Positions 1 through 50,205 of a stretch of DNA of 50,205 bases are shown here, in pieces. The stretch is from assembly GCA_964533715.1 (NCBI GenBank), contig CAZHNI010000003.1:32170-82374 (forward strand). The letters run 5' to 3'. How positions within the stretch are numbered: the first letter of the stretch is position 1; each line of letters starts with the position of its first letter. The notes beneath the pieces are model-generated. The model was given only the letters and a program-made list of their open reading frames with translations. It was not told the origin of the DNA and searched no databases. Source of the DNA: an uncultured Gammaproteobacteria bacterium (lineage in GTDB: Bacteria; Patescibacteriota; Patescibacteriia; Magasanikbacterales; GWA2-37-8). A program made the translations under genes and the position numbers.

Positions 1-687
1 CCAGTCATTCCACTAATGTTCTTTTTAATTACAAAATACAAAAAACACCGCACTATTTACTATTTACTATTTACTATTTTACTTCTCGCCGGCCTCACCT
101 TATTACTTACTAAATCCCTCGGCGCGCTGGTGGCTGTCGGTCTCGGCACCCTGCTTTTTTTCTTTCTCCTCGGCTATAAAAAAATCACGCTTACAATCAC
201 CGCCATCGTCATTATCATCTCTATCTCTTTATCTCCTCTTCTCTTTATCTCTAAGTCACAGTCCGCCGCTAACCGCCTCACTCTCTGGAAATATTCCTAC
301 AGTTACCTCACCACCTCCCCCAAAAATTTCATTTTCGGCACTGGCATTCGCCAATTTTTTCGTAAAATCCAAAAACCATATTACGATGTTAAAAAAATGG
401 AGCGTCTTATTTACCCCCACAATATTTTTCTCAATTTCTGGACCGAAATCGGACTTATCGGCATGTTGTCTTTCGTTACTATTTACTATTTACTATTTAC
501 TATTTACTACAAAGTTTACAAACACTCCGACAAACTCCTCGGCGCCAGCCTCTTGTCCGCTCTAATCGTCTTACTCGTCCATGGCCTTATCGATGTCCCC
601 TATTTTAAAAATGATTTGGCAATGTTGTTTTGGATTTTGGCCGCGGTTGTCATTGCGAGAAGTGAAACGACGAAGCAATCCCTATAA
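1..687 (+). CDS. O-antigen ligase/polymerase-like (Wzy_C-type) integral membrane protein, C-terminal part; the 5' end lies outside the window
   Basis: The reading frame is open from nt 1. The product is multi-TM. 'GTGIRQFF...YPHNIFLNFWTEIGLIGMLSF' resembles the conserved C-terminal block of the O-antigen ligase family. The last ~12 codons and the stop lie inside a palindromic repeat element. Confidence 0.6.
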   Translation, partial: PVIPLMFFLITKYKKHRTIYYLLFTILLLAGLTLLLTKSLGALVAVGLGTLLFFFLLGYKKITLTITAIVIIISISLSPLLFISKSQSAANRLTLWKYSYSYLTTSPKNFIFGTGIRQFFRKIQKPYYDVKKMERLIYPHNIFLNFWTEIGLIGMLSFVTIYYLLFTIYYKVYKHSDKLLGASLLSALIVLLVHGLIDVPYFKNDLAMLFWILAAVVIARSETTKQSL

Positions 688-837
688 TTTAAAACGACCC
701 CCCCCAACTGTCATTTCGAGCGTAGCGTAGCGAAGTCGAGAAATCCCTTTTACCACCGTTAAGGGATTCCCTGTCTCCTGCATGCGCAGGCATGGCGCAG
801 GCAGGCACCATTCCGCTCCGCTCCAGTCGGAATGACA
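648..837. repeat. Composite MITE-like palindromic element: a half copy at 648-683 plus a full copy at 709-837
   Basis: The termini are 'tgtcattgcgag' / 'tgtcatttcgagcg' ... 'cagtcggaatgaca'. The internal 'ctcctgcatgcgcaggcatggcgcaggcagg' is shared with the element at 40301-40462. The segment is GC-rich relative to its flanks. Confidence 0.7.
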
Positions 838-1383
838 AAAAAACAATTACACTCTATGTTCTACCTCTTCTCCATTCTCACCGCCCCGGGAGTCGCCGTT
901 CACGAACTTGGCCACCTCTTTTTTTGTTGGCTCGCACGCGTAAAAATTTATAAAATAAAACTTTTCCAATTCAATAAAAAAACCGCGGGGTTTGTTACCC
1001 ACGCGGAGCCACGCTATTTTTTTCAAGCCCTTTTTATCTCTTTTGGACCACTGTTCATTAACTCCCTTCTGGCCCTATTATTATTTGCACGTGTTTCTCA
1101 TAACCCTTCCGAATGGCTCTCGGTGTTCCGCTTTAATGGCAATCACTCAATTATATGGTTATGGCTCGGAATAGTCATTGCTCTGCACGCCATTCCCTCA
1201 AACGGCGATGCGGCTTCACTTTTTCAAATTTCCACTACGCGCTGGTGGCGTAACCCTCTGCGCCTCATTGGCCTGCCCTTTGTGTTATTTTTAAGAATCC
1301 TTAATTGGCTCAAACTTCTTAAAATAGATTTTATTTATGCGCTAGTACTTTTTTGGCTCGGGAATATTTTCTTGAAGAAATAA
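832..1383 (+). CDS. Polytopic membrane protein with an HExxH motif (putative zinc metalloprotease, DUF3267-like)
   Basis: 'VAVHELGHLFF' (HExxH) follows the first hydrophobic segment, and several TM helices are present. The ATG lies inside the right terminus (gaATGACA) of the repeat element. Confidence 0.5.
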   Translation: MTKKQLHSMFYLFSILTAPGVAVHELGHLFFCWLARVKIYKIKLFQFNKKTAGFVTHAEPRYFFQALFISFGPLFINSLLALLLFARVSHNPSEWLSVFRFNGNHSIIWLWLGIVIALHAIPSNGDAASLFQISTTRWWRNPLRLIGLPFVLFLRILNWLKLLKIDFIYALVLFWLGNIFLKK

Positions 1384-1386
1384 AAT

Positions 1387-1830
1387 CTATTCTATGTCGT
1401 CAGTCTTCTGAACATTTCGACTGTCCGATTCTCTGCGAAACCGGCGATCGTCAATCATTAAAAGAAAAAGCATCAAAAATGCTGAGCACGTTGCCAAAAT
1501 ATAAAACCGTACACCCAAGGCCATGCCAATGGCAGCGGCCGCCCAAAGTCCAGCCGCGGTTGTTAGCCCCTCTACTCTATTTTCTCTGTGCAAAATAATA
1601 CCCGCCCCCAAAAACCCAATTCCAACCACAATTTGGGAGGCAACTCGAGAGGCGTCGCTGCCCAAACCAAAACCGCTCACCGAAAGTACCGTAAATAAAG
1701 CCGAGCCGGCGCAAACCAGCGCATGAGTACGAGGCCCCGCCGACTTTCCCCAGCGTTCTCGTTGCCAACCTAAAATACCACCTAAAAAAATTGCTAACAA
1801 CACCGGAATAAGCATTTGGAATTCTTGCAT
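1387..1830 (-). CDS. MgtC/SapB family membrane protein
   Basis: 'GGILGWQRERWGKSAGPRTHALVCAGSALFT' matches the MgtC-family N-terminal signature (G.ERE....AG.RTH). About 4-5 TM helices. Confidence 0.75.
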   Translation of the reverse strand: MQEFQMLIPVLLAIFLGGILGWQRERWGKSAGPRTHALVCAGSALFTVLSVSGFGLGSDASRVASQIVVGIGFLGAGIILHRENRVEGLTTAAGLWAAAAIGMALGVRFYILATCSAFLMLFLLMIDDRRFRRESDSRNVQKTDDIE

Positions 1831-1866
1831 ATAATAAAAAATAGATTGTTCTAGTATAACACATCG

Positions 1867-1895
1867 TTGACTAAATCACGAATTTTTGATATATT
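1867..1895 (+). promoter_or_regulatory. Sigma70-type promoter upstream of tRNA-Ala
   Basis: TTGACT (1867-1872), 17-nt spacer, TATATT (1890-1895). Confidence 0.5.
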
Positions 1896-1955
1896 TTGTT
1901 GGTCAAAGCCTGTGGCTTTATAAACTTTACAAACTTTTGACTTTCAACTCTACTC

Positions 1956-2028
1956 GGGCCCTTAGCACAGCTGGTAGTGCGCCTCGTTTGCAACGAGGAG
2001 GTCATCGGTTCGAACCCGATAGGGTCCA
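1956..2028 (+). tRNA. tRNA-Ala (anticodon UGC)
   Basis: Manual cloverleaf: acceptor GGGCCCT/AGGGTCC with G3:U70, D stem GCAC/GTGC, anticodon stem CCTCG/CGAGG, loop TTTGCAA (34-36 = TGC), T arm ATCGG-TTCGAAC-CCGAT, discriminator A73. CCA is not encoded. Confidence 0.9.
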
Positions 2029-2036
2029 CAAAAAAA

Positions 2037-2066
2037 ATCACCCTGCCTCTCTGCGGGTGATTTTTT
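2037..2066 (+). terminator. Rho-independent terminator after tRNA-Ala
   Basis: Stem atcaccc/gggtgat followed by TTTTTT. Confidence 0.6.
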
Positions 2067-2446
2067 GTTGCTCTCAAAAATTGTATATTGTACTTATCTC
2101 GCTGCTAAAACCAAGACGGTAGGGAAAATTGCTCCCCAAAGCAGCAAACACGAGGCCCCAAGCACCACATTGGTGGCTACTGGGCCGCAATCCTTTAGTA
2201 AATGACGGCTAAGCACACTCATACTAAAAAACTTAAGAATAAAAAGAGCTTGTTTCTCCCGCGGGCCTATGGTAAAGTTTTAGCTCACAAAACTGATAAG
2301 TACTTAACATAAATAGTATAGCACATTTTGACCATTTTGTCAAGGGCTTTTTTGGCTAAAATAAGAGAAAATAATTTTTTGACTACCGAAAATTTTAAAA
2401 TTGGGTCTGCGCCTATCTACCGCTCAAAAACGACACCAAGCACTGG

Positions 2447-2475
2447 TTGTCAAAGACAAAAAAATTTGATAATAT
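2447..2475 (+). promoter_or_regulatory. Sigma70-type promoter of uppS (near-leaderless)
   Basis: TTGTCA, 17-nt spacer, TAATAT. The ATG lies 11 nt after the -10 element and has no SD. Confidence 0.5.
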
Positions 2476-2486
2476 GATTCAAGTCT

Positions 2487-3179
2487 ATGAATCTCCCTAC
2501 CCACATTGCACTCATACCCGACGGCAATCGCCGTTGGGCCACCCTGCGGGGCTTACCCGTGTTTATGGGCCATCGTGAGGGGGCTAAAACAACCGAAAAA
2601 ATTCTCACCGCCGCCCTTGAGGCACACATTCCTTGCCTCACTTTTTGGGGGGCATCTATAAGCAATGTTACCAAACGCGACAATACCGAAGTTAAATTTT
2701 TGTTTAAATTATTCACTGCCTATTTTAAAAAAATTTCCAAGGCCAAACTAATTCACCAACACAAAGTACATATTAACGTATTTGGGGAATGGAAAAAATA
2801 CTTTCCCAAAGAAACACAAAAAGCCATCGAGGGGGCCCTTTCTGCCACCAAAGACTACTCCGATTTTCAATTAACATTTTTGCTGGCTTATAGCGGCACC
2901 ACCGAAATGCTTGGGGCCATCAATACCCTTATAAAAGAAAAGATGACCTCCATTGACGAATCCGACCTCAAAAAACACCTTTATACCAAAGACCTTCCGC
3001 CCGTTGATCTTATTATTCGCACCGGCAATGAACCACATTTGTCTACCGGCTTTATGATGTGGGACTCTGCTGACTCCCAACTAATTTTTAGCCCAAAAAT
3101 GTGGCCAGATTTTTCCCCGGACGATTTTGCTGAAGCCCTGAGCACGTTCGCCAAAACCGAACGTCGTTTAGGTAAATAA
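2487..3179 (+). CDS. uppS: Undecaprenyl-diphosphate synthase (cis-isoprenyl transferase)
   Basis: 'HIALIPDGNRRWA' is the hallmark UPPS motif. 'IIRTGNEPHLSTGFMMW' is the conserved C-terminal block. Confidence 0.9.
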   Translation: MNLPTHIALIPDGNRRWATLRGLPVFMGHREGAKTTEKILTAALEAHIPCLTFWGASISNVTKRDNTEVKFLFKLFTAYFKKISKAKLIHQHKVHINVFGEWKKYFPKETQKAIEGALSATKDYSDFQLTFLLAYSGTTEMLGAINTLIKEKMTSIDESDLKKHLYTKDLPPVDLIIRTGNEPHLSTGFMMWDSADSQLIFSPKMWPDFSPDDFAEALSTFAKTERRLGK

Positions 3180-3228
3180 AAGTCAGCACTATCTTGGTCT
3201 GAATGTCATTTTTAACAACCAGTAGTAG

Positions 3229-3277
3229 TTATCCACAGCTTTGACCACTACATATAGTTTTTTGTCTGTGGTATACT
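3229..3277 (+). promoter_or_regulatory. Candidate nrd control region: perfect DnaA box, NrdR-box-like palindrome and extended -10
   Basis: TTATCCACA at 3229-3237. 'ccactacatatagttt' (3245-3260) matches 13/16 of the NrdR box consensus acaCwAtATaTwGtgt as I recall it. TGgTATACT at 3269-3277. Confidence 0.35.
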
Positions 3278-3532
3278 AAACACAGACCTTTTTATTAGAG
3301 CCCCGCTGAGAGCCAAAAACAAATTACGTGGGGCATATCTCATACTTAAAATCGGTATGAGATTTTTAGTCTCTTTAACCATAACGTGCTGAGCATCTCG
3401 AGAGGATAGGTTCCCTTCGACAAGCCGGGGGCCTATCAACTACGAAATGTTTGGCACAGTGTGGTGAAAATTACACTCAAATATCCTTACTCTAAGTTTC
3501 CAATTTATAATTTCTCATTAATCTCCAACCAT

Positions 3533-6352
3533 ATGGGGACGCTTGTCAAAATAAAAAAACGAGACGGAACGGTAGCAGATTTTAACTCAGAAAAAATTGC
3601 TCTTGCCATCGGCAAAGCTTTTCGAGAAGTGCGCGGTTCAGCCGACCCGGCTACCGTAAAATTACTGGCCGATGAGGTAGTAAACAATATTGAAAAATTC
3701 TTTTCCTCGGCAATGCCGGCGGTAGAAAATGTGCAAGATTTTGTGGAACGGCAACTAATGGAACGTGGATTTTATGATGTCGCCAAATCCTACATTCTAT
3801 ACCGTTACGAACACACCAAAGAACGGGCCGAAAAAAAGAAGTTGGTTTTAGAAAAAATAGAAAAAAATGCACTCATAATTACCAAGCGCTCCGGAGCTAA
3901 AGAATCCTTCTCTTTAGACAAACTTCGTAAGTCACTTAGTTTTGCAATTAAAGGGTTAGAAAACAGCGTTGATGTTGAGGCTGTTCTCAACCAATGCCGC
4001 TCCGAACTGTATGAGGGAATATCTACCGCCGACATTGCCAAAGCCCTTGTCATGACGACGCGCGCCATGATTGAGCAGGACCCGGCCTACGCTTCTGTTG
4101 CTGCGCGCCTACTTTTGTTTATTAATTACAAAGATACTATTGGTACCGATACCATTGATTATTCAAAACTAGAGACACAATATCGCGAAAGTTTTATACG
4201 CAATATTAGACGCGGCGTGGAAATTGAACGCCTAGATCCCCGCCTCTTGGCTTTTGACCTAGAAAAACTCAGCCGGTCAATTGTAATTGAACGCGACGAT
4301 TTATTTGTGTATCTCGGGCTCCAAACGCTGTATGATCGCTATTTTATTCGCGACCATGCCACCAAACAAACCTTGGAAACCCCACAAATGTTTTGGATGC
4401 GCATTGCCATGGGCACAGCCTTGCACGAAAAAACCAACAAAACCGAGTGGACAATTAAATTTTATGATGTAATGTCCAAGCTTCTTTACACTCCATCTAC
4501 TCCGACTCTTTTCCACGCTGGCACCCCTAAACCGCAACTTTCCTCCTGTTACCTCAACACTGTTTCCGACTCGCTTGATAACATTTTTAAAACCTATTCC
4601 GACAATGCCCAACTTTCCAAATGGAGCGGCGGCATCGGTACAGATTGGTCTAATTTGCGTGGTACTGGGGCCTTCATTAAAGGCACGGGTGTAGAATCGC
4701 AGGGTGTTATTCCGTTCCTTAAAATCGCCAACGATGTCACGGTCGCCATCAACCGCAGTGGCCGTCGTCGTGGCGCCGCCTGTGTTTACTTGGAAACCTG
4801 GCACTACGATGTTGAGCGCTTTTTAGAGCTGCGCAAAAATACTGGCGATGAACGTCTCCGCACCCACGACATGGATACCGCTAACTGGATTCCTGATTTA
4901 TTTATGAAACGCGTTCGTGAAGATGGTGACTGGACGCTTTTTTCCCCAGACGAAACCCCTGATTTACACCATCTTTATGGCGAACGTTTTGAAACTCAAT
5001 ATGCACGGTATGAAAAAATGGCGGACGATGGAAAAATTGTCCTCTTTAAACGCCTCAAAGCGCGTGACCTTTGGAAAAAAATGTTGGCCATGCTCTTTGA
5101 AACCGGCCACCCCTGGATTACCTTTAAAGACCCATCCAACATCCGTTCGCCACAAGACCACATTGGCGTGGTACATAGCTCTAACCTCTGTACCGAAATT
5201 ACGCTGAATACCTCAGAAAATGAAACGGCCGTTTGTAATTTAGGGTCACTCAACTTTGCTAAATTTGTCAAAAACGGCCAATATGATGTTGATCTTGTAA
5301 AAGAGGTGGTAACTATTGCCATGCGCATGCTCGATAACGTTATTGACATTAACTATTACCCGACCGAGGACGCCAAACGATCTAATATGCGCCACCGACC
5401 AGTTGGTCTTGGCATTCGCGGCTTCCAAGATGCCCTTTATCAGCTGGGAATCAACTTTGATTCCGACGAGTGTGTTAAATTTTCTGACTACAGCATGGAA
5501 GTGGTGGCGTACTATACCATTTTGGCCTCAACCGAGTTGGCCCGTGAACGAGGGAGCTATGAAACTTTCCGTGGCTCCAAGTGGGATCGCGGCATCCTAC
5601 CAATAGACACAATTGATATGCTTGAGAAAGAACGCGGTATGGTAATTGCTGTTGACCGTTCCACCACCTTAGATTGGAACGTAGTACGTGGGGCTATTAA
5701 ACAATACGGCATGCGTAACTCTAATACCATGGCCATCGCTCCAACCGCTACAACCGCCAACATTGTTGGTTGCATTCCTACTGTAGAACCAATCTATAAA
5801 AATCTGTACGTTAAATCCAACCAGGCTGGAGACTTTGTTATTATCAACTCCTACTTGGTAGAGGATCTTAAAAAATTAGGCCTATGGGACTTTGAAATGC
5901 TCGGCAAAATTAAATACCACGATGGAAACATTTCACAAATTAATGAGATTCCGATCACCATTCGAAACAAATATAAAGAGGTGTTTGAAATTGATTCCCG
6001 TTGGATTATAAAATCAGCCGCCTATCGTGCCAAATGGATAGATCAATCACAATCAATAAACGTTTTCTTCGGCGGCACCTCTGGCAAGGAACTTAGTGAC
6101 ATTTATATGTATGCGTGGGAGCTGGGTCTTAAAACCACCTACTACCTGCGCACCTTGGCCGCCTCACAGGTAGAAAAGTCTACTGTTAACACAACAGAAC
6201 ACGGCTCCACCCATACTCGTACCATGCAGGGGGCAAAATCACAGCCAGTTTCACTGCCCTCTCCTGCCCCAACAGTTTCCACTCCTGCCGAGTCCCCAAC
6301 TCCAAAAGCCTGTGCCATTAACGACCCAAGCTGCGAGTCATGCCAGGGTTAG
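3533..6352 (+). CDS. nrdA: Ribonucleoside-diphosphate reductase, alpha subunit (class I, with N-terminal ATP-cone)
   Basis: ATP-cone 'VKIKKRDGTVADFNSEKIA'. Catalytic blocks 'SSCYLN', 'NLCTEI' and 'AIAPTATT'. C-terminal Cys pair 'CESCQG'. I chose the start at ATG 3533 (MGTLVKIKKRDG) rather than the track start at 3461. Confidence 0.9.
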   Translation: MGTLVKIKKRDGTVADFNSEKIALAIGKAFREVRGSADPATVKLLADEVVNNIEKFFSSAMPAVENVQDFVERQLMERGFYDVAKSYILYRYEHTKERAEKKKLVLEKIEKNALIITKRSGAKESFSLDKLRKSLSFAIKGLENSVDVEAVLNQCRSELYEGISTADIAKALVMTTRAMIEQDPAYASVAARLLLFINYKDTIGTDTIDYSKLETQYRESFIRNIRRGVEIERLDPRLLAFDLEKLSRSIVIERDDLFVYLGLQTLYDRYFIRDHATKQTLETPQMFWMRIAMGTALHEKTNKTEWTIKFYDVMSKLLYTPSTPTLFHAGTPKPQLSSCYLNTVSDSLDNIFKTYSDNAQLSKWSGGIGTDWSNLRGTGAFIKGTGVESQGVIPFLKIANDVTVAINRSGRRRGAACVYLETWHYDVERFLELRKNTGDERLRTHDMDTANWIPDLFMKRVREDGDWTLFSPDETPDLHHLYGERFETQYARYEKMADDGKIVLFKRLKARDLWKKMLAMLFETGHPWITFKDPSNIRSPQDHIGVVHSSNLCTEITLNTSENETAVCNLGSLNFAKFVKNGQYDVDLVKEVVTIAMRMLDNVIDINYYPTEDAKRSNMRHRPVGLGIRGFQDALYQLGINFDSDECVKFSDYSMEVVAYYTILASTELARERGSYETFRGSKWDRGILPIDTIDMLEKERGMVIAVDRSTTLDWNVVRGAIKQYGMRNSNTMAIAPTATTANIVGCIPTVEPIYKNLYVKSNQAGDFVIINSYLVEDLKKLGLWDFEMLGKIKYHDGNISQINEIPITIRNKYKEVFEIDSRWIIKSAAYRAKWIDQSQSINVFFGGTSGKELSDIYMYAWELGLKTTYYLRTLAASQVEKSTVNTTEHGSTHTRTMQGAKSQPVSLPSPAPTVSTPAESPTPKACAINDPSCESCQG

Positions 6353-6355
6353 CGG

Positions 6356-6478
6356 TGTCATTGCGAGGAACGAGCCTTGCGGCAAGCGACGCGGCAATCC
6401 CTTTGTTTTCGGAACCAAGTCAGCTCTGAATGCGTAGGGATTGCTTCGTCGTAGTGCGAACTCCTCCTCGCAATGACA
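6356..6478. repeat. MITE-like palindromic element between nrdA and nrdB
   Basis: Left end 'tgtcattgcgaggaacg', right end 'ctcctcgcaatgaca' (inverted termini). Internal 'gcggcaatccc'/'gggattgcttcg'. Confidence 0.7.
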
Positions 6479-6498
6479 ATTATTTCTCATTCAAAAAT

Positions 6499-7533
6499 AT
6501 GCCCATCACCAAAACCACAAATAAAGTCGACATCAATGCCCGCCGTGTTATTAATGGCGTGGATGCAGATGTAATTCAACTCTACCCCATGAAACACAAG
6601 TGGGCTTGGGAAGCATATAACGTTGGCAATGCCAACCATTGGCTTCCTACCGAAATTAGCATGCAAAAAGACATTGAGCAATGGAATTCACCCGGTTTGC
6701 TCTCGGACGATGAACGCAAAGCATTTAAAACGGTTTTAGGGTTTTTTACTACCGGCGACTCCATGGCTGCTAATAACGTCGTTCTGGCCACCTACCGCCA
6801 CGTCACGAGCCCTGAATGCCGCATGTACATTTTGCGCCAAGCCTACGAAGAAGCTATTCATACTCATTCATACCAATACATTGTAGAGTCGCTCGGTTTG
6901 GATGAAGGAGAAATATTTAACATGTACCGCGAAGTAGACGCTATCTACAATAAAGATGCTTTTGTATTAAGCTTTAACGAGGGCATTTTTAACCCGGAAT
7001 TTAAAACCGGTACGTTACAAAACGATCAGCTGTTCTTAGAAAATATGGTAGTGTTCTCGCTCATTTTTGAAGGTATATTTTTTTACAGCTCTTTTGCTGT
7101 AATGTTTGGTTTCCAACGCCTTAACAAAATGGTGGGCAGTGCCGAACAAATCCAATATATAATGCGAGATGAGTCTCAACACCTAAACTTTGGTATCAAT
7201 ATCATCAATACTATTAAAGAAGAGCAACCAGAAGTCTGGACCCCAGAATTTCAAACGCGTGCCATCAATTTAGTTAAAAAAGCTGTGGACCTTGAGGCCA
7301 CCTTTGCCGCTGAAGTTTTTCCCAAGGGAATTTTTGGCATGAATGCTGATGGTTTCCGCAAATACATTGAACATATCGCCGACCGTCGTTTGGCCCGCGT
7401 TGGCCTGCCCGCGCAATACAATACTCCCAACCCCTTCCCTTGGATGAGCGAAGCGATTGATTTAAATAAAGAAAAAAACTTCTTTGAAACACGCGTGACT
7501 GAATATAAGGTGGGCGGAACATTAGATTGGTAA
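6499..7533 (+). CDS. nrdB: Ribonucleoside-diphosphate reductase, beta subunit (di-iron/tyrosyl radical type)
   Basis: 'EEAIHTHSYQYI' and 'MRDESQHLNFG' are ferritin-like metal-ligand motifs. I chose the start at ATG 6499 (MPITKTT). The track start at 6430 reads through the repeat element. Confidence 0.9.
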   Translation: MPITKTTNKVDINARRVINGVDADVIQLYPMKHKWAWEAYNVGNANHWLPTEISMQKDIEQWNSPGLLSDDERKAFKTVLGFFTTGDSMAANNVVLATYRHVTSPECRMYILRQAYEEAIHTHSYQYIVESLGLDEGEIFNMYREVDAIYNKDAFVLSFNEGIFNPEFKTGTLQNDQLFLENMVVFSLIFEGIFFYSSFAVMFGFQRLNKMVGSAEQIQYIMRDESQHLNFGINIINTIKEEQPEVWTPEFQTRAINLVKKAVDLEATFAAEVFPKGIFGMNADGFRKYIEHIADRRLARVGLPAQYNTPNPFPWMSEAIDLNKEKNFFETRVTEYKVGGTLDW

Positions 7534-7586
7534 TTTCAAGTACGCTTGAAATTACCCCGAGCGAGCACTGCGAGTCGAGAGGTGAC
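7531..7586. repeat. Perfect 10-bp hairpin at the nrdB stop plus a half copy of the palindromic element family
   Basis: 'taatttcaag tacg cttgaaatta' at 7531-7554. 'ccccgagcgagcactgcgagtcgagaggtgac' resembles 'tcgagcgtagcgtagcgaagtcgagaaatc' at 714-744. Confidence 0.45.
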
Positions 7587-7588
7587 TA

Positions 7589-8218
7589 TTAAAAAAGATT
7601 CCCAAACACTCCGGCCTCCTCAAGCTCATGAACCCCTTGTACCAACAAACTAAGGGCGAGCAAACCCAAAAAAATCGTGGTAAAAAGAAAAATATTTTTT
7701 ACCGGCAAGCGCCGGATTCCTTGAGCGACGAGCCACCCAGACACGAGCGCTGCCCCACCCCCCAACAAAACACCAAAAACATTGGCGGTACTAAAAATAA
7801 AATTACTCGCTCCCAAAAAAATAACAACTTCCATACCGTCACGAAAAACCGAAAGGAAGGTAAATAAAAACAACCCAACTTTTTCTTCATTTTGTATAAA
7901 CCGACCAACCCTCTCAGTAACGCCCTGAGCCTTCTTGTGTTGGCGATAGCTCCACCAGATCATTCCAACAATAAAAAACGCACCAGCAACCATTGTGGTG
8001 CCTTGTAAAGCAATGCGCGCGGCTACCTGGTACACTGAAAACGCTTTATAAAAAAATAACGCACCAAAAAAGCTTGCTGCGGCCCCAAGCACAACCCCAG
8101 CATACACAACCTTTTTAAAATACACTTGACCAGTTTTATTTATGTAGCCAAAAATAGCGCCTAATATTAGGGCTATTTCAAACACCTCTCTAAAAACCAC
8201 CACGAAAGACGTTAACAT
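7589..8218 (-). CDS. FTR1/EfeU-like iron permease family membrane protein (short form)
   Basis: Two RExxE-like motifs in TM segments ('FREVFEIA', 'FRDGMEVV') and about 6 TM helices. Confidence 0.5.
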   Translation of the reverse strand: MLTSFVVVFREVFEIALILGAIFGYINKTGQVYFKKVVYAGVVLGAAASFFGALFFYKAFSVYQVAARIALQGTTMVAGAFFIVGMIWWSYRQHKKAQGVTERVGRFIQNEEKVGLFLFTFLSVFRDGMEVVIFLGASNFIFSTANVFGVLLGGGAALVSGWLVAQGIRRLPVKNIFLFTTIFLGLLALSLLVQGVHELEEAGVFGNLF

Positions 8219-8222
8219 AAAA

Positions 8223-9338
8223 TTACTGACGAATCGGCATTATTATATACAAAAAACTCTTGTTCTTTTCTGGAACTAAAACACAGGGCGCTTCGTTATT
8301 TATTACTCGAAACTCAACTTTTTGATCACCAAGATGACTAAGGCCATCCAAAACATAACGATGGTTAAGGGCAATTTTATTTTCTTGCCCCTTAACGTCA
8401 GCTGGAAGCTCGGAGTGGTACTCACCGGTTTGAGTAGAAATTGAAGCCAAACTCACCGTTCCCGCATTGGGGTTTAGTTCAAACATTACCGCATTTACTC
8501 CACTGGTAGTAAACAAACCAGCCGCCTTTAATTCTTTTGCAAGATCTTCAACAACCAAGGTTGCCGTCGAATTACTCTCTTTGGGTATAATTTGGGTATA
8601 ATCAGGATACTCGCCCCCCACCAATCGAGATACTATCTTCGCTGTATCGTACACAAGGCCAATTTGCCCTTCCCCCACCAAAACACGCACTTGCGCACTC
8701 TTTTCAGCCTGAGCAGTGAGTGTGTGCAGCATCTCTTGGGCGGTTTTTCCTGGCACCACCACCCGACAATCCTTTGCCGCCTGAATGAGAGAAAGTTTCT
8801 TTTCTGCCAAACGATAGCTGTCGGTTGCCGCCAAAATCAACTGTTTTTCTTGAGAATTAAAATTAAACAAAACCCCCGCTAACTCTGGACGAATATCTGT
8901 TCGTGCCACTGCTGGCAAAACTTGGGACAACCCTTCAAAAAGCTCTTCTGCCCCCACCACAAAACCTACACCCTCATCAATCTCTGGAATAACCGGAAAC
9001 TCATCAGCAGGAGTTCCCTTTATTTTAGTAACTGTTTTATTGTTAGAAATAAGCAGCTCGTTTTCCTTTCTTTCTACTTCTATTTTCTCTGACGATAACA
9101 AACCAACAACATCACTAAGGGTTCGTCCGGGCACAGTAAAAGATCCCGCTGTATCCACCACCGCTCGAACCGAGACAGTCACGGCCAACTCAAGGTTGGT
9201 GGCGACAAAGTCAACTTTTTGTTCGCTCGCTCGTATGAGCACATTATTTAAAATTGGTAAATTTATATTTTTACTCACAGCTCCTACCGTCAAACTAAGA
9301 GCGGACACGGCGTTCTCTTTAGTACAAGTAAATTTCAT
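8223..9338 (-). CDS. dnaN: DNA polymerase III beta sliding clamp
   Basis: 371 aa, 'MKFTC.KE.L...L......V......PIL.N.L', position immediately downstream of dnaA, and a 'ATDSYRLA' block. Confidence 0.9.
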   Translation of the reverse strand: MKFTCTKENAVSALSLTVGAVSKNINLPILNNVLIRASEQKVDFVATNLELAVTVSVRAVVDTAGSFTVPGRTLSDVVGLLSSEKIEVERKENELLISNNKTVTKIKGTPADEFPVIPEIDEGVGFVVGAEELFEGLSQVLPAVARTDIRPELAGVLFNFNSQEKQLILAATDSYRLAEKKLSLIQAAKDCRVVVPGKTAQEMLHTLTAQAEKSAQVRVLVGEGQIGLVYDTAKIVSRLVGGEYPDYTQIIPKESNSTATLVVEDLAKELKAAGLFTTSGVNAVMFELNPNAGTVSLASISTQTGEYHSELPADVKGQENKIALNHRYVLDGLSHLGDQKVEFRVINNEAPCVLVPEKNKSFLYIIMPIRQ

Positions 9339-9591
9339 ATATATAAATATAATAGTAATAATAAGCGATGTGGACAGTGGGGAAAACCAAACTTCTCTTT
9401 TAAGTTAAGCCATAAATCGGTGTGGGCAAAAAGTAGGCAAAAAATATTTTTTAGTGAACAATCTGGGGAGAATTATTTCTTTTTAAGAAACCGAGTGTAA
9501 AGTTTGTGGATAAGAATAAACTGATCCACAACCATCTCCACAACAAATAAACAGATTTTATGCTTTTGTCCTCATCATTTACACAGCCTAT
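9339..9591. promoter_or_regulatory. dnaA-dnaN intergenic oriC-like region (AT-rich stretch plus DnaA boxes)
   Basis: AT-rich run at 9339-9367. Perfect box tgtggataa at 9505-9513. 1-mismatch boxes tgatccaca (9522-9530) and atctccaca (9534-9542). Confidence 0.6.
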
Positions 9592-10983
9592 CTACACATT
9601 ATTAACATACAACCGCTGTTTCAATAAGTCCAAATCTTGTCTGAGTTTTAAGTCGGCCTCAAGTTCGTGAACAATTTTTTCATGCGCATGCATGGCGGTA
9701 GTATGGTCGCGACCACCGAGCTCATCACCAATTGCAGGGTAACTCATCTTTAATTCTTCACGCATCAAAAACATAATAATTTGACGGGGTAAAGAAATCT
9801 TTTTTTCTCTATTTTTGCTCAAAATATCATCTAAACCAACTGAATAAAATTGCCCAACCACCTCAATAAGCTGGCGTGGAGTTAACGATTGGCGCGAAGA
9901 ATTGGAAGATGAAGTGTTAAGAAGGCTTTTAATTGAATCTGTGGTGGGGGTGGAATTTTTAAGTTGATGAAAAACAACTATTTTATTGAGGGCGCCTTCA
10001 AGTTCGCGAATATTGCTTTGAACTGTTGAGGCTATAGTTTGCAAAAGTTGGGCAGACAGAGGGAAATTCTTTTCTAGACACTTTCGTTCCAAAATTGCCA
10101 CCCGAGTTTCAAAATCAGGGGCCGAAACATCAGCAATCATGCCCCATTCGAAACGAGATTTTAGCCGATCCTCAAGGGCAGGAATAGCCTTGGGGGGCCG
10201 ATCAGAGGTTAAAATAACCTGTTTATTTTGTTGGTGAAGTTCGTTAAAAGTGTGAAAGAAAGATTCTTGGGTGCCCTCTTTTCCAGCAATAAACTGGATA
10301 TCGTCAATTAAGAGCAAATCTATGGTTCGATAACGACTTTGAAAGTCCTTGGCAGTTTTTTCTTTAATTGATGAGATAAAGTCATTCGAGAACTTTTCGG
10401 CACTCACATACATAATATGAATATTTGGGTTTCGTTTGCGAAGTTCATTGCCCACCGCCTGAATAAGGTGGGTCTTACCAAGACCAACCCCGCCATATAT
10501 AAAAAGGGGGTTATAAGCTTCCCCGGGGCGCGCTACCACCGCTTGTGCGGCTGCATAGGCCAGTTCGCTGGTCTTACCTACCACAAAGCTGTCAAAAGTA
10601 TATTTAGGGTTAAGCACAAAGCCACCACCCTCTAGGTTGGTGGCAGGTCCACGGAAAGAAGGCTCGGTTTGCTCGGAAAAAGAAGGTTGGGGGGAAGAAA
10701 AGGATAAGTTTGTTTGATTTTCAGAAATATTTTTGAGCTGCTCAATTTTATATTCAAGCTTACGAATTGGCTTGCCGGTAATTCGTTCTAAAGATTTTAT
10801 AATTAGTTGGTGATATTTTTTTTCTAGCCAGGCGCGCGTAAAAGCGTTTGGCACACACAAAAGCACCTGGCCATCTTGAAAAGAAATGATGCCGGTATTT
10901 TTAAACCAAGTAACAAAATTAGCTTTTGAAATTGTTAATTCCAGTTCGGCTAAAACTGCCTGCCAGGTCTCTGTATTTGTCAT
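9592..10983 (-). CDS. dnaA: Chromosomal replication initiator protein DnaA
   Basis: Walker A 'GGVGLGKTHL', 'LLIDDIQF', sensor 'NIRELEGAL', and C-terminal DNA-binding 'GGRDHTTAMHA'. Confidence 0.95.
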   Translation of the reverse strand: MTNTETWQAVLAELELTISKANFVTWFKNTGIISFQDGQVLLCVPNAFTRAWLEKKYHQLIIKSLERITGKPIRKLEYKIEQLKNISENQTNLSFSSPQPSFSEQTEPSFRGPATNLEGGGFVLNPKYTFDSFVVGKTSELAYAAAQAVVARPGEAYNPLFIYGGVGLGKTHLIQAVGNELRKRNPNIHIMYVSAEKFSNDFISSIKEKTAKDFQSRYRTIDLLLIDDIQFIAGKEGTQESFFHTFNELHQQNKQVILTSDRPPKAIPALEDRLKSRFEWGMIADVSAPDFETRVAILERKCLEKNFPLSAQLLQTIASTVQSNIRELEGALNKIVVFHQLKNSTPTTDSIKSLLNTSSSNSSRQSLTPRQLIEVVGQFYSVGLDDILSKNREKKISLPRQIIMFLMREELKMSYPAIGDELGGRDHTTAMHAHEKIVHELEADLKLRQDLDLLKQRLYVNNV

Positions 10984-11070
10984 AGTTTGGAAGATAGTTA
11001 TGAAGTTCGGTCATTGTAACACACAAGCAAAAATAGGGCCAAGTGCCAAAAATAGGGGTGGGGGAAAAAG

Positions 11071-11091
11071 TGTGGATAAGGTGTGGAAAAG
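11071..11091. promoter_or_regulatory. DnaA boxes upstream of dnaA, in the dnaA/rpmH divergent region
   Basis: Perfect tgtggataa at 11071-11079 and tgtggaaaa at 11083-11091. Confidence 0.55.
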
Positions 11092-11207
11092 TTGGATTGT
11101 GCCACCGAACGTGTCCGCGTACGGAGGCTGCTGGAAGCAAACCTTGACAGTAGCCACCAAAATAAGGTATTATTTACCAATCAATTAATAATCAAGCAAT
11201 CTTTTGT

Positions 11208-11387
11208 ATGGCAACAAAACGAACCTATCAACCAAAAAAACGGAAACGCGCCAAATCACACGGATTTATGGCACGAATGAGTACTAAAAATGGGCGTACC
11301 GTACTCGCTCGTCGCCGAGCCAAGGGCCGAAAAAAACTGACTGTCTCCGACGAAATAAAAGGTAAGTTGCGTCGATTTAAGTCATAG
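11208..11387 (+). CDS. rpmH: 50S ribosomal protein L34 (not in the ORF track; 59 aa)
   Basis: Manual translation gives [46 protein letters not shown]..., a classic L34 sequence in the classic position divergent from dnaA. Confidence 0.9.
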
Positions 11388-11401
11388 TATAAAAAATTTT
11401 T

Positions 11402-11430
11402 ACCACCCGCAAAGTTTGCGGGTGGTTTTT
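11402..11430 (+). terminator. Rho-independent terminator after rpmH
   Basis: Stem accacccgc/gcgggtggt followed by TTTTT. Confidence 0.6.
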
Positions 11431-11519
11431 GTTTAGTGTAAGATATGCCTTGGAGTACGCAAGACCGTAAGCCGCCAAATCAAAAACATTTCACATTCCA
11501 ATTCCTACGTTATTTTGCT

Positions 11520-11912
11520 ATGTTACAATCAGCCAATCGCCTCACCAAGGTCAGAGACTTTAATTTGCTTCTAAAATATGGCCGTTGGGTCAATGGCATC
11601 TTTTTAGATTTAAAATATCTAGAATTAGCCAAAATTCAAAATTATTTTCCCAAAAAAGAAGATCCAGAAAATTTTAAAAAACAGCTAAAGTTAGCCATTA
11701 TTGTAGGGCTAAAAATCTCTAAAAGCGCCGTTAGGCGCAATCGTGTCAAGCGGCAAATGCGGGAAGTTGTTAGGCTAATTCTCAAAGACCAGCTTATTAG
11801 ACCAGGCCGTTACATGATGCTAATAGCTAAAAAAGGCATACTCGAAAAAAATTATGCTGAAATTAGCCAAGAAATTAAATTATTATTAAAAAGAAGTGGA
11901 GCCTTACTGTAA
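11520..11912 (+). CDS. rnpA: Ribonuclease P protein component
   Basis: Follows rpmH. 'LKISKSAVRRNRVKRQMRE' is the RNR-motif region of RnpA. I chose the start at ATG 11520 (MLQSANRL). The stop TAA lies in the left terminus of a repeat element. Confidence 0.85.
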   Translation: MLQSANRLTKVRDFNLLLKYGRWVNGIFLDLKYLELAKIQNYFPKKEDPENFKKQLKLAIIVGLKISKSAVRRNRVKRQMREVVRLILKDQLIRPGRYMMLIAKKGILEKNYAEISQEIKLLLKRSGALL

Positions 11913-11995
11913 TTCTGAGCGCAGCAAAGGATCTGTGTCCGGGTACCAAGTGAGACAGAGTTTCTTCACCACGCTCTGCTTCGTTCAGAATGACA
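11908..11995. repeat. MITE-like palindromic element between rnpA and yidD
   Basis: 'tgtaattctgagcgcagcaaagga' ... 'gctctgcttcgttcagaatgaca'. The termini are inverted repeats of each other. Confidence 0.7.
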
Positions 11996-12002
11996 ACTAT
12001 AT

Positions 12003-12263
12003 ATGAAATTGCTAAAATTTCTCTTATCTTTGCCAAAAAAAGGAATTATTTTTTTAATTTCAATTTATCAAAAAACAATTTCCCCCGACCACGGTCTGTT
12101 TAAAAAACGTTTTCCGTACGGTTACTGCCGGTTTTACCCAACGTGTAGTGAATATGGCCGACAAGTAATACAAAAAAAAGGAATCCTAATTGGAATTCCT
12201 TTAACATTGTGGAGAATTATAAGATGTAATCCGTGGAGTAAGGGCGGCATTGACGCCGCCTGA
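12003..12263 (+). CDS. yidD: Membrane protein insertion efficiency factor YidD
   Basis: 'CRFYPTCSEYG' and 'RCNPWSKGGIDA' motifs, positioned after rnpA. Confidence 0.9.
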   Translation: MKLLKFLLSLPKKGIIFLISIYQKTISPDHGLFKKRFPYGYCRFYPTCSEYGRQVIQKKGILIGIPLTLWRIIRCNPWSKGGIDAA

Positions 12264-12341
12264 AACTAGAAATTGGAAATTAGAAACTAGGGAGACTATT
12301 GAAATTATCGTTTCACCCTAATTTCCAGTTTCGAATTTCTA
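12264..12341. terminator. Long imperfect hairpin built from heptad-periodic words between convergent genes
   Basis: Left arm 'tagaaattggaaattagaaactag' against the reverse complement of the right arm 'tagaaattcgaaactggaaattag' (20/24 match). Confidence 0.45.
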
Positions 12342-12345
12342 ATCA

Positions 12346-12564
12346 TCAAATTATTTCAACAACCTTTTTCTTTCCCCTCTCTCCCTTCACAATCTGAATC
12401 TTGCTTTTACTCACGCCAAAATACTCGCTCAACAGTTTAATTAAAGTTTCATTTGCTTTCCCATCAACTGGCACAGCCGTTAACTTGACTTTAAAAAGAT
12501 CACCCCCCAGCGGGATGACTGTATTTTGAGAAGAGCGGGGAACAACTTGAACAGAGATTCGCAT
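12346..12564 (-). CDS. DUF167 (YggU/UPF0235) family protein
   Basis: 'VKLTAVPVDGKANETLIKLLSEYFGVSKSKIQIVKGERGKKKVV' is the typical DUF167 core. Confidence 0.8.
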   Translation of the reverse strand: MRISVQVVPRSSQNTVIPLGGDLFKVKLTAVPVDGKANETLIKLLSEYFGVSKSKIQIVKGERGKKKVVEII

Positions 12565-12582
12565 AGCAAACCAAATAATATA

Positions 12583-12972
12583 TTAAGCAGCCAATGAACG
12601 CATATCTTCCTCTTGGCTTCTTTCGGCGGCGCCTTCTACATAAAGAATTTTTCCTCTTCTGTCGGTAGTCACCTTTGCTTTGTCCGAACCTTCTTCACAC
12701 CAATCAATATGGGCACTTGGGTCAGAAGGTTTTAAGACTCTAAAATCTTCAGAAACAGATGGCTTTAGAATTCCAAACCTTTCAGAATAAAGACGGATAT
12801 CTTCTAGTTTAGACAAAGAAAGAGCCGCGGCCAGATCGGGCGGAGTCGCCCCTATCACAAAGTTTTTATTTATTTCAATAGCTGTTCCACCCTTTAAATC
12901 AATTCTTGCCACCAAATCAGCCGAACTCGGAGAATTTTCACGATAAGGATATGGAAGCATATTAATAAGCAA
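12583..12972 (-). CDS. Hypothetical protein
   Basis: 129-aa ORF in an operon-like position after nfo. No motif recognised. Confidence 0.45.
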   Translation of the reverse strand: MLINMLPYPYRENSPSSADLVARIDLKGGTAIEINKNFVIGATPPDLAAALSLSKLEDIRLYSERFGILKPSVSEDFRVLKPSDPSAHIDWCEEGSDKAKVTTDRRGKILYVEGAAERSQEEDMRSLAA

Positions 12973-12976
12973 AATC

Positions 12977-13825
12977 CTAACGAAAAAATGTTTTGGGCCG
13001 CAGCACTTTTAGAGTTTTTAGGTCTTCTTTAATTTTATCATGTTCTGTTTCTAAAACAAAGTTTTTGTTTTTTAAGCGTTTATCCGCCAGTAAAGCCGCA
13101 AACCCGGCTCGGCCAATATAGCCCTCGCCGATGTGCTCGTGGCGGTCTTTGTGACTGTTAAATTCCACCTTGGAATCGTTGCAGTGAAACATTTTTAATC
13201 GCTCTAATCCAATGGCGGCGTCAAATCTATCAAGCGTCTCTTTGACTGCTTTGGGTGAGCGCAAATTATAGCCGCTGGCGAAAGCATGCTGGGTATCAAA
13301 ACAAACCCCGATAGAATATTTTTTAAGTTTGGGGTGATGGATAATTTCTGCGATATATTCAAAAGTATGACCAATCACTTCGCCAGCTCCGGCGGCAATT
13401 TCAATTAAAAATTGTGTCGTCCCTGTGTAACCTTTTAACACTGCGGCCAAGCCCTCCACTACTTGCGGAAAGCCTTTTTCTTTTCCTAGATCTTTATAAC
13501 TGCCCAGATGTGCCATTACATACTTTGCTTCCAAAAGAGACCCGCGTTCCAATTCTTGTCGCACCACCGAAACCGAGCCGAAACGGATGCGGTTGTTCGC
13601 CGAGGCAAAATTAATAAAATATGGGCAATGTATATACCACTCCCGCTGTCCGGTCAATTCACAGTTTTTTTTAAACATTTCTACAACCTCTTCTGTAAGT
13701 TCCGGAAAATGCCCGCCCTGCGGTGAACGGGTAAACATCTGAAAAACCTCACAGCCAAGCGAGGCTGCGTTTAAGGGGGCATTAAAAATTCCGCCGGCGA
13801 TAGAGACGTGCGCGCCGAAGAGCAT
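12977..13825 (-). CDS. nfo: Endonuclease IV (AP endonuclease, TIM barrel)
   Basis: 'FGAHVSIAGG', 'HLGS' and 'CFDTQHAFASGY' metal-ligand blocks. Confidence 0.9.
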   Translation of the reverse strand: MLFGAHVSIAGGIFNAPLNAASLGCEVFQMFTRSPQGGHFPELTEEVVEMFKKNCELTGQREWYIHCPYFINFASANNRIRFGSVSVVRQELERGSLLEAKYVMAHLGSYKDLGKEKGFPQVVEGLAAVLKGYTGTTQFLIEIAAGAGEVIGHTFEYIAEIIHHPKLKKYSIGVCFDTQHAFASGYNLRSPKAVKETLDRFDAAIGLERLKMFHCNDSKVEFNSHKDRHEHIGEGYIGRAGFAALLADKRLKNKNFVLETEHDKIKEDLKTLKVLRPKTFFR

Positions 13826-13897
13826 ATTTAAAAATAAAAAATCAAAAAAATCAGTCGTCTTGTTTAGTTAGAAATTAAGAAGAGAGGTTCCGCCTAT

Positions 13898-14173
13898 TTA
13901 ATTCTTAATCTCAAACAAATCTTTAAATTCTTTCGGAGTAAGGGTTTTAAAAGACCCACGAGCCGTTTTTAGGTGTACTGCGGGAATAGGCTCGTCAGAA
14001 TTACCTTGTAAGTTTGCCAGAAAAAAATATTCTATTGTCCACTGGGAACCGTCAACGGCTGTTAACTGGTGCCCAACCTCAAAACTAGGAGGAAAGGCAG
14101 CCTTGGCTACATACGACTCCATAGCCGCCGCAGCTTCACGTTGAGCCTCAGGATTTTCTGAAAGTTTGGCCAT
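13898..14173 (-). CDS. Hypothetical small protein
   Basis: 91-aa ORF downstream of tig. No motif recognised. Confidence 0.4.
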   Translation of the reverse strand: MAKLSENPEAQREAAAAMESYVAKAAFPPSFEVGHQLTAVDGSQWTIEYFFLANLQGNSDEPIPAVHLKTARGSFKTLTPKEFKDLFEIKN

Positions 14174-14182
14174 ATGAATAAA

Positions 14183-15481
14183 TTATTTTTTGTCTGTATA
14201 AGTGCCAAGAATTTTTTGTTTGAGCAGTGCCACCACCTTCTTATTTTGAATGGTAGCGGCAATTGTGTCAATTACCTCTGGGCGCTTCAAGTTTTCTTCT
14301 ACAGTTTTATCCCCCGGGTAAGTTTGACGTATAGAGGCAATCTCTTTATCTAGATCTTCTTTCTCAACTTTGATATTATTATCCATTGCCACCTGGCGAG
14401 AAATTAAAGCGGCTTTGGCACGCTTGGTTGCATTCTCAGTAAAGTCGGCATAAATTTCTTCTTCCGTTTTTTTGAGGTCAGCTAAATATTTATCGATAGT
14501 AATGCCCTGGCGATCCAAACTGGCCTTGAGTTCATAAAACATTTTACGTTTTTCCGCGTCAATTAAAACATCAGGAATTTCTTCAAAGGTGCTTTTAGTA
14601 ATCATTTCTTCCAGCAAGGCAATTTCTACTCGCTCATCTTCTTTTCGCTCCGCCTCAACCGAAAGATTGGTAAGGAGGAGCTCTTTTAGTTTTTGGATAC
14701 TTTCTTGGCCTAGGTTTTTAGCGAAAGCATCATCAAGCTCTGGGTACTCCAGCATAAAAACGTCGTTCACTTTTACTTTGATATCGACATCTTTGTTAGC
14801 CAGGTGTTTTTGATAATGATCTTTAGGAAAGGTAAGGGTAAACTGTTTTTCGTCATCTTTTTTAAGGCCAACCAATTGTTCGGCAAAGCCGGGGATATAG
14901 TGTGGTTCGCTTAAATACACTTGGTGTTTATCGGCCTGCCCGCCCTCAACCGGAACGTTATCAATAAACATTTCCATTTTTACTACAACCTTATCATCTT
15001 TTGTGGCGGCTCCGTTTTTTAAAACCTCTTTAGGTTGCATTTTGCGTAAATTTTCAAGAGTATCTCCTATCTCTTTATCTCCTATCTCTGCCTTCTTTTT
15101 TTCTACTTTTATATTTTTATAATCCGCTAACGTTACTTTCGGCAGTAATGCCACCGTAGCCTTATATACTAGCTCATTTCCTGGTGCCATTTTTTCAACA
15201 CTAATTTTTGGAGTGCCGACCGCATCTAATTTTTCATCTTTAACAATGGAAAAGTAGGTATGTTGTACAATTTTCTCCAAGGCCTCTTCCAATATTTTAA
15301 TTTCACCAAGTTGCTGTTTTACCATTTCGTAGGGGGCCTTGCCCGGGCGAAAACCCTTGATGGCCGCGCGCTCTGAAAGACGAATTGCGGCCGCCTCAAG
15401 TTCTTTTTTGTAATCTTCTGGCAGAATGGTGACGGTAATTTCTACCTGAGATTTGCCTAATTTTTTAAGTTCGTATTTCAT
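14183..15481 (-). CDS. tig: Trigger factor
   Basis: N-terminal ribosome-binding 'GFRPGKAP', a central FKBP-like region and a helical C-terminal arm. I chose the start at ATG 15481 (MKYELKKLG). Contains a 15-nt in-frame tandem duplication at 15061-15090 (EIGDK/EIGDT). Confidence 0.85.
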   Translation of the reverse strand: MKYELKKLGKSQVEITVTILPEDYKKELEAAAIRLSERAAIKGFRPGKAPYEMVKQQLGEIKILEEALEKIVQHTYFSIVKDEKLDAVGTPKISVEKMAPGNELVYKATVALLPKVTLADYKNIKVEKKKAEIGDKEIGDTLENLRKMQPKEVLKNGAATKDDKVVVKMEMFIDNVPVEGGQADKHQVYLSEPHYIPGFAEQLVGLKKDDEKQFTLTFPKDHYQKHLANKDVDIKVKVNDVFMLEYPELDDAFAKNLGQESIQKLKELLLTNLSVEAERKEDERVEIALLEEMITKSTFEEIPDVLIDAEKRKMFYELKASLDRQGITIDKYLADLKKTEEEIYADFTENATKRAKAALISRQVAMDNNIKVEKEDLDKEIASIRQTYPGDKTVEENLKRPEVIDTIAATIQNKKVVALLKQKILGTYTDKK

Positions 15482-15602
15482 AAAGACATTTAATAACAAA
15501 AGTATCGAAATTTTAGCGAAAAAATTAGAGATTGTCAACCTTGGGGAAGCGATGGTAAATAAAAAACCAGCCAGAGAATGGCCGGCTTTTTTACTTTATT
15601 TT

Positions 15603-17606
15603 CTATCTAACCAGAAGCCCAACAATCAAAAGCGCTACGATATTAGCCACCTTAATCATTGGGTTAATAGCTGGCCCCGCGGTATCTTTATAGGGGTCAC
15701 CAACGGTATCACCAGTTACCGCGGCTTTGTGAGCGTCAGAGCCCTTGCCGCCATAATTTCCTTTTTCAATAAATTTTTTAGCATTATCCCAAGCCGCTCC
15801 GCCGGTGGTCATAGAAATGGCCACAAAAAGGCCGGTAACAATTGTTCCAACCAAGAGGCCGCCAAGCGCCTCAATGCCCAAAATCCAGCCAACCGCAATT
15901 GGTACAACAATAGGCAGTAGCGATGGAATAATCATTTGGCGAATGGCATCTTTTGTAACAATATCAGAGCAAGCAGCATAATCTGGCTTAGCACTGCCTT
16001 CCATAATGCCAACAATTTCTTTAAATTGACGACGCACTTCTTCCACAACTTTTCCAGCCACCTTTCCAACTGATTCCATAAGCATGGCGCCAAAAAAGTA
16101 TGGCAAAAGTCCACCGATGAAAAGACCGGCTAAAACTTTTGGATTATTGATAACAAATTCAACTGAAGCCGGCAGCTTGTGGGTAAAATCGGCAAACAAA
16201 ACAAGCGAGGCCAGGCCAGCGCTGGCAATAGCGTATCCTTTAGTAACAGCTTTGGTGGTATTGCCAACTGCGTCCAGAGGATCCGTAACAGCGCGGACGC
16301 TCTCAGGAAGTTCTGCCATCTCAGCAATTCCGCCCGCATTATCGGTAATTGGGCCGTACGCATCAATGGTAACCACAATTCCAGTTAAAGAAAGCATGGC
16401 CACAGCCGCAATTGCTACACCATATAACCCTGCCAGCCAGTAGGACGACAACATGGCAAGCACGATAAAAATAACCGGCCAGGCAGTTGAGCGCATGGAG
16501 GCAGCCAGACCAGCAATAACGTTTGTGCCGTGTCCAGTTACACTTGCCTTGGCAATATTTTGTACAGGTTTAAATTTGGTAGAAGTGTAATAATCGGTGA
16601 GAAGAACCATTATGCCGGTAAGGAGCAGGCCTACAACAGCAGTCAAATAAATATTAATTACTGAGTAACCAGCGAGGCCAGCCATAAGCCAAGCAGTAAT
16701 TGGGTAAAAGCCAATTAGGGCAATTATCCCTGCGGCTACGAGACCTTTGTAGAGGGCGCCCATAACGTTCTGACTTTTTCCAAGGCGGATAAAAAATCCG
16801 CCAACAATTGAGGCAAACAGAGAAAGACCACCGAGCACCAAAGGAAATACCACCACACGATCGTTGCCAGGAAAAAGCAAGCTACCAAGTACCATGGCAG
16901 CAATAAGCGTAATAGCGTAAGTTTCAAAAAGATCAGCAGCCATCCCAGCACAGTCACCAACGTTGTCACCAACGTTATCGGCAATAACAGCTGGGTTGCG
17001 CGGGTCATCTTCGGGGATTCCTTTTTCAACTTTACCCACCAAATCAGCCCCAACATCAGCTGCCTTAGTAAAAATACCCCCGCCAATACGGGCAAAAACC
17101 GAAATAAGACTGCCACCAAAGCCCAAACCAATTAAAGCAGCTAAATCTCTTCCGGTAACTAGATAAAAACTGGCTACACTCAAAAGACCAAGACCGGCCA
17201 CAAGGAGCCCTGTAACCGAACCCCCGCGTACCGCTAAGTTAAGGGCTGGAACAAAGCCCTGTTTGGCTGCTTCAGCCGTTCGTACGTTGGCGCGAACCGA
17301 AATACTCATGCCAATGGTTCCTGCCATGCCAGAACATAGCGCTCCTACCAAAAACCCGAGCGCCGTAACCCAATCTATAAAAATACCAAGTAAAATAAAC
17401 ACTATTACAGCAACCAGTGCAATTGTTTTATATTGTCGTTTTAAATAGGCAGTAGCCCCCTGTTGAATGGCGCGGGCAATTGCCTGCATTCGATCGTCGC
17501 CAGATGGTTGTTTAATGACCCAGCGAATAAGATAGCCACCATAAAGGATGGTAACAGCGGCTGGAACCAAAGCAAAAAGCGCAATGGTTAGCGTACTATT
17601 GAGCAT
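15603..17606 (-). CDS. hppA: Membrane-bound proton/sodium-translocating pyrophosphatase
   Basis: 667 aa and polytopic, with '[20 protein letters not shown]', 'DNVGDNVGD' and '[18 protein letters not shown]' signatures. Confidence 0.95.
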
Positions 17607-17696
17607 ATTAAGCTGCGTTAAGAGTTAAATCATTTGTCTCTCTCCATTGATTCGGGAGCTATTGTATGGTAAACTGACAGCCGAGTCAAGTTGTTT

Positions 17697-26023: not shown

Positions 26024-26052
26024 TTGACAAAACTAGCAATTAGGTTTATACT
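26024..26052 (+). promoter_or_regulatory. Consensus promoter giving a leaderless TrmB-like mRNA
   Basis: TTGACA, 17-nt spacer, TATACT. The ATG at 26061 lies 8 nt after the -10 element. Confidence 0.55.
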
Positions 26053-26060
26053 ACCACTAT

Positions 26061-26807
26061 ATGAACACAGATGCATTACAAAAACTCGGTCTCTCGGAAA
26101 AAGGCGCCAAAATATACCTCGCCGCTCTGTCGCTTGGGGTGGCCTCGCTTCAAGATATTGCCGCCCGCGCCGGAATCAAACGTCCAACCGCTTATCTCCA
26201 CATTGCGGAGTTGGTTGAGGGCGGTTTTATGGAGCGAATTCCCTCTGGCAAAAAAGAATTATTCAAAGCTGCTGACCCGGTCGTCTTGGAAAAACGCGCC
26301 GAGCGAGAATTCCAGGAAATAAAAAATATCATTCCCGAACTAAAAATGTTTCAAAAGGAAGTGGTCGGGCGTCCACAAATATCCATTATGGAGGGGCGCA
26401 AAGCGCTGGAGCAAATTTATAATGAAATTTGCCAGGCTAACAGCATTCGTTTTTGGTCGGACCTAAGTGCGGTGGAAGATTATTCTCAGGAAATGTTTAT
26501 TGAGATTGCCGAAGCCGTAAACAAAAACGAAATTCGCACTCGCGAAATTATTGCCAATACTTCCGAAGCCAAAAAAAGCTCCAAACGTTATGCCGCCACC
26601 GCCGGTAAAACGTACAGCTCGCGCCTTGCGTCGTGCTCGCCAGGAATATTTAACGACAACGCAATTTATAGCGACACGGTGGCCATGTTTCGTATCCATC
26701 ACCATAACTTATTTGTTATTCTCATCAAAGAACCCACCATTGCTGAAACCATGAAAACAATGTTTGATATGGCGTGGGAAAGTGGTATACCGTTTGTGGG
26801 GCGATAG
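26061..26807 (+). CDS. TrmB-like winged-HTH transcriptional regulator (paralogue 2)
   Basis: 'LGLSEKGAKIYLAALSLGVASLQDIAARAGIKRPTAYLHIAELVEGGFM'. Confidence 0.7.
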   Translation: MNTDALQKLGLSEKGAKIYLAALSLGVASLQDIAARAGIKRPTAYLHIAELVEGGFMERIPSGKKELFKAADPVVLEKRAEREFQEIKNIIPELKMFQKEVVGRPQISIMEGRKALEQIYNEICQANSIRFWSDLSAVEDYSQEMFIEIAEAVNKNEIRTREIIANTSEAKKSSKRYAATAGKTYSSRLASCSPGIFNDNAIYSDTVAMFRIHHHNLFVILIKEPTIAETMKTMFDMAWESGIPFVGR

Positions 26808-26969
26808 TATGTAGTTAATTTAGATTAAAAGTAGTTTTTATTTTAACAAAATAAAAACCATCTTTTTATAGAGATGATTTATTGATAAGAGATTTTTCGG
26901 CGCTCGGATGAATTCCGAGCGCCATTGGTTTGAGATTCTGTAGGGTCGCGCCCCCCCGAGGTCGACGAC

Positions 26970-27221
26970 CTACCCGGCGGCCTTCTTCTCCTTCATCTCC
27001 TCGGTGATGATCACGCCATTGATCTCCCCGAAGGGGACATAGGCCACGTCCCGCGTGATGCGGCGCTCGCCGGAGAGGATCTCCATGAGGACGACCGCAT
27101 CATCCGGCGTCTCGCCCTCGACGTCGAGGATCTTGCCGGGGGTCACCCTGTTGCCTCCCCAGTGGATCTCGGCGCATCGTCCGACATTGTTTTTCAAAAC
27201 TCGGAACAGAGCAGGGTACAT
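26970..27221 (-). CDS. High-GC foreign-looking small protein (83 aa), function unknown
   Basis: Canonical SD AAGGAGG lies 4 nt upstream of the ATG. The islet is GC-rich and bounded by AT-rich sequence. Confidence 0.45.
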   Translation of the reverse strand: MYPALFRVLKNNVGRCAEIHWGGNRVTPGKILDVEGETPDDAVVLMEILSGERRITRDVAYVPFGEINGVIITEEMKEKKAAG

Positions 27222-27391
27222 GGGGCCTCCTTATGCATCCCCACCCGGCCATCGGGCAGGAATCATAAAAAAACAGTAACACAAAATGTTAGTAGGGTCA
27301 ATAGTTTAACAAACATAAAACCACTCTTTGTAAGTGGTCTCATGTTTGTTAACCTGCCTACCGACAGGCGGGTTAGTAAAAAATCAAAGGT

Positions 27392-27958
27392 TTATTTTTT
27401 GCAACACTCACCTGCTGGTTTGCCACTCCCACATCCACACATCTCAGATTTTTCCGCGCAACTGCCACCGCACTTCCCGCCGCAGCAAGAGTCACCTTCT
27501 TTACCTTCTTTTTTCTCTCCAGCACAGCAATTATTTGCCGAGACACACATTTTGCAATGGCACTGAGTTTTAACAAGTCTCCATGGGCCGGCACCAACCC
27601 CCATAATGGCCAAACAAGCTCCAAGCAAGCTAGTTGTAAGGAAATATCCGTTAACTGGACCGCCACGGTGCACCGCAAGAATAGCCACAACCATAATTAC
27701 CGCAAGCCAGGTGGCAGCGTATTTGGCAAATACTCCCAAAAGAACCATTAATCCTCCAAGAACTTCTAACCCGCCAACAAAGTAGGCCGTTGCGCTACCC
27801 GGTAGACCAAGTTTGGCACTAAACATACCACTGGCCATTTCGTGTCCAACAAACATTTTGCCGTAACCGGAGTAAATAAAGATAAAGGCCAACGCCAATC
27901 TAAGCCCCAAAAGGCCAGCTGCCTTCATTGTTTTGTGTGCGCATGTTGTTTTGCACAT
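27392..27958 (-). CDS. DoxX-family membrane protein with a metallothionein-like Cys-rich C-terminal tail
   Basis: DoxX-like 'LLGLRLALAFIFIYSGYGKM' and 4 TM helices. Tail 'CHCKMCVSANNCCAGEKKEGKEGDSCCGGKCGGSCAEKSEMCGCGSGKPAGECCKK'. An alternative start is ATG 27928. Confidence 0.65.
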   Translation of the reverse strand: MCKTTCAHKTMKAAGLLGLRLALAFIFIYSGYGKMFVGHEMASGMFSAKLGLPGSATAYFVGGLEVLGGLMVLLGVFAKYAATWLAVIMVVAILAVHRGGPVNGYFLTTSLLGACLAIMGVGAGPWRLVKTQCHCKMCVSANNCCAGEKKEGKEGDSCCGGKCGGSCAEKSEMCGCGSGKPAGECCKK

Positions 27959-27964
27959 AGAGTG

Positions 27965-28036
27965 TTGTTATTAATTAACAATTAACAACCAGCAACTAAC
28001 AATTTAATTTGTTACTTGTTTATTGTTATTTGTTGA
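27965..28036. repeat. Heptad-periodic degenerate repeat forming an imperfect palindrome (ATTAACA-type words and their complement)
   Basis: 'attaaca attaaca accagca actaaca atttaat' followed by 'ttgttac ttgttta ttgttat ttgttga'. The right arm encodes the C-terminus of NDH-2. Confidence 0.6.
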
Positions 28037-29307
28037 TTATTCTTTGGCCCATGTTCAAACCCCCGTTCAATGGCAATTGTATAACTGAAACCAAAAAGTC
28101 GCAAGGTCCAGTCTATCACAATTCGGAGTTTGCGTAAAACGCCGGGGACAAAAGCTACGTATACGGTGCGGCGAAGCCACCAAACAACAATTCCACTAAA
28201 AACCTTACCACCAAATACCCCTACTCCGTACCGCTCACCAATGGGCATAAGGCTGCCCCTAGAAATAAACTTAAAAGGTTGTAGTACCTTGCCCTGGATG
28301 GAAGCCACAATGTGTTTGGCCACATAATGTCCCTCATGGTAGGCGGCTTCCCCAAGTTGTGGTACCGGTTTGGTTTCGCCTGGGTTGCAAATAAGGGCTA
28401 TATCCCCAATGGCATAGAGATGGGAATCGTTGATGTGCTGTAAATAGTTGTTGGTGGGGATTCTACGATCGGTTGTGCAAAAATTCATATCTAAAAAACA
28501 ATCGGCAATATTGCCAAACCCGGCACACCACATGGTAAAGTCGCTTGGCAAAGTTTCGGTTTCGGTGGTTAAAGAAGTTTCCGTAACCGATTTTACGCGA
28601 GTATTAAATAAAATTTCTACACCCATTTTTTTAAGTCGGCGGACAATTTTTTGTTGGGCTTTTGGTGGTAATTGTGGTACCACCGTACCAACAGTTTGAA
28701 TGAGACGAATGGCAATTTTTTTATCGGGGTACAGGGCGCGCAAATCATGGTTAACGAAATGTTGTAATTGACCGGCTACCTCAACGCCCGTATACCCGCC
28801 ACCAACAATCGAGAGGTTAAAAGAATTTTGTTTGTTATTTTCAAGAGCTTCAATTAATCGATGCCGAAAAATCATTGCCCCCGCCAAGGTTCGCACATGA
28901 AAGGAAAATTGCTCTGCCCCCGACGTACCATAAAAATTGGTGGAACTACCCATGGCGACCACGCAGTAATCATAAGCAATCATTCCTGCACTTGTCATCA
29001 CCAGCCTCTTTTTTGGGTCAATGGATGTAACACTGGCTTTCAAAAATTTGTGTGGCGTGTTATAGACCAGTTCTCGTAGCGGAAGCGACGCGTGTGTTGG
29101 CTCCACCGCCCCGGCGGCCACTTCATGGTTGAGCGGTGTAAACGAAAAATAGTTATTTTGATCAACCAAAACAATTCGTTTACCCAGCCGATGGCGCTTA
29201 ATAAGCTTGTTCAGCCCGCGAAAGGCCTCATAGCCACCAATTCCGGCACCGAGAATGACGATGTCCGTTTTAAAGTCTGGAGTCATAGTAGAACCATTAT
29301 AATCCAA
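28012..29307 (-). CDS. ndh: Type II NADH dehydrogenase (NDH-2 family FAD-dependent oxidoreductase)
   Basis: Two Rossmann motifs 'IVILGAGIGGYE' and 'LSIVGGGYTGVE', plus 'YAIGD'. An alternative start is ATG 29286. Confidence 0.85.
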   Translation of the reverse strand: MDYNGSTMTPDFKTDIVILGAGIGGYEAFRGLNKLIKRHRLGKRIVLVDQNNYFSFTPLNHEVAAGAVEPTHASLPLRELVYNTPHKFLKASVTSIDPKKRLVMTSAGMIAYDYCVVAMGSSTNFYGTSGAEQFSFHVRTLAGAMIFRHRLIEALENNKQNSFNLSIVGGGYTGVEVAGQLQHFVNHDLRALYPDKKIAIRLIQTVGTVVPQLPPKAQQKIVRRLKKMGVEILFNTRVKSVTETSLTTETETLPSDFTMWCAGFGNIADCFLDMNFCTTDRRIPTNNYLQHINDSHLYAIGDIALICNPGETKPVPQLGEAAYHEGHYVAKHIVASIQGKVLQPFKFISRGSLMPIGERYGVGVFGGKVFSGIVVWWLRRTVYVAFVPGVLRKLRIVIDWTLRLFGFSYTIAIERGFEHGPKNNQQITINK

Positions 29308-29363
29308 ACATAAGTAATAAACAACCCAGTCGCGGCCGGGCGTGGTAGGCCGCTAAACCGCTG

Positions 29364-29396
29364 TATAAAACAAAACCCGCTGTTTTAAAGCGGGTT
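29364..29396 (-). terminator. Rho-independent terminator after the coiled-coil gene
   Basis: Minus-strand stem aacccgct/agcgggtt followed by TTTTGTTTT. Confidence 0.6.
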
Positions 29397-29419
29397 ATTA
29401 AGGCAGAGTTATTTAGAAA

Positions 29420-29971
29420 TTATTTTAAGAAATTTCGTCTGCTCTCGCGCTCGCGTTCTATTTCTTTTAAGGCCCCAATTCTTTTATCAACATCTCTTAA
29501 TGATCTTAAAAGTTCTGTTTTCTGCTCTTCTAAAAACTTTTTTTCTTCAACCAATCTTGCCCTGTCCTCCCCTGGTTCATCAAGATCAAAACTTATTAGA
29601 GTAAGTCTACGATTAATTTCTTCCAAACTACCCTCAATTTGTTTTTTTTCTGCTTCAAGCTTGGCTGCAGCGCTTTCTGCTCTGGCGGCCACGGCGCTAC
29701 GAGTCTTGGTAATGTCGGCATCTTCATACATTGCCCCGATCTCTCTATCTTTTCTTCTAAAATCCTCCAGTGCTTCTTTATTAGCCCGGATGGCATCATT
29801 TAGGGCCAAGGCTCTTGTGCGGTCGCCTGGGCTAAGAGTTAGATTTCTAAGATGGATATCTAAAAGTTGTATATTAGCAGCTGCTTCTTCAGCGGAGCTA
29901 GGTGTAGTTAGGCCTCCAACACTTTGCTGGTTGGTCGACTCACCACCTTTAAAAATAATTTCGTCGCTCAT
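29420..29971 (-). CDS. Hypothetical coiled-coil protein
   Basis: 183 aa rich in E/K/R/A/L heptad-like sequence. No enzymatic motif. Confidence 0.5.
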   Translation of the reverse strand: MSDEIIFKGGESTNQQSVGGLTTPSSAEEAAANIQLLDIHLRNLTLSPGDRTRALALNDAIRANKEALEDFRRKDREIGAMYEDADITKTRSAVAARAESAAAKLEAEKKQIEGSLEEINRRLTLISFDLDEPGEDRARLVEEKKFLEEQKTELLRSLRDVDKRIGALKEIERERESRRNFLK

Positions 29972-30085
29972 AATTTTTAGCTAAAAATAAATAAAATCTA
30001 ATAAATATGGTAAAAGGTTCCAAAATTTTTGTCAAATTAAGATAAGTAAGTTACAATATGGCGCAGCCAGGCAAACATACAAGCT

Positions 30086-31048
30086 ATGATTTTATTTCTC
30101 TACGGACCCGACACGTTCCGCAGCCACAAGTATCTGCGCCAGTCGGTAGAACAATTTAAAAAAACCCGCGACCCGCACGGTTACAATGTGGTTTTTTTGG
30201 ATGGTAAAAAAGAGGAATTGGGGAAAATACTTACGGAAATTTCGAGTACGCCTTTTTTGGCGGAACGACGAATGATTATTATCGAAAATATTTTATCAAA
30301 TGGAGATAAAGAATTGCTCCAAGAAGTAATTATTCGAGTACAGGCTAAAAAAGTGCCCGAAAGTAATATTATTATATTTTGGCAGGGTGAGGCTTTAAGT
30401 AAAGTAAAAGAAGCCAAGGAGCTTCAGGCGCTACTTACCAAAGAAAAATATGCTCAGGAATTTTCTTTACTCGTAGGCAGTCCTCTTGAAGGCTGGATCC
30501 AAGGAGAGGTTTCCGCTCGCGGCGGCTCAATATCGCCGGAAGCAACTCATTTTCTCGCCCAAAACAGCGGTACCGATATGTGGCGGTTAAATTCATTGCT
30601 TGACCAATTGGTGTCGTATAAAAAAGGTACAACCATTGAGCTTGCTGACGTACAACTGTTTCTCGACGAAAAAATTGACGACAATATTTTTAACATGGTA
30701 GACGCTATTGTTCAAGGCAACCGCAAGTTGGCGTTTAAGCTATTAAACGAGCAACGTCGTTTAGGGGAAGACGAGCCAAAAATTTTTGGCTTGGTGGTGT
30801 GGCAGTTCCGTATTCTCCTCCAAATGGCCGACTTACTAGAGCGAGAAGGCAATATGCCAAGCGATATTTTGGCCAAAAAAATTGGCATTCATCCATTTGT
30901 GGCTAAAAAAAATTTAGCCGCAGCTCGCCGTTTGCCGCTTGCTCGTCTTCAGGCCATTTTTCAGTCATTGCTCGACATCGATATTAAAACAAAAACTGGT
31001 CAGGGCGACCAGTCATTGCTGTTGGATTTGTTTGTTTCGCGAATTTAG
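30086..31048 (+). CDS. holA: DNA polymerase III delta subunit
   Basis: 'ILFLYGPDTF...' N-terminus, about 320 aa, and C-terminal 'LLDIDIKTKTG' typical of HolA. Confidence 0.75.
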   Translation: MILFLYGPDTFRSHKYLRQSVEQFKKTRDPHGYNVVFLDGKKEELGKILTEISSTPFLAERRMIIIENILSNGDKELLQEVIIRVQAKKVPESNIIIFWQGEALSKVKEAKELQALLTKEKYAQEFSLLVGSPLEGWIQGEVSARGGSISPEATHFLAQNSGTDMWRLNSLLDQLVSYKKGTTIELADVQLFLDEKIDDNIFNMVDAIVQGNRKLAFKLLNEQRRLGEDEPKIFGLVVWQFRILLQMADLLEREGNMPSDILAKKIGIHPFVAKKNLAAARRLPLARLQAIFQSLLDIDIKTKTGQGDQSLLLDLFVSRI

Positions 31049-32139
31049 CTCGCCTTAGAATACCTGCCCGCAATTCGCGCCATCTCTTCCCGCAACTCTT
31101 CAATTCTTCGCTTATCTATTTTTTTTTGCTTTCTCTCTTGTTCGGTCCGGGCTTTTTTTCTGTCAATTATAGATGTAATTCTGCCGGTGGGCCGTGACAG
31201 TTCGTTTAGCGTGGACGATCGTTCCAAAGATGCCTCGTCTATATTGTGTTTCTTTAGCAGCGCGGCCATATTGCCGGCCGACACAATACGATCGCTACCG
31301 GCCACTAGTTTAGGAACAAATTTTAATTGTTTGGCCCGATTCCCCGCTTTATCGGCCCGGGCTTTGTAGTGCGCCAGGTCCTTGGTATCGCGGTCAATTT
31401 TTACAATTACATCAAGCCCCGCACTACCAGTAAGGTGCCCTGTGGGGTTGATAGTTTTGTCAACCGGAATTTCTTCAATAAGGCGCAAAGTACGCTGGAC
31501 AATTTTTTGGGCTGTCTCCTCTAGCGACATTGATTTTTCATGAACCTTTCCTCGTTTGTCGGTAACTAGCTCAACGGCTGGCTTTACGTTGGTTAGAATA
31601 AACAAAAACTCATCACCACCCACACGGGCAATAATATCGGATGGGCGCAGCTGCTTAAACGCCTCACGCAGCTTTTCCGTAACTGCGAGCAACTTTTCGT
31701 CGCCGCCGGCATGGCCTAATTTTTCATTAATATCTTTGAATCCATCCAAATCTAGGTGGACAATTACTGTCGCACCATCATAAGGTCTCTTCTCACGAAT
31801 TGTGTTAAAAATTGACTCAGCGGTTTTGCGATTAGCCAACCCGGTGAGGTAGTCGTGCTCTGATTCGTCTTTTAGTGCCTGTTTGTCAATCTGCGATTCG
31901 GCAAGTGAAATAAGAAAACCAGGATCATTCTTTTCTATTTTAGAAAGCATTTTTTTATAAGCCTCAGATTTTTTTTCTTTCTCAGTTGGTTCCGCACCGT
32001 GTTTTTTAAACCATTGCCGGGCGGTTTCGCCATCCAACAGGTCCTCGTACACGTATTGAATTTGCGTCTCACGTTCCAGCTCACCAAATTCACCGGCCTC
32101 AATCGGCTGAATATAACCATTTCTTCGTCTTCCATCCAT
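31045..32139 (-). CDS. GGDEF-domain diguanylate cyclase with a basic coiled C-terminal tail
   Basis: 'YLTGLANRK', 'DLDGFKDINEKLGHAGGD', active-site 'GGDEF', and an I-site 'RPSD' 5 residues upstream. Overlaps the holA 3' end by 4 nt (convergent). Confidence 0.8.
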   Translation of the reverse strand: MDGRRRNGYIQPIEAGEFGELERETQIQYVYEDLLDGETARQWFKKHGAEPTEKEKKSEAYKKMLSKIEKNDPGFLISLAESQIDKQALKDESEHDYLTGLANRKTAESIFNTIREKRPYDGATVIVHLDLDGFKDINEKLGHAGGDEKLLAVTEKLREAFKQLRPSDIIARVGGDEFLFILTNVKPAVELVTDKRGKVHEKSMSLEETAQKIVQRTLRLIEEIPVDKTINPTGHLTGSAGLDVIVKIDRDTKDLAHYKARADKAGNRAKQLKFVPKLVAGSDRIVSAGNMAALLKKHNIDEASLERSSTLNELSRPTGRITSIIDRKKARTEQERKQKKIDKRRIEELREEMARIAGRYSKAS

Positions 32140-32199
32140 ATAATTTTAATAAAAAACATCCTAGAAATTAATTCTAGGATGTAGTATGAACCATTTTAA

Positions 32200-32457
32200 T
32201 TATTTTTTCAAGGCGTGCACTTTTTTCATAAGGCGGGACAATTTTCTCGCTGCTGTATTTTTTTTAATCGTCCCTACTTTGGCAGCCTTATCCAAGGCTT
32301 TTTGGGCTTGAATTACGAGTTTCATGGCTTCTTCTACGGTTTTGGCTTTTAGTACTTTTTTAAGAGCACCCTTAAAAGCTTCTTTGCGAGCCAGGTTGGC
32401 CACTGCATTTTTTTTGCTTTGGCGGAGAGCCTTGCGTCCGGCAGATTTATTTGGCAT
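32200..32457 (-). CDS. rpsT: 30S ribosomal protein S20
   Basis: 'MPNKSAGRKALRQSKKNAVANLARKEAFKGALKK' is S20-like. I chose the start at ATG 32457. Confidence 0.85.
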   Translation of the reverse strand: MPNKSAGRKALRQSKKNAVANLARKEAFKGALKKVLKAKTVEEAMKLVIQAQKALDKAAKVGTIKKNTAARKLSRLMKKVHALKK

Positions 32458-32566
32458 ATCAAAATTAACAAGTAACAATTAACAAAATATAATTGAGAGC
32501 TTCTCCAATCGGTTCGTGGCCGATTGTGTTGGAGTGACGTTAGTTTAACAAAAAGAAGTGGAAAAG

Positions 32567-32836
32567 TCAAGTGTCGGTAGTCTTTTTTGTGTATGTCATC
32601 CTCTGTAAACACAACAAAAACCAAGCAACACCAGTAAAAAATGACATAGCCGCGGAAAAGTATAGGTGGAGCGTAAGATATACACCAGTAATTACAAACA
32701 AACCCAAGAATGTTGGTACCGATGTTTGATAGCGAATCGGCCCGATTTTTTCTTTAAACCCTTGGTAAATTTGGGGGACAAGCGAAAGCGAAAAAATGAT
32801 GCTGACGATTGTTAAAACCATGTCTTGCCACAGCAT
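32567..32836 (-). CDS. Three-TM PQ-loop (SemiSWEET-like) small membrane protein
   Basis: 89 aa, 3 TM helices, and a 'LVPQIYQGFKEK' PQ motif after TM1. Confidence 0.45.
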   Translation of the reverse strand: MLWQDMVLTIVSIIFSLSLVPQIYQGFKEKIGPIRYQTSVPTFLGLFVITGVYLTLHLYFSAAMSFFTGVAWFLLCLQRMTYTKKTTDT

Positions 32837-32848
32837 AGATCATTTAAA

Positions 32849-33964
32849 TTATTGTTCTATTAAATTAGGTTTTTCAATTAGTAATGGTTCAATTTGTTTT
32901 TCCCCATCAGTAATTCGCATTACATCTTTATCAATTTTATTAAATTCTTTATATACCGCATTATAGCTGTTTACCGTGGTGGATAAATTATTTCCCAGCT
33001 TTTTAAGGTATTCATCGTACGCCAGCAAATGCTTGCCAAGCTCTTCCACGCGCTGGCGAATTTCTTTAGCGGACTCTTCAATTTTCATGGCGCGGAGGCC
33101 CTGCAAAACGGTTTGCAAATAAGCCAAAAACGAGGTCGGTGACACGATAATTACATGTTTCTCTTTAAACGCGTATTCAATTAAATCATGCGTATTAATT
33201 TTTACCGCCCCCACTTTGTTAATTAATAAATCGTAATAAATTCCCTCCGCCGGAATAAACATAAAAGCAAAATCCATGGTATTTTCTTTGGGTTTTATAT
33301 ATTTGCTGGTTTCGTCAATTCTATTTTTCAAATCGCGTTTGAAGGCCGCCTCAAATTCCGCTTTCCTATCAGGATCTTTTTCTTCCACCACGCGGTTATA
33401 ATTTTCCAAACTAAATTTACTATCCACCGGAATCACTTTATCTTTTACAAACACCGCCGCGTCCACAATATCGCCGTCGCTAAATTTGTACTGCATTTGG
33501 TAGCCGCCGGGCGGTAACACATTTTTTAAAACATTCTCCAAATAATATTCGCCCAGTATGCCGCGGTGTTTGGGGTTTTGAAGCGTTTGTTGCAGGCTAT
33601 CCAATTGTTCCGCAAATCCCACCACCTGTTTGTTCGTTTCGTCCAGCTTGGTAAGTTTTTCCGTCACGTCCGTAATCAGTTTGGTGCTTTGGCCAAACTG
33701 CGCCTGAATAGTTTTGTGTAAGTTATTCTGTGTGTCCGCCATCGCTTTGTTGGTGTCCGTAATTTTTTGGTCTACTAGTTTTTGCAGTTCCAAATTAGAC
33801 CGTGACAGTTCCTGCATTTGGTTCTGGAGCATCAAAAACAAATTTTGGTCGCCCTCTTTGGGCTTATTCGCCTCTCCAATTTTTTTGTAAATAAAAAATA
33901 AGGCCACCAAAATGCCCAGGAAAAATATAATGGCGATGAGTAGTAATATAGAAGCAAATTGCAT
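32849..33964 (-). CDS. rmuC: DNA recombination protein RmuC
   Basis: N-terminal TM, a long coiled coil, and a C-terminal nuclease-like 'FAFMFIPAEGIYYDL...VIIVSPTSFLAYL'. Confidence 0.85.
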   Translation of the reverse strand: MQFASILLLIAIIFFLGILVALFFIYKKIGEANKPKEGDQNLFLMLQNQMQELSRSNLELQKLVDQKITDTNKAMADTQNNLHKTIQAQFGQSTKLITDVTEKLTKLDETNKQVVGFAEQLDSLQQTLQNPKHRGILGEYYLENVLKNVLPPGGYQMQYKFSDGDIVDAAVFVKDKVIPVDSKFSLENYNRVVEEKDPDRKAEFEAAFKRDLKNRIDETSKYIKPKENTMDFAFMFIPAEGIYYDLLINKVGAVKINTHDLIEYAFKEKHVIIVSPTSFLAYLQTVLQGLRAMKIEESAKEIRQRVEELGKHLLAYDEYLKKLGNNLSTTVNSYNAVYKEFNKIDKDVMRITDGEKQIEPLLIEKPNLIEQ

Positions 33965-34012
33965 AGCTCGCCTATTGTAACACTACTTTGGAAAAATGTC
34001 ATTAGGAATTTT

Positions 34013-34513
34013 TTAGTCAGAAATCAAAAAGCTTTTAATAATTTTCTCAAAAACTATTGAATTAAAATTATCATCAAATAAAGCCATATCATAAATAACT
34101 TTTTTGTTTTCAAGTCTATACCTCGGGTATTCATTGGTTTTGGATAGCCACGGATAAACAACAGAATATTTTTTGCCTGCGACGCCATTAATTACAATGG
34201 GCTGTTCCTTAATAATTTGGTTTTCTCCAGGGTTGGTTGGCAGGTCTAGCACCCCGCCATTATCCCACGCTATTATCATTTCAGACAAGGTTGTGGTGGT
34301 AGAATCCATTCTTATTATTTTAAGCCCGTCCTTTGTTTCATATGCCACGCCGTATCCTTTGGGCAATAAAAAGGAAAATCCTTGTTTGCTATAGTAGCGT
34401 TGGGCAACTTCTGGGCTAGACAAAAAGCTCTTTTGTTGTTGAAAAAAATACAGACCTCCCACCGCCACAACAAATATGATAAGCGACATTAGCAACAATT
34501 TTTTTGTTTGCAT
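34013..34513 (-). CDS. Hypothetical membrane-anchored/secreted protein
   Basis: N-terminal TM/signal 'LLLMSLIIFVVAVGGLYFF'. No motif recognised. Confidence 0.5.
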   Translation of the reverse strand: MQTKKLLLMSLIIFVVAVGGLYFFQQQKSFLSSPEVAQRYYSKQGFSFLLPKGYGVAYETKDGLKIIRMDSTTTTLSEMIIAWDNGGVLDLPTNPGENQIIKEQPIVINGVAGKKYSVVYPWLSKTNEYPRYRLENKKVIYDMALFDDNFNSIVFEKIIKSFLISD

Positions 34514-34544
34514 AGCATAAATTAAACTTATAAAAATAGCGCCG

Positions 34545-34889
34545 CTAAAGCTTATGTATCATTTTTATATTGCCGGCATCAGTAACGCCATTTTTTCTAA
34601 AACCAAGTGATTGGTAGAATTTGATAAGGCGAGCAGATTTAGGGCATGGGTAATAGAAAAAATATGTATATTGCTTGGGGAATTTACAATAAAGTATGTA
34701 GCACGGCAATATCATCAACACCATTTTTAATCGCCAGCCGGTATGTAATGTTGATGGCCAATCACTGTCCATTGGTGGGAGCCGTGTATTCAAAAATTTT
34801 ACAAGGAAAACCACCAACCAAACACCATGCTCGTGCGATGGCCCAGCATTATTTTGATTCACTATTTTTGTTATTTGGGAAATAAGCAA
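34545..34889 (-). pseudogene. Probable degraded GNAT acetyltransferase remnant
   Basis: Only the C-terminus ('KSARLIKFYQSLGFRKNG') looks GNAT-like. A second frame reads 'LAIKNGVDDIAVLHTLL*'. The ORF overlaps the upstream gene by 41 nt. Confidence 0.3.
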
Positions 34890-35235
34890 ATATTGTTAAA
34901 ATAATGCCAAATAATATTAAAACTGTTTCAATTATCAATGGTAGCAAACCATTTTTAAAGTTATCTTGATATACTTGTGGAAAAAACATTCTACTCAATC
35001 CTAAAAACACACTAAACCATCCTAGCAACGTTATTATCAGTTGCCAACCTATAATCCATATATTGTGCCTTCTAACTATTGATAAACCGGCAATAAATAT
35101 TAGAACTCCAGACATATAAACTAATGGGACTATTTGTTGATCATATAAATTGGGATTCCATATTTTTAATTCTGAGGCAACCATCACAATTAATGTCGGT
35201 CCAATAATTCCTGCTAAAAATTTTGAATTTTCCAT
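34849..35235 (-). CDS. Hypothetical 4-TM membrane protein
   Basis: 128 aa with four hydrophobic helices. Confidence 0.5.
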   Translation of the reverse strand: MENSKFLAGIIGPTLIVMVASELKIWNPNLYDQQIVPLVYMSGVLIFIAGLSIVRRHNIWIIGWQLIITLLGWFSVFLGLSRMFFPQVYQDNFKNGLLPLIIETVLILFGIILTIFAYFPNNKNSESK

Positions 35236-35452
35236 AATTTTATCCTTGATAATTATTTAATGCTTGGCTTTCGCACAACTTCCTATAAACAAGTTTATTC
35301 AAAAATTGGCTTATTTATGCTAGTATATTAGCATAAACGTGTAATCAAAAGCAAGATTAAAGGTGCGTTTTTTGTTATAATTTTGCCCGCAAACGGGTCT
35401 TTTGTCACACTTTGCATCAATCAACAGTTATACATATCAAACAAGCCCCCTT

Positions 35453-35989
35453 ATGGAAGCAGCTCCCTCTGCCCAAGAACTCACTAAACTCATGACCCAG
35501 GCCAAGCATGGCGATAAACAGGCCTTTGCTTTGGTGTACCAAACTTGTTTTTTACCAGTGTACCGCTACATTTACCGTCGCGTGGGGCGCGCCAGCGATG
35601 CCGAAGATTTATCCCAAGCCGTTTTTATAAAGGTATATACTTCCGCATCTCAGTTTGTGGGGCAGGGCAAAAGCCCTCTCGCGTACCTTTTTACTATTGC
35701 TCGCAACAGTATCATCGATCAGTGGAAAAAAAATAACCGCCAGCCAGAAGTATCTTTGGAAACAAATGATAAAGATTTGTCCGCCGAAAACCAGCCAATT
35801 GCTGAAAAAACCGATGTTGACGCCGCCCTTGCCAAACTTTCTTTTGATCGGCAACAAGTTTTACGCCTTAAATTTTATGAAGGCTATTCCACTATAGAAA
35901 TTGCCGGCAAGTTAAACAAAACTACCGCGGCGATTCGACAAATACAGTGTCGCGCTCTCCAAGAGTTACGCGTATTATTGATTACATAA
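35453..35989 (+). CDS. ECF-type RNA polymerase sigma-70 family factor
   Basis: Region 2 'FALVYQTCFLPVYRYIYRRVGRASDAEDLSQAVFIK' and region 4 'LKFYEGYSTIEIAGKLNKTTAAIRQIQCRALQELR'. I chose the start at ATG 35453. Confidence 0.8.
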   Translation: MEAAPSAQELTKLMTQAKHGDKQAFALVYQTCFLPVYRYIYRRVGRASDAEDLSQAVFIKVYTSASQFVGQGKSPLAYLFTIARNSIIDQWKKNNRQPEVSLETNDKDLSAENQPIAEKTDVDAALAKLSFDRQQVLRLKFYEGYSTIEIAGKLNKTTAAIRQIQCRALQELRVLLIT

Positions 35990-35999
35990 CTATAAGTCG

Positions 36000-36138
36000 C
36001 GAAACGCCATTCCCCGCTTGGGCGGGGTAGGGGTGGGTGAGGTCGTTGAGTGGCCAATTGGCGGAGCTGTCTCACCCACCCCGGCTCGGTGTTATCTCGC
36101 CGCCCCGCCCAAGCGGGGAATTGCCAGAACGAGTTTCG
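36000..36138. repeat. Large GC-rich imperfect palindrome between the sigma and putative anti-sigma genes
   Basis: Outer arms cgaaac/gtttcg, 'ccattccccgcttgggcgggg' / 'ccccgcccaagcggggaattg', and inner arms 'ggggtgggtgag' / 'ctcacccacccc'. It shares 'ccccgcttg.gcgggg' with the element at 40301-40462. Confidence 0.7.
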
Positions 36139-36156
36139 TAATCGAAAATAAAAAAT

Positions 36157-37506
36157 ATGCCGTCAGAACAATTCGAAACCATTTTAGACGAAGCCTTAGC
36201 ACTTTTATCTAGCGGCAAACCAGCCGCGGAAATTGCGCGTATGTTCCCCGAGCACCAAACCGAGCTCGTGGAATTTTTGGAAACTGCGGCCAATTTAGAA
36301 ATGCACAAACAAGAGCAAAATCTTAAAGCAACATTTTCCAAAATTCTAGAAGCATTACCCGCTGTTTCTGTTGCTAAACAAAAAACATCTTTTTCTTTTA
36401 ACTCATTATTTACCAATATGGCCAAAATATTATTTTCGCGTCGTTTTGCCGCCGGGGCGCTGGGGGTGCTGCTGGTTGTTTATTCGGCTGGTTTTTTCAT
36501 ATACCAACAGGTGGTGGCTCCGCAACTTGTTGTTGCCACTGCCCCAGCTTCGCTAGGCGGGCCACAAGAATTTGGTCTAACAACAAGAACAGATTTAAAC
36601 GAAGCGTCTGTTAATCAAACAGCCCCCGGAGCGGTAGGGCAGGCCGAATATGTTGGTCTATCTGCCAAAGTAGACATGATGCCAGTTTACTACAACCCGC
36701 CCACCCCAAACGCCAACGATACGCGCGAATTTTTAAAAACCAACTATCGCGCCACACTTAAAACGCGCGATGTGGTAGAACTTGGTGGGCATGTGCAAAC
36801 GGTTATTCGTGGGTTTAAAGGCCGCGTGGATAGCGCCACACTAGATGAAAAATATGGTTATATTTCATTCGTAGTTCCAGAAAATAAATTTGATGAATTC
36901 AAAGCCGAACTCAAAAGTTTGGTTGGCAAGCGATTTTTTTCGCAAGGCGTAACAGTTGAAAATTTGTTGGGTCAAAAACAAAATATTGAGGACAACACCG
37001 CCAGCGTTACCACTGCCAAAAAAGATTTGGAAGCACAAAAAACCAAACTCACCACCTCACACAACGCCACTATCTATTCTCTCAACAAACAATTGGCCGA
37101 TGTGACCGCCCAAATTAAAGCGTATGATGAAGAAGTGAAAATAACGTCGGATAGTGTTCGCCTCGAACAAATTCGTAATTTACAAATTCCGCTGGCCACC
37201 GAACGCCTGCGCCTCCAAAAAGCAATCGCGTATGAAAATTCCGAGTTTGTCAGCCAGCGCAATTCACTTGATTGGCAAATAAAACAAACAAATAATCAGT
37301 TGTCCTCTCTTGCTAAAGAAGACAAAAATCTTATTGACAATGTCAACACCGTACAAGGTACCATCACCCTCACGTGGATTAGTATTCCCCAAATCATCGC
37401 ACTCTATGTGCCCATGCCGTGGTCGCCACTTGTTGTTGGGGTTATTATTTTGGGGTATTTAACATTAACAAGACACAAAAAGGTTGAAGTTCAGGAGGTG
37501 ATATAG
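36157..37506 (+). CDS. Putative anti-sigma/DUF4349-like membrane protein
   Basis: Position directly after the ECF sigma gene. One TM at ~aa 95-115, a beta/coiled-coil ectodomain ('YRATLKTRDVVELGGHVQTVIRGFKGRVDS') and a C-terminal TM pair, as in DUF4349. Confidence 0.55.
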   Translation: MPSEQFETILDEALALLSSGKPAAEIARMFPEHQTELVEFLETAANLEMHKQEQNLKATFSKILEALPAVSVAKQKTSFSFNSLFTNMAKILFSRRFAAGALGVLLVVYSAGFFIYQQVVAPQLVVATAPASLGGPQEFGLTTRTDLNEASVNQTAPGAVGQAEYVGLSAKVDMMPVYYNPPTPNANDTREFLKTNYRATLKTRDVVELGGHVQTVIRGFKGRVDSATLDEKYGYISFVVPENKFDEFKAELKSLVGKRFFSQGVTVENLLGQKQNIEDNTASVTTAKKDLEAQKTKLTTSHNATIYSLNKQLADVTAQIKAYDEEVKITSDSVRLEQIRNLQIPLATERLRLQKAIAYENSEFVSQRNSLDWQIKQTNNQLSSLAKEDKNLIDNVNTVQGTITLTWISIPQIIALYVPMPWSPLVVGVIILGYLTLTRHKKVEVQEVI

Positions 37507-37561
37507 AAAATGTTAAAACAAAAAAACGACCCTTTGTGGATCGTTTTTTTTGTATTGTAAT

Positions 37562-37786
37562 TTACATGCTTGTACCTCCACACATTTTGCAATCTTTTTT
37601 GTGCCCAAAGAGAAGTACCAACGCAGATAAACCAACCAACACATAGATGACGCGTGAAATGGCTGCTCCCTGACCGCCGAATAACATCCCTACGTCCCAT
37701 TTAAAAAGACCAACTAAAAGCCAATTGAGACCACCAATCACAAGTAACAAAAATGTTACCATATGAAGACCTTTGCCTTTCATCAT
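37562..37786 (-). CDS. DUF378-family small membrane protein with a C-terminal CKMC motif
   Basis: 'LLLVIGGLNWLLVGLF' is the DUF378 signature. Tail 'HKKDCKMCGGTSM'. Confidence 0.7.
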   Translation of the reverse strand: MMKGKGLHMVTFLLLVIGGLNWLLVGLFKWDVGMLFGGQGAAISRVIYVLVGLSALVLLFGHKKDCKMCGGTSM

Positions 37787-37883
37787 ATACCTATGTCACC
37801 CCCTTCCTTTTTTAGTTCAAGTATTTCGCCCAGATATTATACCAATAGGGCTGGCGAGGGTCTAGCAAATTGTCAAGAATCAG

Positions 37884-38020
37884 CATTCCTTAGGGCACCA
37901 GCGCCTGATGCGTTAAGGAATGCGCCCGGTAGAAGCCAAAGGCGTTCTACCGGGTTGTCCCAGCTGGCTCGGAGTGAGCCTTGACCCCGCACCAGTCTGC
38001 GCGCGGCAGACGATGCGGGG
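37884..38020 (-). other. Array of four GC-rich perfect hairpins in the 3' region of the high-GC ORF
   Basis: Stems cattcctta/taaggaatg (37884-37922), cccggtagaa/ttctaccggg (37925-37954), ggctc/gagcc (37966-37980), and ccccgc...gcgggg with inner gtctgc/gcagac (37985-38020). Confidence 0.6.
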
Positions 38021-38038
38021 CGGGCCTGACGCTGGGGA

Positions 38039-38398
38039 TCAGGTGCGTGGGCGGTTTATCTTCTCCCATTCGCCCCCCTTATATCCTTTGGGGAGAAACA
38101 GAATGGTGAGATAGTCTAGGTCCACACGAATCACTTCATCCGCCATCAAGCGGACGTCCGCCTTGGGTAGATATACCCAGAGCGGTTCGTTGGGTGTTTC
38201 CACCCAACGTTCTTTCCATCTAGCCAGCCACGCGAATTGCACTACGGCGAACCCCTTATTGTCGATCGAGATTCCCGCGACCTCCCCCTGACGGTCAGGG
38301 GTCTCTCTGTCGTACCCGTATAGGCTGCCAGGGATTATACGGACTACGACACACTGCCCACCTACATACCTCTTCATGTCTTTTTCTTGCAGGTACAT
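38039..38398 (-). CDS. High-GC foreign-looking protein (119 aa), function unknown
   Basis: SD-like GGGAGAG lies 4 nt upstream of the ATG. GC-rich coding sequence flanked by AT-rich DNA. Confidence 0.45.
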   Translation of the reverse strand: MYLQEKDMKRYVGGQCVVVRIIPGSLYGYDRETPDRQGEVAGISIDNKGFAVVQFAWLARWKERWVETPNEPLWVYLPKADVRLMADEVIRVDLDYLTILFLPKGYKGGEWEKINRPRT

Positions 38399-38546
38399 TT
38401 TACTCTCCCTCGGCAGCGTTAGTTGCTGCCTAAATAACCTATATCAAAAAATAGATACTAATGTAAACAAGTTTGCACAAAATAATAATTAATTTATTGT
38501 TATTTTAAACTAAAATTGTCTATTATAAATATTTTGTAAATTATAA

Positions 38547-38575
38547 TTGACACAGTTCTTGAATTGTATTATAAT
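38547..38575 (+). promoter_or_regulatory. Consensus promoter of TrmB-like paralogue 3 (leaderless)
   Basis: TTGACA, 17-nt spacer, TATAAT. ATG 38576 abuts the -10 element. ATG 38585 lies 9 nt after it. Confidence 0.6.
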
Positions 38576-38584
38576 ATGTCCGTT

Positions 38585-39376
38585 ATGCCAGAAACATTAA
38601 GCAATTTAGGGCTCGATGAATCAGAAGCCAAAATTTATGAGGCCCTGTTAGAATTAGGGCCAGCCACCGTCAGCCAAATCACCAGAAAAGCGGGCATTAC
38701 ACGCACTCTTGGCTACCACGTTTTGGAAAAACTTGGTTGGAAGGGCTTGGTTGACCGCGCTTCTGGCAAACAAAAAAAGATTATCTACACCGCGGAGCAT
38801 CCACAGCGATTGGTGCAATTTGTAAAAAGTCAGCGCTCCATGTGGGATCGGCGGATATCGCAAGTAGAAAGCAAGCTTCCCGAACTGGTGGCGTTATTTA
38901 GAGTAGCGGAGAAGCCGGTGGTGCGCTATCAAGAAGGAGTAGAAGGTGTAAAAAATATTTATAGCGAAACGCTAGAGGCAAAAAGCGAAATTCTTTCTAT
39001 CGCCGATATCGATGGTTGGATTAATCAGGAATCGCTGTATCGCTGGGGTCTGGATTATAACCGAGAACGCAGCCGCCGAAAAATTCACGAGCGGTTGCTC
39101 CTTTTGGATACCCCGCCCGGCCGCCGCTGGGCCGCACATAATCCCGGGTTACCCAAGTTTACCCACATTCGCTGGATTAAATTAGAAATGCTTCCCTGGC
39201 TTAAAGAATTTGGTGGCGAAATTAACATCTACGAAAACAAAGTAATGATGGTGCTATTAAAAAAACCAAATTTAATGGGTATAATGATAGAGAATTCGGC
39301 GTTGGCTAGTATCCTTAAAGGTTTATTTGAATTAGCCTGGACTGTTGCAACACCAATTAAAAAAAGAAAAGCATAA
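38585..39376 (+). CDS. TrmB-like winged-HTH transcriptional regulator (paralogue 3)
   Basis: 'LGLDESEAKIYEALLELGPATVSQITRKAGITRTLGYHVLEKLGWKGLV'. The start is set at ATG 38585 because of the promoter geometry. In-frame alternatives are 38576 and the track start 38564. Confidence 0.7.
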   Translation: MPETLSNLGLDESEAKIYEALLELGPATVSQITRKAGITRTLGYHVLEKLGWKGLVDRASGKQKKIIYTAEHPQRLVQFVKSQRSMWDRRISQVESKLPELVALFRVAEKPVVRYQEGVEGVKNIYSETLEAKSEILSIADIDGWINQESLYRWGLDYNRERSRRKIHERLLLLDTPPGRRWAAHNPGLPKFTHIRWIKLEMLPWLKEFGGEINIYENKVMMVLLKKPNLMGIMIENSALASILKGLFELAWTVATPIKKRKA

Positions 39377-39378
39377 GG

Positions 39379-39407
39379 CTTGCTAAAAACTTAATTTTAG
39401 CATATAA
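39379..39407 (+). promoter_or_regulatory. Sigma70-type promoter of the tRNA-Arg transcription unit
   Basis: TTGCTA, 17-nt spacer, TATAAT. Confidence 0.55.
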
Positions 39408-39430
39408 TGCGCCGTGTCCCTGGCGACAAC

Positions 39431-39451
39431 GCCCCCATAGTTCAACGGATA
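39431..39451 (+). other. Orphan duplicate of the 5' 21 nt of tRNA-Arg (acceptor plus D arm), not a functional tRNA
   Basis: 'gcccccatagttcaacggata' against 'gcccccatagtttaacggata' at 39517-39537 (20/21). No matching 3' acceptor strand. Two stable hairpins follow (39452-39474, 39476-39498). Confidence 0.6.
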
Positions 39452-39516
39452 CCATGAACCACAAGGGTTCATGGCCACGCACCCCTGTGGTGCATGGGAA
39501 CAAACCCCTAAGATTT

Positions 39517-39588
39517 GCCCCCATAGTTTAACGGATAAAACAACCCCGTCCTAAGGGGTGGATGTGCGTTCAATTCGTGCTGGGGGCA
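39517..39588 (+). tRNA. tRNA-Arg (anticodon CCU)
   Basis: Acceptor GCCCCCA/TGGGGGC, D arm GTTT-AACGGATA-AAAC, anticodon stem ACCCC/GGGGT, loop GTCCTAA, T loop TTCAATT, discriminator A. Confidence 0.85.
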
Positions 39589-39667
39589 CAGTAAGAGTTT
39601 ATAAAGTTTGTAAAGTTAAAAGTCACGACTTTATAGACTTTTGACTTTATAACATTCAACTAACAAC

Positions 39668-39738
39668 GGGCCTATGGTCTAGTGGTATGACGCAGCATTC
39701 GCATTGCTGAAGCCCGGGTCCGATTCCCGGTAGGTCCA
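39668..39738 (+). tRNA. tRNA-Ala (anticodon CGC)
   Basis: Acceptor GGGCCTA/TAGGTCC with G3:U70, anticodon stem CAGCA/TGCTG, loop TTCGCAT, T arm CCGGG-TCCGATT-CCCGG (C at position 55), A73. Confidence 0.8.
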
Positions 39739-39750
39739 CAATAATGTTTT

Positions 39751-40188
39751 ATGGGTATTGAACAAAAGGACACATACTTTGTTGCGGTAAAAGTTTTTTT
39801 GGAAAAAGACGGTAAATTATTAATTTTAAAGGACAACTTTGGGGATTGGGATCTGCCTGGTGGTAGGATAAAGAAAGATGAGTTTGAAGTTCCCATGGAC
39901 CAGATAATCAAAAGGAAAATGTCCGAAGAGCTAGGTAACGATGTTAAATATACAATTGGTAAGCCGGTAGTGTTTATGCGGCACCAAAGAACCGAACAAA
40001 GCGAAGGCAACCCTACCGTGAGGATATTTGCAGTTGGTTATGAAGGCTCGCTAGAGAGCGGTGTAATCAAACTCTCCGCAAGGCACCCGGAAATGCTTTG
40101 GGTTAATATAGTACATTTTGAGCCAGAGAGGTATTTTAAAGGCGGCTGGCTAAAAGGGGTTAAGGAATATTTAAACTGTCGAAACTAA
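39751..40188 (+). CDS. NUDIX hydrolase
   Basis: Nudix-box-like 'GGRIKKDEFEVPMDQIIKRKMSEELG'. 145 aa. Confidence 0.75.
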   Translation: MGIEQKDTYFVAVKVFLEKDGKLLILKDNFGDWDLPGGRIKKDEFEVPMDQIIKRKMSEELGNDVKYTIGKPVVFMRHQRTEQSEGNPTVRIFAVGYEGSLESGVIKLSARHPEMLWVNIVHFEPERYFKGGWLKGVKEYLNCRN

Positions 40189-40210
40189 AATCAGATACTC
40201 AAAATAAACA

Positions 40211-40238
40211 AAACTCCCCGTAACAGGGGAGTTTTGTT
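40211..40238 (+). terminator. Rho-independent terminator after the NUDIX gene
   Basis: Stem aaactcccc/ggggagttt followed by TTTTGTT. Confidence 0.65.
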
Positions 40239-40300
40239 AGAGTTTGTCAAGAGAGATGCGCTAGCGTGTGTCTGGAATGCTTTGAGTTACGAAACTCAAC

Positions 40301-40462
40301 TGTCATTCTGAGCCTGCCTCCTGCATGCGCCCTGCCTGCGCAGACAGGAGGCATGGCGCAGACAGGCGTAGCGAAGAATCTCTGTCTCAATTGGCCAACG
40401 TTGGCCAAGTTAAAAACCGGACAGAGATCCTTCACCCCGCTTGAGCGGGGTTCAGGATGACA
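40301..40462. repeat. Full-length MITE-like palindromic element (162 bp)
   Basis: Termini 'tgtcattctgagc' / 'ttcaggatgaca'. Internal 'ctcctgcatgcgcc...ggcatggcgcagacagg' is shared with 709-837. 'gtagcgaagaatctctgtc'/'gacagagatccttcac' form a sub-palindrome. Confidence 0.75.
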
Positions 40463-40590
40463 AAATGGGTGTTTCTTAATTTAAAGCTGGAATGCGCTAC
40501 CTTTTTTTGTAGATTAATGAGAATTAAAATTAGGTTTTAAGTTGGTGTATGTGGATAAAACAGTGTATAAGTGAGTCCATCTGTGTACAT

Positions 40591-40612
40591 TTGTATACAA
40601 TATTGTATACAA
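40591..40612. repeat. Perfect 22-bp palindrome ttgtatacaatattgtatacaa
   Basis: Self-complementary by inspection, and preceded by the related word tgtgtaca (40583-40590). Confidence 0.8.
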
Positions 40613-40619
40613 ACAACAT

Positions 40620-40650
40620 AAAATCTCCCGACTAGCATGAGGGAGATTTT
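40620..40650. terminator. Bidirectional terminator downstream of TrmB-like paralogue 4
   Basis: Stem aaaatctccc/gggagatttt. Confidence 0.6.
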
Positions 40651-40665
40651 ATGTTTCACGTGAAA

Positions 40666-41346
40666 CTATAGCAATTTTTGATTAATTAAATTAAAAACAA
40701 TTTTTAAACTATCGGCAATTTTTTTATTTTCAATAGTCACCCCCCACGGATTTGTATCCAGAGACAAGAAATAAATTGTGTTGTTAGTTATCAAAATTGG
40801 AGAGTAGGCAACATGCCCATTAATAGAATCTCCAAGCTGTTGGTCTGTATTTTTTAAATTGACCCCGCGCGAGCCAGCCTCCTTTATGTACCATTCTAGT
40901 ATAAGGGGGTGATTCTTTTTTAAAGATTCAATAAACCCAAAAGCATAGATATCATTAGTCAAGAGCGACTGGAGTAAAACATTCTGAACCCCAGAAAGAC
41001 CAGCATAATATCTAAATTTAGGAATATGTTTATTGCCAAAGGCAATCTCCCGTAACTGTGGCAAAACAAGCTCAACTGCATGTTTTTTTCTTTCTACATA
41101 TTTAACAATGCTTGCCGGCTCACTTGCTCGGTAAATTTTTTTAGATCCTGTATAAAGTTCTTCAACCAAGTTTTTAGAAACAAGCTCATTTAGGATGTTA
41201 TAGCAGTTTGTTCGAGCAATTTTTGTTTCACGTGAAACAATTGGAGGAGAGGATTCTCCGTTTTGGAGCAAAAAAAGATACACCGTAATTTCGGATTGAT
41301 TTAAACCAATTGTTTTAAGTTGGTTAGATATATCCATAAGTGTCAA
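40666..41346 (-). CDS. TrmB-like winged-HTH transcriptional regulator (paralogue 4)
   Basis: 'IGLNQSEITVYLFLLQNGESSPPIVSRETKIARTNCYNILNELVSKNLV'. Confidence 0.65.
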   Translation of the reverse strand: MTLMDISNQLKTIGLNQSEITVYLFLLQNGESSPPIVSRETKIARTNCYNILNELVSKNLVEELYTGSKKIYRASEPASIVKYVERKKHAVELVLPQLREIAFGNKHIPKFRYYAGLSGVQNVLLQSLLTNDIYAFGFIESLKKNHPLILEWYIKEAGSRGVNLKNTDQQLGDSINGHVAYSPILITNNTIYFLSLDTNPWGVTIENKKIADSLKIVFNLINQKLL

Positions 41347-41734
41347 AATATTTTATATCATATTTATATAATAAAGTCAAAACAAAATAAATATAAATAT
41401 AAAAATGACATAAAAAAAATTGACAAAATATAACTAAGAAAAATATTTATTCCTCATTTTGCCTCACCCGTCATCACCTTTAATTAATCAAAGTGGGTAT
41501 AATGGGCATAAGTAGTTATAAAAGCACATTTGAAAAGTCGTTCATGAGCTTGGCCAAAGTTCTTTCACAGTGGTTCGCTCTGCAGCGGGTTTTTGGTGGG
41601 GTATTCCCCGAGCAAACAAAGCCATCGAGCAGGCCTAGAAATACAGGTGGCCGCTCTGTTGCGGGAGAGTGCCGGCATGGCAATAGAGCAACATTTTATA
41701 ATTAAAAAAGATGAAAAATATATAGATTATAAAA

Positions 41735-41764
41735 TTGTCAGAGCAGTGTTTTGTATGCTATAAT
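41735..41764 (+). promoter_or_regulatory. Sigma70-type promoter of the surface operon
   Basis: TTGTCA, 18-nt spacer, TATAAT. The ATG at 41794 lies 30 nt downstream. Confidence 0.55.
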
Positions 41765-41793
41765 TTACGTCATAACAGATCTAAATTTTTGCT

Positions 41794-44127
41794 ATGTCCA
41801 ATTATCCTCGCCTTGTTGCCGCCCTTGACACACTGTCATACGTTTTATGTTTGGTCACCATTGTGGCGATGCCTCTTTTTGTAGATTCGCACCTCAGCAA
41901 CTGGTATGTGATTCCGAAACAATTTTTACTGGTTGGTCTGGTGCTTATTCAAGGAATAGTTTTTGTAATTAGAACTATAGTTTCAAAACGCGTCCTTTTT
42001 GTTCGTTCAATAGTTGATGTGCCAGTTTTTCTTATTATACTGTGTGCATTTATGTCGTCTATTTTATCGGCCGCAGTTTACGATAGCTGGCTGGGCAGAA
42101 ACGATTCATTTGTCATGAATTTTTTATATCTGGCAAGTTTGGCGTTATTTTTCTTTCTCACCTTAAACAATATCTCTACCGTGCGTCGTTGGCTCGGCGC
42201 AATCAATGCGCTTCTTATAGTAGGCGCCGGTACGGCAATCATTTTCATTTTAAAAATTGTTTTTCATTTGGATATACTCGCAAAAATAATTGGACCGGTT
42301 TGGAATACGGTTGATGTTACCAATAGCAATTTTGGTGTTTGGCTGATTGTTATTTTTATTTTATCCGCTGGGCAGTTGCTTAAAAAAAATACGTCCGTAA
42401 CTTGGCAAATGGTATATTTATTTTTTAGCATCTTATCGCTGGTGGCGGTTCTTCTCATGGGGTTTCCCATTTTATGGTGGACCATGATTGCTGGGCTCCT
42501 CATGCTCCTTTGTTTTGGTATAAGCTTTACGCATGAATCACGAGTCGTATGGCTGTCGGTATTATTTGCCGGACTTTTATTGTCGTTGGTATTTGTTATT
42601 TTCGGCATGCCAAAAGCATTGCAATCAAATGTGCCAGCCGAGGTCTCTTTGAATATTTCATCTTCATGGGAAATAGCGAAAGACACTGTTTTTTCGGGTG
42701 TTAAAAATTTTTTAGTAGGAAGTGGTCCAGGAACATTCGGAATTGATTTCTCTGCCCATCGCAATATTGATTTTAATAATGACCAGTTGGCTTGGGGGCT
42801 TCGTTTTAACCGGCCAATGAATACTGTTCTTGCTTGGCTGCCGGAAGTTGGCACGGTTGCTTTTGTTACCCTCATTTTTATTTGCGCGGTGGTGGCAGGG
42901 CACGCCCTCTTGAGCTGGCTCCGTTTTCGTTCTAATAGTCGCAACGCCAATGAAGAGGAGATGCCGCCCCACTCGCTTCCGCGAAATGAAGTATTTGTAG
43001 TGGCTATTGCTTGGGCGACGCTCACTGTAGGTGGGATGTTTAATTTTTTTGGTCCGGTGTTATGGTGGCTATGGTGGTTTCTGCTCGCTTCAACCGTAAT
43101 CGGGCTTGCTATTATTGATGGCGGTATTTTGCGCGTGAGAGAATATAACATGGAGGATGTGCCGCAATACAGCTTGTCATTTTCATTTATATCAATTGTC
43201 GCTGCCGTTGCACTATTGCTTGTGGGGATATGGGTGGCAAGATTATATCGAGCCGAGGTTGCCTATGCGGCCGCACTTCGAAGCAGTGATCACTCTAATG
43301 CGGAATCGTACCTTAATGAAGCGCTATACTATCGAAGCAATTTTGACGCGTATCATGTTGCCTTGGCGCAAGTATATTTACTTAAAGCCGTGGATGCGAG
43401 TCGGGCCAAGCAGCCTGATGTTTTGCAAGTGAGCGCCTTTTTAAGTAAAGCAGTGAACGAAGCTCGTGTCGCCACCACTCTATCGCCGCGTTCCGTTGGT
43501 ATTTGGGAAAATTTAGCTACCATGTATGAGAACGCCTCGACACTGGTAGTTGGCGCGCGCGAGTGGGTATTTAAATCACTTAACGAAGCCAACAAATTAG
43601 AACCAACTAACCCGGTTCTTTTGTGGCGTTTAGGAAATAATTATGCAGTTGATGGCAAGTGGGAGGATGCCATGAAGTTGTATGCTCAAGCCATTGATCT
43701 TAAAAAAGATTATGGTGCTGCCTATGTAGGGCTCGCTACCGCTGAGGAGCAACTCGGAAAAATTGATGAGGCCATAAATACCTATCAAACAATTTTGCCA
43801 GCGGCCGGCGGCAATAGTGATGTTTTGTTTAATTATGGACGCTTGTTATATAACCGAAACCATAAGGGCGACCGGGCAAACGCGCGAGATTTGTGGCTAG
43901 CGATAATTACAAAACAACCGGACAGTTCTAACGTATTATTTAGTCTCGGGTTATATTATGAATCGGTCAACGACAAAGTAACTGCTCTGCAGTATTATTC
44001 TAAAGTTCGTGATTTAAACCCGGACAACAAAGACATCGCGCAAAAAATTTATTCTCTGGTTGGTGCCGGCCAACCAATTTCAACACCAACCTCATCTAAA
44101 GAATTTCCTCGATCCAAACAACGTTAA
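41794..44127 (+). CDS. O-antigen ligase/polymerase-like polytopic membrane protein fused to C-terminal TPR repeats
   Basis: More than 10 TM helices with a 'FLVGSGPGTFGIDF' block. C-terminal ~300 aa of TPR-like repeats ('AYVGLATAEEQLGKIDEAINTYQ', 'FSLGLYYESVNDKVTALQYYSKV'). Confidence 0.75.
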   Translation: MSNYPRLVAALDTLSYVLCLVTIVAMPLFVDSHLSNWYVIPKQFLLVGLVLIQGIVFVIRTIVSKRVLFVRSIVDVPVFLIILCAFMSSILSAAVYDSWLGRNDSFVMNFLYLASLALFFFLTLNNISTVRRWLGAINALLIVGAGTAIIFILKIVFHLDILAKIIGPVWNTVDVTNSNFGVWLIVIFILSAGQLLKKNTSVTWQMVYLFFSILSLVAVLLMGFPILWWTMIAGLLMLLCFGISFTHESRVVWLSVLFAGLLLSLVFVIFGMPKALQSNVPAEVSLNISSSWEIAKDTVFSGVKNFLVGSGPGTFGIDFSAHRNIDFNNDQLAWGLRFNRPMNTVLAWLPEVGTVAFVTLIFICAVVAGHALLSWLRFRSNSRNANEEEMPPHSLPRNEVFVVAIAWATLTVGGMFNFFGPVLWWLWWFLLASTVIGLAIIDGGILRVREYNMEDVPQYSLSFSFISIVAAVALLLVGIWVARLYRAEVAYAAALRSSDHSNAESYLNEALYYRSNFDAYHVALAQVYLLKAVDASRAKQPDVLQVSAFLSKAVNEARVATTLSPRSVGIWENLATMYENASTLVVGAREWVFKSLNEANKLEPTNPVLLWRLGNNYAVDGKWEDAMKLYAQAIDLKKDYGAAYVGLATAEEQLGKIDEAINTYQTILPAAGGNSDVLFNYGRLLYNRNHKGDRANARDLWLAIITKQPDSSNVLFSLGLYYESVNDKVTALQYYSKVRDLNPDNKDIAQKIYSLVGAGQPISTPTSSKEFPRSKQR

Positions 44128-44130
44128 TCT

Positions 44131-44769
44131 ATGTGGCAAAAAATTAGATTACCAGTAATTTTGGGCGGCCTCTTATTGTTGATTAGTCGGCCTCTTTTGG
44201 CTAACGCGATTATGACATCAACTAATTATTATATTTATGCCGATACAGTTGATACCGGAGGGTCGGTAGCGACCAGCGCAACCTATAGCCTCCAAGATAC
44301 AATTGGAGAAACTACGAGCGATGTAGCCACCAGTTCAAGCTACACCATTCGTGGCGGTTATCAGGGTATGGAACTTGGTACCATCTCTTTACAGCTGAGT
44401 TCCGCGACAGTCAATCTGGGCACGCTAGTAAGTGGGCAGGTCTCCTCGGCGAGCTCAATTGCAACCGTTAGTACCGATTCACTTACGGGGTACACATTAT
44501 CGGTGAGTAGTGTGAGTGGAACAAGTATTACAAGCGTGAGTGATGGATCGGTAAGTGCCAATTCTGAAGAATACGGTTTGGCGGTATCTGGGGATGATCG
44601 TTTCTTTTCTGATGATCGGGGTATCTCGCCCGGCCTGGTCTTGGCCGCGTCCAGCACGGCCGTTTCGGCTAGCGCTACTACACTTACCTTTAAAGCCTCA
44701 ATGAGTAGCGGTTCGTCCGCCGGGTCATATAGTCAGACTGTTGTTTTGGGGGCCTCAGCAAATTTATAA
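44131..44769 (+). CDS. Secreted Ser/Thr-rich all-beta protein (candidate surface subunit)
   Basis: Signal peptide ending ANA. Repeated 'S.(N/T)Y.(I/L)....GG' motifs ('TSTNYYIYADTVDTGGSVATSATYSLQDTIGE...SSSYTIRGGYQ'). 'TDSLTGYTLSVSS'. C-terminus 'AGSYSQTVVLGASANL'. Lies 3 nt after the upstream gene. Confidence 0.6.
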   Translation: MWQKIRLPVILGGLLLLISRPLLANAIMTSTNYYIYADTVDTGGSVATSATYSLQDTIGETTSDVATSSSYTIRGGYQGMELGTISLQLSSATVNLGTLVSGQVSSASSIATVSTDSLTGYTLSVSSVSGTSITSVSDGSVSANSEEYGLAVSGDDRFFSDDRGISPGLVLAASSTAVSASATTLTFKASMSSGSSAGSYSQTVVLGASANL

Positions 44770-44794
44770 TTGTTATTTTTAGGTTATAGGTTAT

Positions 44795-45691
44795 ATGGTA
44801 GCACGTCGGGTATTTTTTGGTCTCATGTGTCTCAGTCTCTACCTTATCACGGCCTCGCCAGTCTCGGCTTTTTCCATTAGTCCATTGCGCTATACCGTGG
44901 ATATTGATGCAGGTAAGACGCGCGGCCTCCCAATAAAAATTGTTAATTCAGAATTAGAAAAAAAAACGTATCATCTTAAAGTGGTTGGAGTGAGGCAAGA
45001 TGAATTTGGCCATCCGATTTTTGGTACAGAATTTGACCCAGCCGAAAAATGGGTAGTGCCAGAAAAATCATTTATACAATTAGAAAAAAACGAATCAGCC
45101 ACTGTTTTTTTTAATCTTGTTGTTCCCGCAGGGGCTAATCCGGGGGCGCATTATCTTGGTTTGGCAGCGGAATCAGATGCAGAAAAAGGAACTGGCAACA
45201 CGCTGACTGGGCGTTTAGTTACACTTCTTATTGTGCGCGTGGCTGGCAAAGTACAGGAAGGGCTTGAAGTTAGAGGCTGGCAAGCGCCCGCGGTAACAAT
45301 AAGCGGAAGGTGGCCAATCGTCGTATCATTTTTTAATGCCGGTACCGTTGCGGTGCCACTATCGGGGGAAGTGGTTGTACAGAATTGGTATCAAAAAGAA
45401 TTATTAAAAAAACCACTCGTTCTAGGTAATAATTTAGTGCCAGGGGCATTTCGAAAAGTAGAGAGTGTGGTTGATGCCGGGGCCGTGTTACATTTTCCAG
45501 CATGGTATAAAATTACGGGAAAAATTAGTTATGGGCAGACAAAGCAAGTGGTTAAAACTACAGCAACGCTATGGTATTTTCCAGTTTGGTTTTGTGTTAG
45601 TTTATTTGTGGTAGGCTGTGGTCTGATATGGTTAGTGATATCGCGCATCCGAAAAAGAAAATCTCAAAAAATTTCCAAACAATTTGTATAA
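44795..45691 (+). CDS. Secreted beta-rich protein with a C-terminal TM anchor and basic tail (DUF916-like layout, possible chaperone/assembly factor)
   Basis: Signal peptide ending VSA, 'FSISPLRYTVDIDAGKTRGLPIKIVNSE', and C-terminal 'WYFPVWFCVSLFVVGCGLIWLVISRIRKRK'. Confidence 0.6.
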   Translation: MVARRVFFGLMCLSLYLITASPVSAFSISPLRYTVDIDAGKTRGLPIKIVNSELEKKTYHLKVVGVRQDEFGHPIFGTEFDPAEKWVVPEKSFIQLEKNESATVFFNLVVPAGANPGAHYLGLAAESDAEKGTGNTLTGRLVTLLIVRVAGKVQEGLEVRGWQAPAVTISGRWPIVVSFFNAGTVAVPLSGEVVVQNWYQKELLKKPLVLGNNLVPGAFRKVESVVDAGAVLHFPAWYKITGKISYGQTKQVVKTTATLWYFPVWFCVSLFVVGCGLIWLVISRIRKRKSQKISKQFV

Positions 45692-48600
45692 CAAAAGTAC
45701 TGTGCGCACATCTTCAAAAGTTTTTGTAATAATTTTGTTTAGCTTCGTGGTTTCCGGAGCCCGTTTTTTATTGGCGCAAGCCGTTAGCACTAGCACGCAA
45801 AGTCTTAATGTTACGGTAACGGTGCCGGACAATGGCGGCGGTGGAGGCGGAGGTGGCGGAGGTGGGGGCGGCGGACAGCCAAATAACCCGCCCAGCATTT
45901 CTAATGTTGTTTCGGTTTTAACATATACCACCGCGAAAATTACTTGGAGTGCCAGCGATAGTGATGGTCAAGTTGCCGGGAGCGCTTTTGAATATGGGCT
46001 TACTAATGGATATGGAACGTCTGCCCAAGTCAGCGGTAACTACCAGGTACAGCTATCATCACTTGCCACTAACACGGTGTATTATTATAAAATTTCTGTT
46101 TCTGATAATAGTGGTAACACAACTAATTATACAAGTTCGTTCCAAACACCGCAGTACGTTCCTCCACCGGATGTAACTCCACCAGTCATTTCTAACATTG
46201 TTGTCGACCCAGGCGCAACCACATCAAGTATCAGTTGGCAAACTGATGAAAATTCGGATAGCCAAGTGCAATATGGCGCCACCAATGTTTACGGCAGCAC
46301 AGCATTTGATGCAGCCAAAATTTTGTTGCACAATTTTTTAATTTTAAACTTAGTTCCTAATACCACCTATCACTATCGCTTATTATCTTCAGATGTCTCT
46401 GGTAATACTGCAAATACAAACGATGACATATTTATTACCAGAAAAGATAATATTCCTCCGCCCGATGTGGGTAACCTGGTCATTACTACTGTCAATAATA
46501 ATAGTTTTAAACTCGACTGGACAAATCCAAATCTCAGCGCTGTTCCTGATTTTGTGGATGTAAAAATAGTTAGAAAAATAAATAGTCAACCACAAAATAG
46601 TGCTGACGGTACGGTTGTGTACACCGGTTCTGCAGAAACATTTTTAGACCAAAATGTAGCTCCAAATACGCTATATTTTTATACAATTTTTTCACACGAT
46701 ACGTCTGATAACTTTAGTGCCGGTACATTTGTGAGTGGAAAAATTTTACAAAATATTCCCGAAATTTGTGATAACGGTATTGACGATGACAACAACGGAA
46801 AAATAGATTGTACCGATCCGGCGTGCGTCAATGATTTAAAATGTATTCAACCAAAAAAAGAAATTTGTAACAACGGTATTGATGACAATGGAGATGGTAA
46901 GGTAGATTGTGCGGATCCGGAATGTGCCCTGGAGGCATACTGTAAAGCTCCGCAAGAAATATGTAATAATGGGATTGATGACAACAACAACGGAAAAATA
47001 GATTGTGCCGACGACGAGTGTATTGGAAACATTTTTTGTGGCGGCCCAAAAAAAATAATTGAAATTTGTGACAATAATATTGATGACAACAATAACGGTA
47101 AAACAGATTGCGCCGATTCTGACTGTATTGGTTTTCCTGCTTGCGCGAGTCAAAATCCTATAAAACCAGAGGAGCCAGGTGGGGTTGGTAGTATTCCGCA
47201 AGCAACCAGCAGCGTACCTAATTTTGCTAAGATAAGCATAAGCGAACTAACATTTTTAACTGGGAATCGCACCATTGTTCTCGAACCAAAAAACAATGTC
47301 ATAACGAGTTTGGCCGGCACAACACTTACCATTTTGTTGCCAGCCTCTCGCTTGGTTAATCATCCAAAATCAATCGTGCTCAATATTGATAGTCGCGAAG
47401 ATCATCAATTTACTCTCCCGGCACAATCTGTAAATTATAGTACCGATATCATGATGCCGCAGATTGGTGTGCACTCCGCGGGAATAATAATTGACTATGG
47501 GCTTGGTCAGCGCGATGTTATAAATTTTGGATTGCAGTCTGTTGCACTTGGAATGGTAAAAATTGATGGTGCCTCTGCTTTTGGGGTTACCGTTACGTTG
47601 CTTAACGCGCAAAATCAACCTGTTGATACCACCCCAAGCGGCAGCGCAAACCCACATATTACCGATGAAAATGGCACCTATGGCTGGGTGGTTCCAAATG
47701 GTCGCTACATTTTGGAGGCAAAAAAAAATGGATATTATGATCGTTTAACTCCAGCCTTTACCGTTGATAACAATGTAGTTAATGCAGAATTAAATTTGTT
47801 TGCTCAACCGGCAAAATTAAGCGACGTAGTCGACCCCGATGCCACTTTATCTGAAAATATACAAAATGTTGCAAAAAATTTAGCGCAAAAAACTTCTGTT
47901 GTCGCCTCGCTCACCGCAGAAAAAGTGGTTGATACAGCCAAGGTGGTACAGGAAGTTGCTGATAACCCAAAGGTAGAAAATGCCGCCAGTAATGTGGTGG
48001 CCCCAGCCACCGTTAGTATTGTGGTAGCCAGTACCGTTCCTTTTCTTACCTTTGCCGATGTTTTACCATTTTTACGCCTACTTTTCTTGCAGCCTCTTAT
48101 GCTTCTCGGTCTTCGCCGTCGTACGGGTTGGGGGCAGGTTTATAATTCTTTAAACAAATTACCAGTGGATTTAGCAACAGTTCGTTTAATTAGTAGTTTG
48201 AGCGGCAAGGTTATTCAATCAAAAGTTACAGATAAACAAGGCCGCTATGCTTTTGTGGTGGAGCCGGGGGAATATCGCGTTGAGGTTGCCAAAAGTAGTA
48301 TGGTTTTTCCATCCAAACTTTTAGCAAAATTTAAAGATGATGGCAAAAAAACTGATATTTACCACGGTGAGACAATACGTGTTACAGAAGAAGATGCTGT
48401 AATTACAGCCAATATTCCACTTGACCCAATAGGTGAACACAAAAAACCAGGACGTCTTTTGTTTGAGAGAGTTGGTCGTAAAGTGCAATGGGTTTTATCT
48501 TGGATTGGTTTTGGGGTTACTGCTATGTCGCTTCTCATCGCGCCGCGATGGTATGTATGGGTTCTGCTTGGGGTACATATTATCCTGACCCTTGTTTTTT

Positions 48601-48947
48601 GGCGTTTGGCGAGGCCGCCAAAAGTTAAAAGTTGGGGGTATGTGTATGACGCTGCCACCAAACAACCAATTTCTAGGGCCGTAGCCCGCTTGTTTAGCTC
48701 CCAATTTAATAAGTTGGTTGGTACACAAATTACCGATCGTCATGGGCGATATTACTTTCTGGCCGGAGATAATCAGTATTTTTTGACATATCAACACCAT
48801 GAATATTCTCCAAAAAAGAGCGAGATTGTTGATTTGAGTGGTAAAGATGCCGAAACGATTGCCGTGAATGTTGGTTTAGAGTCTCAAAAAGTTGGTCTTT
48901 CATCTAAAGATGAACAGCCTCCTATCCAAGAAGTGGGGAAAAAGTAA
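45684..48947 (+). CDS. 1087-aa surface protein: signal peptide, Gly14 linker, 3 FN3-like domains, 4 Cys-bracketed Ca-loop repeats, 3 CarboxypepD_reg-like modules interleaved with TM segments
   Basis: Signal 'FVIILFSFVVSGARFLLAQA'. G14 at 45834-45875. FN3-like 'ITWSASD...YYYKISVSD', 'ISWQTDE...YHYRLLSSD', 'LDWTNP...YFYTIFSHD'. Repeats 'EICNNGIDDNNNGKIDCAD.EC'. 'DENGTYGWVVPNGRYILEA', 'DKQGRYAFVVEPGEYRVEV', 'DRHGRYYFLAGDNQYFL'. The start is ambiguous (TTG 45684 or GTG 45702) and overlaps the upstream gene. Confidence 0.75.
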   Translation: MYNKSTVRTSSKVFVIILFSFVVSGARFLLAQAVSTSTQSLNVTVTVPDNGGGGGGGGGGGGGGQPNNPPSISNVVSVLTYTTAKITWSASDSDGQVAGSAFEYGLTNGYGTSAQVSGNYQVQLSSLATNTVYYYKISVSDNSGNTTNYTSSFQTPQYVPPPDVTPPVISNIVVDPGATTSSISWQTDENSDSQVQYGATNVYGSTAFDAAKILLHNFLILNLVPNTTYHYRLLSSDVSGNTANTNDDIFITRKDNIPPPDVGNLVITTVNNNSFKLDWTNPNLSAVPDFVDVKIVRKINSQPQNSADGTVVYTGSAETFLDQNVAPNTLYFYTIFSHDTSDNFSAGTFVSGKILQNIPEICDNGIDDDNNGKIDCTDPACVNDLKCIQPKKEICNNGIDDNGDGKVDCADPECALEAYCKAPQEICNNGIDDNNNGKIDCADDECIGNIFCGGPKKIIEICDNNIDDNNNGKTDCADSDCIGFPACASQNPIKPEEPGGVGSIPQATSSVPNFAKISISELTFLTGNRTIVLEPKNNVITSLAGTTLTILLPASRLVNHPKSIVLNIDSREDHQFTLPAQSVNYSTDIMMPQIGVHSAGIIIDYGLGQRDVINFGLQSVALGMVKIDGASAFGVTVTLLNAQNQPVDTTPSGSANPHITDENGTYGWVVPNGRYILEAKKNGYYDRLTPAFTVDNNVVNAELNLFAQPAKLSDVVDPDATLSENIQNVAKNLAQKTSVVASLTAEKVVDTAKVVQEVADNPKVENAASNVVAPATVSIVVASTVPFLTFADVLPFLRLLFLQPLMLLGLRRRTGWGQVYNSLNKLPVDLATVRLISSLSGKVIQSKVTDKQGRYAFVVEPGEYRVEVAKSSMVFPSKLLAKFKDDGKKTDIYHGETIRVTEEDAVITANIPLDPIGEHKKPGRLLFERVGRKVQWVLSWIGFGVTAMSLLIAPRWYVWVLLGVHIILTLVFWRLARPPKVKSWGYVYDAATKQPISRAVARLFSSQFNKLVGTQITDRHGRYYFLAGDNQYFLTYQHHEYSPKKSEIVDLSGKDAETIAVNVGLESQKVGLSSKDEQPPIQEVGKK
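46761..47150 (+). repeat. Four tandem ~100-nt coding repeats (Cys-rich D/N-rich modules)
   Basis: The units start at 46761, 46858, 46957 and 47060 with 'gaaat(t/a)tgt(g/a)a(t/c)aa...attga(c/t)ga(t/c)'. Confidence 0.8.
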
Positions 48948-48954
48948 ATTTTAT

Positions 48955-48987
48955 AAAAAATCGCGTCGTAAAATGGCACGATTTTTT
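48955..48987 (+). terminator. Weak A/T-rich hairpin terminator after the 1087-aa gene
   Basis: aaaaaatcgcg / cacgatttttt (1 mismatch), ending in T6. Confidence 0.4.
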
Positions 48988-49087
48988 AGTTACAAATAAG
49001 TAACAATTTTTCGCGAAGTTATCAACATGTTAACATGTTTTATAATCATAGAAAAAGGTGTATAATAGCTATCAAATACACCGTGAT

Positions 49088-50205
49088 ATGGTCGCACAGA
49101 AAAAGGTAAACAAAGAACTGAAAAAAAGCCAGCCATTTTTTGTTTTTGGTGTACTTTTTGCGTTGTCATTTTTTGTCGTTGCCTGGTTTTTTATGCCACG
49201 CCCTGCCCGAGCTGCGTCTGCCCCAGCGGTTGTTACGTATCAAGGAAAATTATTGGTTAACGGGGTAGCGGCCACGACTACGCAAAGTATGAAAATTTTA
49301 TTGTATGATGCCGCAACCAACGGCACTATACTGTATTCTGCTGGCGGCACAATTGGAGCCCCCGCAGCGATTAATGTGACGCCAACCAGCGGCTTATTTA
49401 GTGTGGATTTGGGAGGCACTGGGACTAACCCGCTTGATCCAAGAATTTTTCAAGATAATGGGTCTGTATATTTAGAAGTACAAGTTGGTTCGGAGACTCT
49501 TACGCCACGTAAACAAATTACGGCCGCACCATATGCCTATAATGCCACGTTTTTAGATGGTGTTGGTTCGACTAGTACTGCTTCAACTTCGCCGTACATT
49601 CCTGTGTCAGACAGCCAAGGAAATTTTAATTTTAATCGTGTTACTTCAACTGGTTTTTATGTTTACGGGAATTCTCAGTTTACAGCAACCACTACCTTTG
49701 CTACAACCACTGTGGCGAGTTCAACTATTAATACCGCCAACGTCACCTCACTATTTGTAAGCGGCAACAGTACTTTTGGTACGCTAGCAGTAGGAGCCAC
49801 AACTATGAGTGGGCTCGCCACTCTTTCAGGCGGCTTCATCTCTTCTGCCTCATCATCAATTGCTTCCACACTCTCGGTTACTGGTGCTATCACTGGTTCA
49901 TCAACTCTCACTATCGGCACCGGAGGTAATTTAGGCAAATTCTATGTTGATTCGAGTGGGAATGTGTCAGCTTCCGGCACACTCGCTGTCTTTGGGGCTT
50001 CAACCTTAGCAGGTCTTACGAATTTTAGCTCCGGGTTTATTGCTAATGCCTCAAGTTCAATTGGAGCGGGTTTACAAATATCCGGTGCATTAAGTGCTTC
50101 TGGGACTCTTCAAGTAGCAGGGGCCTCGGAATTGGGGTCTACTCTTAATGTAACCGGTCTCTCCACCCTCTCATCAGGCTTCATCTCCTCCGCCTCGTCC
50201 ACGGT
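49088..50205 (+). CDS. Secreted fibre-like repeat protein; the 3' end lies outside the window (absent from the supplied ORF track)
   Basis: I translated it manually from ATG 49088 to nt 50205 and found no stop (372 codons). Signal/TM 'FFVFGVLFALSFFVVAWFFMPRPARA'. 'YLEVQVGSETLTPRKQITAAPYAYNA' module. Then Ser/Thr/Gly/Ala-rich periodic 'S.L.V.G..TL.G.(T/S).(F/L)SSGFI..ASSS' repeats. Confidence 0.7.
   Translation, partial: MVAQKKVNKELKKSQPFFVFGVLFALSFFVVAWFFMPRPARAASAPAVVTYQGKLLVNGVAATTTQSMKILLYDAATNGTILYSAGGTIGAPAAINVTPTSGLFSVDLGGTGTNPLDPRIFQDNGSVYLEVQVGSETLTPRKQITAAPYAYNATFLDGVGSTSTASTSPYIPVSDSQGNFNFNRVTSTGFYVYGNSQFTATTTFATTTVASSTINTANVTSLFVSGNSTFGTLAVGATTMSGLATLSGGFISSASSSIASTLSVTGAITGSSTLTIGTGGNLGKFYVDSSGNVSASGTLAVFGASTLAGLTNFSSGFIANASSSIGAGLQISGALSASGTLQVAGASELGSTLNVTGLSTLSSGFISSASST

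Follow-up and report, generated by a model that had tools for sequence, protein, structure and literature searches.

Several described systems offer points of comparison for a small GC-rich segment that carries a single gene and a cluster of hairpins. Intrinsic terminators include tandem hairpins and hairpin types poor in U-tracts, both found in high-GC bacteria. The REP and BIME palindromes stabilise upstream mRNA in enterobacteria, and REPs are present in tens to hundreds of copies. Integron cassettes carry cargo genes that are often of unknown function. The routes by which the reduced, episymbiotic Patescibacteria exchange genes are poorly known. For single genes, one survey indicated that other Patescibacteria are the source of most of the detected transfers into this group (PMC12455944). 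Here, we compare these systems with islet 3, a GC-rich islet in a 50,205-nucleotide stretch of patescibacterial DNA (the window), whose gene is followed by an array of stable stem-loops.

The window as a whole has a GC content of 42.8%, while two segments of the islet reach 61% (37880-38111) and 57% (38216-38374), and the GC-rich patch noticed in an initial annotation of this DNA is therefore real. The GC-rich segment runs from a stem-loop in the 5' UTR through H1, the last hairpin of the array, with GC-rich bases extending into the promoter region of a DUF378 gene. The islet occupies intergenic space, with the downstream DUF378 gene on one side (37562-37786, minus strand; PF04070, E 1.8e-18) and a TrmB-family regulator gene on the other (38564-39376; PF01978, E 9e-16), the latter divergent from the islet gene as had been noted. 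The minus-strand ORF described earlier was also confirmed: it encodes 119 amino acids (38039-38398), ends in TGA and is preceded by a Shine-Dalgarno-like GGGAGAG (38409-38403), whose GGAG core lies 6 nt ahead of the ATG. Its GC content at the three codon positions is 0.60, 0.38 and 0.63, and the GC3 of 0.625, against 0.417 +/- 0.064 in the 34 other window ORFs, bears out the view that the islet is foreign by composition. From composition alone we infer that the islet was inserted at this site; no relative with an empty site was found, and the neighbouring regulator TrmB3, used as an anchor in GTDB genomes, led to no relative. Exact look-ups of the 119-aa, DUF378 and TrmB3 proteins of the window returned no record. 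In metagenome run X4, the reads that cover DUF378 diverge at position 37808, with an overhang of only 12 nt.

Upstream of the ORF on the minus strand lies an AT-rich region (38438-38529) with candidate promoters predicted from the sequence. A consensus scan gave TTTATA-16-TAAAAT (38529-38502) and TTTAAA-16-TATTAT (38509-38482), and a further candidate, read by eye, would consist of TTTACA (38467-38462) followed by TG-a-TATAGG. Directly upstream of the ribosome-binding site, a stem-loop of the form GGCAGC-aactaac-GCTGCC can be read on the minus strand at 38412-38430, and this structure forms the upstream edge of the GC-rich segment. At the opposite end of the islet, a promoter scan found a promoter-like site on the minus strand, TAGACC-17-TATAAT with a TG upstream (37836-37864). 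It lies 19 nt past the last hairpin of the array and would serve the downstream DUF378 gene.

The array itself spans 154 nt (37883-38036), begins 3 nt past the stop codon of the ORF, and consists of four stem-loops and a closing helix. In the direction of the minus strand, the closing helix comes first, a 6-bp pairing of 38031-38036 with 37959-37964 that makes a three-way junction (37959-38036) around H4 and H3. H4 (37985-38020) is a nested hairpin of 7 + 6 bp, which the RNA fold extends by two pairs, one of them a G.U, that form on minus-strand RNA only. H3 (37966-37980) has 5 bp. H2 (37925-37954) has a 10-bp perfect stem, CCCGGTAGAA/TTCTACCGGG, and a 3-bp inner stem. H1 (37883-37923), recovered both by folding and by a scan for perfect stems, has a 10-bp perfect outer stem and a 7-bp inner stem with one G.U. 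The array of four hairpins described in the initial annotation is thus present, and the stem lengths given there for H2 and H3 hold, while the stem of H1 has 10 bp rather than 9, H4 is 7 + 6 rather than 6 + 6, and the closing helix had been overlooked.

The minimum-free-energy (MFE) and centroid folds of the array agree. The array has an MFE of -94.4 kcal/mol (z -6.5) when folded as the minus strand and of -93.4 (z -5.5) when folded as the plus strand, and none of 200 dinucleotide shuffles folds as well. In raw MFE no other 160-nt window of the 50 kb lies lower; after regression on GC the array ranks third, at -4.9 SD. The structure is real and statistically exceptional, and its best explanation is an ordinary one.

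What might these hairpins do? They have features in common with intrinsic terminators: GC-rich stems stand directly 3' of the stop codon, and the last hairpin is followed by the tail UGAUUCUU. H1 with this tail (37875-37923, minus strand) is predicted to be the probable intrinsic terminator of the ORF transcript. Of the first 8 tail bases, 5 are U at H1, on the minus strand only, compared with 1-2 at H2-H4. The locus differs from ordinary terminators in packing four structures and a three-way junction into 154 nt, three of the hairpins being without a U-tract. A consensus terminator scan flagged no hairpin of the array, and in the case of H1 the interior loop accounts for its escaping so simple a scan. 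The native terminators of the window are built differently, as hairpins between an A-tract and a T-tract, and by this difference in design the islet hairpins look foreign.

We consider it somewhat probable that islet 3 is an acquired single-gene transcription unit whose mRNA has the hairpin array as its 3' UTR. The unit would be self-contained, about 0.55 kb long, running on the minus strand from 38430 down to 37883, and would have been acquired horizontally by a Patescibacterium of about 43% GC; its parts would be the 5' UTR stem-loop, the Shine-Dalgarno sequence, the 119-aa ORF and the 154-nt stem-loop cluster. H1, the last hairpin and the sole one with a U-rich tail, would end the ORF transcript. 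The three-way junction with H4 and H3, together with H2, could provide extra pause or termination structures and also barriers to 3'-to-5' exonucleases, and the hairpins and the 5' stem-loop could jointly stabilise the message and block read-through into DUF378. The hairpins plausibly arrived together with the gene. For a 3' UTR speak the abutment of the array on the stop codon, the G.U pairs in H1 and H4, which favour the ORF strand, and the U-rich tail found at H1 only and in the ORF orientation only. Against it stand the three of four hairpins that lack a U-tract, the failure of the consensus scan to call a terminator, and the homologues of the gene, which manage with a single terminator where the window has four structures. 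Transcription of the unit, termination at H1, a stabilising role for the hairpins, and the direction and mechanism of transfer are what we infer from these structural features and from the comparisons that follow.

The comparison with REP and BIME elements bears directly on where the hairpins came from. The resemblance lies in a cluster of GC-rich, imperfect palindromes in a 3' UTR and in a likely protection from 3' exonucleases. Perhaps, then, the hairpins are extragenic palindromes of the host genome, REP-, BIME- or MITE-like, that landed beside the ORF independently of it. This genome does have GC-rich palindromic intergenic elements, MITE-like at 700-835 and 40296-40462, and a long nested palindrome is present at 35990-36150. 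Three hairpins of these elements also carry the H4 stem CCCCGC...GCGGGG, which makes 4 matches where 0.06 would be expected, and the nested two-tier hairpin design recurs. However, the likeness to the other palindromic elements is confined to this 6-nt stem, and no second copy of any array hairpin was found, either elsewhere in the window or at the eight homologue loci compared. Read depth in three source metagenomes (X1-X3) points the same way: at >= 80% likeness the array has a depth of 3.7-4.2, which corresponds to a single copy, whereas the MITE-like element at 40257-40500 has a depth of 36-106 in the same runs, a 10-25 fold pile-up. With this single-copy depth, a REP or MITE family can be excluded at >= 80% likeness in X1-X3. 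There are no terminal inverted repeats or target-site duplications at 37883 or 38036, and no RAYT transposase among the ORFs scanned. An independent landing of host palindromes is accordingly improbable. The initial annotation had suggested REP-like elements imported with the gene; the joint arrival is plausible, while a REP identity is unsupported, the array being single copy in the window and at single-copy depth in X1-X3.

A second possibility is that the array is a functional structured RNA, such as a small RNA, a cis-regulatory leader of DUF378 or an RNA to which the encoded protein binds. Its fold is well defined and of high stability, the MFE structure agrees with the centroid and includes a three-way junction, the G.U pairs are strand-specific, and the array precedes DUF378 by about 100-250 nt on the same strand. 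However, the promoter-like site of DUF378 is located between the array and the gene and would put the array outside the DUF378 5' UTR. Moreover, both strands fold nearly equally, as plain palindromes would. A search of Rfam at gathering thresholds with the whole window returned 4 tRNAs only, and with the threshold relaxed to E <= 10 the top match within 37700-38600 reached 16.6 bits where the cut-off is 44, every family returned being implausible, so that the structured ncRNA proposed earlier finds no match even at that relaxed threshold. Comparative evidence was sought at 13 homologue loci, by sequence for eight of them and by inspection, and nothing similar to the array was found downstream of the family gene in any of them; with no array homologue found, there is no covariation support. 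Instead, one hairpin and occasionally two follow the gene in the homologues, and these are canonical terminators where the case is clear. The array is specific to the lineage and is not conserved in the family. IMG/VR scans for the H1, H2 and H4 stem patterns gave nothing. A dedicated RNA function thus has a low probability in our judgement.

Integron cassettes resemble the islet in another respect: they are short and combine a single ORF with a palindromic, structured element on its 3' side. If this likeness went deeper, the hairpins would be a DNA recombination or attachment site or its scar, such as an attC-like end or the hairpin ends used by single-strand transposases and integrases. The locus has the outline of a promoter-ORF-hairpin cassette without a recombinase of its own, members of the family are found in many unrelated contexts, and hairpins stand at both edges of the GC-rich segment. 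The specific hallmarks are missing, however. The attC cores RYYYAAC / GTTRRRY are absent from both strands of 37840-38060, a Pfam check of 32 window ORFs gave no recombinase, integrase or transposase, no direct repeats flank the segment, and there is no cassette array. The unit also differs from integron cassettes in having its own promoter region and, in place of a single bulged attC stem, several distinct hairpins, and homologous units end in ordinary terminators rather than hairpin arrays. A recombination or attachment site, which was among the earlier suggestions, did not hold up under the attC and recombinase searches, and we regard it as very improbable. A related and broader idea is that the promoter-ORF-hairpin units of about 0.55 kb are an unrecognised minimal mobile cassette, with the terminal stem-loops, of which this window would have an expanded set of four, acting as insertion sites or as binding sites for the beta protein that the ORF is predicted to encode. 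If true, this would explain both the GC3 anomaly of the family (see below) and its scattered single-gene insertions in the absence of a recombinase gene, and we hold it to be quite improbable.

The preferred reading of islet 3 as an acquired transcription unit also draws on the relatives of the encoded protein. The ORF is a singleton at 90% identity and has no match in Pfam, NCBIfam, PHROGs or PADLOC. An exhaustive phmmer search of 1.84 billion protein representatives found a protein of 141 aa (P0003, E 7e-4). Iterated alignment searches expanded this match into a family with at least 342 members, about 125 aa in length. Few members are named, and all of those that are, together with four matches in GTDB genomes, come from Patescibacteria, the names including Saccharibacteria, Doudnabacteria, Paceibacterota and "Patescibacteria group". 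No Pfam domain was found in the 113 family members checked, and a scan of IMG/VR for the family gave no match. The family consensus reads M.LTT..V.RFVGGQMEIQN..EGYLYRGEI..I.VEN.EL.V.FAWLAKGEGFPP...WVKD...DIGP..GG..R......LYPP.GSKLD..KVEGL.

How secure is the place of the window ORF in this family? A family profile built without it matches it at E 5.8e-6, over profile positions 1-53 only, and the window ORF is the sole match of this profile among the 572 six-frame ORFs of the window. The N-terminal block aligns with the family through the VGGQ, RGE-I and FAWLA motifs and a conserved Trp, while the C-terminal motifs DIGP..GG..R and LYPP.GSKLD..KVEGL are absent or unrecognisable. A frameshift as the cause of the divergent C-terminus was rejected, with no copy of the motifs found in the other frames. 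Because these motifs are missing and the alignment ends at position 53, the ORF is best described as a divergent relative of the family rather than a typical member; judged by its sequence, it is related through its N-terminal half to an uncharacterised Patescibacteria family of about 125 aa. The restriction of the profile match to this half counts against the preferred reading. An AlphaFold model from 113 sequences (pLDDT 76) predicts an all-beta protein with a short N-terminal helix; an earlier model from 4 sequences was poor (pLDDT 63). Foldseek comparison of the pLDDT-76 model with PDB and BFVD gave no match at thresholds of E <= 0.001 and TM <= 0.4; faint resemblances to Lsm, Tudor and CsrA-like structures were not significant, and sequence searches of PDB with the family profiles returned E > 0.2 only.

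We compared the GC3 of the family gene with that of neighbouring long ORFs at 13 distinct homologue loci. On average the family gene has a GC3 0.24 above that of its neighbours, and at 11 of the 13 loci the difference is more than 0.1 (Wilcoxon p 0.0007). The extremes are L013, with 0.92 in the family gene and 0.38 in its neighbours, and L014, with 0.88 and 0.52; the loci that lack an excess are L010, which lies below its host, and L012, which lies close to its host. The window ORF shows the family pattern of a monocistronic unit with a GC3 above that of the host. The neighbouring genes are unrelated across all homologue loci. They include Cupin/GtrA, Fic, RNR, Ddl/glyoxalase, EamA and GrpB/topoisomerase I, and further TsaD, rhodanese, YggT/PMT, HNH and MnmA/AlaS.

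Three of these loci provide the most direct view of the unit. L013, L014 and L015 have in common a segment of 456-563 nt with 84-88% nucleotide identity, outside of which their sequences are unrelated, and the GC contents of the hosts differ. In L013 and L014 the common segment consists of promoter, 5' UTR hairpin, Shine-Dalgarno sequence, ORF and terminator, while L015 shares the ORF and the terminator with them. The hairpin ahead of the Shine-Dalgarno sequence in L013 and L014 is analogous to the one in the window, and a compensatory change occurs in the terminator stem of the unit common to the three loci, a further likeness to intrinsic terminators. These observations suggest that genes of this family may travel between genomes as minimal promoter-ORF-terminator units. 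The GC3 excess across the family and a unit common to unrelated contexts together make the GC islet a family trait. To judge from these sequence comparisons, the trait would be best explained by transfer between Patescibacteria, which agrees with the survey cited above. Since relatives are found only in Patescibacteria, a patescibacterial donor is likelier than a classical high-GC bacterium. The proposal that the islet was imported from a high-GC genome should thus be amended, a classical high-GC donor being the less likely source.

Does the high GC3 record a donor at all? In the L013/L014 unit the non-coding flanks are AT-rich while the GC3 of the ORF is about 0.9. Because these co-transferred flanks are AT-rich, the GC3 excess could be selected within the coding sequence rather than being a donor signature. 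Taken further, this argument leads to a model in which the gene is a resident and not a recent import, the GC excess being a property of the family under selection and the hairpins part of a design for stability. Selection could act on codon use, on mRNA structure or stability, or on the avoidance of AT-directed nucleases. Consistent with residence, the GC3 excess recurs in members whose proteins are only 30-60% identical, the AT-rich promoter and UTR of L013 and L014 accompany so GC-rich an ORF, and the window ORF has no close relative anywhere and therefore gives no sign of a recent donor. It is nevertheless hard to reconcile with residence that at every locus the genes beside the family gene are unrelated, or that units 84-88% identical occur in hosts of different GC; and L010 and L012 demonstrate that a high GC3 is not obligatory in the family. 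Residence is for these reasons unlikely, and acquisition as a single-gene unit is the model that we carry forward.

In this acquired-unit model, the islet is much like the acquired single-gene islets and ORFans already described (PMC12455944): a sharp outlier in composition, homologues without synteny, near-identical units set in unrelated surroundings, and relatives restricted to the same phylum. It differs in its minimal size, the unit of about 0.55 kb carrying one gene and neither a mobility gene, a tRNA target nor repeats, and in that one and the same family stands out by its GC3 in 11 of 13 hosts, unlike ordinary acquired islets. Most likely, then, islet 3 arose in an ordinary way, as an acquired small gene whose 3' end is structured, an unusual but not exotic feature. 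A by-product of the analysis is a previously undescribed family without a Pfam domain, with at least 342 members, restricted to Patescibacteria among those that are named, and a GC3 outlier in most hosts. Its behaviour is that of a recurrent mobile unit made up of one GC3-rich gene, and its small protein, predicted to be all-beta, seems to have been gained repeatedly. The family could serve as a concrete and testable marker of gene flow among reduced, episymbiotic bacteria, and it indicates that GC islets in low-GC Patescibacteria need not stem from classical high-GC donors.

Finally, the initial annotation had pointed to an association between GC islets and TrmB-like genes. At the level of the family, this link was not upheld, with a TrmB neighbour at 0 of the 13 homologue loci. 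The ORFs of islets 1 and 2 were considered as possible relatives of the family of the 119-aa protein and rejected (hhalign probability 0.1%), and viral sequences scanned for the islet-2 protein gave no match. Within the window, four TrmB genes pass the Pfam threshold out of about 48 genes. All three islets touch a TrmB-like gene, two of them flanking the same one, and a rough estimate puts the chance of this arrangement at about 0.003, a nominal value for a pattern that was noticed post hoc. The ORFs of the three islets are mutually unrelated.

The family of Patescibacteria-restricted, Pfam-less proteins of about 125 aa, to which the 119-aa minus-strand ORF of islet 3 (38039-38398) is a divergent relative through its N-terminal half, has members at the three homologue loci L013 (4912-5470), L014 (94-654) and L015 (8001-8453). 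The ORF and its terminator are the only part common to all three loci, with a compensatory change in the terminator stem; the neighbouring genes are unrelated and the GC content of the hosts differs. Nucleotide identity among the shared sequences is 84-88%. L013 and L014 additionally have in common a promoter and a hairpin in the 5' UTR. At one locus only, L015, an HNH endonuclease ORF (7209-7718) lies immediately upstream of the family gene.

The C-terminal half of the window ORF is divergent, and residues 60-103 match, in five stretches and with an E value of 1.4e-7, the repeats of about 44 residues (..GYREVWVQGPNHSLWQYFPAKEGGW..) that occupy residues about 600-900 of the 901-aa protein P0002. 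This match may hint at the source of the divergent half, or may be a repeat artefact. The ORFs of the other two GC-rich islets, islet 1 (25275-25875) and islet 2 (26883-27221), are unrelated, each being a singleton at 90% identity, and neither matched a known family. The former encodes 165 aa with a signal-peptide-like N-terminus (GC3 0.80), the latter 83 aa (GC3 0.85), followed by a GC-rich 10-bp hairpin without a U-tract (26899-26923).

Downstream of islet 3 lies the DUF378 gene (37562-37786, minus strand), for which near-identical reads were found in the drinking-water metagenome run X4, the sole difference being a 1-nt deletion at 37544. At precisely position 37808, upstream of the DUF378 SD, these reads part from the window, with an overhang of just 12 nt. 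They may come from a strain with another upstream region or from one that lacks islet 3.

GC-rich hairpins recur elsewhere in the window. The gap between the ECF sigma factor gene (35402-35989) and the DUF4349 gene (36157-37506) is occupied by a long, nested, GC-rich palindrome (35990-36150; MFE -96.5, z -6.95), the arms of which contain CCCCGCTTGGGCGGGG, near-identical to a hairpin (40435-40450) within a GC-rich, MITE-like element. Stems of the form CCCCGC...GCGGGG number 4 against 0.06 expected (36012, 36103, 37985 and 40435), one of them being array hairpin H4; they could represent a common hairpin module or simply a chance likeness among GC-rich stems. The MITE-like element itself is present at 700-835 and 40296-40462, bounded by the terminal inverted repeats TGTCATTYYGA ... 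TCRGRATGACA, with a folding energy of -100 kcal/mol (z -8.7). Depth in the source metagenomes is 36-106 over the element versus 4-6 over its flanks, and a variant carries a 56-nt internal deletion (40313 to 40370).

In the region 38547-38587 the TrmB-like gene has a perfect promoter match, TTGACA-17-TATAAT, which overlaps the TTG start of the ORF list. The real start is probably the ATG at 38576 or 38585, and a start at either position would make the 5' end very short or leaderless.

Other repeats in the window include a coding repeat, each unit about 100 nt long, that occurs four times (46761-47131) within the 1087-aa ORF 45684-48947, with the Cys/Asp-rich motif EICDNGIDDDNNGKIDC, and tandem arrays of the heptamer ACTATTT (52-79 and 478-519), spaced 426 nt within the listed ORF 16-687.

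What the first reader, a model, noticed from the sequence alone, without database searches (positions are those of the whole stretch)
41735..50205. Operon of Sec-signal envelope proteins: candidate undescribed cell-surface assembly or adhesion system
**Seen in sequence.** One promoter (41735-41764) is followed by four plus-strand genes with spacings of 3, 25 and -8 nt.
- Gene 1 is a Wzy/O-antigen-ligase-like polytopic protein fused to about 300 aa of TPR.
- Gene 2 is a 212-aa Ser/Thr-rich beta protein with reiterated S-x-N/T-Y motifs and a pilin/WxL-like C-terminal strand (AGSYSQTVVLGA).
- Gene 3 is a 298-aa beta protein with an N-terminal signal and a C-terminal TM plus basic tail.
- Gene 4 is a 1087-aa multi-domain anchor.

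After a weak terminator and its own promoter, a fifth gene encodes a fibre-like protein that runs off the window. The last four products have signal peptides ending in AxA; the first is polytopic.

**Inference.** The subunit, anchored beta protein and giant anchor recall the layout of Firmicute WxL/DUF916 (Csc) surface clusters and chaperone-type pilus loci. However, there is no sortase, usher, LPXTG motif or type IV pilus component. The cluster is instead coupled to a Wzy-like/TPR membrane protein. In a reduced, possibly episymbiotic genome this could be a host-attachment or envelope-building apparatus.
Basis: partly seen in the sequence, partly recalled or inferred. Interest (0 to 1): 0.8.

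Follow-up and report, generated by a model that had tools for sequence, protein, structure and literature searches.

The report
Minimal chaperone-built surface appendage operon
This operon from an ultrasmall (Patescibacteria) bacterium encodes a stripped-down relative of the recently described "Pam" pilus, in which a membrane-anchored chaperone probably clips a small pilin-like protein onto a giant membrane anchor; it is a new variant of a system first reported in 2026, not a new kind of machine.

Summary
Four tightly packed plus-strand genes (spacings 3, 25 and -8 nt) lie between a near-consensus promoter and a strong terminator hairpin. A fifth fibre gene follows.

- **g3 (298 aa)** models confidently (pLDDT 93.8) as two Ig-like domains plus a C-terminal TM helix. 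Its best structural match is Enterococcus WxLIP (DUF916), followed by chaperone-usher chaperones. It is homologous to the chaperone-slot protein (PamC/D position) of a genuine pam operon.
- **g2 (212 aa)** is a PamT-like pilin. Its matches to the NCBIfam Pam models are below threshold; hhalign links it to a Pam pilin C-domain.
- **g4** carries a conserved N-terminal amphipathic strand plus Gly linker, like PamR's predicted donor strand. It has no sequence match to PamR.
- **g1** is a 13-TM, distantly Wzy_C-like protein with an external TPR domain.

Among close relatives, g1-g2-g3 co-occur almost without exception (54/54 and 48/50 metagenomic loci). g4 and/or a g5-like fibre follow.

There is no usher, sortase, LPXTG motif, WxL motif or two-domain pilin.

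Verdict: a minimal Parcubacterial variant of the Pam/WxLIP-type usher-less donor-strand system. The mechanism is inferred, not shown.

The parts
41735..41764 (+). Sigma-70-type promoter-like site (TTGTCA-18-TATAAT, TG extension), 30 nt upstream of the g1 ATG
   Evidence: 11 of 12 positions match, the best site in 41000-50205. This is a consensus match only; the total site count is not above shuffles.
41794..44127 (+). g1: 777-aa polytopic membrane protein. About 13 TM segments (residues 1-483) with a large external loop at residues 273-352 carrying the family motif GSGPGTF. The TPR domain (residues about 484-777) is predicted to lie outside the cell. Distant Wzy_C (O-antigen ligase superfamily) relative.
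   Evidence: TPR Pfam hits. Hydropathy plus the positive-inside pattern read from the sequence. 722 representative homologues with the same architecture. 5 of 57 members hit Wzy_C, best E 1.5e-10. The L014 orthologue has a weak Wzy_C hit. Found upstream of g2 in 54 of 54 assessable metagenomic loci.
44131..44769 (+). g2: 212-aa PamT-like pilin subunit. Signal peptide at residues 1-26. Conserved N-terminal region at residues 27-78 (44209-44364) with three S-x-x-Y motifs. Amphipathic strand at residues 83-90 (44377-44400). Pam-pilin-type Ig-like C-domain at residues 91-212 (44401-44766), ending in the conserved SAN-hydrophobic C-terminus.
   Evidence: NCBIfam PamT E 5.5e-10, 39 bits against a cut-off of 240. 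hhalign to the L002 PamT-like protein: 84% probability, E 7e-6. hhalign to a genuine Pam pilin C-domain: 78% probability, E 1.9e-5. AF2 pLDDT above 95 for residues 80-212 and below 55 for residues 27-75. Foldseek hits are weak (best E 5e-3) but dominated by CU pilins such as CfaB, CsuE, FimA and PapA. 68 homologues. The mature protein is 23% Ser and 13% Thr, with no Trp.
44795..45691 (+). g3: 298-aa membrane-anchored chaperone candidate of the PamC/D-WxLIP (DUF916) superfamily. Signal peptide at residues 1-25. Ig-like domain 1 at residues 26-149 (44870-45241), whose last strand is RLVTLLIVRVAG. Ig-like domain 2 at residues 157-261 (45263-45577). TM helix at residues 264-286 (45584-45652), then a basic tail.
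   Evidence: AF2 pLDDT 93.8, pTM 0.80. Foldseek: WxLIP 9i1y/9i25 at E 8e-14, then RbmA, CsuC, CfaA, Caf1M, FimC and SafB. Profile against PDB: EfmWxLIP1 at E 4.6e-4. Homologue P0005 (E 3.4e-11) sits in the chaperone slot of a genuine pam operon. P0037, in the same slot upstream of PamR, carries Pfam WxLIP_PGBD.
45684..48947 (+). g4: 1087-aa multi-domain anchor. Signal peptide at residues 1-33. FnIII-like region at residues 70-347 (45891-46724). Four acidic double-disulfide repeats at residues 362-493 (46767-47162). CarboxypepD_reg-like domain at residues 628-698. TM hairpin at residues 771-810 (47994-48113). CarboxypepD_reg at residues 817-871. TM hairpin at residues 934-976 (48483-48611). CarboxypepD_reg at residues 985-1062.
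   Evidence: It corresponds to two separate genes in L001 (311 + 945 aa) and L006 (375 + 1061 aa), i.e. a gene fusion or fission. It is the gene after g3 in 23 of 36 assessable loci.
45795..45875 (+). g4 N-terminal candidate donor strand TQSLNVTVTVP (residues 38-48) followed by DN and a 14-Gly linker (residues 51-64, 45834-45875)
   Evidence: Every g4 orthologue examined has, after its signal peptide, a strand with alternating hydrophobic residues, usually ending in Pro. This is followed by a Gly/Ser/Pro linker or a Cys-rich module (8 loci; 21 distinct metagenomic orthologues). Genuine PamR of L002 begins GLVGTIPSPPPS. The donor-strand role is inferred, not shown.
48954..48988 (+). Intrinsic-terminator hairpin with an A-tract and U6, closing the g1-g4 unit
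   Evidence: -13.3 kcal/mol, z = -4.37, 0 of 200 shuffles fold as well.
49019..49066 (+). Two overlapping promoter-like sites upstream of g5
   Evidence: 10 of 12 positions match at each site.
49088..50205 (+). g5 (partial, more than 372 aa): signal or anchor sequence, a conserved roughly 150-aa N-terminal domain starting PAVVTYQGKLL, then Ser/Thr/Gly-rich fibre-like repeats; runs off the window
   Evidence: Homologous N-domains lie directly downstream of g4 (10 of 13 loci) or directly downstream of g3 (12 of 36 loci) in related contigs. Complete relatives are 1100-3400 aa. No Pam-pilin domain and no PHROG hit.

Best explanation
g1-g4, with g5 as a conserved neighbour, form a minimal Parcubacterial variant of the usher-less, chaperone-assisted donor-strand surface-assembly systems. 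Known members are the CPR Pam pilus and, through the shared DUF916/WxLIP-type chaperone, the Firmicute WxL clusters.

**Proposed mechanism**
1. All products are exported or inserted by Sec. This is read from the sequence.
2. g3 is a two-Ig-domain protein tethered to the membrane by its C-terminal helix. It captures newly exported g2 and completes g2's pilin-type Ig-like C-domain with one of its own strands. The fold and homology are shown; the function is inferred.
3. The N-terminal amphipathic strand of g4, held on a flexible Gly14 tether, then displaces the chaperone by donor-strand exchange. This locks the PamT-like subunit onto the distal end of a long FnIII-rich stalk, which is fixed in the membrane by two TM hairpins. 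This step is inferred from a motif conserved in about 29 orthologues and from the analogy with PamR. The result would be a 'tip on an anchor' rather than a long filament.
4. g1, a Wzy_C-like 13-TM protein with an outward-facing TPR domain, most likely modifies (O-glycosylates) or otherwise processes the Ser/Thr-rich exported partners. This step is a low-confidence inference.
5. g5 is a giant fibre encoded alongside.

The likely role is attachment to a host or partner cell, or envelope architecture.
For: - **g3 fold.** AF2 pLDDT 93.8. Foldseek top hits are WxLIP at E 8e-14, then chaperone-usher chaperones.
- **g3 homology.** The g3-family profile hits EfmWxLIP1 at E 4.6e-4. g3 is homologous (E 3.4e-11) to P0005. 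P0005 lies between a Pam pilin (163 bits, above the cut-off of 55) and PamR (357 bits, above the cut-off of 300) in L002.
- **g2.** The NCBIfam PamT hit has E 5.5e-10. hhalign to the PamT-like protein and to the Pam pilin C-domain reaches the very C-terminus. The orthologue in L014 aligns along the full length of Pam_pilin_C (E 3.2e-6). The Foldseek list is dominated by CU pilins. The N-terminal 50 residues are highly conserved yet unstructured in the monomer model.
- **g4.** The N-terminal strand plus linker is conserved in all orthologues examined and resembles the N-terminus of PamR.
- **Rosetta-stone link.** g4 is split into two genes in L001 and L006.
- **Intermediate locus.** L013 has a g2-like gene, a two-domain Pam-like pilin, a chaperone and a g4-like gene.
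- **Co-occurrence.** g1 lies upstream in 54 of 54 loci; g3 lies downstream in 48 of 50; g4 or a g5-like gene comes next in 35 of 36.
- **Operon structure.** Spacing, promoter and terminator are.
- **Published model.** The Pam assembly model is in the preprint. WxLIP strand insertion into WxL was predicted by AF2 in PMC10599100.
Against: - All Pam-model hits for g2 are far below the curated cut-offs: 39 bits against 240, and 14 bits against 55.
- g3 itself does not hit Pfam DUF916.
- g4 has no detectable similarity to PamR.
- Foldseek E-values for g2 are weak; none is at or below 1e-3.
- No complex was modelled, so neither the chaperone-subunit complementation nor the g4-g2 strand exchange is shown.
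- In 12 of 36 related loci g4 is missing next to g3 and a g5-like gene follows directly. The g4 strand therefore cannot be the universal acceptor partner.
- Two-domain pilins could be encoded outside the 50-kb window.
- The glycosylation role of g1 rests only on distant Wzy_C similarity in a minority of homologues.
- There are no expression or imaging data.
Confidence: 0.55

Rival explanations
1. True filament. g2 is the polymerising major subunit. Its own strand (residues 83-90, in the position of the PamA/B linker strand) or its conserved N-terminal region is donated to the next g2. g3 chaperones each step, and g4 only terminates and anchors the fibre.
For: - g2 has an architecture like a reduced PamA/B: a small N-terminal region, an amphipathic strand and then the Pam-type C-domain.
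- g2's strand 83-90 has the same alternating pattern as the g4 strand.
- g2 is the first and probably most highly expressed exported product, and it is far better conserved (about 50% identity) than g3 (about 33%).
Against: - The preprint describes PamT, the closest named relative, as a tip subunit that lacks a donor linker.
- AF2 places strand 85-89 confidently within the monomer. This fits an intrinsic A-strand as well as it fits self-complementation.
Confidence: 0.22
2. WxL-type, non-filamentous wall-associated complex. g3 acts as a WxLIP-like holder that keeps g2 and the large partners g4 and g5 on the cell surface, as proposed for Firmicute Csc/WxL clusters, with no donor-strand exchange onto g4.
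For: - The best structural and only significant PDB sequence match of the g3 family is WxLIP.
- Saccharimonadia relatives are annotated as DUF916/WxLIP.
- The small-protein, large-protein and membrane-Ig-protein layout resembles WxL clusters.
Against: - Mature g2 has no Trp, so the defining dual Trp-x-Leu motif is absent.
- The WxL chain of 9i25 is not among the top 50 fold matches of g2; CU pilins are.
- There is no LPXTG protein.
- g2 aligns with the Pam pilin C-domain.
Confidence: 0.12
3. Envelope-glycan or S-layer biogenesis locus. g1 (Wzy_C-like polymerase or ligase) is the functional core, and g2-g5 are merely its glycoprotein substrates or unrelated surface proteins.
For: - Wzy_C hits occur in 5 of 57 g1 homologues and in the L014 orthologue.
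- g2 and g5 are Ser/Thr-rich.
- The g1 family is much larger (722 representative clusters) than the g2 family.
Against: - More distant loci (L006, L013) keep g2-g3-g4 without g1.
- No glycosyltransferase, flippase or sugar-nucleotide genes lie in or next to the operon.
- The g2/g3 pair has pilin and chaperone folds.
Confidence: 0.06

Closest known systems
Pam pilus system of CPR bacteria (Ca. Mycosynbacter amalyticus; Troman et al., bioRxiv 10.64898/2026.03.03.709456; NCBIfam NF058578, NF058579, NF058581)
   Same: - Patescibacterial, Sec-exported and usher-less.
- Includes a pilin with a Pam-type Ig-like C-domain (g2, PamT-like).
- Includes a PapD-like two-Ig chaperone retained by a C-terminal TM helix; g3 is homologous to the chaperone-slot (PamC/D-position) protein.
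- Includes a membrane anchor with FnIII-type domains and an N-terminal strand (the logic of g4 matches that of PamR).
- A large fibre-like gene lies nearby.
   Different: - No two-domain major pilins (PamA/B/E) in the locus or the window.
- Only one chaperone.
- No PamR homologue. The anchor is instead a 1087-aa protein with four TM segments, acidic disulfide repeats and CarboxypepD_reg domains.
- An extra, strictly linked Wzy_C-like/TPR membrane protein (g1).
- Parcubacterial rather than Saccharimonadia or Microgenomatia.
- No ATP-synthase neighbourhood.
- All sequence matches are below the curated thresholds.
Firmicute WxL / Csc clusters with WxLIP (DUF916-DUF3324-TM; PMC10599100; PDB 9i1y, 9i25)
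   Same: - g3 shares the WxLIP architecture: signal peptide, two perpendicular Ig-like domains and a C-terminal TM helix.
- WxLIP is g3's top structural match (E 8e-14).
- The operon pairs this protein with one small and one or two very large secreted proteins.
- WxLIP is predicted to insert a strand into its partner.
   Different: - No WxL domain: mature g2 lacks Trp altogether.
- No LPXTG or sortase component.
- g3 itself is below the Pfam DUF916 threshold.
- The partner has a pilin-type rather than a WxL-type fold.
Classical and archaic chaperone-usher pili (Pap/Fim, CFA/I, Csu, Caf1)
   Same: - The g3 model superposes on CsuC, CfaA, Caf1M, FimC and SafB (E 1e-7 to 1e-10).
- The g2 C-domain weakly matches CfaB, CsuE, FimA and PapA.
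- The inferred mechanism is donor-strand complementation followed by donor-strand exchange.
   Different: - No outer-membrane usher and no outer membrane.
- The chaperone is membrane-tethered.
- No detectable sequence homology.
Wzy_C superfamily (WaaL O-antigen ligases, Wzy polymerases, PglL/PilO pilin O-oligosaccharyltransferases), relevant to g1 only
   Same: - Polytopic protein with a large external loop between late TM segments.
- A minority of family members reach Pfam Wzy_C (best E 1.5e-10).
- Co-operonic with a Ser/Thr-rich pilin, as PilO/TfpO is.
   Different: - g1 itself has no Wzy_C hit and no sequence match in the PDB.
- It carries a roughly 300-aa C-terminal extracytoplasmic TPR domain.
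- The catalytic residues have not been identified.

Membership tests
Pam pilus system (CPR) | [quoted passage not shown] | tested here: inconclusive
   g2 scores 14 bits, E 0.031. The orthologue in L014 aligns along the full length at 27 bits, E 3.2e-6. hhalign of the g2 family to a genuine Pam pilin C-domain gives 78% probability, E 1.9e-5, aligned to the C-terminus. Homology is likely, but the curated cut-off is not met.
Pam pilus system (CPR) | PamT equivalog (NF058579, cut-off 240 bits) | tested here: not met
   g2 scores 39 bits, E 5.5e-10, matching only model positions 9-132. hhalign to the PamT-like protein of L002 gives 84% probability. g2 is PamT-like in architecture but not an equivalog.
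Pam pilus system (CPR) | Membrane-anchored PapD/FimC-like chaperone (PamC/PamD) | tested here: met
   The g3 model has two Ig domains plus a TM helix at pLDDT 93.8, and it matches CU chaperones and WxLIP. g3 is homologous to P0005, which occupies the chaperone slot of a genuine pam operon. P0037 occupies the same slot upstream of PamR at 410 bits.
Pam pilus system (CPR) | Two-domain major pilins (PamA/B/E) with a linker donor strand | tested here: not met
   No further Pam-pilin or g2-like ORF occurs anywhere in the 50-kb window by tblastn or hmmsearch. The rest of the genome could not be examined. The related locus L013 does carry one.
Pam pilus system (CPR) | PamR: RbmA-like 2xFnIII anchor with an N-terminal strand and a C-terminal TM (NF058578, cut-off 300 bits) | tested here: not met
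   g4 and its N-terminal 327 residues have no hit at E up to 10. Only analogous features are present: an N-terminal strand plus linker, FnIII-like domains and TM segments.
Pam pilus system (CPR) | Assembly into an extracellular filament by donor-strand exchange | not testable with these tools
   This needs multimer modelling, cryo-EM or cryo-ET. Only single-chain predictions were available here.
WxL / Csc cluster (Firmicutes) | WxLIP protein: DUF916 (PF06030) plus DUF3324 Ig-like domains plus a TM helix | tested here: inconclusive
   Fold and architecture match: 9i1y and 9i25 are the top hits at E 8e-14, and the profile hits EfmWxLIP1 at E 4.6e-4. g3 itself has no PF06030 hit. Only its Saccharimonadia relatives do.
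WxL / Csc cluster (Firmicutes) | At least two WxL-domain proteins with the dual Trp-x-Leu motif | tested here: not met
   The only Trp in g2 is residue 2, in the signal peptide. No WxL structure appears among g2's top 50 fold matches.
WxL / Csc cluster (Firmicutes) | LPXTG (sortase-anchored) CscD-type protein | tested here: not met
   No LP.TG motif occurs in g1-g5.
Chaperone-usher pili | Outer-membrane usher | tested here: not met
   No usher-like product occurs in the operon or among the Pfam or NCBIfam hits. The same holds in the syntenic loci.
Wzy_C / O-antigen ligase superfamily (g1) | Pfam PF04932 match in the membrane domain | tested here: inconclusive
   g1 has no hit at E up to 1. Five of 57 homologues hit, best E 1.5e-10. 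The L014 orthologue has a weak hit. There is no PDB sequence match.
Wzy_C / O-antigen ligase superfamily (g1) | At least 10 TM segments with a large extracytoplasmic loop carrying conserved residues | tested here: met
   There are 12 to 13 hydropathy segments. The loop at residues 273-352 carries G309 and G311, which are invariant across the family. The topology is a manual positive-inside reading, not a dedicated predictor.

The most novel reading that the evidence does not exclude
The locus defines a distinct, widespread Parcubacterial 'zero-length pilus' module. A single PamT-like subunit is loaded by a WxLIP-type membrane chaperone directly onto the tethered N-terminal donor strand of a giant polytopic anchor, or of a giant fibre in the variant lacking g4. 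The subunit is modified by a dedicated Wzy_C-TPR protein O-glycosyltransferase. Together with the DUF916 link, this would unite Firmicute WxL clusters and CPR Pam pili into one ancient monoderm, usher-less donor-strand assembly superfamily.
Probability: 0.3. Interest if true: 0.7.

Novelty: new variant of a known kind. Interest (0 to 1): 0.55.

Why it matters
**Reach of the Pam system.** Pam pili were described only in 2026, mainly from Saccharimonadia and Microgenomatia. This locus shows that a recognisable but pared-down relative is conserved in Parcubacteria, a huge and uncultured group whose means of host attachment is unknown.

**A simple test case.** The operon has one subunit, one chaperone and one anchor. 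That makes it the simplest available system for testing how donor-strand exchange can work without an usher or an outer membrane.

**Link to Firmicutes.** The chaperone family overlaps Pfam DUF916/WxLIP. The Pam preprint does not discuss this link. It suggests that the poorly understood WxL surface clusters of Enterococcus, Listeria and Lactobacillus use the same principle.

**A testable modification enzyme.** The strict linkage to a Wzy_C-like/TPR protein points to a candidate pilin-modifying enzyme that experiments could address.

Tried and rejected
- **Exact-sequence contig look-up for g3:** not on record, so the window could not be extended to complete g5.
- **PDB sequence searches:** single-sequence searches with g2, g3 and the g1 TM domain found nothing useful. 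A g2-family profile and a TPR-free g1 profile also found nothing. If Pam pilin structures are in the PDB copy, they were not matched.
- **Pfam and NCBIfam on g3:** no family.
- **PamR model on the g4 N-terminus and on the split orthologues:** no hit.
- **g5 as a 'large WxL-like' protein with a Pam-pilin C-domain:** rejected. hmmsearch with the g2 profile finds nothing in complete g5-like proteins.
- **g5 as a phage tail fibre:** no PHROG hit. The chromosomal synteny with RmuC and YchF argues against a prophage.
- **GC-rich segment 41493-41705 as a structured RNA:** no Rfam hit at E up to 1, fold z = -1.08, and not conserved in related loci.
- **The search for related loci with diverse alignments:** failed for lack of conserved stretches. 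Narrower queries worked.

Full report
**1. Observation**

- **Promoter.** A TTGTCA-18-TATAAT site with a TG extension lies at 41735-41764, 30 nt upstream of g1. It is the best promoter-like site in the region, but it is only a consensus match.
- **Terminator.** After g4 there is a hairpin at 48954-48988 followed by U6. It folds far better than shuffled sequence (z = -4.37).
- **g5.** It has its own promoter-like sites.
- **Operon.** g1-g4 therefore look like one transcription unit, with g5 as a separate, adjacent one.
- **Context.** The surrounding genes are ordinary chromosomal ones: holA, a GGDEF protein, RmuC, an ECF sigma factor, TrmB regulators and tRNAs.

**2. What the proteins are**

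*g3 (298 aa)*
- With a 119-sequence alignment it models at pLDDT 93.8 as a signal peptide, two beta-sandwich domains and a C-terminal TM helix.
- Foldseek against the PDB ranks the Enterococcus faecium WxLIP structures 9i1y and 9i25 first (E 8e-14).
- RbmA and a long series of chaperone-usher chaperones follow: CsuC, CfaA, Caf1M, FimC and SafB.
- A profile of the family also finds EfmWxLIP1 by sequence (E 4.6e-4).

*g2 (212 aa)*
- It has no Pfam family. It does hit the NCBIfam model 'CPR-type pilus protein PamT' (E 5.5e-10, 39 bits, cut-off 240).
- That hit led to the 2026 preprint describing the Pam pilus of Ca. Mycosynbacter amalyticus. The Pam system comprises:
  - pilins with a truncated Ig-like C-domain, assembled by donor-strand exchange;
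  - PapD-like chaperones PamC/D, which are held in the membrane by a C-terminal helix;
  - a single-domain tip pilin, PamT;
  - an RbmA-like anchor, PamR, with an N-terminal strand;
  - no usher.

*Link between g3 and the Pam system*
- g3's distant homologue P0005 (E 3.4e-11 against 5.8 billion sequences) lies in L002.
- In L002 it sits between a Pam pilin (163 bits, cut-off 55) and PamR (357 bits, cut-off 300), with a PamT-like gene upstream.
- A second such protein, P0037, lies directly upstream of PamR (410 bits). It carries Pfam WxLIP_PGBD, i.e. DUF916.
- The chaperone-slot (PamC/D-position) proteins, WxLIP and g3 therefore appear to belong to one superfamily. The preprint does not mention this connection.

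*Link between g2 and Pam pilins*
- hhalign aligns the g2 family with the PamT-like protein of L002 (84% probability). It also aligns it with the C-domain of the L002 Pam pilin, right to the C-terminus (78% probability, E 1.9e-5).
- The AF2 model of g2 is confident for residues 80-212 and unstructured for the highly conserved residues 27-75.
- Its PDB fold matches are weak (best E 5e-3) but almost all are chaperone-usher pilins.

*g4 (1087 aa)* comprises, in order:
- a signal peptide;
- the strand SLNVTVTVP;
- a run of 14 glycines;
- three FnIII-like domains;
- four acidic double-disulfide repeats;
- three CarboxypepD_reg-like domains interleaved with two TM hairpins.

In L001 and L006 the N-terminal part and the C-terminal part of g4 are separate genes. 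Every orthologue examined begins with the same kind of short alternating-hydrophobic strand. This covers 8 loci, plus 21 distinct metagenomic sequences. The strand usually ends in Pro and is followed by a flexible or Cys-rich linker. PamR of L002 starts the same way (GLVGTIPSPPPS). No sequence similarity between g4 and PamR is detectable.

*g1 (777 aa)*
- It has about 13 TM segments, a large external loop, and a TPR domain that the positive-inside pattern places outside the cell (plus my own reading of the sequence).
- Its family has 722 representative clusters, nearly all with the same architecture.
- Five of 57 members, and the L014 orthologue, reach Pfam Wzy_C. g1 itself does not.

*g5*
- It is a fibre-like repeat protein with a conserved N-terminal domain.
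- It has no Pam-pilin domain and no PHROG match.

**3. Conservation**

Ten distinct loci were recovered by protein look-ups and the genome scan. Sixty more came from a metagenome scan. Together they show the same arrangement.

| Relationship | Count among assessable metagenomic loci |
|---|---|
| g1 upstream of g2 | 54 of 54 |
| g3 downstream of g2 | 48 of 50 |
| Next gene after g3 is g4 | 23 of 36 |
| Next gene after g3 is g5-like | 12 of 36 |
| No recognisable next gene after g3 | 1 of 36 |
| g5-like gene follows g4 | 10 of 13 |

- These loci were found through close g2 homologues (about 34-65% identity over the matched part, mostly above 40%), so they sample one clade.
- More distant loci (L006, L013) keep g2-g3-g4 but lack g1.
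- L013 adds a two-domain Pam-like pilin. It looks like an intermediate between a canonical pam operon and this minimal form.
- Named relatives are Parcubacteria or Patescibacteria group bacteria.
- RmuC upstream and YchF downstream recur, which indicates vertical inheritance.

**4. Mechanism**

- **Shown.** Operon structure; export signals; a WxLIP/CU-chaperone-like fold and the Pam-operon homology for g3; Pam-type homology for g2 (below threshold but consistent); the conserved N-terminal strand and linker on g4; strict co-occurrence.
- **Inferred.**
  - g3 transiently completes the Ig-like domain of g2.
  - The tethered g4 strand then replaces g3 by donor-strand exchange, displaying g2 at the tip of a membrane-fixed stalk.
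  - g1 modifies or processes the Ser/Thr-rich exported partners.
  - The assembly serves attachment or envelope architecture.
- **Main rival.** g2 itself polymerises through its strand at residues 83-90.
- **Observation the preferred model does not cover.** Related loci that lack g4 imply that a g5-like fibre may serve as an alternative partner.

**5. Comparison and verdict**

The locus works like a Pam pilus or WxL cluster but fails several membership tests:
- no PamA/B/E pilins in the window;
- no PamR;
- no WxL motif and no LPXTG motif;
- no usher;
- all curated score cut-offs missed.

It is best filed as a new, minimal Parcubacterial variant of a recently described kind of system.

Noticed in passing
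L002 4009-5010 and L015 27-1004; proteins P0005-P0122: The membrane-anchored chaperone-slot proteins (PamC/D position) of Saccharimonadia pam operons carry Pfam PF06030 (DUF916 / WxLIP_PGBD). Public sources annotate them as WxL-interacting proteins. The Pam preprint never mentions WxL or DUF916, so the CPR Pam system and the Firmicute WxL clusters appear to share a homologous chaperone.
   Followed up: partly
L013 8001-14566: An intermediate locus. It has a g2-like 304-aa protein, a 339-aa two-domain pilin with a full-length (sub-threshold) Pam_pilin_C match, a 320-aa chaperone, a g4-like 1184-aa protein lacking the N-terminal strand-plus-linker motif, and then a 3377-aa LVIVD fibre protein. 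There is no g1.
   Followed up: partly
L010, L017, L022, L026, L031, L036, L040-L042, L044, L049, L050, L054: A variant of the operon in which the g5-like giant fibre gene follows g3 directly and no g4 is found within up to 8 kb downstream. All g5-like proteins start, right after the signal-peptide cleavage site, with an almost invariant P-x-I-I/V-T-Y-Q-G-K-L-L strand.
   Followed up: partly
window 41493-41705: A GC-rich roughly 210-nt stretch in an otherwise AT-rich intergenic region, preceded by an extended -10-like TGGGTATAAT. It has no Rfam match and no unusual folding energy (z = -1.08), and it is not conserved upstream of g1 in related loci.
   Followed up: yes
window 45834-45875: The 14-Gly linker of g4 is encoded by mixed GGN codons, not a pure repeat. 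Orthologues have 5-11 Gly, Pro-rich linkers or Cys-rich modules at this position, so linker length and type vary while the preceding strand is conserved. The antisense ORF 45632-45931, with its poly-Pro run, is an artefact of this tract.
   Followed up: partly
window 38564-39376 and 40666-41346 (minus strand): Two TrmB-family regulators flank a tRNA-Arg(CCT)/tRNA-Ala(CGC) pair and a NUDIX gene. The second is transcribed divergently from g1. A TrmB gene lies upstream of g1 in some related loci (L012 and L047 on the opposite strand, L011 on the same strand), so it is a possible regulator of the operon.
   Followed up: partly
window 31045-37506: Relative to most related contigs, where RmuC lies 1-4 kb upstream of g1, the window has extra genes between RmuC (32849-33964) and g1. 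These include an ECF sigma factor (35402-35989) followed by a DUF4349 protein (36157-37506). A GGDEF protein (31045-32139) lies just before RmuC.
   Followed up: no
L008 6107-6463 and L012 3942-4301: A free-standing LAGLIDADG homing-endonuclease ORF (118-119 aa) lies just upstream of g1 in two related genomes but not in the window.
   Followed up: no
L011 (CAYUHX010000002.1): A contig carrying the complete g1-g5 cluster is titled 'uncultured Gammaproteobacteria bacterium'. Its gene content matches the Patescibacteria loci, so the MAG label is probably wrong or the bin is contaminated.
   Followed up: no
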